A stretch of 64,000 nucleotides of DNA from Scyliorhinus canicula (GCF_902713615.1 NC_052158.1:32095990-32159989); one strand, 5' to 3'; shown: positions 1-64,000, counted from the stretch's first letter. A program made the numbers and translations. The notes: generated by a model from the letters alone, not told the origin.

Positions 1-87
1 GTCCCTCCGGGAGCATATCCCAGCCGGCAGGATTCCCAGCGGCATGGGGTTATTTCACTGGGAAATCTCATTGACAGCGGTGAGCGT

Positions 88-417
88 TTAGAATCATAGA
101 ATCCATATAGTGCAGAAGGAGGCTATTAGGCTCATCAGGTTTGCACTGAACCCCTGGAAGAGCACCCTACCCAGGCCCACTCCCCCGCCCTATCCCCATA
201 ACCCAACATAATCTGCACATTTTAGGGCACTGCGAGGCAATTTTAGCTTGCCCAATCCACTAACCTGCACATCTTTGGGAGGGAACCGGAGCACCCAGAG
301 GGAACGCATGCAGACAAGAGGAGAAAGTACAAACTCCGCACCGACAGTCACCCAAGGGCTGGAATTCAACTCGAGTCCCAGGCGCTGAGGCAGCATTGCT
401 AACCACTGTGCTGCTGC
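88..417 (-). mobile_element. HE1/V-SINE-type SINE with CR1-derived 3' tail
   Basis: Reverse complement of a tRNA-like head (gcacagtggttagcaatgctgcctcagcgcc), V-type core (gggtgctccggttcc) and CR1-like tail ending in attctatgattcta. Confidence 0.75.
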
Positions 418-479
418 CAGCGAACGGTGCAGCAAACGGTGCAGCCAAATTCTCCATTCTGACAATGACAAATCCACAC

Positions 480-1030
480 CACAATGTATGTAAATGTGAA
501 CCTGTCCACTTTGAAAGGAAAAATAGAAAAGCAATACATTATTCAAATGACAAGAGATTGCAGAACTCTACAGTACACAAGTACCTGGAAGCCTTGGTAC
601 AGGAATCGCTCAAAGCTAGTAAGCGGTTACAGCAAGTGATTAGCAAGTCAAGTGGAATATTATCTTTTGCAAAGGGAATGGAATATCAAACTGTGCAAAT
701 TTTCCTGTGATGTGCAGAGCTTAAATAAGGCCAAATCTGGCGTATCATCAGCAAGTTTCGTCTTCACATTTAAGAAAGGAAATAAATGCATTCGAAGCAG
801 ATCAGAGAAGGTTCACTCGACTGCTATCTTATGAGGTATCTTATGAGGAACGTTCAGAGAGGTTGGGCCTGTACCAGTTGGAGTTGAGAATTATGAGAGG
901 TGATCTTATTGAAACATAATATCCTGAAGGGGACTTGATAGGGAGGGTGCTTATGGGAGAGACTAGAACGAGGTGTTACAGATGAAAACTAAAGATTCCC
1001 ATTTAAAACTTGAGTTGAGGAGAATTTTAT
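480..1030 (+). mobile_element. Degenerate CR1 LINE 3' fragment (RT C-terminal region)
   Basis: Decayed homology to the 3' part of the CR1 at 4800-5500 (aaatgtgaacctgtccactttg; ggaatattatcttttgcaaagggaatgg; gaggtgatcttattgaaacata). Confidence 0.6.
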
Positions 1031-1052
1031 TTTCACTCAAGAGGGTTGTTAG

Positions 1053-1245
1053 TGGGCTGTACGGTGGTGCAGTGGCTATCACTGCTGCCTCACAGTGATG
1101 AGGACCTGGGTTTCGATCCCGGCCCTAGGTCACTGTCCATATTTGCGCGGGTCTCACCCCCACAACCCAATGATGTGCAGGGTAAATCGAATGGCAACAC
1201 GAACTTGCCTCTTAATTGGGAAAAAAAGAATTGGAAACTTTAAAT
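1053..1245 (+). mobile_element. HE1/V-SINE-type SINE, short-tail form
   Basis: gggctgtacggtggtgcagtggctatcactgctgcctcacag head, box B-like gtttcgatccc, ttgcctcttaattgggaaaaaaag tail. Confidence 0.75.
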
Positions 1246-1269
1246 TTGCGCACGTCGAGAAGACACAGT

Positions 1270-4200
1270 CGGAGTGAGGAACATTCAGAGTGGGAAGTTA
1301 GAACTTGGTAATTTGGTGCAGTGAGGTAATTTGGTGCAGAGTGGGAGAAGGTACTTTTTCCCTGCTGTTTTGTTCTCTCTCTTTCTTCTGGCCTGTAACT
1401 TTTAATCTGCAGGGAGAGAACCAGGGAGCATCTGAGACCCTGGGTGAGTTCTCCCAGTGAGCCAGAGAAGACACAGCTAGAGTGAGGCACAACAAAGAGT
1501 GAGCTTGGGAATTTGAAACTAGGTTGAAGCAAGAAGTGTGTTCAGTTGAAGCTCCTGTTAGACCGCTTGATGGCTCTGGAGCTGCGGATGGACTCACTTT
1601 GGAGCATCCGTGATGCTGAGGACGTCGTGGATAGCACGTTTAACGAGTTGATCACACCGCAGGTGAAAGTTACTGAGGGAGATAGAAAATGGGTGACCAA
1701 AAGACAGAGCAAGAGTAGGAAGGCCGTGCATGTGTCCCCTGTGGTCATCTCCCTGCAAAACAGATATACCGCTTTGGATACTGTTGAGGGAGATGGCTCA
1801 CCAGGGGAAGGCAGAAGCAGACAGGTTCATGGCACCGTGGCTGCTTCTGCTGCACAGAAGGGCTGGAAGAAAAATGGCAGGGCTATAGTGATAGGGGACT
1901 CAATCGTAAGGGGAATAGACAGGCAGTTCTGCGGTCGCAACGGAGACTCAAGGATGCTATGTTGCCTCCCTGGTGAAAGGGTCAAGGATGTCTCAGAGCG
2001 GCTGCAGGACATTCTGGGGGGGGGGGGGGGGGGGGGGAGAGGGTGAACAGCCAGCTGTTGTGGTGCACATAGGCACCAATGATACAGAAAAAAAAACGGG
2101 ATGAGGTCCTACAAGCTGAATTCAGGGAGTTAGGAGTTAAACTAAAAAGTAGGACCTCAAAGGGAGTAATCTCAGGATTGATACCAGTGCCATGAGCTAG
2201 TCAGAGTAGGAATGTCAGGATAGGTAGGATGAATGCGTGGCTTGAGAGATGGTGCAAGACGGAGGAATTCAAATTCCTGGGGCATTGGAACCGGTTCTGG
2301 GGGTTGTGGGGCCAGTACAAACCAGACAGTCTGCACCTGGGCAGGACTGGAACCGATGTCCTAGGGGCCGTATTTGCTAGAGATGTTTGGGAGGGTTTAA
2401 ACTAATGTGGCAGGGGGATGGGAACCTAGGCAGGAAGTTGGAAGATAGTAAAATAGGGACAGAAGCAAAGGGAAGTAAGGCGGAATGTGTAAGGCAGAGA
2501 AGCCATAGTCAAAAATAAAAAGGGCGACAGGGCAAGGTACAGTGACTGTGGGGAGCTCAGTGAATAGGCTCAGTAATACTAAAAGGAATAAAACTAGAAG
2601 TAAAAACATTAATGATAAGCGACACGGCAGGTTGTTACATGAAGATATGGGATCAACAACAAGGAAAATTAGGAGAAAAGTTAAGCGGAAATATAACTTA
2701 GGAGCGGTTACTGATCGAGATGTTAAGATTCAAAACAGAGGTAAAAAAACCAACATAAGTGTACCTGAATGCTCGTAGTATTCGGAATAAAGTAAATGAG
2801 TTGATGGCGCAAATCATCGTGAATGACTATGGTTTAGTGGCCATTATTGAAACATGGTTAAAGGATGGTCACGACTGGGAGTTAAATATCCGAGGGTATC
2901 AAACTATTCGGAAGGACAGAGTGGATGGTAAGGGAGGTGGTGTTGCTCTGTTATTTAAGGATGAACTCCGGGCAACAGTAAGGGATGACATTGGTGCGAT
3001 GGAGGATAAGGTTGAACCCACTTGGGTGGAAATCAGGAATAGTAAGGCGACAAAGTCACTGATAGGAGTAGTCTATAGGCCACCAAATAGTAACATTATG
3101 GTGGGGCAGGCAATAAACAAAGAAATAACTGATGCATGTAGAAATGGTACAGCAGTTATCATGGGGGATTTTAATCTACATGTTGATTGGTTTAACAGGA
3201 CGGTCAAGGCAGCCTTGAGGAGGAGTTTATAGAATGTATCCGCGATAGTTTCCTAGAACAGTATGTAATGGAACCTACGAGGGAACAAGCGGTCCTAGAA
3301 CTTGTCCTGTGTAATGAGACAGGATTGATTCATGATCTCATAGTTAGGGATCCTCTCAGAAGGAGCAATCACAATATGGTGGAATGTAAAATACAGATGG
3401 AGGGTGAGAAGGCAAAATCAAATACTCGTGTTTTGTGCTGAAACAAAGGAGATTACAATGGGATGAGAGAAGAACTAGCAAAGGTAGACTGGGAGCAAAG
3501 ACTTTATGGTGGACCAGTTGAGGAACAGTGGAGAACCTTCCAAGCGATTTTTCACAGTGCTCAGCAAAGGTTTATACCAACAAAAAGGAAGGATGGTAGA
3601 AAGAGAGAAAATCGACCGTGGATATCTAAGGAAATAAGGGAGAGTATCAAATTGAAGGAAAAAGCATACAAAGTGGCAAAGGTTGGTGGGAAACTAGAGG
3701 ACTGGGAAATTTTTAAGGGGCAACAGAAAGCTTCTAAAAAAACCTATAAAGAAGAGTAAGATAGATTATGAGAGTAAACTTGCTCAGAATATAAAAACAG
3801 ATAGTAAAAGCTTCTACAAATATATAAAACAAAAAAAGAGTGGCTAAGGTAAATATTGGTCCTTTAGAGGATGAGAAGGGAGTTTTAATAATGGGAGATG
3901 AGGAAATGGCTAAGGAACTGAACAGGTTTTTTGGGTCGGTCACAGTGAAAGACACAAATAACATGCCAGTGACTGATAGAAATGAGGCTATGACAGGTGA
4001 GGACCTTGAGAGGATTGTAATCACTAAGCAGGTAGTGATGGGCAAGCTAATGGGGCTAAAGGTAGACAAGTCTCCTGGCCCTGATGGAATGCATCCCAGA
4101 GTGCTAAAAGAGATGGCTAGGGAAATTGCAAATGCACTTGTGATAATTTACCAAAATTCACTAGACTCTGGGGTGGTCCCGGTGGATTGGAAATTAGCAA

Positions 4201-5649
4201 ACGTGACACCACTGTTTAAAAAAGGAGGTCGGCAGAGAACAGGTAATTATAGGCCAGTGAGCTTAACTTCAGTAGTAGGGAAGATGCTGGAATCTATCAT
4301 CAAGGAAATAGCGAAGCATCTGGATAGAAATTGTCCCATTGGGCAGATGCAGCATGGGTTCATAAAGGGCAGGTCATGCCTAACTAATTTGGTGGAATTT
4401 GTTGAGGACATTACCAATGTGGTAGATAACGGGGAGCCAATGGATGTGGTATATCTGGATTTCCAGAAAGCCTTTGACAAGATGCCACACAAAAGGTTGC
4501 TGCTTCAGATAAAGATGCATGGCATTAAGGATAAAGTAGTAGCATGGATAGAGGATTGGTTAATTAATAGAAAGCAAAGAGTGGGGATTAATGGGTGTTT
4601 CTCTGGATGGCAATCAGTAGCTAGTGGTGTCCCTCAGGGATCAGTGTTGGGCCCACAATTGTTCACAATTCACATAGATGATTTGGAGTTGGGGACCAAG
4701 GGCAATGTGCCCAAGTCTGCATATGACACTAAGATGAGTGGTAAAGCAAAAATGTACAGAGGATACCAGACGTCTGCAGAGGGATTTGGATAGTTTAAAT
4801 GAATGAGCTCGGGTCTGGCAGATGGAATACAATGTTGACAAATGTGAGGTTATCCATTTTGGTATGAATTACAGCAAACAGGATTATTATTTAAATGATA
4901 AAATATTAAAGCATGCTTCTGTGCAGAGAGACCTGGGTGTGCTAGTGCATGAGTCGCAAAAAGTTGGTTTACAGGTGCAACAGGTGATTAAGAAGACAAA
5001 TGGAATTTTGTCCTTCATTGCTAGAGGGATGGAGTTTAAGACGAGGGATGTTATGCTGCAATTGTATAAGGTGTTAGTGGGGCCACACCTGGAGTATTGT
5101 GTTCAGTTTTGGTCTCCTTACCTGAGAAAGGACGTACTGGCACTGGACGGTGTGCAGAGGAGATTCACTAGGTTATTCCCAGAGCTGAAAGACTTGGATT
5201 ATGAGGAGAGGTTGAGTAGACTGGGACTGTACTCTTTGGAATTCAGAAGGATGAGGGGGGATCTTATGGAAACATATAAAATTATGAAGGGAATAGATAG
5301 GATAAATGCGGGTAGGTTGTTTCCACTGGCGGGTGAAAGCAGAACTACGGGGCATAGCCTCAAAATAAGGGGAAGTAGATTTAGGACTGAGTTTAGGAGG
5401 AACGTCTTCACCCAAAGGGTTGTGCATCTATGGAATTCCTTGCCCAGTGAAGCAGTAGATGCTCCTTCATTGAATGTTTTTAAGATAAAGATAGATAGTT
5501 TTTTGAAGAATAAAGGGATTAAGGGTTATGGTGTTCGGGCCAGAAAGTGGAGCTGAGTCCACAAAAGATCAGCCAAGATCTCATTGAATGGTGGAGCAGG
5601 CCCGAGGGGCCAGCTGGCCTACTCCTGCTCCTAGTTCTTATGTTCTTAT
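1270..5649 (+). mobile_element. Near-full-length CR1 LINE (esterase ORF1 + APE/RT ORF2), disrupted by frameshifts
   Basis: ORF1 SGNH/GDSL motif IVIGDSIVRG (1546-2046); APE motifs YLNARS, GVVYRPP, IMGDFN (2759-3232); RT motifs KSPGPDG, YRPVSLTS, YLDFQKAFD, GVPQGSVLGP (3840-4793); C-terminal ORF 4822-5556; 3' tail ttcttatgttcttat. Confidence 0.93.
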
Positions 5650-6104
5650 AAACAAAAAAGAAGATTGTTAATCTGTGGAATTCTATTTCCCAGAGACAGA
5701 TGAAGCAGGGTCAATGGCTGGTTTCAAGTCTGAGTTCGATCAATATGTGGTTGACAAAGGAGTCAAATGTTTCAGGGGTAGGCAGAAGAGTTGATGTTGA
5801 TGTTTGGGTGGCTTCACGTTTACAGAGGGGGAGCATGGGGGAGCCCAGTGAGAACGACATTGAAATAGTTGAATCTCGAGGTAAAAGAAAACTATGAGGG
5901 TTTCACTAGCAGATGAGTTGAAACAGGAGCAGAGTTGGGTGAGGTACTGGAAGTGGATTTTGGGTGATGGTGCAGTTACATTTTTGGAAGCTTATCTCGG
6001 GGTTAAACGTAGCAGATTTGAAACAGTTAAATCAGCCTTCAAAACACGTTAGTCTCTTTCGTGAAACATTAATTAAGGTCTACCTTCAGCCTTTTTAATA
6101 AAAT

Positions 6105-6394
6105 AATTTTTATTGTCACAAGTAGGCTTCCATTAACACAGCAATGAAGCTACTGTTAAAAGCCCCTAGCCGCCACATTCCTGCACCTGTTCGGGTACAC
6201 GGAGGGAGAATTCAGAATGTCAAATTCACCTGACAGCACGTCTTTCGGGACTTGTGGGAGGAAACCGGAGCACCCCGGAGGAAACCCACGCAGACACAGG
6301 GAGAACGTGCAGACTCCACACAGACAGTGACCCAAGTCAGGATTCGAACCTGGGACCCTGGCGCTGTGAAGCAACAGTGCTAACCACTGTGCTA
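6105..6394 (-). mobile_element. SINE: V-SINE head/core with an alternative tail (ggcttttaacagtagcttcattgc...gcctacttgtgacaataaa)
   Basis: Head and core match the other SINEs; tail matches the SINEs at 8488-8665 and ~15085-15205. Confidence 0.75.
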
Positions 6395-7356
6395 AATAAT
6401 CCCGCAGGAGGTCTGGGGTATGTTCTGATGAAACTTCATTTAACCTGAAACATTGTGGGGGTTTTTTCCACATCCCTACAGCCTGTTGTTGGCCAGTGGT
6501 GGGATCTTGCTGTCAATGGGATTTCTCATTGAAAATGCAAGCAGCTGGGATTTACCGTCAGCTACACTGGAATATCCCGCTGCCAAGAATGGCCGTAAAA
6601 TGCGTCCCCCACCCTTGTTTTTCTCCACAGATGCTGCCTGACCTGCTGAGTACGTTGCAGCGTAGTTTGTCTTGATTTCAGATTTCCAGCCTCTGCAGTA
6701 ACTTGCTTTACAATTAGGATTACTCCCTGGGTGGAAGTACACTCTACATGTGATGATATAGCAATGGTCATGCGACAGGAAGCATTGCGTCAGTCACTGT
6801 GCCACATATATATGTGGTCCCTTTATCAGTCACATAGCTCACACTGTGTTGCTCTATAGTTCAAGCATTCAATGAAACTTTCCTTATACACTTGTTCCAC
6901 AGCAAATACTATGGCGACTGGTTCAACCCAATTGTTGCCTCACTGTGGTACAAACCGTCCAATTACAAGAGAGATAATGAATCCATCTGCCTTCCCAGGT
7001 CACAGCCTCAGAATATCTGGCTTCAACAGTTTCCCATATTCGGACTCCGATCAGCTTGTACACAGTCCTACGGCAATATTGCCTAGGTCAGGGAAATAGG
7101 AGCATACAAACCAGGCCATCGGCCCCTCGTGCCTGCTCCACCATTCAATAAGAAGATTGCTAATCAGAGTGGGATTTCAATCCAACATTCCCGCCTATCC
7201 CGAATACCTTTCACGTCCTTGTTAATCAAGAATCTTATCTGGCACTGCATTAAAAATATTGAAAGATTCTGCTTCTACTTTCTTTTGAGTTCCAGAGTCT
7301 CACCACGCTCTAAGAGAAATAAATTCTCATAATCTCTCTTAACTGAGAGATACCAT

Positions 7357-7996
7357 GGGCTAGATTCTCTGGTCGCTGACGCCAAAATCACGTTCAGCAA
7401 CGGGCCGGAGAATTGAAATTCCCGACCGAATCGGGATGGCGCTGCTTCCGCGATGCTCCGCCCCTCCGAAGCAGCGTACTCAGAGAGTACGCTACACCAC
7501 GTATCCATGGCCTCAGGACATTGCCTGAAGCCCACTCCCCGATGCTTCACCCCGACCAGACGAGTTTCCGATGGCGTTGGACACGTGTGGTCTCACCTAT
7601 CGGGAACTCCGCATGGCGGCTACGGACTCAGTCCAACGCCGCCACAGTTGGAGGAGGACCAATCTGCAGGTGGGGGGGACATTATTCGGGGCTGGGGCTG
7701 CGAGGGGTGGTCCGGTGGACGCGAGACAGGCTGAAGGGTGGGACTATTTCCCGGGCCGGGTCCGCGAGCGGCATCCGCCATGAATCACAGCCCGGTCGCT
7801 GCAGGCCGCTGCTGTGCACATGAGCGACCACAGACCTGGCAATTCTCCGAGCTGTATTGCCAGCGAGAGCCAGGTACTCTACGCTGCCTTCCCGATAGCT
7901 CCCAGCAAAACGGGGAATCAGTGGCCGTTTTGCGCCAGCTTTCCACGCCACCATTCCCACGTGGGGACATAGTCTGCAAATCGGATAATCCAGCCC
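7357..7996. mobile_element. PIF/Harbinger-type non-autonomous element (MITE)
   Basis: TIRs GGGCTAGATTCTCT (7357) and GGATAATCCAGCCC (7983-7996); internal similarity to the 30966 and 41930 elements. Confidence 0.7.
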
Positions 7997-8358
7997 CTAA
8001 TTTTGAAACAATGAACCTCAATTTTAGATTCTCCGACAAGAGGAAACACCCTCTCCACATCCACCCTGTCAATACCTCTCAGGATCTTAAAGGTTACGAT
8101 CAAGTCAATTCTTACTCTTCTAAACTATGGTGGATACAAATCTAACCTCATTAAATTTTCCTCATAAGACACATTCCTGCTATTAGTGTGGTAAACGTCA
8201 TAGTAGCCAGCTCTCTTGTCTAGAATTCAAGGCCCTCCTGTTTTTACTGCCCTATATCTGGGCCTCTGAGATTCTTCATTCTCACTCTCACACAGAAGGC
8301 TGCCTACTTCCACATTCAGCTTCAATTCCTGCCAAAGAACTTACTTTTGACAATTGGG

Positions 8359-9432
8359 ATTCCTTTCAAAATCTTCCAGGTCACTGAATTGTTACAGGGC
8401 AGAAGGAAGACATTCGGCCCATCCTGTCTACACTAGCTCTCCGAGTGAGCAGTTAGCTTCGTGCCATTCCCAAGCCTTCTCCCCATGAAATTAAAATGAA
8501 AATGGCTTATTGTCACAAGTCGCCCTCAATGAAGTTACTGTGAAAAGCCCCTCTTCGCCAAATTCCAGCGCCTATTCGGGGAGGCTGGTAAGGAATTGAA
8601 CCCGCGCTGCTGGCATTGTTCTGCATTGCAAGCTAGCTGTTTTGCCCACTGTGCTAAACCAGCCCTTGTATATCCATCCTTTTCAGATAACAGTCTAATT
8701 CCATTTTGAATGTTTTGGTCGAACCTGCCTCCACCATACTCTCAGACAGTGCATTCCAGATCTTAAACACTCCCTCTTTTGTTGTGTGTACGGTGTCTAG
8801 ACAGGGCTATTTGGGGCTTGTTTATTCTCCCAATGTGAGCTGCTCAAGACTGTAATTTCTCAAAATCATTGCTGAGAATTTACAGCTGCTATTTACCCAT
8901 TTGGATCTTTGCACAGAGCTGGAACCACTCCTTCCAGAGCGCCCTTATTCAGTCACGTGACCTAACATCATTATTAAACCAGCCACCCATAGGCTTTTGA
9001 CATGAACATTTTACATTCACTACATGTAAAAGATTTTCCTCGTCATTTTTGCTTCTTTTACCAAGTAATTTAAATCTGTGCCCTCTGGTTCTCCATCCTT
9101 TCACAAGTGGGGACAGTTTCTCCCGATCTACTCTGTCCAGACCTTTCACAATTTTGAAGATCTCTATTAAATCATCTCTTGGCCTTCTCTTCTGCAAGGA
9201 AAACACAACAAACCTCTCCAATCTATCTTCATAACTGAAGTTTATCGTCCCAGGAACTGTTCTCATTCATCTTTTCTGCGCTCTCTACAATGCTGGCACA
9301 TCCTTCCTAAAGTGTGGTGCCCAGAACTGGACCTAATATTCCTTCTGAGGCTGAACTAGTCTCATATAAGTTCAACATAATCTCCTGGCTCTTGTATTCT
9401 AAGCCCCTATTAATAAAGCTTATGATATTGCA
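8359..9432. repeat. Duplicated composite block, copy 1 (paralogue of 42759-43629)
   Basis: Colinear similarity starting gattcctttcaaaatcttccaggtca, through a CR1 tail, a ~230 bp non-CR1 segment with GTCACGTGAC, and a minus-strand CR1 RT remnant. Confidence 0.85.
8488..8665 (-). mobile_element. Short tRNA-derived SINE (gggctggtttagcacagtggg head) inserted into duplicated block copy 1
   Basis: Absent at the homologous position of copy 2 (ttctccccatgaccctgcatatcc); tail shared with the 6105-6394 SINE. Confidence 0.75.
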
Positions 9433-10530
9433 TGCTCTATTGTCCTTTGTTCCTGCACTTTTTATACCTTATATTATCTCCATTTTCTTCAGACCAAAAT
9501 GAATCACTTCACGTTTCTCCACATTGAATTTCACGTGCCATCTGCCCTTCCACGATCCTCCCCACAGCTCACAATGCTTCCGAGTTTTATACCATCCACA
9601 AGTTTTGAAATAGATCTTTGTACACAAAGTTCTAGGTCAGTAATATAGGGTGGCACAGTGGTTAGCGCTGCTGCCTCACAGCATCAGGGACCCGGGTTAA
9701 ATTCTGGCCTTGGATTACTGTCTGTGTGGAGTTTGTACATTCTCCCGGTGTCTGTGGGTTTCCTGCAGGTGACAGTTTCCTCCCACAGTCCAAACATGTG
9801 CTGGTTAGGTAGATTGGCCATGATAAACTGCCCCTTCGTGTCCAGGGATGTGCAGGTTAGGTTATGAGGTTATGGGGATAGGGGAGAGTGGGTAAGGGTG
9901 GAGTGCTCCTTCGAAGGGTCAGTGCAGACTCGATGGGCTGAATGGCCACCTTCTGCGTTGTAGGGATTCTATGATATAACAGAAAGAACAAGGGTCCCAA
10001 AACTAACCTCTGGGGAACTCCATTATAAATCTCCCTACAGCTCCAAAATCATTGCTTAACCTTACTCATTGCTTCCTGTCACTCAACCAATTTTGTCTCC
10101 ACCTTGCTACTTTCCTTTGAGTTCCATGAACTATAACATTGCCCAGAGGTCTGTTGTGTGGCACTGCATCTAACGGCTTTTGGAAATCCATGCATACCGC
10201 ATCAACAGCATTACCTTCCTCAACTCTCTCCATTAGCAGCCACTACTTTCCATTCAGACATTTATGTTGCTGAATTTCATGAAATCAGATTGTCCATGTG
10301 ACTTTTTAATGTTGACTAAAATGACCATTTCTAGAAGTTTTCCCAGCACCAAAATAAAATTAATTGGCCTGCAGTTGCTGGGCTCTTCTGTTCACACTTT
10401 ATTGAACATGGGCACAATGTTTGCAATTATCCAGTCCTCTGGCACTACTCCCAAGTCTCAGGAAAACTGGAAAATTGTGTCCAGTGCCTCGTAATTTCCA
10501 TTTTCACTTCTCTCATTGTTCTTGGGTAGA
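9000..10530 (-). mobile_element. Degenerate CR1 ORF2 fragment interrupted by a SINE
   Basis: Minus ORF 8949-9266 (SYEDRLERF...DDLIEIFKIVKGLDRVD); RT-like remnants to ~10500 (ggctttggaaatcc; aattggcctgcagttg). Confidence 0.65.
9648..9976 (+). mobile_element. HE1/V-SINE-type SINE with CR1-like tail
   Basis: gggtggcacagtggttagcgctgctgcctcacag head; tail gatgggctgaatggccaccttctgc...ggattctatgat. Confidence 0.8.
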
Positions 10531-12513
10531 TCTCATTGAGTATCAACTTTTAAGTCGAGGCAGAGAAATGCCTAACATTGTACCGAGAGGCATGATGGTA
10601 AAAGAGACGAACAGACTTGTGTGTGAAAAGAAGCAGCTCAGCTGGGAAAATGAGGAACAACAACTTGTACATCTGGACTCTTCACTGACAACATTTTGTG
10701 TTGAAACAGCAGAACCAAGACTTTCCAAGGGCAACTGAATTCTCCGTTGTCAATGATTATTTATGAGAAAGAACTAAAACCTCACAAAAAGAAGAAACTT
10801 CTGAGATTTCGACAACAGTAACCCTGGGATCAACATTCATGGAGAAGAGACTTGAGGTTGGAACTCAGAGGAAAATAACAAACCCTCCAGAGTATGTCTG
10901 GCTAAGTGTCTCTATCGGTTAGTGTTTTGAATTCAAACTGAGTCTTGAGAATTATGTAACTGTTCGAGTAAGTGCATAACTAAAGTATTTTTGAGTTAAA
11001 TAAAGTTGTTTTAAATAAACGTCAGAGTGGCCGGTCCGATCTGGAGTTAACATCTCAGTCACCCAGCCTAAGCTTGAATTAAGAGGACAGTGAGCCCCAC
11101 ATGATGGCTAGGAACAAGTGGATGAAGGGAGTATAAAATAAAGGACTGGGTAGCTGATGTGTTCTGAGGGCATGTTCGAACCACCAATGTTGCAGACAAA
11201 TTGTTACAGCAAAAGGTCATTATTAACATTTCGGCAACTTCCAAAAATCAGCCTTGAAGATTGTTCAGCAAACCTCATGTGCATAGACGAGGAGAGACTG
11301 AATGGGAAGTTAGCGACAATGGTATCTGGGAACGGGTTTAAATAGATTAAGGGGGACATTCTATTTTGTTCCTCTCCACCACATTGGCGCCGACCCCAAA
11401 ACTGGTAAATTAACATGTTGATTATCTGAGATCTAAAAATGGCTGTCTCGGCCAGAATGGGAAGTGGCACTCAGGGCGTACCTAAACCATAAATGGCCCA
11501 AATGGATAGATCATTTTGGGAAAGAATTAAAGGGCCTGGGACACACTGGACAGCGACAGTGGGAAGAAGCCCATAGGTAAATGCATGCCTAAAAGTGAGA
11601 CACCCATAGCCATACTTACTTACACCCGAGAATTAAATGATAAAGAAATGGAGATTGAAAATTTAAAGTGAGGGCAGCACGGTGGCGCAGTGGTTAGCAC
11701 TGCTTCCTACGGCACTGAGGACCCGGGTTCGATTCCGACCCCCGGCCAAAACAACAATCCCAAAGGCAAAGACCCAGTCCACTGGTGCTCCTTCCCTTGG
11801 AAGGACCACAGATGCAGGAATAGGGATATGCCTCCATGGCCCCTGTTACAAAGGCCATATAATGTTTTACATCAATTTCTTCCTTTTGCAACTTTGAGAT
11901 TTACTTTGTGCTGCATGGCAGTGATAGTATCACTACTTTATGATCCTCTGCAGTACCGCCTGGCATATCCACCTTTTCCTTTGCAGTCTTTACAACCATT
12001 GCTCCTGCAATGTCCATAATTCTATTTTCACTGATGCATAAATCCTGCTGTAGAAATGTGAGGTCAGTTTGAAAGCTATTGATATATGAAGCCAATGCAA
12101 TAATGTACGTTTCATAGAGGCTGGCATTTCATTTTTTTATACGTCCATAGTTGTGAGTCAGGTCTGCAAAACTTTTCATCAAGCTGTTTTTTATAACTTC
12201 TGCAACATCACTACCTTTGTGCTTGAATTTGCATTTTTTAAGGCGATGGCCAAACTTAATCTGGAACTCTCAGGATATAACCCGAGTGTGTGATGGTGTC
12301 AGGCCTCTCCGATGTGGGTGTGTTGCGCTGGGCAGGATGGTGTGCGATGACCTCTTGTGGATGGTAAGGTAGGAGGGCCGTCCCGCTGAATTCTTAAACT
12401 CATCCAAAATTACAAACCTACACTGGTGTACTGGGAATACCATAATTCTGAATGGATTCACTGGCCACTCACTGCAAGGAGTGGATATCACACAGCCAGA
12501 CGTCAGATTTAGA

Positions 12514-12740
12514 GGGCAACACGGTGGTGCAGTGGATAGCACTGAGACTGTGGCGCTGAGGACCCAGGTTCGAATCCCGGCCCTGAGTCACTGTCCGTGT
12601 TGAGTTTGCACATTCTCCCTGTATCTGCCTGGGTTTCACCCCTACAACCCAAAAGATGTGCAGGTTAGGTGGATTGGCCACACTAAATTGCCCCTTAGTT
12701 GGAAAAAAAAATAATTGGGTACTCTAAATTTATTTTTATA
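12514..12740 (+). mobile_element. SINE (short-tail form) inserted into the ERV protease region
   Basis: gggcaacacggtggtgcagtgg head, aattgggtactctaaattt tail, flanking cagattt duplication. Confidence 0.75.
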
Positions 12741-13769
12741 ATGCAGATTTGGAGGTTAATTTGTTTTCATCCAGCCTTTCTCGTAACCCTAAATGTAGAA
12801 GCAGAACATATTCTTGGCTCCGACATGATGACAAGTTTTGATTCATCCTTTGACCCAGCAGATGGAGAATTTGGCAGAAGTACAGTGGATGTTCCCACAG
12901 GAGCTTACCCCGAACGAATATGTACAGTCGGAGAATTGTGGATCAGTCCCTCAGTTCTGACGGATGACCCACGAGCACAAGAAATTATTCAACAACGTGT
13001 TGAGGCATTTGCAACTCGCAAACGTGACTGTGGCCAAATTCTGGGAGAAATTGGGAGAGAAGGCCGAGACCCCAAGCCACAAAAGTAGTACGGCTTCCTC
13101 AAACAGGCAGAATGTGGAATTCTGACTGTAATAACAGGCTTGTTACGACCTCTTGCATCCACAAATAATTCACTAATTTGGCCAGCAAGAAAGATGGACG
13201 GATCCTGGTGACTGGCAATTGACAATCGAGAATTAAATAAGGTTAATCCGTTGACCGAACCCCAGGTCACAGCTAGCCCTGGGACGATGTTAAAACAGAC
13301 CCCACAAACTCAGTACTTCACGGTATTAGATAACATTAATGGTTTTTGATCAATTTCCTTGCAAAGGGAATGCCAGTATAAATTTGCATTTACCTTCCAA
13401 GACCAATAATAGACATGGACTGCTCGCCCCAAGCGTTTCACAATTCACCTCCTGTCTTTCTCCAAAGACGAGCCCAAGGACTCAAACATTTTTCCCAGCC
13501 GTAACCACATTGATGGCTTTATCACAAAAGCTCCTCAAGAAGGACATCTTGTGGCAATGGGTGGAACCACATACTGAGGCTGTTGTGGACCTGAAAAAGG
13601 CTTTAGCCAAAGCCCCAGCTTTAGAACATAGAACATGCAGTGCAGAAGGAGGCCTTTCGGCCCATCGGGACTGAACAGACCCACTTAAGCCCTCACTTCC
13701 ACCCTATCCCCGTAACCCAATAACCCCTCCTAACCTTTTTGGTCACTAAAGGCAATGTATCATGGCCAC

Positions 13770-14070
13770 CTGATGTGTTTCTGTTGTTAAAGGTGAGGTC
13801 TTTTGGAGGTTTGAAGCTACATTTTGAGGGATTATTTCGTGTTGTATTATTTTTGTGGTTATCTTTGAAGTAAGGGGTGTTGAGTGATCCAATGTTTATT
13901 TAAAAGGTTAAGTTGAATTCATGGAATAAACATTGCTTTGTGTTTCAAACCCCACGTGTCCATAATTGTAATACCACACCTGGAGAACAAGCCGTGGGCT
14001 TCAAAAGCAACAATCCATTAAAGGGAGAGGTTGGTTGAACTCCAGGATACATTTTGGGGTTCTGAAAACA
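13770..14070 (+). mobile_element. LTR fragment inserted in ERV pol
   Basis: aaaaggttaagttgaattcatggaataaacattg...accacacctg matches the 3' part of the LTR at 18946-19500. Confidence 0.55.
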
Positions 14071-16699
14071 CCGCTCCCATAGCAGCTGTTACTGGATGGA
14101 CGTATGAAAGATGGGACAGTAAGTCAGAAACTTATAGTCCGATGGACGCTAATGCTCCAAGGCCACAACATTACAGTTTAGAAAGCCAGAACACCTATCC
14201 TCCTCGCAGACAATCTCAGTTACGAAGGGCATAGGAGGAATGTCAGTTCTTGACAGCGAACGATTCCGACTGACCAAAGGAAAAAGGGAAGAAACCCAGC
14301 GTGCCAATGCCCTGGTCGCCCCAATCTATAAATAATTTTGTCAACGCCGCCTCCATGGTGAAGGATGGCATTCGGAGGACAGGTTTTGGTATCTATATGG
14401 AAGATCACCAAGGCACACCATTGGTAGAATTGGAATTAAAACTACCAGACAAAATGAGTGGCCAGGCTGCCAAATTAGCAGCCATAGCTTATGTGGTTAG
14501 TCGCCCATATAATTTTCCCCCACCAGCGGGCATACACTCAGATAGGATGTACGTGTGCAGCAGTTCAACAGAATATCTGCCCCATTGAGAGGCAAGAGAC
14601 CTTGCATCAGCAGGTGTGAAGCCTTTGTCATCTGCACTGCGTTTAAAGTACATAATTCAGTCAGCACAGGGACAGGAATATGGGATTATCAAGGTGAAGG
14701 CACACCATAAATCAACCAAAGGGAACATTAGAGCAGATGAATTGGCAAAGCAGGGCATCCACAAAAGGGTGTCATGGTAACCCCCAATTGGTGAGCAAAT
14801 TGATCCTGTCACCGTTAATCAATTGAAGATGGGTGGATTTGTTAGAGGCACAGAAGACAGATGAGGATTTGAAACAAATCAGAAATGAAGTGTTTCTGGC
14901 ACATTTAAACAAATATAAAGCTAAAATAGCGATACAGGACGGTTTCATCATAAGGACAGAGGGTATGTGGTGCCGGAGAATCAGAACCAGATAATCTATC
15001 AACGTCACGATGTCCAAGGTGTGAATGCCACTACAGAATGAATTAAAATGATATGTTGGTGGACCAAAGTAGATGCATTGTGAAAAAAAATGAATAAATG
15101 AAATGAAAATCGCTCATTGTCACAAGTCGGCTTCAAATGAAGTTCCTGTGAAAAGCCCCTAGTTGCCACATTCCGGCTCATTTTCGGGGAGGCTGGTACG
15201 GGCTGGCACATTGTGGAAAAGTGTCTGGTTTGCTCCCAAAATAATCCAGATCACAATGCTGAGAAAGGAGAGTTTAGACGCACAACGCCAGTAAATGGGC
15301 CATGGACAAATTTACGAATAAACTATGTTGGCCCCTTTCCACCAGGTAAGAAGGGTTACAAATATATTTTCATCATCATTGATACCTTTAGTAAATGGAT
15401 TGAAGCATTCCCTACCAGGGCAAACACGCCAAAGTAACAGCGATGTGCTGAAAACACAAGTGTTCACTAGAATGGGACTTCTCCACAGCATTGAATCAGA
15501 CCAAGGAATTAGTATCACCGCTCAGGTAAGCAGAATATAACAACCCTATTGGGAATATTACAGAAATTCCACATATTTTATCCCCACAGTCTAGCTGTAT
15601 TGTGGAAAGGATGAATGGAACCTTGAAAAGTGTGATTCGGAAAACTGTCCAACAAAATAACTCTATTTGGTATATAGTCCTGCCCATTCTCCAAACGTTA
15701 GTACAAAATACATATCCAACTCAACAGGCTTTGCTCCCCATATCCTGATGACAGGACCCCCCATGAGAGCAGTGGAACCCTTGTTGAGGTTGGATGTCAG
15801 AGCCAGAATTGGCAGCTGTCAGCCATGAAAAAGCTGTACAACAATTGAAGGAAAATACCCAAGCCATCCTTATGGCTGCTGCAGTTAAAATGGGCAGGAA
15901 AGGAAGGGCAGCAAAGGATATTTTTATGGGAAGGCCATGCCTGTGAATGAGATTGGGAAAAAAAGTTATGCTCCAAATTCACCAACCTGGAATGTTTTTG
16001 TCCCCGAAATATAGTGGACCCCATTCTATAGTAGATAAAGCAAGTCCCTCAGTTTACAACGTTTTATTAGACTCTGGTAAAGCGAGGCGGTACCATGTAA
16101 ACCAGTTAAAGCTATTCAACGCCCAGGGCAATCACCAGCACCATGTGTTGCTGGATGCGGGTGAGGGAGACGCTGTTCCATCTCCCGCTCTTCCCCTCGT
16201 AGAGAATGGAGCATCTGCGGGCACTGCCATTATCTCTGATCAGGCTACCGGCTTGCAGAAGTGCCAAAAGGCGAAATCTCGAAGGAAATCTCCCATTATG
16301 CCCCCAGGTTGGGAGAGAAGAATGGGTAAGGTGAGACAATCAGTCCGACACAATCCAAGTGAAGAAGAAATTCTGTCCGTTTGGCGAGCAAGATTGACAC
16401 GAAATTAGAGCAGGTATTACCTTGATGTTTTATCGATCAAAGAGGTGGACCACGTGCCTTTTCACCGTAGGAGTGGTGGCGATAACAAGGACCTGGAGAG
16501 GACCGTCAGGTTGCACAAACCTGGTAGGAACGAGCTCCCAACAAAGGGTGCAGCCTGGGATGAGTAGTGGTCCGAACTATAATGTGTTGACTTTTGTAAA
16601 GGTACAATTAAGACTCAGAATTTTGTCATAGATCTTCGAGCTTTGGTGACTGAAAGCATGAAACAGTTTTCAATGGAGAAAGATCAACAAAATTATTAA

Positions 16700-17830
16700 A
16701 CTGTGAGAACTGTAACAAGATCAGGATTTGGGAGACAAAGGATTGATTGAAGTGCCCTGACATGCCCAGGACCCAGTAATGGGTTGATAGTGATAACATG
16801 GATAAAAGTTTACATAATCATGTGAACCAGGAGTTAGTACCAGTAGTTTTAAATGTTGTAAAATTGGGCTCCCGGATCGGGGTCTTATACAGATCAAGAG
16901 ATTAAAACGGGCGGACTAAAATACTGTTGGGCCAAGAAGTAGGGAATGATGGGAAAAAGAATAGAAGAAAGAGGGCTATGTTAAATGATGCAGCAAACCT
17001 GTACAGTACAGGAATTTCTTTATAATTTCGAGTGCCCAAGTTATATTTTCCAATTGAGGGGCAATTTAGCGTGGCCAATCCACCTAACCTGCACATCTTT
17101 GGGTTGTGGGGGTGAAACCCACGCAAACACGGGGAGAATGTGCAAACTCCATGCGGACAGTGACCCAGAGCCGCGATCGAACCTGAGACCTTGGCACCGT
17201 GAGACAGCAGTGTGATGTACAGTACAGGAATGACAACTGGCAACACTTTAGACTTGCAAATTCTGGATGAAAAAATTGAAAGTTTTAACAAGAAAAGTGA
17301 AAACTCTCTCAGAGAAATTAAACAAAAGTATTGAACAAGAAACTGTGGGAAATGAAGAAAAATATCAAGCAGGGTTATATAATGATACAGACCAGGATCA
17401 AAATCAAATTATTTTCAGTTTTTATAGGAATTGGATGACAGAGCAATTGAGGGGATATTTTGAAGAAGTGAATAAAGGATTTGTGTCATCATGGATTACC
17501 AATGAGCAGTCACAAAATTTGCTAAATAGCGACATTAACCCGATCATTACAGGATGCTGACGTAGACAGCTAACTAAAGTTTGGTTCAATGAAGATTGTA
17601 AAGGGATCAGTGGAGAAACAATCGGGATGGTATGAGGGATTCCTGTCATCCCACCTGAAAAGTCTGAGATGATGGTATTTGACGTAGAAAACATTGGGAT
17701 CATCCAGCATGATGTGTGGATGGAAGACAAATATATGCCCCTAAACTCGGTAGAGTGGAGCAAAACATTCACAGGAACTATGCAGGACAAATGTCAGCAA
17801 GCCAACAAAATTATAATCTCCTTTTCCAAT
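16700..17830 (+). pseudogene. ERV env-like fusion glycoprotein pseudogene
   Basis: LHNHVNQELVPVVLN; furin site RRKR (16963-16974), then AMLNDAANLYSTG|MTTGNTLDLQILDEKI once the SINE is removed; heptad-like KVLTRKVKTLSEKLNKSIEQE; downstream Cys-containing ectodomain (GIPVIPP, VENIGII). Confidence 0.65.
17016..17215 (-). mobile_element. SINE inserted in env with 16-bp TSD
   Basis: TSD tgtacagtacaggaat at 17000-17015 and 17216-17231. Confidence 0.9.
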
Positions 17831-18201
17831 ATACCTGTTATAACCTGCACAAGACTTCCAGGGTCGGACCAATTAGTCAACCCATGAACCTTGTTGAATA
17901 TGAGCTTCCCCCCTGCGGGGCGGGGGCTCCATCAGCAGAGCAATGGACATTATGTATAAAAGATCTGTCAGAGTGGGAGCTGAGCAGTGTAGTCCCAACC
18001 AGGACCTGAGTATATTGGACAAATAGTTATTTCAGTCATAATAAAACAGTATCTTTACGCCTCTCGTGCGGACTCCACTGTGGCTTCAAAATTGGCGACA
18101 GGGATGTTGTGGAGCTACATATGGCGCCGTTAATCATTGGAAACATGCCACACTCGTACCTCTGGGGAAAGGTTTGCATTAGTTTCGTTGGGAGACTCAA
18201 T

Positions 18202-18818
18202 GGGCAGGATTCTCCCTTTCGGGTACTAAGTCCCAAGGCTGCTGGAAAAAGGGCGAGAATCACTCCGGACGTTTTCCGCGAAAATCAGGGTTGATTCTCA
18301 GTATTCCAGGGGGCTGGCAGGGCCCCGGCGTACATCCCACAGCTCTGGCTTCTGGCGGGGACCTGCTGCCCTGACAGAGCGACCGCACATGCGCACGGCA
18401 GCCGACATGGCGGACCCACACAGCGGGCCTGCGCGGAGTGAGGTAGGTCCCCCCCAGATTGCGATGGCCCACCGATCGGTGACCCCCGATTGTGGGCTTG
18501 GCCACCACTGAGTCCCCCCCAGAGTCAGATTCCCCCCCACCCCCCACCAGGACCGCCACAGGGACCGTCGGTCCGAGCTCCCGCTGGGTGGTAGCAGATG
18601 TAAACCACGCCAACGGGAGTTCTGCCAGTCGACTGTGGAGAGTCACCGCGGGGGCCTCTTTCAGCGGCCCCTGACAGGTGCCGCCTTGAACGCGCGCGCA
18701 ACTGGCGGGTCTGTGTAGAATCGCGGAAATGCCGTTGCGCCAGATTTCCGGCGTGAATGGCTATTCTCCACCCTGCACCGGGCACGATTCTGGCACGGAG
18801 GGTCGGAGAATTCCGCTC
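18202..18818. mobile_element. PIF/Harbinger-type MITE inserted in Gypsy gag
   Basis: TIRs GGGCAGGATTCTCC and GGAGAATTCCGCTC; 3-bp TSD AAT; removal restores the gag reading frame. Confidence 0.85.
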
Positions 18819-18945
18819 AATGTGTTTGATGCAAGCGTAGAAGATTGGACGCAATACGCAGAATGTATACAATACTTTATCAGAACTAACGCTATAAGTA
18901 GTGATGAGCGCCAGACTGTGATACTGTTGGCTGCCTGTGGAGCAC

Positions 18946-19500
18946 TGTCATGTGAGGGTACCTTCAAGAAATGGGTGTTTAAGAAATGTACCTTTAAGAA
19001 ATGGAGCTGCTCATGTTACTGGAGTGATGTCAGTGTGGGTGGAGCTGAGCTCTACTTCTGCTTTTCAGTTTCAGTTTGAGAAAAAGCTTCGGTGTGTCTG
19101 TGTTTTTCGGTGAGCTGCATCTGAAGTCTGCCATGAAGGACTAACTCTTAATCATTTGGGGAATTCAGAATTATAAATGTTTTCAGTATTGAATGTAAAC
19201 CCTGATGTGCTCCTGTTTAGTGGTTTATTAAGTCTTTTGGATGTTAAAAGAACAACATACATGTTACTTAGTGTTGTATTCTTTGGGGGGTGTATTTGAA
19301 TTAATGGTTACTAAGATATTTACTGTTTTAAAAAGGTTAACTTGAGTTCATAGAATAAATATTGTTTTGTTTTAAAAGATACTTGTCCTTTTCTGCGGTA
19401 TCACACCTGTAGAGTGGGCCGTGTGTTCCCCATACCATAACAGCACCCATGTTCAGCATAATCAAAAGTCTAATGTATCCCACATCCCCAGACTCAAAAG
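18946..19500 (+). mobile_element. LTR (solo or partial) inserted in Gypsy gag
   Basis: Starts TGTCATGTGAG; aataaa-type signal; homologous to 13770-14070; right end approximate. Confidence 0.6.
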
Positions 19501-21021
19501 TAATTTGAGGAGCTGGAAATGCTAATGGTGAACCCCCCCCCCCCCAAGCCATTAGACATTGTGCAATGATACTGTTCTAATATAGCCGAGGAATCCCAGG
19601 GTAGTCTGTAACAGAGTTCTTGATAGTTCTGAGGAAACTAGCTGAATTTTGTGAATATGGCACATCCTTTCCAGAAATTCTACGTGACAGATTGGTCTAT
19701 GGTGTGAACAATATGTCAACTCAAAGGAAATTACTCGCCGAGCCACTGCAAGACCTAAAGAAGGCCCTGGAAATCTCCCTGTCGAGAGAAAGTTCAGAGA
19801 AAGGAGTGCAGGAGTTGCAAAGTATAGAAGTCAACAGTGTGGGGCGCACCCCCTTCCGGCAAATGGTATCCACAAAAATGGGAACTCCCTGTAAGGAACC
19901 TCTTTCAAATCATTGTCTGATCTTTGGGTCTCTTGAAATTGCTGCCTTGCTGGCTGCTGTAACATTCCAGAATTTGGGTTTAAACTGGAGACGGCCTTAT
20001 TGTGAACCCCCCACTCTCCCATGCTGCAAGCCGCTATTTGAACTGGCCCAAGGGGATTCCCTCCGTGCAGTGTGCTGTGTGGCAAGGTCCCCTGATATCC
20101 TTTTGATGGACATGGCCAGCAGTCAATCTGCTCTTTTGGAATTCTGAATCATTTTTGAACCTCGATTGTTATTGGTGGAGCCCTTCAGAAGCTTCTGGAA
20201 GGTTTTTGGAAAAGAAGACAGGTTCCTTTCTGGCTTTCTCTGTTTAACCCGAGAAGGCAGCACACACCAAGTCTGGACTCTCATGTTGAGAACTGTAGAT
20301 TTAGCTTAGTGAGGCTGATGGTCCACCTGGTTGGCACAAGCTAGAATTGCACAGACATGAGGGAATCTTCTCTGTGAAAGCTCAAGTGAGTGGAAGTGAA
20401 GGTAACTTCCTAAAGAAAGCCTTACAGTCTGAGAGTTCCAGTTGGAGACAAGCATTAGAAGAAAAAAAACAACACATGATTCCAACACTTTGCATCCTTG
20501 GAAGATCATTGACTACAAATACTATCACCTCAGCAGCAAAGATTCATCTCAGGCCCTTTTAATCCCTGTGATTTTTTAACCTTTCCTACCCTCCCCCCCA
20601 CCATGTGTCTGCCTTGTGTGTGTCTGGTTGGAAGGTGGGATGGGGTTTGGGGAATATTTAGATTAGCAGGCCAGCATTCTATTTTTCCCATTACATGTTT
20701 ATCTCTACTCTTGTTCTGAACAGTCAGCAGAGTAGTCAAAGGTCAAAGATTTCAGGAAAAAATATAATTATTGGTTAATTCATGTCTGTTGGTACTCCGG
20801 GGTCTGTGCGGCTAGAATTGACCACGCATTAACTGAGGGAGTCATAATACCCTGGAATCCCACCCTGTATGAGGTCAACACTGATGGTCAGACAAGACCC
20901 ATCCCCCGAACCAGTAGAGGAATACCCCAGATGACACGGGATGTATGGCCTGAGGGATCGGAAATCACAGAGTGGACTACAGGCCCGCCGCTCCACGAGA
21001 TGTAGGCGTCAACCCAGATCC

Positions 21022-21395
21022 CACACAAAGAACAAAGAACAAAGAGAAGTACAGCTCAGGAACAGGCCCTTCGGCCCTCCAAACCCACGCCGACCATGCT
21101 GCCCATCTGAACTAAAATCTTCTACAATTCCGGAGTCCGTATCCCTCTATTCCCTTCCTATTCATGTATCTGTCAAGATGCCCATTAAATGTCACTATCG
21201 TCCCTGCTTCCACCACCTCCTCCAGCAGTGGGTTCCAGGCACCCACTACCCTCTGTGTAAAAAAACTTACCTCGTACATCTCCTCTAAACCTTGCCCCTT
21301 GCACCTTAAACCTCTGCCCCCTAGTAATTGACCCCTCTACCCTAGGAAAAAGTCTCTGACTATCCACTCAGCCTATGCCCCTCATAATTTTGTAG
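21022..21395 (-). mobile_element. CR1 3' end fragment
   Basis: acaaagaacaaagaacaaag tail repeats; minus ORF RLFPRVEGSITRGQRFKVQGARFRGDVRGKFF. Confidence 0.7.
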
Positions 21396-23298
21396 CCCTT
21401 ACACACCTTTCTATTCGAACAGCCTGAAGATGACTGCATGCAGCTGAACTGCATCGCACACCCAAAGCTGCTCCCATTAGGATCACTGCTTAGGTGAACG
21501 GCTATAACTTGGAAATGGATGCAGAAGCTGTTGTCTCGGTCACTGAGTCAAACATTTGAGAAGTTCCAATCAGGAGTACAATGTCTGCCGTTACGGGTTA
21601 CCGAGACAAGACTGGCCACATATAAGGTATAACCATTTGCCATAACGGGAACCACGACTACCTCAGTGATCCACGGGCATTAGTCCGTCACTTTCCTGCT
21701 GATTACACTGAATGTACATGGCCTCAGTTTACTGGGCCGCGACTGGCGGCAGTGCCTCTGCCTTGATTGGCAGTGGATTTTCCAGGTGGGCTCAGGAGGC
21801 CTCTACGAGATATTGGGGAAATACCTCAAGGTTTTCCAGGCCAGTTTGCGGAAAGTCATCCGGCATGAGGATGCACTACTATCCCGCCAAACGGCTCCTG
21901 GTCACGTGCAATGCCTCGCCATACAGCACCTGCGCCGTGTTGTCACATCAGATGGATGACGGTAGGGAGCAGCTGTCTGCATTCCCCAACAGAACACTGG
22001 CTGCTGCTGAGTGCAATTACACGCAAATTGAGAAAGAATGTCTGGTAGTAGTCTTTGCACTCAAGAGGTCCCATCGGTATGTGTCTGGACATCGTTTTAT
22101 GGACCACAAGCTGCTGTTGGAACTCTTCAGACGCAAAGCCTTGGCCAGAATCCAACAATGGTCACCCAGCTTCAAATGGGCCAGCTGAAGGAGCGGTGCA
22201 AACGTTCAAGAGTGGATTGAAAAAGCAGACTTCGGGATCCCTCGACACATGACTGGCCAGATTCTTATGCTGAGACCATATCACCCCACATGCCGCGAGT
22301 GATGGAGCACCGGCAGAACCTTTAATGGGATGAAGAATTCAGACCCGCCTCGGCCTTTTATTTTCAGACATTGGCAGGAAAATACGCCGTGGTCTACAGC
22401 AAAAATGGTGCTGCCCAGGCAGGTGTCAACAGACCAGACAGTTCGCACCAGGTGATGCAGTCTACGTTAGGAACATTAGTAACGGCGCCAAGTGGGTTCG
22501 AGGCACCATAGTTCGACAAACAAGACTGATTTCGTACCAGGTTCAGGTAACAGCTGAGAAATGACGAGGTATCTGGATCATTTCTGCTACAAGAGGCCAG
22601 TTATACACAAAACTCATCCTGAGGAGCCAGCTTCAGCTCAGACAGCCCCGGCACCAGCAGCTTCGAGGGTGTTACCCCAAGGGCAACCTGCTGCAGAAAT
22701 GAAGGTCAAGGATTCTGACTCTGACATGGAGACCCAGGCATCGGATGTTTCTCACGGTGAACAGATACATGAACAGTCACCAGTGGTGGTCCCTCCGTGA
22801 CAATTAGTGGCCTGATCCAGCTTCACACGGAGAATTCCACCGCAGGAATCAACTAGAATTAGTAAAATTGTTCGTTGATATTCATAAATGAAAACAAGAG
22901 CAAATTAATGTCATGGAGGAAATTAAAACTGAATTTAAGGATTATTGGGGAAAATATGTGACTAACATATAACTGTTGCCAGAATTTTCAGAAATATTAA
23001 AAAATACTTTACGTATGCTTCTATAACATTTGAGAAAGTATTAAATAATGTAAGTGTAATGTATTTAAAATTAAATCAACTAGTTGATGGGCTAATATTT
23101 GGAACTGGAATGTAAATGTACAGCTTTAACCATCGGAACAAATTATATCACATTTAGTAACAATGCTTATTATTTTATCATATCAAACTGGAAAGTGAAG
23201 GAAGAAAAAAAATTAGAGTTGAAGTTGTTTTTGCAAAAATGGGAATGAATGATGGGAAAATTATACGTCAATTATACGTGAATACGTCAATACGTCAA

Positions 23299-23660
23299 GG
23301 GGCAGCACGGTGGCATTGTGGATAGCACAATTGCTTCACAGCTCCAGGGTCCCAGGTTCGATTCCGGCTTGGGTCACTGTCTGTGCAGAGTCTGCACATC
23401 CTCCCCGTGTCTGCGTGGGTTTCCTCCGGGTGCTCAGGTTTCCTCCAAAAGTCCAAAGATGTGCAGGTTAGGTGGATTGGCCATGATAAATTGCCCTTAG
23501 TGTCCAAAATTGCCCTTAGTGTTGGGTGGGGTTACTGTGTTATGGGGATAGGGTGGAGGTGTTAACCTTGGGTAGGGTGCTCTTTCCAGGAGCCGGTGCA
23601 GACCCGATGGGCCGTATGGCCTCCTTCTGCACTGTAAATTCTATGTAATCTATGTCTATG
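23299..23660 (+). mobile_element. HE1/V-SINE-type SINE with CR1-like tail
   Basis: ggggcagcacggtggcattgtggatagc head; tail ctgcactgtaaattctatgtaatctatg. Confidence 0.8.
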
Positions 23661-23689
23661 TAATTAATAATTATTTATATCTACACATC

Positions 23690-24430
23690 ACATGTTCTGC
23701 TCTTGGCGGTCAGCAGCAGCACCCAAAGCTGCAGACTGGCTGTCCGACCTCTCAGAATCTCTCCAAATGGATAAAGTCAAATTCACCCATCCAAGGGTCA
23801 GACAATGGCTTCCACAGAATGTGGGAGCCATGCACCGAATTGTTCCAGGACTTGTTTATGGCCAACGATCGAGCAGAAGAATAGCCAGGTAGCCAAGAAC
23901 CAGGGGAAAGTAGCCAAGGCGTGAGAGGTAGACCGGGGGCAAGGGAGAGGGGGGAGGGGGAGGGGGGAAGCGGGGGGAAGAGGGAAGAGACATGGAACAA
24001 TAGAGGGGAACCAGAGAAGGGGGAGAGGTGAGGGATGATAGCCGGAAGGAGAGTACGGGAAACAACAACAAACTTGGGAAATACAGTAACAAAGAGCAAG
24101 GAAAATACGGGTGAAAGACGGGACAAACGGCAAAAGAGGTGAGCACGTAACGACAAGGCAGCGAAAACCGTCCGGGAGAAGCAAGTAACAACACCAACAC
24201 CAGATCCATTCTCGTATTGACCTCTCTGTATTGGACATAACTAATGTATGGTTTCTCCAGCACCCAAATGTATATGTACCTCCCCAGTTCCCCTCCCCCC
24301 ACAAACAGGCACCTACTTATTTGCTAAAAATAATATTGCCAACTGTACATAGTTGCTGTTGTTGAGCTTATTCGGTATACATAACCGTAAATATATTTTG
24401 TTCAAAAACCCAATAAAAAACATTTATAAA
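23690..24430 (+). mobile_element. L1/Tx1-type LINE 3' fragment with 3' UTR and A-rich tail
   Basis: C-terminal peptide SLQMDKVKF...WLP-like; purine-rich UTR; caataaaaaacatttataaaa tail. Confidence 0.5.
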
Positions 24431-24849
24431 ACATTAATAAAACAAATATATCTACACATTAATGTAATTGCTTTAAATAGTTGCAATCAGTTGTAACGCA
24501 GCTTGGACTTGAATGTCTGCCCAGTGGGAAGAACTGGCTAAGGAGTTTTGTGATCCACTCTCAATGAAGTGGATCAAAGAGGGAAGTGCTGAGTGGGTAA
24601 AGCGGCCAACATTGTGCCGTGAGGCATGATGGTCAAAGGGGGAACAGTGAGGCTGGAACAGTGAGGCCGGGTTCTCTCTACCGGGTAGCATTTTGAGTTT
24701 AAGTTGTGTGCCGTGAATCTCATGTAACTATTAAAATAAGCACATAGCTGAAGTCTCAGTGAGTTAAATAAAGCTGCATTAAATGAAGCTTGTACTGAGT
24801 ACTGATTTATCTGTTTCGCCAGTTGAAGCCAGGAGAGGGCAGCAACATT

Positions 24850-25330
24850 CCGATTGGGCACGTTACTCAATACTGAGTTCAACAACTATAGACAGTAACT
24901 TATTACTCTATCTTAAACCCTCTCCTCCCTGCCGTAGTATGTTGTCAGTTGTTGTTTTGCTCCCTGGCCCCTTTCCCACCCCTCTCCCACTCGGCCACCT
25001 GTCCATTGCTGTTCCGTTGCTCCCATTAACATTCCGCCTTCTCACCTTTTGCCACTATTAGCACTCTTCACTCCTTCATGGCACCGTTCACACTCCCCTT
25101 TGTCCTATCTCCATGGCAAATTTGTCAATGCTTCCTTTACCCCGACCTACCCCTGGGCCTTCTATTCTGCCCATCTCCTCCGCGCCCTTTCCAACAATAT
25201 CATTCTGTACATTTCTAACTTGCTTTCATTCTGCAGAAGGGTCTTTTGGACCCGAAACACTCAACTCTGTTCTCCACAAAGATGCTGCCAGACCTGCTGA
25301 GTTAATCCAGTATTTTATGTTATTGTTCCA
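24850..25330 (+). mobile_element. Penelope-like element 3' remnant
   Basis: gagttcaacaac ORF end; gaagggtc...gacccgaaacac...gatgctgccagacctgctgag terminal motif (also at ~6625-6700). Confidence 0.5.
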
Positions 25331-25854
25331 ACTTAACAGCTTGTTTGTGTCCAATTTGACAAAGTTATTGGCTGGGATTCTATGTTCCACCGCAACCTGT
25401 ACTCCCGATTGGATGGAGAATGGCCCGTCAGTCGCAAAAACGGATTGGACGCCAGGCAGTAGATCCATCTCCGGTCTCTGGCCCCTTGCGCCACCAGCCA
25501 TTCCGTACTACCCAGTGAGAGTGGAGGAGCAGTAAAACTCATAATAACCATGTAGTTTGGGGTCTGGGATTGTCATGAGAAGCCTCACCTTAGTGACTGT
25601 CTTTGTGTCTCCCCTTACACAGAAATGGAATTTGGAACTCGGCATTCCACGCAAGATATTTATTTGGCCGCTGCTGCCATTGCAGACACGTTAATGAGTA
25701 CACAAGGGCGAGCTCGGGGAAGAGCCTGCAAGTTAGGAGCCTGTCCCCGAACGCCAGGCTCCAACCAGTGAGGATCACATGCTTGCCCTTCGAGGAGCTG
25801 CCAGGCTGTGTGTGCCACCGTCGATTACCAAGAGGACAGTGTGCCACCTGTGCC

Positions 25855-26900
25855 AGATCTCCTCTAAGCCTTGCCCCTTGCACCTTTACCCTATGCCCCT
25901 TGGTAATTGACCCCTCTACCCTGGGAAAAAGTTTCTGACTATCCACTCTGTCTATGCCCTTCATAATTTTGTAGACCTCTATCCGGTCGCCCCTCAACCT
26001 CCTTTGTTCCAGTGAGAACAAACCAAGTTTATTCAACCTCTCCTCATAGCTAATGCCCTCCATAACAGGCAACATCCTGGAAAATCTCTTCTGCACCCTC
26101 TCCAACCCCTCCACATCCTTCTGGTAATGTGGCGACCAGAATTGAACACAATACTCCAAGTGTAGCCTAACTGAGGTTCTATACAGCTGCAACATGACTT
26201 GCCAATTTTTATACTCAATGCCCCGGCCAATGAAAGCAAGCATGCCTTATGGCTTCTTGACTACCTTCTCCACCTGTGTTGCCCCTTTCAGTGACCTGTG
26301 GACCTGTACACCAAGGTCTCTCTGACTGTCAATACTCTTAAGGGTTCTACCATTCACTGTATATTCCCTACCTGTATTAGATCTTCCAAAATGCATTACC
26401 TCACATTTGTCCGGATTAAACTCCATCTGCCATCTCTCTGCCCAAGTCTCCAAATGATCTAAATCCTGCTGCATCCTCTGACAGTCCTCATCGCTATCCG
26501 CAATTCCACTAACCTTTGTGTCATCCGCAAACTTACTAATCTGACCAGTTGCATTTTCCTCCAAATTATTTATACATACTACGAACAGCAAACATCCCAG
26601 CACTGAACCCTGCGGAACACCACTAGTCACAGCCCTCAAATCAGAAAAGCACCCTTCCATTGCTACTCTCTGCCTTCTATGACCTAGCCAGTTCTGTATT
26701 CATCTTGCCAGCTTACCTCTGATCCCGTGTGACTTCCCCTTTTGTACCAGTCTGTCATGAGGGACCTTGTCAAAGGCCTTACTAAAGTCCATATAGACAA
26801 CATCCACTGCCCGCCCTGCATCAATCATCTTTGTGACCTCCTCAAAAAACTCTCTCAAGTTAGTGAGACACAACCTCCCCTTCACAAAACTGTCCATGAC
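25855..26900 (-). mobile_element. CR1 ORF2 3' half
   Basis: Minus ORFs with YMDFSKAFDKVPH, GVPQGSVLG, ISKFADDTK, LEYCVQFWSPH. Confidence 0.85.
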
Positions 26901-27109
26901 CAGATGGGGTCATTATCATGTTCAGAAGGTGCCTGATGTTCGAAGTTAGTTGTCTTCCTTTGACAAAACCCATCTGGTCTTCTGCGACCACCTCTGGAAC
27001 ACAATCCACCAGCCATTTATCTAGGATCTTGGCCAGTAATTTGGTGTCTACTTTTAGTAGTGAGATGGGTCTGTGTGACCCGCATTCCGTTGGGTCTTTG
27101 TCTTTCTTT

Positions 27110-27270
27110 TTTATAAATTTAGAGTACCCAATTATTTTTTTTCCAATTAAGGGGTAATTTAGCATGGCCAATCCACCTAGCCTGCACACCTTTGGGTTGT
27201 GGGGGTGAAACCCACACAGACATGAGGAGAATGTGCAAACTCCACACGGACAGTGACCCGGGTCCAAGGC
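27110..27270 (-). mobile_element. Truncated SINE in L1 ORF2
   Basis: Flanked by tttgtctttctt on both sides; removal joins IPKKDK to DPTECGS. Confidence 0.75.
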
Positions 27271-28195
27271 GAGTTTTTGTCTTTCTTAGGTATTAGTGAG
27301 ATTGAGGACTGAGCTAGTGTAGGTGGCAGTGTGCCCCTAGCCAGTGAGTCTGTGAACATCTCCCGCAGGTGCGGGGCCAGTGCTGTCACAAATTTTTTGT
27401 AGAAGACCACCGGGAACCTGTCTGGTCCTGACGCCTTCCCTGCCTGCATGGAGCTAATAATGTCCATGATCTTTCCCATGGTTCTGCTGGTGCTTCCAAG
27501 CCCCGTTTTATGCCCTCCCCACAACTGGCATGTCCAGTCCGTCGAGGAACCATTTCACCCCCGAGTCCCCTATTGGGGGCTCTGAGGTGTACAGCCCTCG
27601 GCAAATGGCCTCAAAGATTTTGTTGACCTTTTCTGGATCTGTTTCCAATGTGCCTCTGTTGTCTCTAATTTGCGCGATCTCTCTAGTGGCTGCCTGCTTT
27701 CTCAGCTGGTGTGCCAGCAGATGGCTGGCTATGTCTCCGTGTTCGTATAGGGTCCCCGGTGCCTGGCCGAGTGGGTGTACTGCTTTCCTGGTGGAGAGCC
27801 GGTCAAAGTCCATTTGTAGCTTTATTCTCTCTGCTAGGAGTTCTACAGTCGGGGCCTCGGAGTATTTACGGTCTGCCTCCAGTATGGAGTCGACCAACTG
27901 CTGCCTTGCCGTCCTTTTCTCCCTACCTTGTCACGCTTTGAAGGTGATAATTTCCCCTCTAATCACGGCCTTTAGTGCCTCCCGGAACATGCAGGGTGAG
28001 ACCTCCCCGTCCTGGTTGTTTTCCGTATACTCCGCTATGGTCTGTGATAGCCTTTCGCTGAAAGTTTTGTCAGCTAGTAGGGCAATGTCCAACCTCCATG
28101 TTGGGCCCTACCTGCCTCCAACCCCACACGCATGTGTAATGTGGAGTGTGGTCGGAGATTACGATTGCAGAGTACTACGCTTTGACCAACCCCGG

Positions 28196-28616
28196 TGTCA
28201 TGATATGCACTCAAGCACATAATGAGATACAGACAGGCAGTGACAGACACCCAGTACGTCCAATCAACACACAGGACAGAACACTACCAATCACCAGGCA
28301 GAACACTAGAAGGTGGTCTCCGACTATAAAACACGAGGCATCAGCACTCCGCCTCTTTCCACTGGTGACAACTGTAGTGACAGTCAGGGTGTATATCTCA
28401 GTTAGCACTTCCTACACGTGACTCAGAGCTAGTCTGGTCTAGTTAGTTACAGTAATATAGTTGAGATTAGTAGAGTGTCAAACCCACAGCGAACTGTGTA
28501 TAATACTTAACATGTTCAATAAAGCGTATTGAACTAACATGCAAGTTTGGAGTCTACTTTCAAGTACAACTGCATCCAGTTGTAGTCCGTGTTACCCCAG
28601 GGTGATTAACACGGCA
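28196..28616 (+). mobile_element. Gypsy solo LTR
   Basis: TG...CA ends, aataaa, similarity to the LTR at 59246-59647; flanks cccgg/cccag (5-bp TSD, one CpG-type mismatch). Confidence 0.8.
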
Positions 28617-31600
28617 CCCAGAAGCACGATTTCCCGACCACAAAGAAGTCAATACTGGTGTATACGTGTGCATTGGGGAGAAGAAGGAGTACTCTTTCTC
28701 CCCAGGGTGGATGAACATTCAAGGGTCCACTGCCCTCATCTGCTCCATAAACCGACCAAGTTCCTTCGCCATGTTTGAGGTCTTCCTTGTTTTGGGGTTT
28801 GACCTGTCTGTCTGTGGGTCCTGTACAAAGGGAAACCCTGGAGCGCAGGGACCCGACCGCATGGGGAAAGCAATGACAGTGGCCATCTTGGACAGCCCCC
28901 TAACAAAGGCAAACCCTGGAGTACAGGGGCGCGTCCACCAGGTAAATATGGAACGAGGCCACGATCTCCTGCGTGAAGCAGTCCCTCAGGTGGTGGCTTG
29001 CCACTTGGGATGAGTTTGGTGGAGAGGGGTGGGTGGGGGTGGTGGGGGGGGGGGGGGGTGGGAGGTGTTTCCTCTTCCACCCCTTCGTCGGCTCGTCGCC
29101 GTGCTGTTGTTCCTTGCGAGGGTCCCTTAACACTTTGCCTGCTGTTGCTGTTCCAGCCCACATTCCACAACAAAATTGTCTGCCTCGGCAGGGGCTGTAA
29201 AGAAATGTTGTTTGCCTTGGTATGTGACCCAGAACTTCGCTGGCTACAGCATACCAAAGCGTATGTCGTTCTTGTACAGGGCTGCTTTTGCCCTGTTGAA
29301 CTCTGCCTGTTTTCTGGCCAGGTCAGCCCCAATGTCCTGGTATATCCTAATACTGTGTCCTTCCAGCTACAGTTCTTGGACTGCCTGGCCCAGAGCAGGA
29401 TTCTTTCCCGGTCATGGTACCGGTGCAGTTTGGTTATTACTGCCCTCGGTTGCTCCCCGGCTTTGGGTTTCGGGCTCAAAGACCGATTTCTGGTGGGTTG
29501 TGGAAATCTTCCCTTCTCACCAGGTTGCCCAGCATCTCGGCCACATATACTGTGGGGTCCCTGCCTCCGATCCCATCCGGTAGGCCCACAATCTGCAGGT
29601 TTTGTCTTCTTGAGCAGTTCTCCTGATCCTCTACTTTACCCTTCAGACTGCCCTGCATCACGACCAACCTCACCACCTCTTTCTCCAGCGCCACGATCCG
29701 GTTGCTCTGTTCAGTTGCGGCCTTTTCCAAGTCCTTGATGGTCTCCACTTGGGCTTCCAGTCTCTTCTCCACTCTGCTCAGGGTGAGCTGTATTTGGGCC
29801 AGGGTCTTGGCCCCCGCGGCCTTCACCGCGGCCTCAATTTCCACTTTTACCTCCGCCTTTATCTCCTGCTGGTGCCCCCTCTGTACCTCGGTGAAAGATG
29901 CCTTCCAGCTCCCTGCCCGATGCGGGAAGGATTTGTTCGGGTCTGCGTTGCTCCTTTTTGCTTCGGTGAAACGTGCGCTCTGCCGCCTCATGCGCTGGTT
30001 GGCTCAGCCGAGTGTGGTCGTTCCTGGCCTCTCTGCTTCGGGCATTTTCTTTCATATTCCCCCTCTCTTTCTTCCTTCCTCTGACTTACTAAGGTTGGGG
30101 AATGAGTTACTGCATCATTTTTGGCCAGTTATCGTTGAACAGTGACTATTTTTCAGGTCCATGGGAGAACCACCTGACATGTGGCTGCTCAGCACATCAT
30201 TGTCAACGGAAGTCTGGATTTGTCTGTTGCCTCGTGTACTGATGCATAGTGAAAAGTATTTTTCTGCGAGCAGCTCAAACAGATCATTTTGTACATGATA
30301 ATAAAATAAAATAAAATAAAAACAGAATACATAATAGGGCAGCAAAGGGTCCACAATGTAAATACATAGATACTGGCATCAGGTGAAGCATACAGGAGTG
30401 TAGCATTAAGCAAGTCAGTCCATAAGAGGGTCATTTAGGAGCCTGGTAACAGCGGGGAAGAAGCTGTTTTTGAGCCTTTTCATGCATATTCACAGACTTC
30501 TGTATCTCCTGCCCAATGGAAGAAGTTGGAAGAGTGAGTGAGCCGGGTGGGAGGAGTCTTTGATTATGCTGCCCGCTTTTCCCAGGCAGTGGGAGGTGTA
30601 GATGGAGTCAATGGATGGGAGGCAGGTTTGTGTGATGGACTGGGCTGTGTTAACGACTGGCTAGATTCTGCTGTCCTGCCACGTGGCTCTTCAACTGGAT
30701 GAGGCATTTCCCTCATCATCTGTTTTTCTGTTTACAACCTCCCCCTGGTCCCCTTCTAACTCTGGAAATAAGGTTTCTGCAACGTGTCACATTTCAGTCA
30801 AATCTTCCCTGATCTTTATCTTTCTTGTTTTAACCATTTATTTTCCTTCAGCCTCTTCAAATAAGTGGGATTGTCCTTTTCCTGCTTTGGAATTCCCTCA
30901 TCCTTGATTAATCCAAAAAGGAATTGATTTCTGGGTCACTCCTCTGATTTTTTAATACATTCCATGGGCAGGATTCGCCGTTGGCGGATGCCAAAATTCC
31001 CAAACGGGATTGGGCGGAGAATAGTTTCCAATGCTAAAATTACAGCGGGAGCCGATTTGACTTCAAATCGCAATTCTCCATCAACTTGACAGCAGTGTCA
31101 ATGCAGTCCGGGACGCACGTACAGTAAATGCCATTGACATGTCATTAGCAGGCCCCACCCGGTATACTCCGGGGCCTCTGCGATGCTCCGCCTCCGATGG
31201 GCCGAGTTCCTGATGGCACGGTTCACCTGCGCTTTTAAAAATCATGAAATCAGCATCGTGGCTACCGAGGAGAGGGAGGGGTTATGGAAAGTGTCGAACA
31301 TTTCCAGAGTTTGCTGACAGTTGTGCCACTGGCTGGGAAGGCTTTTACCAGGGCTGGGGGAGCAGCGGGGAGTGGGCAGGAGGAGGGCTAAGGGGTCGGG
31401 GTGGTTGGACACGGAACACCATTGCCGCAGCCGGAAAGGCAGCTGTGCACGCCGCTGACAGCACTCTGTGAACTTAGGGCCACGGATCATATAGGTGTCC
31501 CCCCCACAGGGTACCCCCCTGGGTGCCCTATGGCCTCAGTCGATCCATCAGCTGTATGGGCGCGCTTGAGCACAACCAGTGCCATCTTGTTGGCTGGGAT

Positions 31601-32982
31601 GAGTGTGTATTACATGTACATTAAATGCCATTGACATATCATTAGCAGATCCGACCTGGTATTTTCTGGGACCTCTGCGATTCTCCCCCTCTGATCGGCC
31701 GAGATCCCGACGGCGTGGTTCACTTGTGCTTGTAAAAATCGTGAAACTGCCGTTGTGGCTGATGAGGGAGAGAGAGAGAGAGAGGACATGGAGAGGAGCA
31801 GCTGTATGCTGCCGGGCTGGACATGGCTGGGCTGGCTGAGGTGGGGGGCGGGGGGTCCTGCCAGGGCCAGGGAAGGGGGCTGATGGAGAACAGGCAGTGG
31901 CTGGGGTGACCTTGCCCCAGGACTGGGGCGATGACCAGCCACGGACTGCCATTACCACGGCCTGCAAAGCAGCCATCTTGATGCGCACCCACTGACCATC
32001 CACCTTGGCCACTGGTTCTGCAGAGTGAAACTGGCTGTATGGGTACCCCCCACCCCAACCCCCACATCTCATCCTCCGTCACACCCATCCCCCAACTCGG
32101 CTGCCACCGCCAGCGACCCACCCAGGGCAAGGTCCAGTGTAGCCCCTACAGGGGCATTGGGTAGGGGCCAAAGAGCATACCACTGGCAAGTTCAGTGCCA
32201 ACCAATGGGACCCCTGGCATCAGGGACAGGCACCAGGGTCAGAGGCCCCCTCGGTCCCAGCCACCGACGAGGCCAGGGGTGCGAGGATGAGGATGCATGT
32301 CGGCCTTTCACCCCCTACAGACAATTGATATTGGAATTCAACCAGCAATGGTGGCCTTCCTGCTGGCTGCCGGGGGGTGGTGAGCGTGGGGGTGGTGTAG
32401 GGTTAGGGTGGTGTAGGGGTGGTGTGGGGGTGAGGTTGGTGTGAGGCTGGTGTGGTTATAGGTGATGTGGAGGTGAGATTGGGGGTGAGGTAATGTTGGG
32501 GATTGGGGTTGACACCCCCGCAACTGGTGTCAGAACCGCGACGTTGCGGGGTCTCATTTCCTCACCCGCGGCCGAGCTCCACCTCAGCGACCTCCCTTTC
32601 CTCTGGGCCACTGCCCATATCCAGGGCCCTCAGCTCAGCCACAGTGAGGGGCCGCAGGTCTGGCGGTCCATCTCCTGTCTTCTCCCGCTCCCGATGATTG
32701 TGCGCAGTCTTCTCCTCGGGGGGGGAGGGGGGGGGGGGGCTGTAAATGGCAGTGTTAGGCAGTCCAATGCATGCTGCCCGGGTTGGTGGGGGGGGGGTGG
32801 TTTGCGGCACTGCTGCCTGGTCTGGACGACATTGACCATGGTGCTGACTGCGTCTGCCACCTGCGCTCTGGCACGGTGAACAGCAGCAGCTGGCAGCCTC
32901 CTTCCTGGGCTGGGGTACATGGCAACCAGAAGCGTACGAGAAAGTTGGGGCTGCTCTCCTCGCTGCCATCTTAGTGGCTGGG

Positions 32983-33297
32983 ATAGAATCATAGAATCAA
33001 CAATGCGGAAGGAGGCCATTTGGCCCATTGAGTCTGCACCGGCTTTTGAAAACATACTCTACCCAAGCCCACACCTCCACCCTATTCCCGTAACCCCACC
33101 TCACCTTTTTTTTCAGACACTAAGGGCAAGTTATCAAGGCCAATCCACCTAACCTACACATCTTTGGACTTGTGGGAGGAAACCGGAGCACCCGGAGGAA
33201 ACCCACACAGACACGGGGAGAACGTGCAGACTGCGCACAGACAGTGACCCAGCGGAGAATCGAACCTGGGACCTTGGAGCTGTGAAGCAACAGTGCC
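32983..33297 (-). mobile_element. SINE with CR1 tail inserted in Harbinger A
   Basis: atagaatcatagaatc tail; V-type core; 5'-truncated head. Confidence 0.75.
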
Positions 33298-34369
33298 GCC
33301 CGGGAAGAGTGGGGAGTGAAGTGTGTATATGCAGCTGCAGCTTGTCAGCCTCCTCAGTGTCAATCGCGAAACCGGCGAATCCCGCACCATTTCTCATGAG
33401 AATCGATTATGCTCCACGTGGTGTCAGTGCTAGCCCCTTAACAGTAGAGGAATTGGTTGAGGTGTGGCGCCAGTTTTGCTGTCGGAAAAGTCTACGAATT
33501 CTGCGTTGGCGTCAACACTTAGGGCTGGATTCTCCATGACATCGTGGCAAAATCGCGAAAAGCGATCGGTCGGAGAATTGGCTCCGACGCCAAAATTGTG
33601 CTTGCCGCCGGTTTCACGCCAAATCAGAATACTCCAACTCGATAAAATTGCGGTGCCGGTGCGCGGCCTGGAATTACAGTTCGCATCTCATTATCTGCCC
33701 TGGCGTCCGATTCTCCGGGGATTCAGCAATTCTGCACACCGGATGGGCCGATTTCCCAACGGAGTGTTTCCAACCACCGTTTAAAAATTGTGAAGCCGGC
33801 GTGCTGGCTGAGACAGCTGCAAGATGAGGTAGGAGTTGTTGTGGGGGGACTGCAGGTCCCTGTATCGGACACCGGCCCTGCTTCCTGCAAGGGGGGGCCC
33901 TGCCAGTGCTGGGGGAGGGGCGTGGAATGAGGGGGGGTTCAGGCCGAGCGGCCGGGAGCCCCTGACATGACAGGGCGATTCCCATGCACCAAGCCCCATT
34001 ACGGTGGCCACCTTGCTGGCCACCCACCCTGGCCTCTGGGTAGATTCATAGAATACGGCGATATGGGTGGGTGCCGCCCCCCTCCACGGCCACCCAACAT
34101 AACCGGTGACACCCACCAGGGACCACCCAGGGCCACACAGACAGCGGCCCCCAATGAGGGCAGTGCCATGAAAGGGTGGCCCTGGCAGCAGCGACGGGCA
34201 CCAAGACCATGGGAACCGATGGGGCCGGGGTGCAGGGGTGGGGGGCAGGCATGGCTGGGGCACGCAGTGACAACCGGAGCCACCATTTAGACCCTGGCAC
34301 CCTAGTTGTGCACAGGTGTATGCGTCATGATAATGTTTTCCCCTCACCCCCTGCAGATAATCATGTTTG

Positions 34370-35330
34370 GTCACCAAGCAGCGATGTTGGCCGCCGTGGC
34401 GATGGCCGCTGCCCTGCACGCAGCCCTGTGGCAGGTCAGAGAGGTGGCGGAGGCTGCAGCAGAGCAGCGGGCTGGAGAGGGGCAGGTGGCAGCCACTCAG
34501 GCTGGAGGGCAGCCCGCCCGACAGGACAAGGAGGAGGAGGAGGAGGTGGTGCCAAGGAGGCGCCAAATGAGGCCACGCGTTTACCACAACTGCATGTCCT
34601 TTGAGGACCTCCCAGATCGGGCCTGCAGGAGGAGGCTGCGAATCAGCAGGGAGACTGTCCGACACATCTGCCACATGATGGCACACATGGCACCGCAGGG
34701 GAATGAGGGAGGACACCCTCTCCCGGTGGTCGTCAAGGTGACGAGGACACCTTGTATGCCCTTGTGGACCGGTACATCCAGTACCCAGTGGACTGCGCCC
34801 ACCAGGATGTCCGGGCAGTGGGCTTTGCCGCCATCGCCGGGGTGCCCTGTGTCCAAGGTGTCATCGATGCATGTCGCCCTACGGCTACCTGTGGATAACA
34901 GGCCGCTGTTCACGAACAGTACGGGGTACTACTCCATGAAAGTTCAGGTGGTCTGTGACCACAGGATGATGGTCCTGTACGTCTGCACCTGATTCCCGAG
35001 CAGTGTGGATGACTTGTTCATTGGCACAATCTGTGATGCCCGGCATGTTCAAGGCCCTCCCCCCCCCCCCCCCCCCCCCACCCCTCTCCCCCGCCCCGGC
35101 CCTCCAGTACGTGTCAAGGGTTATCTGCTGCGCTCTCCACAATATAACCCAGCAGAGGGGCGATGTGCTGGAGGAGGATGAGGAGCAAGGGCAGGCCTCG
35201 TCAGATGAGGCGGATGAGGGGGATGGGGACAATGGGTGGGACATGGGGGCTGGCCAGGCACAGGAGGCTGCACTCCGCTATCGGCAGGGCCAGCAAGCAC
35301 GGGACACATTAGTCGACACACGTTTCACCA
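34370..35330 (+). pseudogene. Harbinger DDE transposase (HARBI1/DDE_Tnp_4-like) pseudogene
   Basis: RPRVY...RRRLRISRETVRHICH, GFAAIAG..VQGVID, GYYSMKVQVVCDH, FPSSVDD, ICCALHNI; internal deletions and frameshifts. Confidence 0.8.
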
Positions 35331-35899
35331 ACTGGGCGGGGTGGGACAGAGGTTGCTTGGCAGGACACCACAATACCGCACGCCTTCACCACCGAACACC
35401 CTCACCTCCCACATTACCAAAACCCTCACCCCTCCACACCACCAACCCACCCACATGCACACCCCCTCCGTTATATATGCCTGCGACACTCCGAGCCAGG
35501 GGCACTGGGTTGGCAGTGACAGCGGGGCTGGTCCAGGTCATGGAGGATGATGACAGCCCACTCTGTGATGAGCTCCGAGCGCCACATCGTTAGACAATGT
35601 CTGACTCATGCCCACAGTAGCACCTTCCACTTGGGTAATCCGTGCCTGCAAGCTGGCCAATCCATCTCATGGCCCTGTCGAATCGCTGGGGAAGGGGTGA
35701 TGGGGATGGGAGCAGGAGGGTGGGCTGCACGGTTCACCCACTGGGCCTCACTCGTCCACCACTCCTCATTCCCACTGGCCATCACTGCCTGCCCCACCCC
35801 CACACCCATCAGACAGAGCACAGAGACAGGTTTCAACGGTGTTAACATGTGGTTAATGTGAAGAGGGATATACAGTCTGTGCCCTAGCCCCTATTATTG

Positions 35900-36300
35900 A
35901 ATTTTGGCCTTTCCCCGTGCCAACTTAACTGGTGTCTGACTTTCTGGCCTTACGGGCCCTAATATTATGCCTGGGTGGTTCCCCAGATGGTACAGCAGGA
36001 GTGGAGGCGGCCTAGTGTGACCCCTGCCCTGTGACGAAGGCCCCTGTTGGTGCAAATTTCCTGGATGGGCCTGGCTGCTCCTCGGAAGTCCCGGGTGGTG
36101 TGGTGCTGCCCTGTTCTGCCCGCTGCCCACCAGATGCACAAGGGACAGGAGGAGGGGAGTCCGAAGTGCTGCTGTGTTCGGGGACCTCCCCTGCGGAGTC
36201 ACCAGCACGGGCCCCAGCACCTCCTCCCTCAGGGTGCCCGATGGCCCCTGGACTTCTCCATTGGATGGGGGTGCGAACGGAGCCAATCCCTGAGGCCCCC

Positions 36301-36336
<36 letters not shown>

Positions 36337-37440
36337 ACACCTGGCACTGCCAGTTCTGGATACCTTCTGTGGTATCGACAAGGGTCTGAAAGTTAGCAGC
36401 CATGGAGCACAGAGAGTGGGCCACCTCCCCCTGGGGCTGGGCCACCTCCCTCTGGACCTGGACCATCTGCATCTGGGACTGGGCCACCTCCCTCAGTGTC
36501 TTTGTGACACCGGCCAGCACCTGGGCAATGACGCCGATTCTCTCAGCCATTACCTGCTGTGACTCAGCCAGACTGAGGAGCACTGCTTTAATCTCCAGCT
36601 GGCTCTGGCACATGGTTGCCTGTGAGTGAGCAGCCCTGTCCTGGGCCACGGCCTCTGCCTGCATGAAATGCCCCGGCCTTGCACACTCTGATCCATGTCC
36701 GACACTGTCGCCCCCATTGCCCCCACCGCGGACGGCACCCATGCGGTTTCGGCCTGGGTGGCACGAATGACCGGCACCACTCCCTGCTCGTGGGGACCCA
36801 CAACCAGGCAGGGGGATCTCACTTCGTGGCGCGCAGCCGACCTCCGCGTCGGCGACATCCCTTTCCTCCAGACAGCCAACAGTGTCTTGTGCCCTCTGCT
36901 TGGGCACAGTGAGGGGACACAGGTCTGGTGATCCCCCTCCGGTCTTCTCCCATTCCCGGTGGTTATCCGTGGCCTTGTCGTGGGGGGGTGCGGCAAACAC
37001 AAACAGCAACAGTACCAGATAGTTCGGCGCATACAGCCCAGGGGTTGGATATTTGATGGCATCAGTTGCCAAGGCACACGGCCATTGTGGCTGGCATGGG
37101 TGCTGTCATTTGGGGCATGGTGGGGGTCCGCCGTCCCCTGGGGGGGGGAACTGGGTCACATGTGTGTGGGGGTGCTTGGTGCCAGGGCACAGCGCTGGGT
37201 ACTCACCCTAGCTGCCCTGAGGAGGTCGTGCAGTTTTTTCCTGCACTGGTCTGCAGCCCTGGCCAACACCCCGATGGCGCTGATGGCGCCTGCCACCTCC
37301 GCCAAGGCACGGAAAGCGATGGCGCCTGATGACCTCCGTCCTGGCCCATGGCACAATACCAGCCTCCTCTCCTCCATGGAGTCCAGAAGGGTCCCATGTT
37401 CGGCGTCCCGGAATCATGGTGCGGCCTTCCTTGTGGCCAT
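35900..37440 (-). pseudogene. Harbinger Myb/SANT-like (trihelix) DNA-binding protein pseudogene
   Basis: MATRKAAP*FRDAEHGTLLDSMEERRLVL...AEVAGAISA...DQCRKKLHDLLRAAR; downstream coiled-coil segment in ORF 35894-37072. Confidence 0.7.
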
Positions 37441-37532
37441 GTTGCCTGTAACGCTTGTGTGTGGGGAGAGAATGCATTAAGTCAATCACAGAACCAGCGA
37501 ATCGACCGCCGTTCTATTAACAGAGTCAGGTG

Positions 37533-38367
37533 TGTGGCCATCTAAAATGGCCTCCCACAAAGAGTGATGGGAAATGTGTTCAGGTTGAGACACAGAAAAA
37601 ATGCACTTTGTATATTTGCAAACGACAGCCCAGACATATGCAGAAACTTACCTACAAATGGCCTATTAAAGGCGATTAAAGGAACAATGGGACGAGTTTG
37701 TCCATCGCATCATCTTCCAGATGAAAAGGCACCAAGCCCAGGCTCGGAGCACTCCCCAGATTGGCAACTGAGTGTCCGCCCCAAAAGTGATGTGGCAGCC
37801 CCTGATTGGATGTGACCGATCAGAGGGTGGAGCCCTGAGGAATTGATTGACAGTGACCCAGAACACGCCCACTGGGCGGAGAAAACTCAAGCCAGTTAAA
37901 CGGCAGTGCAGCCATTGATTCTTTCTCACATAAGGCAAGTTCAAGGACCTACGACATCTGCTGAAGGACGACCATCAAGCACGGACAACTTACTCGAGTT
38001 CCAGCCACCATACGTGAGGAAACTGATAAGGCCATATCTCCCCTGCACCTGCCGGTCATCTGGAAGTTAAGTTGAGGTTGTTAAGTGTGATATTTATAGT
38101 TTAGTAAGAAATCTTACAACACTGCGCAGTGCTCCGAAAGCTCGTGTTTGAAACAAACCTGTTGGACTTTAACCTGGTGTTGTAAGACTTCTTACTGTGC
38201 TCACCACAGTCCAACGCCGGCATCTCCACATCATTTGTAGTTTAGTGTGCATGAACGCAAGTTTACTTAAGTATATAACCTTGTGTCGAATAAATAAACT
38301 GTAATTGAACTGCAATACTTGTGTGAATATTGGGTCATGCAAACACTGTGGTTATAAAAGAGCAACA
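37533..38367 (+). mobile_element. Solo LTR inserted in Harbinger B, itself carrying a Penelope-like fragment (~38103-38232)
   Basis: TG...CA ends with 4-bp TSD GGTG (37529-37532 and 38368-38371); aataaa near 3' end. Confidence 0.8.
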
Positions 38368-38481
38368 GGTGTTTCATGTTCCGCCTGTGCTAGCCCCTTG
38401 GGTGCAGTCGAATCACTCCACCTGTGGACCCGATGACGCCGTTGTGAAACTCCCTCGTTTTCACGACGGTGTCAACACTTA

Positions 38482-39192
38482 GGGTGCGATTCTCCGCTCC
38501 CCACGCGGCCTGGGAGAATAGCGGGAGGGCCTCCCGTCATTTTCCATGCCCCCCGGCACCTCCTGCTATTCTCCCCCCCCCTCCCCCCCCCCCCCGCTCG
38601 CCGAATCGCCGCTCGCCATTTTTCACGGCGAACGGCGATTCTCCGAGGCCGATGGGCCGAGTGGCCTGCCGTTTCCAACCTTTTCACGACGGCGGCAACC
38701 ACACCTGGTCGCCACAGTCGTGAAACGGGCGCCAGAAGCCCGTTTGGGGCTTCTAGGCGCCCGATTGGGACGGGAGCACCACGGCCATGCTCGGGAGGGG
38801 ACAGGCCCGCGATCGGTGCCCACCGATCGTCAGGCCGGCGTCCAAAACGGACGCACTATTTCCCCTCCGCCGCCCCGCAAGATCAAGCCGCCACGTTTTG
38901 CGGGGCGGCTGAGGGGAAAGACGCCAACCGCGCATGCGCGGGTTGGCGCTGTCCAACCTGCACATGCGCGGCTGACGTCATTAAGCACGTCAGCCGTGCA
39001 TCATTCTTGGTGTGCGGCCTTGACGGCAGTTTTCAAGGCCGCCCCGCCGAGACCCCCGGGGCACCGATACTAGCCCCGTCGGAGGGGGGGGGAGAGAATT
39101 GGGTCCCGGGAGGGGGCACGAAGGCTGCCGTGAGTGACAGCCTCTTTCACGGCAGGCTTCCCGGTTCTCCGTCGTTGCGGAGAATCGCGCCC
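38482..39192. mobile_element. PIF/Harbinger MITE C nested in the end of element B
   Basis: 16-bp TIRs GGGTGCGATTCTCCGC and GCGGAGAATCGCGCCC (15/16); TSD TTA at 38479-38481 and 39193-39195. Confidence 0.9.
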
Positions 39193-40193
39193 TTAGTCTC
39201 CAGAATGGAGAATTCAGCCCTTAAACTCAGAAATGGAGAATCCCGTCCCCTTTCTTTTCCTGGCCTACTTTTGGCCAATTTAACTTCCCCTGGTTCCATC
39301 CCAGCCATTTCTGAGACTACTGGCCTCTATAGACAACAATATCCTCCCTGAGCCACCAGTCCTCACAACTTCGGTCTGGTATTTTGTATAACGTGTCCTG
39401 TCATGTGTCTCCTCTTCCTGGTGTAACTGATTGTGTAGGAAAGCAATGCTCTGCAGCCAGTCATCACATTCCATTGGTAATTCAATGTCCTGTTCCCTTA
39501 ACGCCATCTGTTCTTTATTCAGCTATGAAGCAAACACACACACACGTGTACCACAGACCAACTCATTCTGGACTTGTTTACAATTTAAACTTTCCTTCCA
39601 GAATCTCTTCAGAACACCTGTCAAAGATACACTCCTATCTCTGTCACACTCTCTTCCAGCTCCCAAACTATCCCTCACTCCAGCAGTTTGCTCAGACAGA
39701 CTCTATTGTTCCCCAGCATTTTTTGCAATGCCAGTGTGACTCCTGTCTTTACTGGATAATCACTCCGTAATGACAACCTAAGTTTCAAGGGAACGTAATC
39801 TTGAAATTTTACGTGAACGAATTAACTGGGAAGTTCGGAAATACATTTTCGCCTCATGGGAAATAAATATTTCAAACTAATGTTTGAAACTCACTCCCCA
39901 ACAAAAAACTGTAGTTATTTGGACAATTGGAGCCTGTAACATTAAGACTGATAGATTTTTGTTGGGCAATGTATCAAGGAATGGAGATCAAAGCAGTGTT
40001 CAGATAAAAGTCAATAATGTCTAATTCAGTGGTATAGCATGCTGGGTGGGCTGAATGGCCTCCTCCTGCACCTCATGTCCTTCATTCTGTTACTTTCTGT
40101 CTCAAACCTCTTTCAGCTCATTCTACCCGGCAACTGATTATGTCACCAGTAGTATTGATCTGATTGAATAGTTTACAATATGGGTCAGATTCT

Positions 40194-40255
40194 CAACCTG
40201 TTTGGAGCCTATTCTGCCGGTTACTGATGACTCTGATACTTTTTATTCTTATTGG
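40194..40255 (+). promoter_or_regulatory. MHC SXY promoter module (S/W, X1-X2, Y boxes)
   Basis: CAACCT (40194-40199), 17 bp, CCGGTTACTGATGA(CTC) (40217-40233), 20 bp after the X1 core, ATTGG (40251-40255); about 140 bp upstream of the leader ATG. Confidence 0.75.
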
Positions 40256-40333
40256 CACAATGGTATTTTCACTGAATATTCACTTTTAAGCTGTCGGTAA
40301 ACAGGACAGGACGCAGATAACGGACAGAGAAAA

Positions 40334-40360
40334 TTCACTTTCTTGGAGAAGGATTTCCCT
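40334..40360 (+). promoter_or_regulatory. IRF-element (TTCACTTTC) and kappaB-like site (AGGATTTCCC)
   Basis: TTCACTTTC at 40334-40342 (reverse GAAAGTGAA); AGGATTTCCC at 40350-40359, one mismatch to GGGATTTCCC; motif match only. Confidence 0.45.
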
Positions 40361-40393
40361 CCAAATATTTCCTCCAGTCTGAGGGAAGCAACA

Positions 40394-40439
40394 ATGATTG
40401 GACTGATGGCGCTGCTCCTGTGTGGCGAGGTGGCTGCAG
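40394..40439 (+). CDS. MHC class I heavy chain exon 1 (signal peptide)
   Basis: MIGLMALLLCGEVAA plus phase-1 G, donor GTGAGT at 40440; downstream of SXY; joins in frame to give mature D-S-H-S-L-R-Y. Confidence 0.8.
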
Positions 40440-41297
40440 GTGAGTGATGGGGTGCGAGAGGGGCAGAGCCAGGCTGGGTTCTGGGGCATTAACCCTGGGT
40501 CAGTGAGTGATGGGGTGCGAGAGGGGCAGATCCAGGCTGCGTACTGGGGCATTAACCCAGTGTCAGTGAGTAATGGGGTGTGAGAGGGGCAGAGCCAGAC
40601 TGGGTATTGGGGCATAAACCCTGGGTCAGTGAGTGATGGGGTGTGAGGAGCAGTCCCAGGCTGGGTACTGGGGCATTAACCCTGGGTCGGTGAGTGATGG
40701 GGTGTGAGAGGGGCAGAGCCAGACTGGGTACTGGGGCATAAACCCTGGGTCGGTGAGTGATGGGGTGTGAGAGGGGCAGAGCCAGACTGGGTATTGGGGC
40801 ATTAACCCTGGGTCAGAGTGATGGGGTGTGAGAGGGGCAGAGGCAGGCTGGGTACTGGGGCATTAACCCTGGGTCAGTGAGTGATGGGGTGTGAGAGGGG
40901 CAGAGTCAGGCTGGGTACTGGGACATTAACCCTGGGTCAGTGAGTGATGGGGTGTGAGAGGGGCACAGCCAGGCTGGGTACTGGGGCATTAACCCTGGGT
41001 CAGCGAGTGATGGGGTGTGAGAGGGGCAGAGCCAGGCTGGGTACTGGGGCATTAACCCTGGGTCAGTGAGTGATGGGGTGTGAGAGGGGCAGAGCCAGGC
41101 TGGGTACTGGGGCATTAACCCTGGGTCAGTGAGTGATGGGGTGTGAGAGGGGCAGAGCCAGGCTGGGTACTGGGGCATTAACCCTGGGTCAGTGAGTGAT
41201 GGGGTGTGAGAGGGGCAGAGCCAGGCTGGGTATTGGGGCATTAACCCTGGGTCAGTGAGTGATGGGGTGTGAGGGGGCAGAGCCAGGCTGGGTACAG
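40440..41297 (+). repeat. 63-bp minisatellite, ~13-14 copies, starting at the exon 1 donor
   Basis: Unit gtgagtgatggggtgtgagaggggcagagccaggctgggtactggggcattaaccctgggtca; 21-aa periodicity in antisense ORF 40906-41241. Confidence 0.95.
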
Positions 41298-41929
41298 GGT
41301 GCTGCTTTAACGAGTAACAAATGATTGGTATATGCTAATTTATTGTAACCAAATCTCAATGCATATCGGTATGTTCCATTCTGGAATCTGGGCATTCTGG
41401 TGTCCCAATCCAGAGGGCGTGCAGTCTCTGGAACTCTCTTCCTGAAAAGGCAGTGGAAGTAGAGACTTTGAATATTGTGAAGTCAGAGCTAGTTGGATTC
41501 TTGATTTACAATAGGGTGAAAGGTTATCGGGGTCGGCGGGAATGTGGGGTTGTAGTTACAATCAGATCAGACCAGCTTGAACTTAATGAATGGTGGACAG
41601 ACTCGAGGGCCCATGACCTAACTTGTATGTCCATATGGCCCCTGTGTTAGAACCTGCTGTGTTCTATTGGCTGGGACAGTTGGATCCCCCATGATACTTG
41701 GGGAATATGAGCTCTGCCAATTAGAGGGGGGTGGGGCATTCAATCGCAGTGCAGCTGTAAAATTGACTTGGCCAGTGTGGTACAGGCTAGAGAGGTAACC
41801 ATTAGTGAAATATTGACCCTGTGCACATATGCTTGTAAATAAAAGTTACTTTCTGTTTTAGTCAAAAAACTCGTGGTGCATTTTTCGTGGCCCTCACGTA
41901 AGCCTGTCAGAACTTGCAATAAGGACCTT

Positions 41930-42677
41930 GGGTGGGATTCTCCGTTGCCCGACGCGGAAATTACGAACGGCGACAGGCGGAGAATGGCTCCTGATGCCGA
42001 AATCGTGGCAGGTGCCGGTTTGATGCTAGGTCACAGTGATCCGCCCCGTCCAAATCGGCGTCATTGAGATGCACGCCGCACGCAGTCGCGACCCCGGTGG
42101 AATGTCATTAGCGGGCTGACCCATGATGCTCTGCCTCCGATGGACCGAGTTCCCAACACTGTTACAAGCATAGGTACACAGTGTCAAAATTTCACGAATG
42201 GTTCCTTCTCTAGCCTGTACCATGTGTGGTCTCAGGGGGCGTGAGCCTGGAATGGCAGCTGCGGAGAGAGAGAGGGCGTGCGGACAGTGCCCAGGACCGT
42301 CACACTCGACCGAGATCCGTGCTGCTGGTCAGGGGGCTTCTGCCAGGGCTGGGGGAAGTGGTGGGAGGTGGCCGGGAGGTGGGCTGTGGGGTCGGGGTGG
42401 GCAGATATGTTGTCCAGCACAGCAAGTGCCACCTTTTCCAGGGTGATTGGTGCGTGTGTGGGGGTTGTAGGCGTACACATGGCTGCAGCTTATCAGCCCT
42501 GCGCATGTGCAACATGGACCTGCCGATTCTCCAACCCTTTTCCGCACGTTCCGCATGTGTCTAACATGGCACCGGATCTAGCCCTTCACCAGTAGCTGAA
42601 TCGGCGAGGGTTTCGCGCTGATTTTCCCATCGTGAAACACCACGGATCCTCCGTTGCGCGGCACTTAGCCTCAGGAC
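41930..42677. mobile_element. PIF/Harbinger-type MITE, right end truncated
   Basis: Left TIR GGGTGGGATTCTCC; internal similarity to the 7357 and 30966 elements; subterminal gcacttagcctcagga. Confidence 0.65.
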
Positions 42678-42758
42678 TCCAAAAGTCTTTGTCTGGTTTC
42701 TCATGACTGGAAGGACGAAGTACACTAAAGTTGATTAGCTGTACTTTTCTCCACAGGA

Positions 42759-43629
42759 GATTCCTTTCAAAATCTTCCAGGTCACAGAATCACTGAATTG
42801 TTACAGCGCAGAAGGAAGACATTCGGCCCATCCCGTCTACACTAGCTCTCCGAGTGAGCAATTTGCTTTGTACCATTCCCAGCCTTCTCCCCATGACCCT
42901 GCATATCCATCCTTTTCAGATAATAGTCTAATTCCCTTTTGAATGTTTCAGTCGAAACTGCCTCCACCATACTCTCAGGCAGTACATTCCAGAGCTTAAC
43001 CACTCACTGTTTTGTTGTGTGTTTGGTGTCTAGGCGGGCTATTTGGGGATTGTCTATTCTCCCAAGAGCTGCTCAATACTAATTTCTCAAAATGATTGCT
43101 GAGAACTTACAGCTATGATTTACACATTTGGAACTTAGCAGAGAGCTGGAACCTCTCCTTCCAGAGCTTCCACATTCAGTCACGTGACCTCACATCATTA
43201 TTAAACCAGCGTCATGTCGGCTTCTGACATGAACATATTACATTCACGACATGTAAAAGATTTTCCTTGCCACTTTTTTGCTTCTTTTACCAAGTAATTT
43301 AAATCTGTGCCCTCTGGATCTCCATCCTTTCACAAGTGGGGACAGTTTCTCCCGATCTACTGTGTCTGGACCTTTCACAATTTTGAATGCCTCTATTAAA
43401 TCATCTCTTGGCCTTCTCTTCTGCAAGGAAAACACAACAAACCTCTCAAATCTATCTTCATAACTGACGTTCGTCATCTGGGAACTGTTTTACACTGCCG
43501 TCACATCCTTCCTAAAATATAGTGCCCAGAACTGTACCTAATATTCCTTCTGAGGCTGAACTAGTGTCATATAAAAGTTCAACCTAACCTCCTTGCTTGT
43601 TCCCCTATTTTAGAGCTTATGATATTGCA
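42759..43629. repeat. Duplicated composite block, copy 2 (in class I intron 1)
   Basis: Colinear with 8359-9432, lacking the SINE present in copy 1. Confidence 0.85.
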
Positions 43630-43965
43630 CGCTTAATTAAGCGTTTCCTCAACCTATCCTGCGACCTTCAAAGAATCATAAAACAATTCTGTACATGATT
43701 TTTTTTACCTTCCCTCTGACCATGATGTGGCAGTTTAAACCCATGACCTGACCCTCTGGTTGGGGAGTTGGGAGGAGGTCGTATTGGAGGATAGACATAT
43801 TTTGCAGTAACTCTACAATAGTTACTTAGTGTTAGTAGTTTATTATTTTATTTATCCTAATTATCTATTACGCAGTTGTTTCATAATAAATTATTTAAAC
43901 TAGATGTACTGTCATGCATCATTCATATCGGCCAGTCTACAGAACATGACATGTTACCAGGGTTA

Positions 43966-46900
43966 ATAAGAACATAAGAACTAGGAGCAGGAGTAAGCCA
44001 TCTGGCCCCTCGAGCCTGCTCCGCCATTCAATTAGATCATGGCTGATCTTTTGTGGACTCAGCTCCACTTTCCGGCCCGAACACTATAACCCTTAATCCC
44101 TTTATTCTTCAAAAAAATAATCTATCTTTACCTTAAAAACATGTAATGAAGGAGCCTCAACTGCTTCACTGGGCAAGGAATTCCATACATTCACAACCCT
44201 TTGGGTGAAGAAGTTCCTCCTAAACTCAGTCCTAAATCTACTTCCCCTTATTTTGAGGCTATGCCCCCTAGTTCTGCTGTCACCCGCCAGTGGAAACAAC
44301 CTGCCCGCATCTATCCTATCTATTCCCTTCATAATTTTAAATGTTTCTATAAGATCCCCCCTCATCCTTCTAAATTCCAACGAGTACAGTCCCAGTCTAC
44401 TCAACCTCTCCTCATAATCCAACCCCTTCAGCTCTGGGATTAATCTAGTGAATCTCCTCTGCACACCCTCCAACGCCAGTACGTCCTTTCTCAAGTAAGG
44501 AGACCAAAACTGAACACAATACTCCAGGTGTGGCCGCACTAACACCTTATACAATTGCAACATAACCTCCCTAGTCTTAAACTCCATCCCTCTAGCAATG
44601 AAGGACAAAATTCCATTTGCCTTCTTAATCACCTGTTGCACTTGTAAACCAACCTTCTGTGACTCATGCACTAGCACACCCAAGTCTCTCTGAACAGCGG
44701 CATGCTTTAATATTTTATCGTTTAAATAATAATCCCATTTGCTGTTATTCATACCAAAATGGATAACCTCACATTTGTCAACATTGTATTCCATCTGCCA
44801 GACCCGAGCCCATTCACTTAACCTATCCAAATCCCTCTGCAGACTTCCAGTATCCTCTGCACTTTTTGCTTTACCACTCATCTTAGTGTCATCTGCAAAC
44901 TTGGACACATTGCCCTTGGTCCCCAACTCCAAATCATCAATGTAAATTGTGAACAATTGTGGGCCCAACACGGATCCCTGAGGGACACCACTAGCTACTG
45001 GTTGCCAACCAGAGAAACACCCATTTATCCCAACTCTTTGCTTTCTATTAATTAACCAATCCTCTATCCATGCTACGACTTTACCCTTAATGCCATGCAT
45101 CTTTATCTTATGCAGCAACCTTTTGTGTGGCACCTTGTCAAAGGCTTTCTGGAAATCCAGATATACCACACCCATCGGCTCCCCGTTATCTACTGCACTG
45201 GTAATGTCCTCAAAAAATTCCACTAAATTAGTTAGGCATGACCCGCCTTTTACGAACCCATGCTGCGTCTGCCCAATGGGACAATTTCTATCCAGATGCC
45301 TCGCAATTTCTTCCTTGATGATAGATTCCAGCATCTTCCCTATTACCGAAGTTAAACTCACTGGCCTATAATTTCCTGCTTTCTGCCTACCTCCTTTTTT
45401 AAACAGTGGCGTCACGTTTGCTAATTTCCAATCCACCGGGACCACCCCAGAGTCTAGTGAATTTCGGTAAATTATCACTAGTGCATCTGCAATTTCCCTA
45501 GCCATCTCTTTTAGCACTCTGGGATGCATTCCATCAGGGCCAGGAGACTTGTCTACCTTTAGCCCCATTAGCTTGCCCATCACTCCCTCCTTAGTGATAA
45601 CAATCCTCTCAAGGTCCTCACCTGTCATAGCCTCATTTCTATCAGTCGCTGGCATGTTATTTGTGTCTTCCACTGTGAAGACCGACCCAAAAAACCTGTT
45701 CAGTTCCTCAGCCATTTCCTCATTTCCCATTATTAAAACTCCCTTCTCATCCTCTAAAGGACCAATATTTACCTTAGCCACTCTTTTTTGTCTTATATAT
45801 TTGTAAAAACTTTTACTGTCTGTTTTTATATTCTGAGCAAGTTTGCTCTCATACTCTATCTTACTCTTCTTTATAGCTTTTTTAGTAGCTTTCTGGCCCC
45901 CTAAAGATTTCCCAGTCCTCTAATCTCCCAGCAATCTTTGCCACTTTATATGCTTTTTCCTTCAATTTGATACTCTCCCTTATTTCCTTAGATATCCACG
46001 GTCGATTTTCCCTCTTTCTTCCGTCCTTCCTTTTTGTTGGTATAAACCTTTGCTGAGCACTGTGAAAAATCGCTTGGAAGGTTCTCCACTGTTCCTCAAC
46101 TGTTCCACCATAAAGTCTTAGCTCCCAGTCTACCTTAGCTAGTTCGTCTCTCATCCCATTGTAATCTCCTTTGTTTAAACACAAAACACTAGTATTTGAT
46201 TTTACTTTCTCACCCTCCATCTGTATTTTAAATTCCACCATATTGTGATCGCTCCTTCCGAGAGGATCCCTAACTATGAGATCATGAATCAATCCTGTCT
46301 CATTACACAGGACAAGATCTAGGACCGCTTGTTCCCTCGTAGGTTCCATTACATACTGTTCTAGGAAACTATCGCTGATACATTCTATAAACCCCTCCTC
46401 ACGGCTTGCCTTGACCGACCTGGTTAAACCAATCGACATGTAGATTAAAATCCCCCATGATAACTGCTGTACCATTTCTACATGCATCAGTTATTTCTTT
46501 GTTTATTGCCTGCCCCACCATCTCGTTACTATTTGGTGGCCGATAGACTACTCCTATCAGTGACTTTTTCGCCTTACTATTCCTGATTTCCACCCAAATG
46601 GATTCAACCTTATCCTCCATAGCACCGATGTCATCCCTTACTATTGCCCGGATGTCATCCTTAAATAACAGAGCAACACCACCTCCCTTACCATCCACTC
46701 TGTCCTTCCGAATAGTTTGATACCCTCGGATATTTAACTCCCAGTCGTGACCATCCTTTAACCATGTTTCAGTAATGGCCACTAAATCATAGTCATTTAC
46801 GATGATTTGTGCCACCAACTCATTTACTTTATTCCGAATACTACGAGCATTTAAGTAAAGTACACTTATGTTGGTTTTTTTACCTCTGTTTTGAACCTTA

Positions 46901-48010
46901 ACATCTCCAGTTTTATTCCTTTTGTTATTACTGGGCCTATTCACTGTGCTCTCCTCAGTCACTATACCTTGTACTGTCGCCCTTATGGATTTCTGACTAT
47001 GTCTTCTCTGCCTTGCACTTTTCCCCTTACTTCCTTTTGTTTCTGTCCCTGTTTTACTACCTTCCAACTTCCAGCATTGGTTCCCATCCCCCTGCCACAT
47101 TAGTTTAAACCCTCCCCAACAGCTCTAGAAAACACCCCCCCTAGGACATCGGTTCCAGTCCTGCCCAAGTGCAGACCGTCCGGTTTGTACTGGTCCCACC
47201 TCCCCCAGAACCGGTCCCAATACCCCAGGAATTTGAATCCCTCCCTCTTGCACCATCTCTCGAGCCACGCATTCATCCTATCTATCCTGACATTCCTACT
47301 CTGACTAGCTCGTGGCACTGGTAGCAATCCTGAAATTACTACCTTTGAGGTCCTACTTTTTAGTTTAACTCCTCTCCCTAAATTCCGCTTGTAGGACCTC
47401 ATCCCGTTTTTTACCTATATCGTTGGTGCCTATGTGCACCACGACAGCTGGCTGTTCACCCTCCCCCCCCAGAATGTCCTGCAGCCGCTCCAAGACATCC
47501 TTGACCCTTGCACCAGGGAGGCAACATACCATCCTGGAGTCTCGATTGCGTCCACAGAACCGCCTGTCTATTCCCCTTACGATCGAGTCCCCTATCACTA
47601 TAGCCCTGCCATTTTTCTTCCTGCCCTGCTGTGCAGCAGAGCCAGCCACGGTGCCATGAACCTGGCTGCTGCTGCCTTCCCCTGGTGAGCCATCTCCCTC
47701 AACAGTATCCAAAGCGGTATATCTGTTTTGCAGGGAGATGACCGCAGGGGACACCTGCACTGCCTTCCTACTCTTGCTCTTTCTTTTGGTCACCCATTTT
47801 CTATCTCCCTCAGTAACCTTCACCTGCGGTGTGACCAACTCGCTAAACGTGCTATCCACGACCTCCTCAGCATCGCGGATGCTCCAAAGTGAGTCCATCC
47901 GCAGCTCCAGAGCCGTCAAGCGGTCTAACAAGAGCTGCAACTGAACACACTTCTTGCACGTGAAGGAGCCAGGGACAGTGGACGTGTCCCTGAGCTCCCA
48001 CATCGCACAC
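43966..48010 (-). mobile_element. Young, 5'-truncated CR1 LINE, antisense in intron 1
   Basis: ORF1 esterase (47100-48003: GDSIVRG, HIGTND, DGLHL); APE (46399-47100); uninterrupted 559-aa RT/C-terminal ORF 44102-45781 with FADDTK; tail ataagaacataagaa; same family as 1270-5649. Confidence 0.95.
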
Positions 48011-48129
48011 GTAATGATTTACTAAGAACTCGAAAATTTGACACAAAACAATCCAAACCACGAAAGTTAACTTTGAAGGAAAAGAAAGAAAGCACATTTT
48101 TGCTACTAACCTTGCAATCTACTGGCCAC

Positions 48130-50100
48130 TGGTGCTCAACACGCGGTAAAACTTTGAAGTCTGGGATGGAAGGAATCAAGGCACCACACGGCATCAGATT
48201 ACTGGTAATGTAGACGAGAATTGGAGGGTATTTATGCAACAGTTTAAACTCTATGATGCAGCCCTTGGTCTGCAGGCACAGCCCGATGAGAGGTGTATCG
48301 CGGTGCTGCTCATTCTAGCAGGTCCTCAAGCAATTGAAATTTTCAACACTTTTTTTGTCTTTGAAAACGGAATTGACAGCAAAAGCTTTGACGGAGTACT
48401 TAAACAATTTGATCGGCATTGCTCCCCTAAAAAAATGGAAGCTTTGAACGCTGTGTATTCTGGGCATGCACCCAGAGTGTGGGATAGATTCCTGACTGAC
48501 CTGCGATTGAAGATGCAGTCGTGCAACTTCCTCTAGTCGTCAATGATATGAGATCAGATAGTTTTCGTAATCTCCAATGATAAAGTGCGTGAACGATTTC
48601 TGCAGGAAACAGAGCTAAAACTCGAAAGTGCGAGCCAAATATGTCACGCTACTGAGCTTGCAGCAAAGCACACTGAATCTCCGGCATTTTGTCGCGAAAG
48701 CAGAAGAGGCGGCAGACACCATTGTGTTCCCAGTGCGGGCAGCCATTTTGAGCGGCCGACCCAATCCTCCATTTTGTGTTCATGATGTGGCAAACGGCAT
48801 TTGCCACGGCAAGGCCCTGCTTATGAAAAAACATGTGCCAACTGTAATGGCAATTAATTTGTAACCCAATGATATTCCATGAGCGGGCCTGAACAAATAA
48901 AGAGCATCAGCGCTATTGATGAAGTGTGCCTAGAGGACACATTCTTTGTAGACATGGGGCAGGATGCTCCGACCCCCCCACAGGGTCGGGGAATCGCTTG
49001 GGGCCGGCGTAAATCCTGCCCCCGCCGTGGCCGAAATTCTCCGCCACCTGGGAATCGGCGGGGGAGGGAATCGCGCTCGCCGGTCGGCGGGCCCCCCCCG
49101 CGGCGATTCCCCGGCCCACGACCGGCCGAAGTCCCGCCGCTGTGAGGCCTCTCCCGCCGACGTGGTTTAAACCACCTCTGGTGTTGGAGGGAGCAGGCGG
49201 CGCGAGAGGGCCCCGGGTTCCGTGGGGGGAGCAATCTGACTCCGGGGGGTCCCCCCACGGTGGCCTGGCCCGCGATCGGGGCCCACCGATCGGCAGGCGG
49301 GCCTGTGCCGTGGGGGCACTCTTTTTCTTCCCGTGACTTAGCGGGTGCTGACCCTCCAGCGCATGTGCAGATTCACGTTGACCGGCGAAGGCCTTTCGGC
49401 CAGCAGTTCGCGTCGGTCGGCGGGGCGCCAAAGACTGTTCGCGTCGGTCGGCGGAGCGGGAGGCACTCCGGCGCGGGCCTAGCCCCTAATGGTGTGGAAA
49501 ATTCCACACATTTGGGGAGGCCCGACGCGGAGTGGTTCTCGCCATTCCGGTACGCCGGGACCCCCGTCCCACCGGGCAGGGGAGAATGCCGGTCGTGATC
49601 TCCAGTGGATCAGGAGACTCAAGTTGTAGCAAATAGTATTTGTACAAATCTGCAGAAATAATGAATTGAAGGCAGATAACCAAAAGGATAAATGGACTGT
49701 GCCATTAAAGATAAATTGCACAGTGATAACAGTCAATCTGACACTGATGTGAGGACCAACCTCAAATATTTTGTCCGATGTATACAAGCTGAGAATTGAA
49801 CCAAAAATAGTTCACAGAACGGTACTGTTGAGAGATTACAATGGTCTTTAGAAGCATGTGAGCTTGAGGTTGAAGTAAAAAAATAAAATTGACAAGTTGA
49901 ATTTTCCGTGGTGGTGGCGGACTGCAAATCTTTGATTGGAGTAGAGGTGTGTGAGGAATGTCAAGTCGGGGTACCACCACTGAATTCCACCACCGGCAAA
50001 TGCCCGCAAAACCACCCAATGTCCAGGTTGTCACACCTCAGGAAAAGGCAGGATTTCACAATGTTCACACCTCATCCGACCAAGTCTCAGTGTGCCACCC
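48130..50100 (+). mobile_element. Degenerate Gypsy remnant (gag, PR) in intron 1
   Basis: QQFKLYDAALGL...LLILAGPQAIEIFNTF...FLTDLRLKMQSCNF; CgNcgN-like zinc knuckle near 48790-48860; protease-like region ~49700-49950. Confidence 0.65.
48957..49594. mobile_element. PIF/Harbinger-type MITE inserted in the Gypsy remnant
   Basis: GGGCAGGATGCTCC ... GGAGAATGCCGGTC; flanks atg/gtg; similar to 18202-18818 and 38482-39192. Confidence 0.7.
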
Positions 50101-50150
50101 TTCAGCATGTCACTCTGGCAAGTGTCTCTCCGCAGTTGGTTTCACCACAG

Positions 50151-50950
50151 GGTGTCGCTCCTCTGGGTGTCACTCCTCTGGGTGTCGCTCCTCTGGGTGT
50201 CGCTCCTCCGGCTGTCACTCCTCCGGCTGTCACTCCTCTGGGTGTCACTCCTCCGGGTGTCGCCCCTCAAGCTGTTGCTCCTCCGGGAGTCCCTCCTCCG
50301 GCTGTCGCCCCTCCGGCTGTCGCCCCTCCGGCTGTCGCCCCTCCGGCTGTCGCTCCTCCGGCTGTCGCTCCTCCGGCTGTCACACCTCAGGGTGTCACTC
50401 CTCTGGGTCTCACTCCTCAGGGTGTCACTCCTCCGGCTGTCGCTCCTCCGGCTGTCACACCTCAGGGTGTCACTCCTCTGGGTGTCACTCCTCAGGGTGT
50501 CACTCCTCCGGCTGTCGCTCCTCCGGGTGTCGCTCCTCTGTCTGTCACTCCTCTGGGTGTCACTCCTCCGGGAGTCGCCCCTCAGGCTGTTGCTCCTCCG
50601 GGTGTCCCTCCTCCGGCGGTCGCCCCTCCGGCTGTCGCTCCTCCGGCTGTCGCTCCTCCGGCTGTCACTCCTCCGGGTGTCACACCTCAGGGTGTCACTC
50701 CTCTGGGTGTCACTCCTCTGGGTGTCACTCCTCAGGGTGTCGCTCCTCTGGGTGTCGCTACTCTGGGTGTCGCTCCTGTGGGTGCCGCTCCTCTGGGTGT
50801 CGCTCCTCCGGGTGTCGCTCCTCCGGGTGTCACTCCTCCGGCTGTCGCTCCTCCGGGTGTCGCTCCTCCGGGTGTCACTCCTCCGGCTGTCGCTCCTCCG
50901 GGTGTCACTCCTCCGGCTGTCGCTCCTCCGGGTGTCGCTCCTCCGGGTGT
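50151..50950 (+). repeat. 15-bp minisatellite, ~53 units (G[G/C]TGTC[A/G]CTCCTC[C/T/A]G)
   Basis: Exact 15-bp phase throughout; stop-free in three forward frames; 315-bp higher-order repeat (50256 and 50571). Confidence 0.95.
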
Positions 50951-51646
50951 CATGCTTCGGGGCATTGCCCAGCAGGTTCCTTCAAAATATGGAAACGGGC
51001 TGATGGTCAATTCTGTTCAGAGTGAAATTGGAGGGTTGATGGGAGAATGGATTTGGAGCTTGGAATCGACCTAAGGGGAAAAATCGTTCAGGGCTTTTAT
51101 TGCTTTATAATAGTTTTCATGTTGTCAAGAGCACACATTAGACTCTGACCATGATGCTATCTCGTCACTTGTATCATATGTGACACTCCCTGTCACCCTT
51201 TGCACCTATTTATATGTTGCCCCTCCCGACTCTTTATCTTTCTGAAACTGTCTTTGAGAAAAGTTCAGGAAGTTGTTGATTAAACCTGAACCATACAGGC
51301 TGGGTAATGTACCGAGGATCTCTCATTGTGCCTGCCAGCCTGTGAATTATTCAAACTAAAGTCACTGGTGTTTTCAAGACCAACGCATGCTCAGATAGCT
51401 GAGTATCAGTGGCTGAACAATCTTTCAGAGATTGAATTGCTCTGTTATAGTCCCAATATCTGAACCCATCAGGTCCCAGTGTCCACGTTGGGTGTGTATT
51501 TCCATGTCCGGAGGGGTAGAGTGGTTTCCGTGTTCATGGGATAGTGTCCACCGTGTGCTGGAGACTGGGAAGCCCTTTTAAAATGCCGTCTGATGTCTGG
51601 TGATCTATCATTGAGAAGGGGGAGGAACACGTCTGCAGCACCTTTA

Positions 51647-51852
51647 GGGGCAGCACGATGGCGCAGTGGTTAGTACCCTGCCTCACGATGCCCAGGATCC
51701 GGGATCGAAACCGGCCCCGGGTCACTGTCTGAGTGGAGGTTGCATATTCTCCCCATGTCTGCGTGGGTCTTACCCCCACAACACAAAGATGTGCAGGGTA
51801 GGTGGATAGCCCATGCTAAATTGCCCCTTAATTGGAATTTTTTTTTTAAAGA
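51647..51852 (+). mobile_element. SINE, short-tail form
   Basis: ggggcagcacgatggcgcagtggttag head; aaattgccccttaattgg tail. Confidence 0.75.
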
Positions 51853-52131
51853 TGGGAATTTAAAATTATATCTTTTAGCATGATGTGGGCATCCTTTGCA
51901 AGGCCAGCATCTTTAATGCATTGTTAATTGTCTTTGAGAAGGTGGTGGTGAGTTGCTTCTTGAACCGCTGCCGTCCATGTGATGTAGGGACAATCACAGT
52001 GCTGTTGGAGAGGTGTTAAACATGGAAGAGTATTGATCCATTAACTGAGGTCATCATTGGTTGCTGGTAATAATCAGCAGGAGATTCAATATCTTCTGTT
52101 TGACCTGATGCAGTGAGAATGCATGGAGCCC

Positions 52132-52479
52132 AGATAGATGCGGGCAGGTTATTTCCACTGGCGGGTGAAAGCGGAACTAGGGGGCATAGCCTCAAAATAA
52201 GGGGAAGTAGATTTAGGACTGATCTAAGGAGGAACTTCTTCACCCAAAGGGTTTTGAATCAATGGAATTCCCTGCCAGTGAAAGAGTTGAGGCTCCTACA
52301 TTAAATGTTTTCAAGATAAAGACAGATAGCTTTTTGAAGAATAAAGGGATTAAGGGTTATGGTGTTCGGGCAGGAAAGTGGGGCTTAGTCCACAAAAGAT
52401 CAGCCATGATCTCACTGAATGGTGGAGCAGGCTCGAGGGGCCAGATGGCCGACTCCTGCTCCTAGTTCTTATGTTCTTA
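52132..52479 (+). mobile_element. CR1 3' end fragment abutting the alpha1 acceptor
   Basis: Near-identical to the 3' 350 bp of the CR1 at ~5300-5649, including the ttcttatgttctta tail. Confidence 0.9.
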
Positions 52480-52494
52480 CTGTCTGTGTTTCAG

Positions 52495-52755
52495 ACTCTC
52501 ACTCCCTCCGGTATTTCCTCACTGGTGTATCTCCGATCGATGGTTTCCCAGAGTTTGTGGCTGCTGGTTATGTAGATGACGTCCAGTTTGTCATGTACGA
52601 GAGTGATCGTAAAGAATTGATCCCCCGAGAAAACTGGATGGTGGAGAGAGAGGGGGCCACATTTTGGGAGCGAAAGAAATTCCTTGTGCAGGAGCAAGAG
52701 TTGTATTTCAAAACCTATATTCCAAACCTCATGAAACGGATCAACCAGTCGGAAG
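52495..52755 (+). CDS. MHC class I exon 2 (alpha1 domain)
   Basis: tttcag acceptor; DSHSLRYFLTG...FVAAGYVDDVQFV...WMVEREG..FWE...RINQSEG; NQS sequon; gtgagt donor; 261 bp, phase 1/1. Confidence 0.95.
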
Positions 52756-52961
52756 GTGAGTCCTAACCTTCCCATAACTTGGTACTTTTCTGTCTGTTCA
52801 ATGGTGCCTGGTGGGGTTGGGGAGGAGCAGGAGTGGGATGTGATCTGGGACCCAGAGGCTTGTGGTTTGTGTGCGCGTGTATGTATGTGTGTACGTTTGT
52901 GCGTGTGTAGGGTCAATATTGGAACTAACACTGATTGACAGCTTGTGTTTGTCATTCCCAG

Positions 52962-53234
52962 GGGAGCACGTTTACCAGATGATGAATGGCTGTGAGCTGA
53001 GGGATGATGGAACAACGAGTGGATTCAACCAATACGGGTGGGATGGACGAGATTTCATCAGCTTCGACAAGAGTAACATGGTGTGGGTGACCCCGGTCCC
53101 CTGGGGAGAGAGCATCAAACGCAGCTGGGACAAGAACACAGTCGACAAACAGAGATGGAAACATTACCTGGAGGTGGAATGTATCGACTGGCTGAGGAAA
53201 TACCTGGAGTATGGACAGAGGGAACTGAGAGTCG
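52962..53234 (+). CDS. MHC class I exon 3 (alpha2 domain)
   Basis: ttcccag acceptor; GEHVYQMMNGCEL...QYGWDGRDFISFD...YLEVECIDWLRKYLEYG; two conserved Cys; 273 bp, phase 1/1. Confidence 0.95.
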
Positions 53235-56200
53235 GTGAGTGAGGGAGGGACTGAGAGTCGGTGAGTGAGGAGGGGAACTGAGAGTCGGTGACTGAGGGGG
53301 AACAGAGTCGGTGAGTGAGGGGGGGGACTGAGAGTCGGTGAGTGAGGGGGGACTGAGAGTCCGTGAGTGAGGGGGGGGGGACTGAGAGTCGGTGAGTGAG
53401 GGGGGGACTGAGAGTCGGTGAGTGAGGGGGGGGACTGAGAGTCGGTGAGTGGGGGGGGGGGGGCTGAGAGTCGGTGACTGAGGGGGAACAGAGTCGGTGA
53501 GTGAGGGGGGCCTGAGAGTCGGTGAGTGAGGGGGGGACTAATTCGGTGAGTGAGGGGAGGGGACTGAGGGTCAGTGAGTGAGGGGCAGACAGAGTCGGTG
53601 AGTGAGGGGGGACTGAGAGTCGGTAAGTGAGGGGGGGAGTGAGAGTCGGTGAGTGAGGGGGGTCTGAGAGTCGGTGAGTGAGGGGGAACAGAGTCGGTGA
53701 GTGAGGGGGGGACTGTGTCGGTGAGTGAGTGGGGGACTGAGAGTCAGTGAGTGAGGGGGGACTGATAGTCGGTGAGAGAGGGGGGGCACTGAAAGTCGGT
53801 GAGTGAGGGGGAACAGAGTCGGTGAGTGAGGGGGGGACTGAGAGTCGGTGAGTGAGGGGGGACTGAGAGTCGGTGAGTGAGGGGGGGACAGAGTCGGTGA
53901 GTGAGGGGGGACTAAGTCAGTGAGTGAGGGAGGGACTGAGTCGGTGAGTGAGGGGGGACTGAGATTCGGTGAGTGAGGGGGGGTCTGAGAATCGGTGAGT
54001 GAGGGGGAACAGAGTCGGTGAGTGGGGGGGGAGTGAGAGTCAGTGAGTGAGGGGGGACTGAGAGTCGGTGAGTGGGGGGGAGTGAGAGTCGGTGAGTGAG
54101 GGGGAACAGAGTCGGTGAGTGAGGGGGGGACTGAGTCTGAGTGAGGGAGGGACTGAGAGTCGGTGAGTGAGGGGGGACAGAGTCGGTGAGTGAGGGGGGG
54201 ACTGAGAGTCGGTGAGTGAGGGGGGGACTGAGAGTCGGTGAGTGAGGGGGGGGACTGTGAGTCGGTGAGTGAGGGAGGGACTGAGAGTCGGTGAGTGAGG
54301 GGGGGACTGAGAGTCGGTGAGTGAGGGGGGGGAATGAGAGTCGGTGAGTGAGGGGGGGACTGAGAGTCGGTGAGTGAGGGGGGGACAGAGAGTCGGTGAG
54401 TGAGGGGGGGACTGAGAGTCGGTGAGTGAGGGGGGACAGAGTCGGTGAGTGAGGGGGGGACTAAGTCAGTGAGTGAGGGAGGGACTGAGTCGGTGAGTGA
54501 GTGGGGACTGAGAGTCGGTGAGTGAGGGGGGGTCTGAGAGTCGGTGAGTGAGGGGGGGACTGAAAGTCGGTGAGTGGGGGGGGGGAGTGAGAGTCAGTGA
54601 GTGAGGGAGGACTGAGAGTCGGTGAGTGAGGGGGGGACTGAGAGTCGCTGTGAGGGGGGACTGAGAGTCGGTGAGTGAGGGGGGGACTGAGAGTCGGTGT
54701 GAGGGGGGGACTGAGAGTCGGTGAGTGAGGGGGGGACTGTGAGTCGGTGAGTGAGGGAGGGACTGAGAGTCGGTGAGTGAGGGGGGGGAATGAGAGTCGG
54801 TGAGTGAGGGGGGGACTGAGAGTCGGTGAGTGAGGGGGGACTGAGAGTCGGTGAGTGAGGCGAGGGTCTGAGAGTCGGTGAGTGAAGGGGGGACTGAGAG
54901 TCGGTGAGTGAGGGGGGGAACTGAGAGTCGGTGTGAGGGGGGGACTGAGAGTCGGTGAGTGAGGGGGGGACTGTGAGTCGGTGAGAGAGGGAGGGACTGA
55001 GAGTCGGTGAGTGAGGGGGGGAATGAGAGTCGGTGAGTGAGGGGCGGACTGAGAGTCGGTGAGTGAGGGGGGACTGAGAGTCGGTGAGTGAGGCGAGGGA
55101 CTGAGAGTCGGTGAGTGAGGGGGGGACTGAGAGTTGGTGAGTGAGGGGGGGACTGAGTCGCTGTGAGGGGGGACTGAGAGTCGGTGAGTGAGGGGGGGAC
55201 TGTGAGTCGGTGAGTGAGGGAGGGACTGAGAGTCGGTGAGTGAGGGGGGGGAATGAGAGTCGGTGAGTGAGGGGGGAACTGAGAGTCGGTGCGTGAGGGG
55301 GGGACTGAGAGTCGGTGAGTGAGGGGGGGGACTGAGAGTCGGTGATTGAGGCGAGGGACTGAGAGTCGGTGAGTGAGGGGGGGACTGAGAGTCGGTGAGT
55401 GAGGGAGGGACTGAGAGTCGGTGAGTGAGGGGGGGACTGAGAGTCGGTGAGTGAGGGGGGGACTGAGAGTTGGTGAGTGAGGGGGGGACTGAGAGTCGGT
55501 GTGAGGGGGGGACTGAGAGTCGGTGAGTGAGGGGGGGACTGTGAGTCGGTGAGTGAGGGAGGGACTGAGAGTCGGTGAGTGAGGGGGGGGAATGAGAGTC
55601 GGTGAGTGAGGGGGGAACTGAGAGTCGGTGAGTGAGGGGGGGACTGAGAGTCGGTGAGTGAGGGGGGGGACTGAGAGTCGGTGATTGAGGCGAGGGACTG
55701 AGAGTCGGTGAGTGAGGGGGGACTGAGAGTCGGTGAGTGAGGGAGGGACTGAGAGTCGGTGAGTGAGGGGGGGACTGAGAGCCGGTGAGTGAGGGAGCGA
55801 CTGAGAGTCGGTGAGTGAGGGGGGTACTGAGAGTCGGTGAGTGAGGGGGGGGAAAGAGAGTCGGTGAGTGAGAGGGGGACTGAGAGTCGGTGAGTGAGGG
55901 GGGGTCTGAGTCGGTGAGTGAGGGGGGGGCTAAGTCAGTGAGTGAGGGAGGGACTGAGTCGGTGAGTGAGGGGGGACTGAGAGTCGGTGAGTGAGGGGGG
56001 GGTCTGAGAGTCGGTGAGTGAGGGGGAACAGAGTCGGTGAGTGGGGGGGGGGAGTGAGAGTCAGTGAGTGAGGGGGGACTGAGAGTCGGTGAGTGGGGGG
56101 GGAGTGAGAGTCGGTGAGTGAGGGGGAACAGAGTCGGTGAGTGAGGGGGGGACTGAGTCTGAGTGAGGGGGGGGACTGAGAGTCGGTGTGTGAGAGGGGA

Positions 56201-58552
56201 CTGAGAGTCGGTGAGTGAGGGGGGGTCTGAGTCGGTGAGTGAGGGGGGGACTAAGTCAGTGAGTGAGGGAGGGACTGAGTCGGTGAGTGAGGGGGACTGA
56301 GAGTCGGTGAGTGAGGGGGGGACTGAGAGTCGGTGAGTGGGGGGGGGGAGTGAGAGTCAGTGAGTGAGGGGGGACTGAGAGTCGGTGAGTGAGGGGGGAC
56401 TGAGAGTCGCTGTGAGGGGGGGGACTGAGAGTCGGTGAGTGAGGGGGGGACTGAGAGTCGGTGTGAGGGGGGGACTGAGAGTCGGTGAGTGAGGGGGGGG
56501 ACTGTGAGTCGGTGAGAGAGGGAGGGACTGAGAGTCGGTGAGTGAGGGCGGGGAATGAGAGTCGGTGAGTGAGGGGCGGACTGAGAGTCGGTGAGTGAGG
56601 GCGGACTGAGAGTCGGTGAGTGAGGCGAGGGACTGAGAGTCGGTGAGTGAGGGGGGGACTGAGAGTCGGTGAGTGAGGGAGGGACTGAGAGTCGGTGAGT
56701 GAGGGGGGGACTGAGAGTCGGTGAGTGGGGGGGGAGTGAGAGTCAGTGAGTGAGGGGGGGACAGAGAGTCGGTGAGTGAGGGGGGGACTGAGAGTCGGTG
56801 AGTGAGGGGGGGGACTGAGAGTCGGTGAGTGAGGGGGGGACTGAGAGTCGGTGAGTGACGCGAGGGACTGAGATTCGGTGAGTGAGGGGGGGACTGAGGG
56901 TCGGTGAGTGAGGGAGGGACTGAGATCGGTGAGTGAGGGGGGGACTGAGAGTCGGTGACTGGGGGGGTGAGTTGAGAGTCAGTGAGTAAGGGGGGGGGAC
57001 TGAGAGTCGGTGAGTGAGGGGGGGGACTGAGAGTCGGTGAGTGAGGGGGGGGCTGAGAGTCGGTGAGTGAGGGGACAGAGTCGGTGAGTGAGGGGGGGGA
57101 CTGAGAGTCGGTGAGTGAGGGGGGGACTGAGAGTCCGTGAGTGAGGGGGGGACTGAGAGTCGGTTGAGTGGGGGGGGGAGTGAGAGTCAGTGANNNNNNN
57201 NNNNNNNNNNNNNNNNNNNNNNNNNNNNNNNNNNNNNNNNNNNNNNNNNNNNNNNNNNNNNNNNNNNNNNNNNNNNNNNNNNNNNNNNNNNNNAGTCGGT
57301 GAGTGGGGGGGAGTGAGAGGCAGGAGTAAGGGGGGGACTGAGAGTCGGTGAGTGAGGGGGGGACTGAGAGTCGCTGTGAGGGGGGGGACTGAGAGTCGGT
57401 GAGTGAGGGGGGGACTGAGAGTCGGTGTGAGGGGGGGACTGAGAGTCGGTGAGTGAGGGGGGGACTGTGAGTCGGTGAGTGAGGGGGAGTGACTGAGAGT
57501 CGGGTGAGTGAGGGGGGGTAATGAGAGTCGGTGAGTGAGGGGGGACTGAGAGTCGGTGAGTGAGGGGGGGAATGAGAGTCGGTGAGTGAGGGGGGGGACT
57601 GAGAGTTCGGTGATTGTGGCGAGGGACTGGGAGTCGGTGAGTGAGCGGGGGACTGAGAGTCGGTGAGTGAGGGAGGGACTGAGAGTCGGTGAGTGAGGGG
57701 GGACTGAGAGTCGGTGAGTGAGGGAGGGACTGAGAGTCGGTGAGTGAGGGGGGTACTGAGAGTCGGTGAGTGAGAGGGGGACTGAGAGTCGGTGAGTGAG
57801 GGGGGGTCTGAGTCGGTGAGTGAGGGGGGACTGAGAGTCAGTGAGTGAGGGGGGGACTGAGAGTCGGTGAGTGAGGAGTGGACTGAGTCGGTGAGTGAGG
57901 GAGGGACTGAGAGTCGGTGAGTGAGGGGGGGACTGAGTCAGTGAGTGATGGAGGGTCTCTGTCTGTGAGTGAGGAGGGTCTGAGAGTCGGTGAGTGGGGG
58001 GGGACTGAGAGTCGGTGAGTGAGGGGGGGGACTGAGAGTCGGTGAGTGAGGGGGTACTGAGAGTCGGTGAGTGAGGGGGGGACTGAGAGTCGGTCAGTGA
58101 GAGGGGGGACTGTGAGTCGGTGAGTGAGTGGGGGACTGAGAGTCGGTGAGTGAGGGGGGGACTGAGAGTCGGTGAGTGAGGGGGGACTGAGAGTCGGTGA
58201 GTGAGGGGACTTAGAGTCGGTGAGTGAGGGGGGACTGAGTCGGTGAGTGAGGGGGGGGACTGAGAGTCGGTGAGTGAGTGGGGACAGAGTTGGTGAGTGA
58301 GGGGGGGGTCTGAGAGTCGGTGAGTGAGGGGGGGGACTGAGAGTCGGTGAGTGAGGGGGGGACTGAGAGTCGGTGATCGAGGGGAGGACTGAGAGTCGGT
58401 GAGTGAGGGGGGGACTGAGAGTCGGTGAGTGAGGGAGGGACTGAGAGTCGGTGAGTGAGGGGTGGGACTGAGTCAGTGAGTGTTGGAGGGTCTCAGTCTG
58501 TGAGTGAGGAGGGTCTGAGTCGGTTAGTGAGGGAGGACTGAGAGTCGGTGAA
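53222..58552 (+). repeat. G-rich minisatellite, ~24-28 bp unit (gactgagagtcggtgagtgagggggg), roughly 200 copies, filling intron 3
   Basis: Continuous array from the last 13 nt of exon 3 to ~65 nt before the alpha3 acceptor; contains a 100-N gap, so length is a placeholder. Confidence 0.95.
57194..57293. other. Assembly gap (100 N) inside the minisatellite
   Basis: Run of n characters. Confidence 0.99.
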
Positions 58553-58618
58553 GGGGGTGATGTCTGTGGTTCTCTATCTCGATTTTCCTGTCCTGATTCC
58601 TCTTTCTTTCTCTCTCAG

Positions 58619-58882
58619 TTGCCCCCATCGTGTCCTTTACCCGTCTGGGTGATTCTAACCGGCTTTCCTGTGTCGTCACCGGATTTTACCCTCAAGCCAT
58701 CGAGGTGAATCTGTGCAGAGACGGAGTGGTAATTGATGAGACCCTGTCCAGTGGAATCTTACCCAATCACGACAGGACCTACCAGATCCGGAAATGGGTG
58801 GCGTTTGATCCGGAGGACAAGGCTGAGTATTCCTGTCAGGTGGAACACAGCGGACTGAATGAGACACTGGTGGTGATTTATG
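58619..58882 (+). CDS. MHC class I exon 4 (alpha3, Ig C1-set domain)
   Basis: Long pyrimidine tract plus ag; VAPIVSF...LSCVVTGFYPQAIEV...PNHDRTYQ...YSCQVEHSGL; gtaaga donor; 264 bp, phase 1/1. Confidence 0.95.
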
Positions 58883-59245
58883 GTAAGACCATTTCTCACT
58901 GTTAGAAGGACACAGCCTCAGATTAGGGTCACAGGAGGGAGGGTCAGTGTTGAGCTGGCAACCCAGGATGGGCTGAAGCCCACAGAACAGAGAACAAAAA
59001 AATCATAAATTTCAATGTGTCAGAGTCTTCACCCCACTTACTGAGTGAGCCTATCCTGGGATGTTACAGTAATACATGGCTCAGTAAATCATATGGTCAT
59101 CTGAATTAGAGCAGCAGTTGGCAATTTCTCCCCTCGATCCTGCTCCACCCTTCACTAAGATCATGGATGACATGATTGCGACCTCAACTCCACATAACCA
59201 CCTCCCCTTTCCAACCATTGAGTCCATTTTTTATCAAGTCTATTT

Positions 59246-62200
59246 TGTCATAATATACACATCAGTATATAATGGTGCAGACACACACTGACTGACACAC
59301 TGCAAGACCAATCAACATACACAACACCGCAGCCAATCACCAGTTAGAGCACGCTCACTATAAAGCCAGAGGGCACTAGTTTTCCCGCTCATTCGGGATG
59401 CAGCCTCTGAGACGGACAGAGCTCGCAGCTCGTAGCACAAACCTTCATCATGTGCTAACAGATTAGACTGGTCAGGATAGGCATAGGTCTTCAGTTAATC
59501 TAACATATTGTCGACCCACACTGCAAGTATGTTCAACAGTTCTTCGTTTAATTAAATAGTGTTGTACTTTTACAAGTGCTGGTAGCCTGTCTATGTTACT
59601 GCTAAGATAAACGCAGTCTCCACAGATCCAGAGTACCCAACACATCATGGTACCAGTACGTGATGTTAAAATTTATTAGACCTACCTTCAAGTGATCTGC
59701 CTCTGACCTGCAATAAGGACAGCGTCCACCCCCCACCGCCGCTCCGCATCACCGGCAACCTTCAAACAGCGGTTCCAGCTTTACCTTGAAGCCACAGACT
59801 TGGAAGCTGCTTCAGACGCCAGGAAGATTGCTCTCTTCCTCTCCACGGCTGGGGACCACTCCATTCATATCTTCAACTCTCTCACTTTTGCTGAAGGTGA
59901 AGACAAGTCCAAATTGAAGACGGTTCTCCTCAAATTTGACAGTTACTGTGACATCGAGATAAGTGAAAGTTTCGAGCGCTTTGTCTTCCAACAGCGTTTG
60001 CAGGGTAAGGATGAACCTTTCCAATCTTTTCTCACCCGCCTTCGTATCCTTGCCCAGTCCTGTAATTACGGATCCACATCCGACTCCATGATACGCGACC
60101 AGATCATTTTCGGTGTACAGTCGGACCTCCTAGGCCAGCAGCTCCTCAAGGTTAAACAGCTCATCCTTACGATTGCCATCGAGATCTGCGTTCTGCATGA
60201 ACACGCCACTAGCCGATACTCGCACATTCAAGCGGCTGAAACGGCGCGGCAAGGTCCCTACGAGGCAGAACGGGTGCAAGCAATCAAGCAACTCCAGAGC
60301 CTCAGCCTGGATCAGGGCGGCCATTTTGTGCGCTTTTCACGGCCTCCAGCGCATGCGCGCACTGAATGAGAGGACGGCGGCGCCAAAGATCGCACTGTGC
60401 AGGAGCGCACAACGTACGACCGCACCGCACATGCGTGGTGGCTCGCCAAGCGTTCTGACATCACGACCTGCGCCAACTGTGACTCCACCCACTTAAAGAG
60501 GCAATGTCCTGCAAAATCCCGATGCTGCCTATAATGTGGCAAGCTTGGCCACTATGCTGCCTTATGCAGGTCTGCTCAACCTACTACCTCTCGTCGCTCT
60601 AACCAGCTACACAGGAATGTCCGCGCCATCCAGCCCACGGTCACCGAGTCCGATTCTGACCTGATGCTGGACCTTGACACCGAGGACCCGAAAGCACCAT
60701 TCCGGGTGGGCATCATTACCAAACACAAGATGCCCCCGAAGACAAAAGTCAAACCTCTCCCAATATTCAGCATTGATCCGGACGACGAGTGGCGTGCCAC
60801 CGTCACGGTCAACCGATCCCGAATCCGATTCCGCCTGGACACCGGCGCTTCAGCCAATCTCATTGCGTGATCTGACCTCGAAAGCCTCCATGTCAAGCCT
60901 ACCATCCTGCCATCAGCCTGCCAGCTATTGGACTATAATGGTAATGCCATTGCTGCCAGTGGCTCATGCCAACTTGGAAGCGGTGCACCGGTCACTAAAG
61001 GCTAACCTGCCCCTTGAAATAGTGGGATCCTCCAAAGCCTCCCTACTTGGTGCGCAAGCATGCAAACTCCTGAACCTTGTCCAAAGGGTTCACTCCCTAT
61101 CACTTGCTGATGCATCTGCATCTCAGGACACTGACTTTAGGATTCAGCTGGATGCCATCATCAACCGATACCACAGTGTATTCGAGGGCATGGGCACACT
61201 CCCATACACTTATAAGATCTTGTTGAAACCAAATGCTACGCCTGTGGTGCACGCACCTCACAGGGTCCCAGCACCCCTCAAGGACCGCCTCAAGCAGCAG
61301 CTACAGGACCTCCAGGACCAGGGAGTAATTTCAAAAGTAACGGAACCGACTGACTGGGTCAGCTCCATGGTATGTGTGAAAAAACCTTCCAGCGAATTGC
61401 GAATATGTATTGATCCCAAGGACCTCAACCGCAATATTATGAGAGAGCACTATCCCATTCCAAAACGCGAAGAACTCACCTGTGAGCTGGCACGCGCCAA
61501 ATTCTTCACCAAGCTAGACGCATCAAAGGGGTTCTGGGAGATCCAACTCGACACATCCAGTCGGAAGCTCTGCACCTTTAACACCCCATTTGGGCGGTAT
61601 TGCTACAACTGGATGCCGGGATGCCGTTTGGTATCATCTCTGCATCGGACGTGTTCCACAGGATTATGGAACAGATGATGGAAGGTATTGAAGGGGTTCA
61701 CGTCTATGTGGACGACATAATCGTCTGGTCTACCACCCCGCAGGAGCACATTGATCGCCTTCAACGTGTCTTCCGACGGATCCATGGCCTCCGCCTCAAC
61801 AGGTCCAAATGCTCCTTTGGTCAAACAGAAATTAAGTTCCTCGGAGACTACATCTCACAGTTGGGCGTGCAGCCGGATGCGGACAAGGAATCTGCCATTA
61901 AGGCCATGAAGACACCAGAGGACAAGGAAGCGGTCCTCCGCTTCCTGGGCATGGTCAACGTTCTAGGGAAATTCATCCCTAACCTCGCCTCTCACACCAC
62001 GGCTCTCAGGGACCTGGTCAAGAAGACGACAGAGTTCCAATGGTTCCCTGCCCACAAACACGAATCGTGGGAACTCAGGGCGAAGCTGACCGTGTTGGCA
62101 TTTTTTGATCCGGCCAAAGAAACAAAGATTTCCACGGATGCCAGTCAATCCGGCATTGGAGCAGTGCTCCTTCAACGTGATGATGCCTCATCATGGCTCC

Positions 62201-64000
62201 TGTTGCATACGCGTCACGTGCAATGACGCCTATCGAACAATGCTATGTGCAAATTGAAAAAGAGTACCTGGGCCTTCTTACCGGCGTCGTTAAATTCCAT
62301 GACTATGTCTATGGACTCCCAAAGTTCACAGTCGAAGCAGACCACAGACTGTTGGTCAATATCATTCAAAAAGACCTTAACGACATGACCTCTCGCCTGC
62401 GGTGTATTCTCCTTAAGCTCGGGCGTTACAACTTCGAGCTCGTCTACACCCCGGGCAACAAGTTCATTGACACTGACGCCCTCTCCTGGTCAGTCACCAT
62501 ACCCTGCAACCCAGCGGGATTCATTTGTCAGGTTGATGCTCATGTGGCATTCGCTGCTTCCAATCTGCCTGCCACGGATGAACGACTCATCCAGATTCGT
62601 TGTGAGATGGCCGATGACCCCCTGCTCCAACGTGTCATGCGCCACCTAACGGACGGGTGGTTCAAGGGCCAATGCCCTCAATTCTATAATGTTAAGGGTG
62701 ACCTGACGGTAGTAGACGGGATTCTTCTCAAGCTGGACCGTATTGTCATCCCGCATAGCATGCACAACCTTGTCCTCTAGCAGCTCCATGAGGGCTACCT
62801 GGGAGTGGAGGTGTCGCCAACAGGCCCGTGAAGCAGTGTACTGGCTTGGAATCAACGAGGACATAGCTAATGACATGCTCAACTGCCCAACATGTCAGCG
62901 ATTCCAGCCGGCCCAACCAAGGGAAACCTTGCAACCTCATGAGTTGGTCACGTCTCCCTGGACCAAGGTGGGCATCGACCTGTTCCATGCTCTTGGCCGG
63001 GACTACATCCTCATTGTGGACTATTTCCCAAACTACCCGGAGGTGGTAAGGTTGCACGACCTCGCCTCAGCTGCGGTCATTCGTGTGTGTAAGAAAAACT
63101 CCGCTCGACACGGCATCCCACTCACGGTCATGTCAAACAATGGCCCCCGTTTTGCCAGTCAGGAGTGATCCAAGTTTGCCAGACGGTACAACATCACACA
63201 TGTCACGTCCAGTCCCCCTTATCCCCAATCCAATGGTAAAGCAGAGAAGGGAGTGCACATCATAAAACGGCTCCTGTGCAAGGCGGCCAATGCTGGTTCT
63301 GATTTTTACCTTGCCTTGCTTGCCTACTGCTCCGCCCCCTTGTCCACCAGCCTGTCACCGGCTCAACTACTCATGAATCGCACGCTGCGGACAACGATGC
63401 CGTCCATTCGTGTCCCGGACCTGGCCCACGTTCCGGTCCTTTGCCGGATGCAGCTGACTCGGGCCCAACACAAATCGGCCTACGACTCCTGTGCCACGGA
63501 TCTCCCTGCTCTGGCTCCCAATGACAACGTCCCTGTCCAGCTTCCAGATGGTCGCTTGTCCTCCACTGCTGTCGTGCTCAGACAAGTGGCCCCTTGTTCA
63601 TTCTTGGTTCGTCTACCGGACGGCTCTCTTCTGCGCCGAAATAGGCGGGCACTGCGACTCCTTCCGCGCTTGCCACATGATCTTCAGGTCCTGCCTCGCC
63701 ATCACGACGACCCCATCATGGACTTTGCAGATCTCCCTGTCGCTCTGCCACCCTCTAAGTCTGACACAGTCCAGCCCATTCCAGAACCGGCGGCTCTTGA
63801 CCCACCCTTGAGGCGGTCAACCAGAATTCGTCGCCCACCTCAGAGACTAAATTTATGAACTGTCTGAATTCATGGACTCTGAATTGTTTTGTTGCTCTCT
63901 TTAATCAACTCACTGGTTTGCACATAATGTTGTTCTATCTACTATTTTGTTGCATACTGTTCACCTGCACACAACACCTTCCAATGTAAATAGATTAGTG
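59246..64000 (+). mobile_element. Near-full-length degenerate Gypsy/Ty3 retrotransposon in intron 4 (5' LTR 59246-59647, PBS, gag-pol to 63858; 3' LTR beyond window)
   Basis: TG...CA LTR followed by TGGTACCAG; gag (LSTAG..IFNSL, MIRDQIIFG); zinc knuckles; PR FRLDTGASAN; RT KLDASKGFW, YVDDII; RH STDASQSGIG; IN PWTKVGIDLF, IVDYF, SNGKAEKGV; many stops and frameshifts. Confidence 0.92.

Follow-up and report, generated by a model that had tools for sequence, protein, structure and literature searches.

Intron 3 of an MHC class I heavy-chain gene of the catshark Scyliorhinus canicula consists almost entirely of tandem copies of the end of the preceding exon together with its splice donor. This array is a real exon-junction minisatellite of which the first donor is the one used in the RNA sampled, and it is probably old, tolerated and self-renewing. 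The window, i.e. the stretch of DNA analysed here, comprises 64,000 nt (NC_052158.1:32095990-32159989, assembly GCF_902713615.1), and all coordinates are positions within it. The annotated class I gene that it contains has a leader exon, followed by phase-1 alpha1 and alpha2 (MHC_I) and alpha3 (C1-set) exons, as indicated by Pfam and by reading of the exons (Table 1). These exons are 100% identical to the NCBI S. canicula protein P0192, and a search for further paralogous class I exons elsewhere within the 64-kb window yielded none. In the tree, the catshark gene groups with Heterodontus O19480 and nurse shark O19479 (support 100/99), separate from Triakis and nurse shark 6LUP UAA; the names under which the former two are deposited in the database do not identify them as UBA, the non-classical shark lineage.

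Table 1. Exons, introns and arrays of the catshark class I gene, in window positions
Feature	Position	Strand	Basis
Leader (signal peptide) exon, ATG..GCTGCAG, phase 1	40394-40439	+	sequence reading
Intron-1 minisatellite, 63 nt x 13.7	40440-41299	+	Tandem Repeats Finder, sequence, donor counts
Alpha1 exon	52495-52755	+	Pfam MHC_I, E 1.7e-20; RNA-covered; joint 52755/52962 seen
Intron 2, 206 nt, repeat-free	52756-52961	+	sequence; RNA depth 0; spliced joint
Alpha2 exon, last 11-15 nt = opening of repeat unit 1	52962-53234	+	Pfam MHC_I, E 2.7e-23; P0192 100%
Authentic 5' splice site GTGAGTGA, the donor in use	53235-53242	+	X15 and X1 contigs; P0192 join
Intron 3, 5,384 nt including gap	53235-58618	+	sequence reading
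26-nt minisatellite, ~201 sequenced units	53220-58551	+	Tandem Repeats Finder, sequence
Assembly gap, 100 N, inside array	57194-57293	.	sequence
Non-repeat 3' end of intron 3, pyrimidine tract and AG	58552-58618	+	sequence; bamboo shark alignment
Alpha3 (C1-set) exon	58619-58882	+	Pfam C1-set, E 1.4e-15; P0192 100%

The arrays of introns 3 and 1

Tandem Repeats Finder reports a single array of period 26 in intron 3, with 208.7 copies (the 100-N gap being counted in), 85% matches and the consensus GGGGACTGAGAGTCGGTGAGTGAGGG. The array starts at 53220, that is 15 nt inside the alpha2 exon, and its first unit crosses the exon-intron boundary: the exon, which ends in phase 1 with AGA GTC G/GTGAGTGAGGG, contributes the tail ACTGAGAGTCG, and this tail plus GTGAGTGAGGG makes up one repeat unit. 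Thus, the initial annotation, which had described ~200 tandem copies of the alpha2 exon end and donor covering all but ~65 nt of the intron, agrees well with the program output and the sequence counts; the non-repeat remainder measures 67 nt (58552-58618) of 5,384 nt and can be aligned to the last part of intron 3 in a bamboo shark gene in which this intron is short and array-free. Because units within the assembly gap are uncounted, the copy number should be read as a minimum or as an estimate. The gap lies inside the intron, so that the reading frame is not at issue, and the units on either side of it belong to one family, run on the same strand and share their commonest variants.

Between 53200 and 58620, GTGAGT occurs 189 times, and 152 sites match the real donor exactly at positions -3 to +6. 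Longer exact matches number 142 at -3 to +8 and 134 at -6 to +8, and when the comparison is extended further into the exon, 85 sites are identical at -11 to +8 and 77 at -11 to +11. The G-run behind GTGAGTGA is most commonly 7 nt long (range 1-10). Overall, the array is 55.6% G with a GC skew of +0.75, and it contains 108 G-runs of 7 or more, with 69 pairs of such runs spaced 15-25 nt apart. A search of both strands of the window for unit copies outside the array found none, which rules out an origin from a dispersed repeat in this window.

In addition, a second donor-repeating array, newly described here, opens intron 1. Its unit 1 begins at the real leader donor, and later units read TCA/GTGAGTGA (8 units), TCG/GTGAGTGA (2) or TCA/GTGAGTAA (1).

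To account for the intron-3 array, we propose that a segment comprising approximately the last 11 nt of alpha2, the donor GTGAGTGA and a G-run underwent tandem duplication and then expansion until it occupied the intron, likely via slippage or unequal exchange at this TGAG- and G-run-rich junction.

Age of the arrays and identity switches around the peptide-binding exons

Both arrays are also present at the same two junctions in two class I genes of the sevengill shark (L002 and L004), whose loci are gap-free. The intron-3 arrays have a 26-nt unit in 27.6 (L002) and 24 (L004) copies, and the intron-1 arrays a 65-nt unit in 11.8 (L002:4050-4817) and 7.7 copies (L004:3050-3551). Sevengill introns are rich in other minisatellites as well. 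Comparison of the unit consensus sequences of catshark and sevengill revealed 96% identity (25/26) for intron 3 and 88% (57/65) for intron 1, as compared to 64-78% in the exons, 57-63% in the non-repeat intron ends and about 80% in the upstream segments. The sevengill genes belong to a different clade from the catshark gene, and the arrays are common to two well-supported class I clades. Array-free genes also occur in the catshark gene's own clade. In the bamboo shark, copy B of locus L001 shares the exon tail and the donor, and its intron of 88 nt is array-free; copy A of the same locus, a further bamboo shark locus (L003) and a sawfish locus (L005) carry decayed array remnants of 59-71% identity, that is below the values for the catshark and sevengill units.

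The squalomorph and galeomorph shark lineages have been separated for about 250 million years. To judge from the sequence comparison, both arrays are shared across this divide, which is a novel observation. Independent regrowth of the arrays from each species' own junction is judged unlikely, since the sevengill intron-3 units read GAGAGTCG and thus carry an exon tail of the catshark type, whereas the sevengill genes' own exon tails, GATGGCCG and GAGGGCCG, are unlike their own units. Regrowth is also disfavoured by the shared 63/65-nt unit of intron 1, most of which is neither exon nor donor. Thus, both arrays were probably already in place in class I genes before the squalomorph-galeomorph split, and continual turnover has probably homogenised them in some genes while they decayed in others.

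Minisatellites are expected to be short-lived, and here two of them hold their position, period and sequence across the shark split and across class I clades. We rate the array as tolerated and self-renewing, through molecular drive, rather than as selected for a splicing function. However, the higher identity of the units (96% and 88%) than of exons, intron ends, upstream segments and remnants speaks against a purely neutral view: a neutral, recently turned-over array should have drifted more, and constraint or biased turnover is therefore indicated.

The two sevengill genes, which share a contig and are separated by 330 kb, were compared segment by segment. On the 5' side of alpha1, their identity amounts to 97.6% upstream, 100% in 5'UTR and leader, and about 98% in the intron-1 array. 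Between the arrays, it drops to 86% in alpha1 (dS 0.39) and 89.7% in alpha2 (dS 0.13), with an unalignable intron 2. Past the intron-3 array, it returns to 100% in the intron-3 end and in alpha3 (0/270 differences), followed by 98.8% in intron 4 and 99.6% downstream. Thus, in the single gene pair examined, the arrays are located where identity changes between about 100% and 86-90%. The catshark paralogues display a gradient in protein identity from alpha1 (72%) over alpha2 (83%) to alpha3 (95%). Whether the sevengill alpha1 exons fall into different class I clades was also considered, and their placement gave a weak, mixed signal.

The array may indicate where recombination boundaries flank the peptide-binding exons. 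Going further, one could suspect, tentatively, that the two G-rich arrays bracketing alpha1-alpha2 act as, or mark, hot spots of recombination or gene conversion, so that the peptide-binding cassette and the backbone of leader, alpha3 and tail would evolve separately and shuffle among class I genes. This proposal is compatible with use of the first donor. The identity switches between the sevengill genes, the gradient among the catshark paralogues and the presence of the same arrays in two class I clades are in its favour. However, the switches come from one gene pair, with breakpoints located only to the arrays and their neighbourhood, and L002 and L004 could be assembled haplotypes. Balanced, long-kept peptide-binding lineages with homogenised flanks would generate the same picture, the repeats needing no role. 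Moreover, alpha1 and alpha2 differ from each other, which calls for an extra breakpoint in intron 2, array-free in the catshark, and the abundance of other minisatellites in sevengill introns also weighs against a special role of these two. It is equally doubtful, albeit conceivable, that the array pair, about 250 million years old and with each array anchored on a splice donor, has been kept as tracts of shared homology and fragility via which the peptide-binding cassette would be swapped, or held separate from a homogenised backbone, among class I genes and lineages, and that it would provide a built-in frame of recombination for MHC diversification. If the pattern were general, it would bear on the shuffling of class I peptide-binding domains, a matter of long standing in the immunogenetics of fish and sharks, and would help to account for the breaks that assemblies of shark MHC regions have in these introns.

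Donor use in the RNA and possible effects on gene output

Donor use was assessed with RNA data from three studies, comprising raw reads (X21) and contigs (X15 and X1); at intron 3, reads were mapped to a junction region with nine array units. Past the alpha2 junction, the depth of the X21 reads falls from 28.4 in the last exon bin to 0.24 and then to 0, where it stays from about 53251 on. In the X15 and X1 contigs, 53234 is directly joined to TTGCCCCCATCGTG..., the start of the alpha3 exon, and P0192 has the identical join (RELRV/VAPIV). These data, albeit of modest depth, show that the mRNA is spliced from the authentic donor, the most upstream one, as the initial annotation had anticipated in stating that the spliceosome must take the first of many near-identical sites. 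At a depth of ~28x, in the one raw-read run with coverage, no reads running into the array were found, and all junctions seen connect the first donor to alpha3; this depth limits the use of other donors only to roughly <10%, and rare use is possible. Splicing from the leader to alpha1 likewise proceeds from the leader's first donor, the loose RNA ends before 52492 corresponding to the leader's last 29 nt.

We favour, by analogy with experiments on F7, a scheme in which the spliceosome uses only the most upstream, exon-attached donor and the roughly 150 perfect donor copies would be silent intron sequence. A scanning mechanism, likewise borrowed from F7, may underlie this choice in the catshark. 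Since identical G-run enhancers follow every donor, the choice among them must depend on exon context or position.

Even with its extra donors unused, the array could modulate gene output through its length, although we regard this as improbable. That is, many binding sites for U1 and hnRNP H/F, or G-quadruplexes or R-loops on the G-rich non-template strand, might make expression slower or weaker, or alter how often the next exon is included. The GC skew and the numbers and spacing of G-runs given above would suit such a role, as would the conservation of the units across about 250 My and the precedent of ABCA7, where expression falls, and the next exon is skipped more often, as array length increases (PMC5954066). 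However, the catshark gene is expressed and correctly spliced despite about 205 units, and genes of the same clade manage without the array.

There is very little to commend activity of the downstream donors, be it as a copy-number rheostat yielding an alpha1-alpha2-GE* product or NMD, or as stepwise recursive splicing, both of which the initial annotation had considered. Read-through from alpha2 indeed gives GTC GGT GAG TGA with an in-frame stop (TGA, 53240-53242), as had been noted, and such a stop comes after each pseudo-donor; the 152 perfect donor matches and the low-level use of the next one or two donors in IFI6, CBS and ABCA7 also point in this direction. However, the loss of read depth inside the array and the direct join to alpha3 give no support to the rheostat or to the alpha1-alpha2-only isoform. 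Recursive splicing is rejected on sequence grounds: the array contains 0 AGGT and no pyrimidine run longer than 5, and the 20 nt before any array AG hold at most 10/20 pyrimidines, as compared to 20/20 at the real acceptor. Lacking AG/GT and a pyrimidine tract, the array offers no 3' splice sites for recursion. It is just as improbable that the array, wholly or for the most part, is an artefact of the assembly, as the gap within it and the impossibility of placing reads inside the repeat might suggest, given that the array recurs in the two gap-free sevengill loci and that its unit variants are diverse and evenly spread, unlike a collapsed or duplicated block.

Comparison with known junction minisatellites

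The initial annotation knew of no description of such an array in MHC genes. For MHC genes, those of sharks included, this holds as far as the open-access literature searched is concerned; the kind itself, however, is known, since the array is an exon-junction minisatellite of the type already described in human genes (F7, IFI6/6-16, CBS, LMNB2, PDGF and ABCA7). In IFI6 (6-16), CBS, LMNB2 and PDGF, an exon/intron junction is likewise repeated within the intron (PMC1557585). These arrays comprise 10-26 units, and IFI6 and CBS make constitutive, low-level use of the next two donors (PMC1557585), whereas no such use was seen in the shark.

Another close case is the 37-bp minisatellite in IVS7 of F7. 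Its unit 1 spans the exon-intron boundary, and its pseudo-donors, identical to the real one, are functional but silent because 5'->3' scanning picks the first (PMC1557585). In both genes the most upstream donor is used. However, F7 has 5-9 units and the shark about 200, the F7 donor is weak (UGG/gugggu as compared to TCG/GTGAGT in the shark), and scanning was demonstrated by mutagenesis in F7, whereas for the shark it is inferred.

Also close is the VNTR in intron 18 of ABCA7, with a 25-bp unit that includes the donor, 12-427 units and a length of up to 10.7 kb (PMC5954066). Both arrays have a unit of ~25 bp and start at an exon's donor, with a skewed composition and hundreds of units that take up most of the intron, and in both, use of the next donor leads to a premature stop. 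They differ in start and composition: the ABCA7 VNTR, which starts with the GT, has a C-rich sense strand, whereas the shark unit adds 11 exonic nt and is G-rich. No report of deep evolutionary conservation of the ABCA7 VNTR was found. Furthermore, effects of length have been measured in ABCA7, where longer arrays are associated with lower expression and skipping of exon 19, with 2% retention of one unit (PMC5954066), whereas the catshark array is known here from sequence and RNA junctions. As far as splicing is concerned, the catshark gene adds little, being the situation of F7 and ABCA7 at large scale; it does, however, represent a natural test of first-donor selection against about 150 perfect competitors.

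The class I gene and its donor arrays

The plus strand of the window bears an MHC class I gene whose remainder lies past the window end. Exons were used as queries singly, without a joined spliced model; when the alpha2 exon was searched against the full library and one match then served for a word search, many shark class I proteins came up. The alpha1 (in part), alpha2 and alpha3 exons are 100% identical to P0192, the NCBI protein 'major histocompatibility complex class I-related gene protein-like isoform X2 [Scyliorhinus canicula]'. In a tree, the catshark gene clusters (100/99) with Heterodontus O19480, nurse shark O19479 and sequences of Mustelus and bamboo shark, separate from the classical UAA genes of Triakis and nurse shark.

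Features of the catshark class I gene and of the sequence within and behind it
Feature	Position	Strand	Basis or description
Leader exon	40394-40439	+	sequence reading
Intron 1	40440-52494	+	sequence reading
Intron-1 donor array	40440-41299		63 nt x 13.7, begins at the intron-1 donor
LINE-type reverse transcriptase/endonuclease ORF set	44102-48003	-	within intron 1
15-nt array	50150-50951		53.5 copies of GGGTGTCGCTCCTCC, within intron 1
Dispersed-repeat piece	52400-52479		
Alpha1 exon	52495-52755	+	Pfam MHC_I
Intron 2	52756-52961	+	206 nt
Alpha2 exon	52962-53234	+	Pfam MHC_I
Intron 3	53235-58618	+	sequence reading
Intron-3 donor array	53220-58551		Tandem Repeats Finder, single array
Assembly gap	57194-57293		wholly intronic
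Alpha3 exon	58619-58882	+	Pfam C1-set
Ty3/gypsy-like pol (protease-RT-integrase ORFs)	59800-63858	+	3' of alpha3 exon, presumably intron 4

The initial annotation had described intron 3 as some 200 tandem copies of the alpha2 exon end with its splice donor, and this was right. The array has a period of 26, 208.7 copies, 85% matches and the consensus GGGGACTGAGAGTCGGTGAGTGAGGG; the alpha2 exon ends in AGA GTC G|GTGAGTGAGGG. GTGAGT occurs 189 times in 53200-58620, where the sites matching the real donor at the alpha2 exon end exactly number 152 at -3 to +6, 142 at -3 to +8, 134 at -6 to +8, 85 at -11 to +8 and 77 at -11 to +11. The figure of ~200 copies is an estimate that does not contain the units inside the assembly gap. 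This gap is flanked on both sides by the same 26-nt unit family, on the same strand and with the same commonest variants, and as it is intronic the reading frame is not an issue. The array is composed of 55.6% G and 8% C (GC skew +0.75) and contains no AATAAA or ATTAAA; its unit is absent from the remainder of the 64,000-nt window. Only 67 nt of intron 3, a pyrimidine tract plus AG, are non-repeat.

The array of intron 1 follows the real site CAG|GTGAGTGA, and later units read TCA|GTGAGTGA (8), TCG|GTGAGTGA (2) and TCA|GTGAGTAA (1). Read-through past the alpha2 exon end gives GGT GAG TGA, which confirms the stop noted initially, and the intron-1 donor reads likewise. An in-frame stop lies shortly past the donor in all four visible phase-1 introns (40439-40447, 52755-52766, 53234-53242 and 58882-58905), reading GGT GAG TCC TAA at intron 2 and coming after seven codons at intron 4. 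In three frames, the 15-nt array reads as long but spurious ORFs, the largest of 388 aa, rich in Pro, Val and Gly.

Donor usage in RNA

RNA reads were placed on 52400-53480, which comprises alpha1, intron 2, alpha2 and nine array units. In the raw reads of dataset X21, intron 2 has a depth of 0 and its splice joint is observed. Across the alpha2 exon end, these reads give a depth of 28.4 over 53177-53213 and of 15.8 over 53214-53250; the latter bin has 21 exonic positions, which by themselves account for its value. The bin after it has 0.24, and all later ones 0. One contig of X15 and two of X1, both from other studies, run from 53234 directly into TTGCCCCCATCGTGTCC, the exact alpha3 start, and the P0192 sequence GQRELRV|VAPIVSF likewise joins the first donor to alpha3. 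The sampled depth bounds use of other intron-3 donors to roughly <10%. Loose RNA ends before 52492 contain the leader exon end, so that the first donor is the one used in intron 1 too.

The proposal that downstream donors are chosen as a copy-number rheostat is therefore unsupported, and recursive splicing fares no better: the array lacks AGGT, its pyrimidine runs reach 5 nt at most, and of the 20 nt preceding any of its AGs no more than 10 are pyrimidines, as compared to 20/20 at the real acceptor, so that it offers no 3' splice sites for such a process.

Some RNA ends fall elsewhere. One X1 contig, at 52959, joins the leader exon straight to alpha2, skipping alpha1, and an X1 loose end at 53231, CTG|TTGCCCCCC, resembles a paralogue reading RELTV. 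The dispersed-repeat piece is very abundant in RNA runs, its word depth rising to ~240,000 in X15, and many differing loose ends begin at 52474-52479; this pattern points to an interspersed element that is expressed and ends just 5' of the alpha1 acceptor.

Conservation of the arrays among sharks

Both arrays recur in the sevengill Heptranchias perlo (Squalomorphii), in whose two gap-free loci, L002 and L004, intron 1 opens with a 65-nt array (11.8 and 7.7 copies) and intron 3 with a 26-nt array (27.6 and 24 copies). These genes fall into another class I clade (100/100), together with Squalus Q8HWH7 and S. canicula P0237. Squalomorph and galeomorph sharks split ~250 million years ago (bioRxiv 10.1101/2024.09.09.611499), and cartilaginous fishes evolve slowly (PMC8455134). 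Unit consensus identity between catshark and sevengill is 25/26 (96%) in intron 3 and 57/65 (88%) in intron 1, as compared to 64-78% in exons, 57-63% in non-repeat intron ends and ~80% in two short upstream segments. The unit variants ACTGAGAGTCG and AGTGAGAGTCG are each present in both species. The exons of the sevengill end in ACTGATGGCCG and ACTGAGGGCCG, whereas the sevengill units read GAGAGTCG, as in the catshark exon, which argues for a shared array origin and not for regrowth from each junction.

Bamboo shark (L003) and sawfish (L005) also have homologues of the intron-1 array, in the form of two or three decayed units with 59-71% identity to either expanded consensus; the sawfish locus retains one remnant unit in intron 3. 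Bamboo shark locus L001 contains a copy in which the same exon tail and donor, ACTGAGAATCG|GTGAGTGAG, lead into an array-free 88-nt intron, and a further copy in which a G-rich array, now decayed, lies behind a gap of 2.8 kb. The expanded arrays are nearer to each other than the decayed remnants are to anything. With neutral identities that are assumed and not taken from an orthologous yardstick, the chance of at least 25/26 and at least 57/65 is 0.006 and 0.009 at 75%, and 0.04 and 0.15 at 82%, which is suggestive, but not proof, of unit conservation beyond drift, that is of constraint.

The sevengill class I introns consist almost entirely of differing minisatellites (at least 10 arrays per gene, 20-65-nt units, up to 197 copies). 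In L001 (Chiloscyllium punctatum BEZZ01001013), gaps at 6250-9069 and 18850-24457 lie just 5' of two alpha3 exons, across the alpha2/intron-3 region, an indication that short-read assemblies of shark MHC regions break at such arrays.

Array boundaries, origin and known counterparts

The two sevengill genes share a contig (JAYJKY010001632), at a distance of 330 kb, and their identity switches at the two donor arrays, with an old divergent block in between.

Segment-wise comparison of the sevengill genes L002 and L004
Segment	Identity	Divergence
Upstream	97.6%	
5'UTR and leader	100%	
Intron-1 array	~98%	
Alpha1	86%	dN 0.31, dS 0.39
Intron 2	unalignable	
Alpha2	89.7%	dS 0.13
Intron-3 end	100%	
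Alpha3	0 differences in 270 nt	
Intron 4	98.8%	
Downstream	99.6%	

Recombination or conversion boundaries at or near both arrays fit this pattern, in that the arrays bracket the divergent alpha1-alpha2 block. However, the mosaic comes from one gene pair, a further breakpoint is required within intron 2, and peptide-binding lineages kept for long on a homogenised backbone would give an identical picture.

Most likely, the array was seeded by slippage or unequal exchange on a junction rich in TGAG and G-runs; since the first donor prevails, it would be silent in splicing, and it may be renewed by turnover in some genes while decaying in others. What retains interest is that two arrays flanking the peptide-binding exons have held place and sequence for ~250 million years, and it is the reason for their retention that is at issue.

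The exon-junction donor minisatellite as such is a kind already known. Human F7, 6-16 (IFI6), CBS, LMNB2 and PDGF have minisatellites that cross an exon-intron boundary with their first unit, and in F7 the identical pseudo-donors are functional but silent because a 5'-to-3' process picks the most upstream site (PMC1557585). The VNTR in ABCA7 intron 18 has a 25-bp unit beginning at the exon 18 donor and 12 to ~427 units (up to 10.7 kb); ~2% retention of one unit leads to a premature stop, and VNTR length is associated with reduced expression and increased exon 19 skipping (PMC5954066). The shark intron-3 array is the same kind of object as these junction minisatellites and the ABCA7 VNTR.
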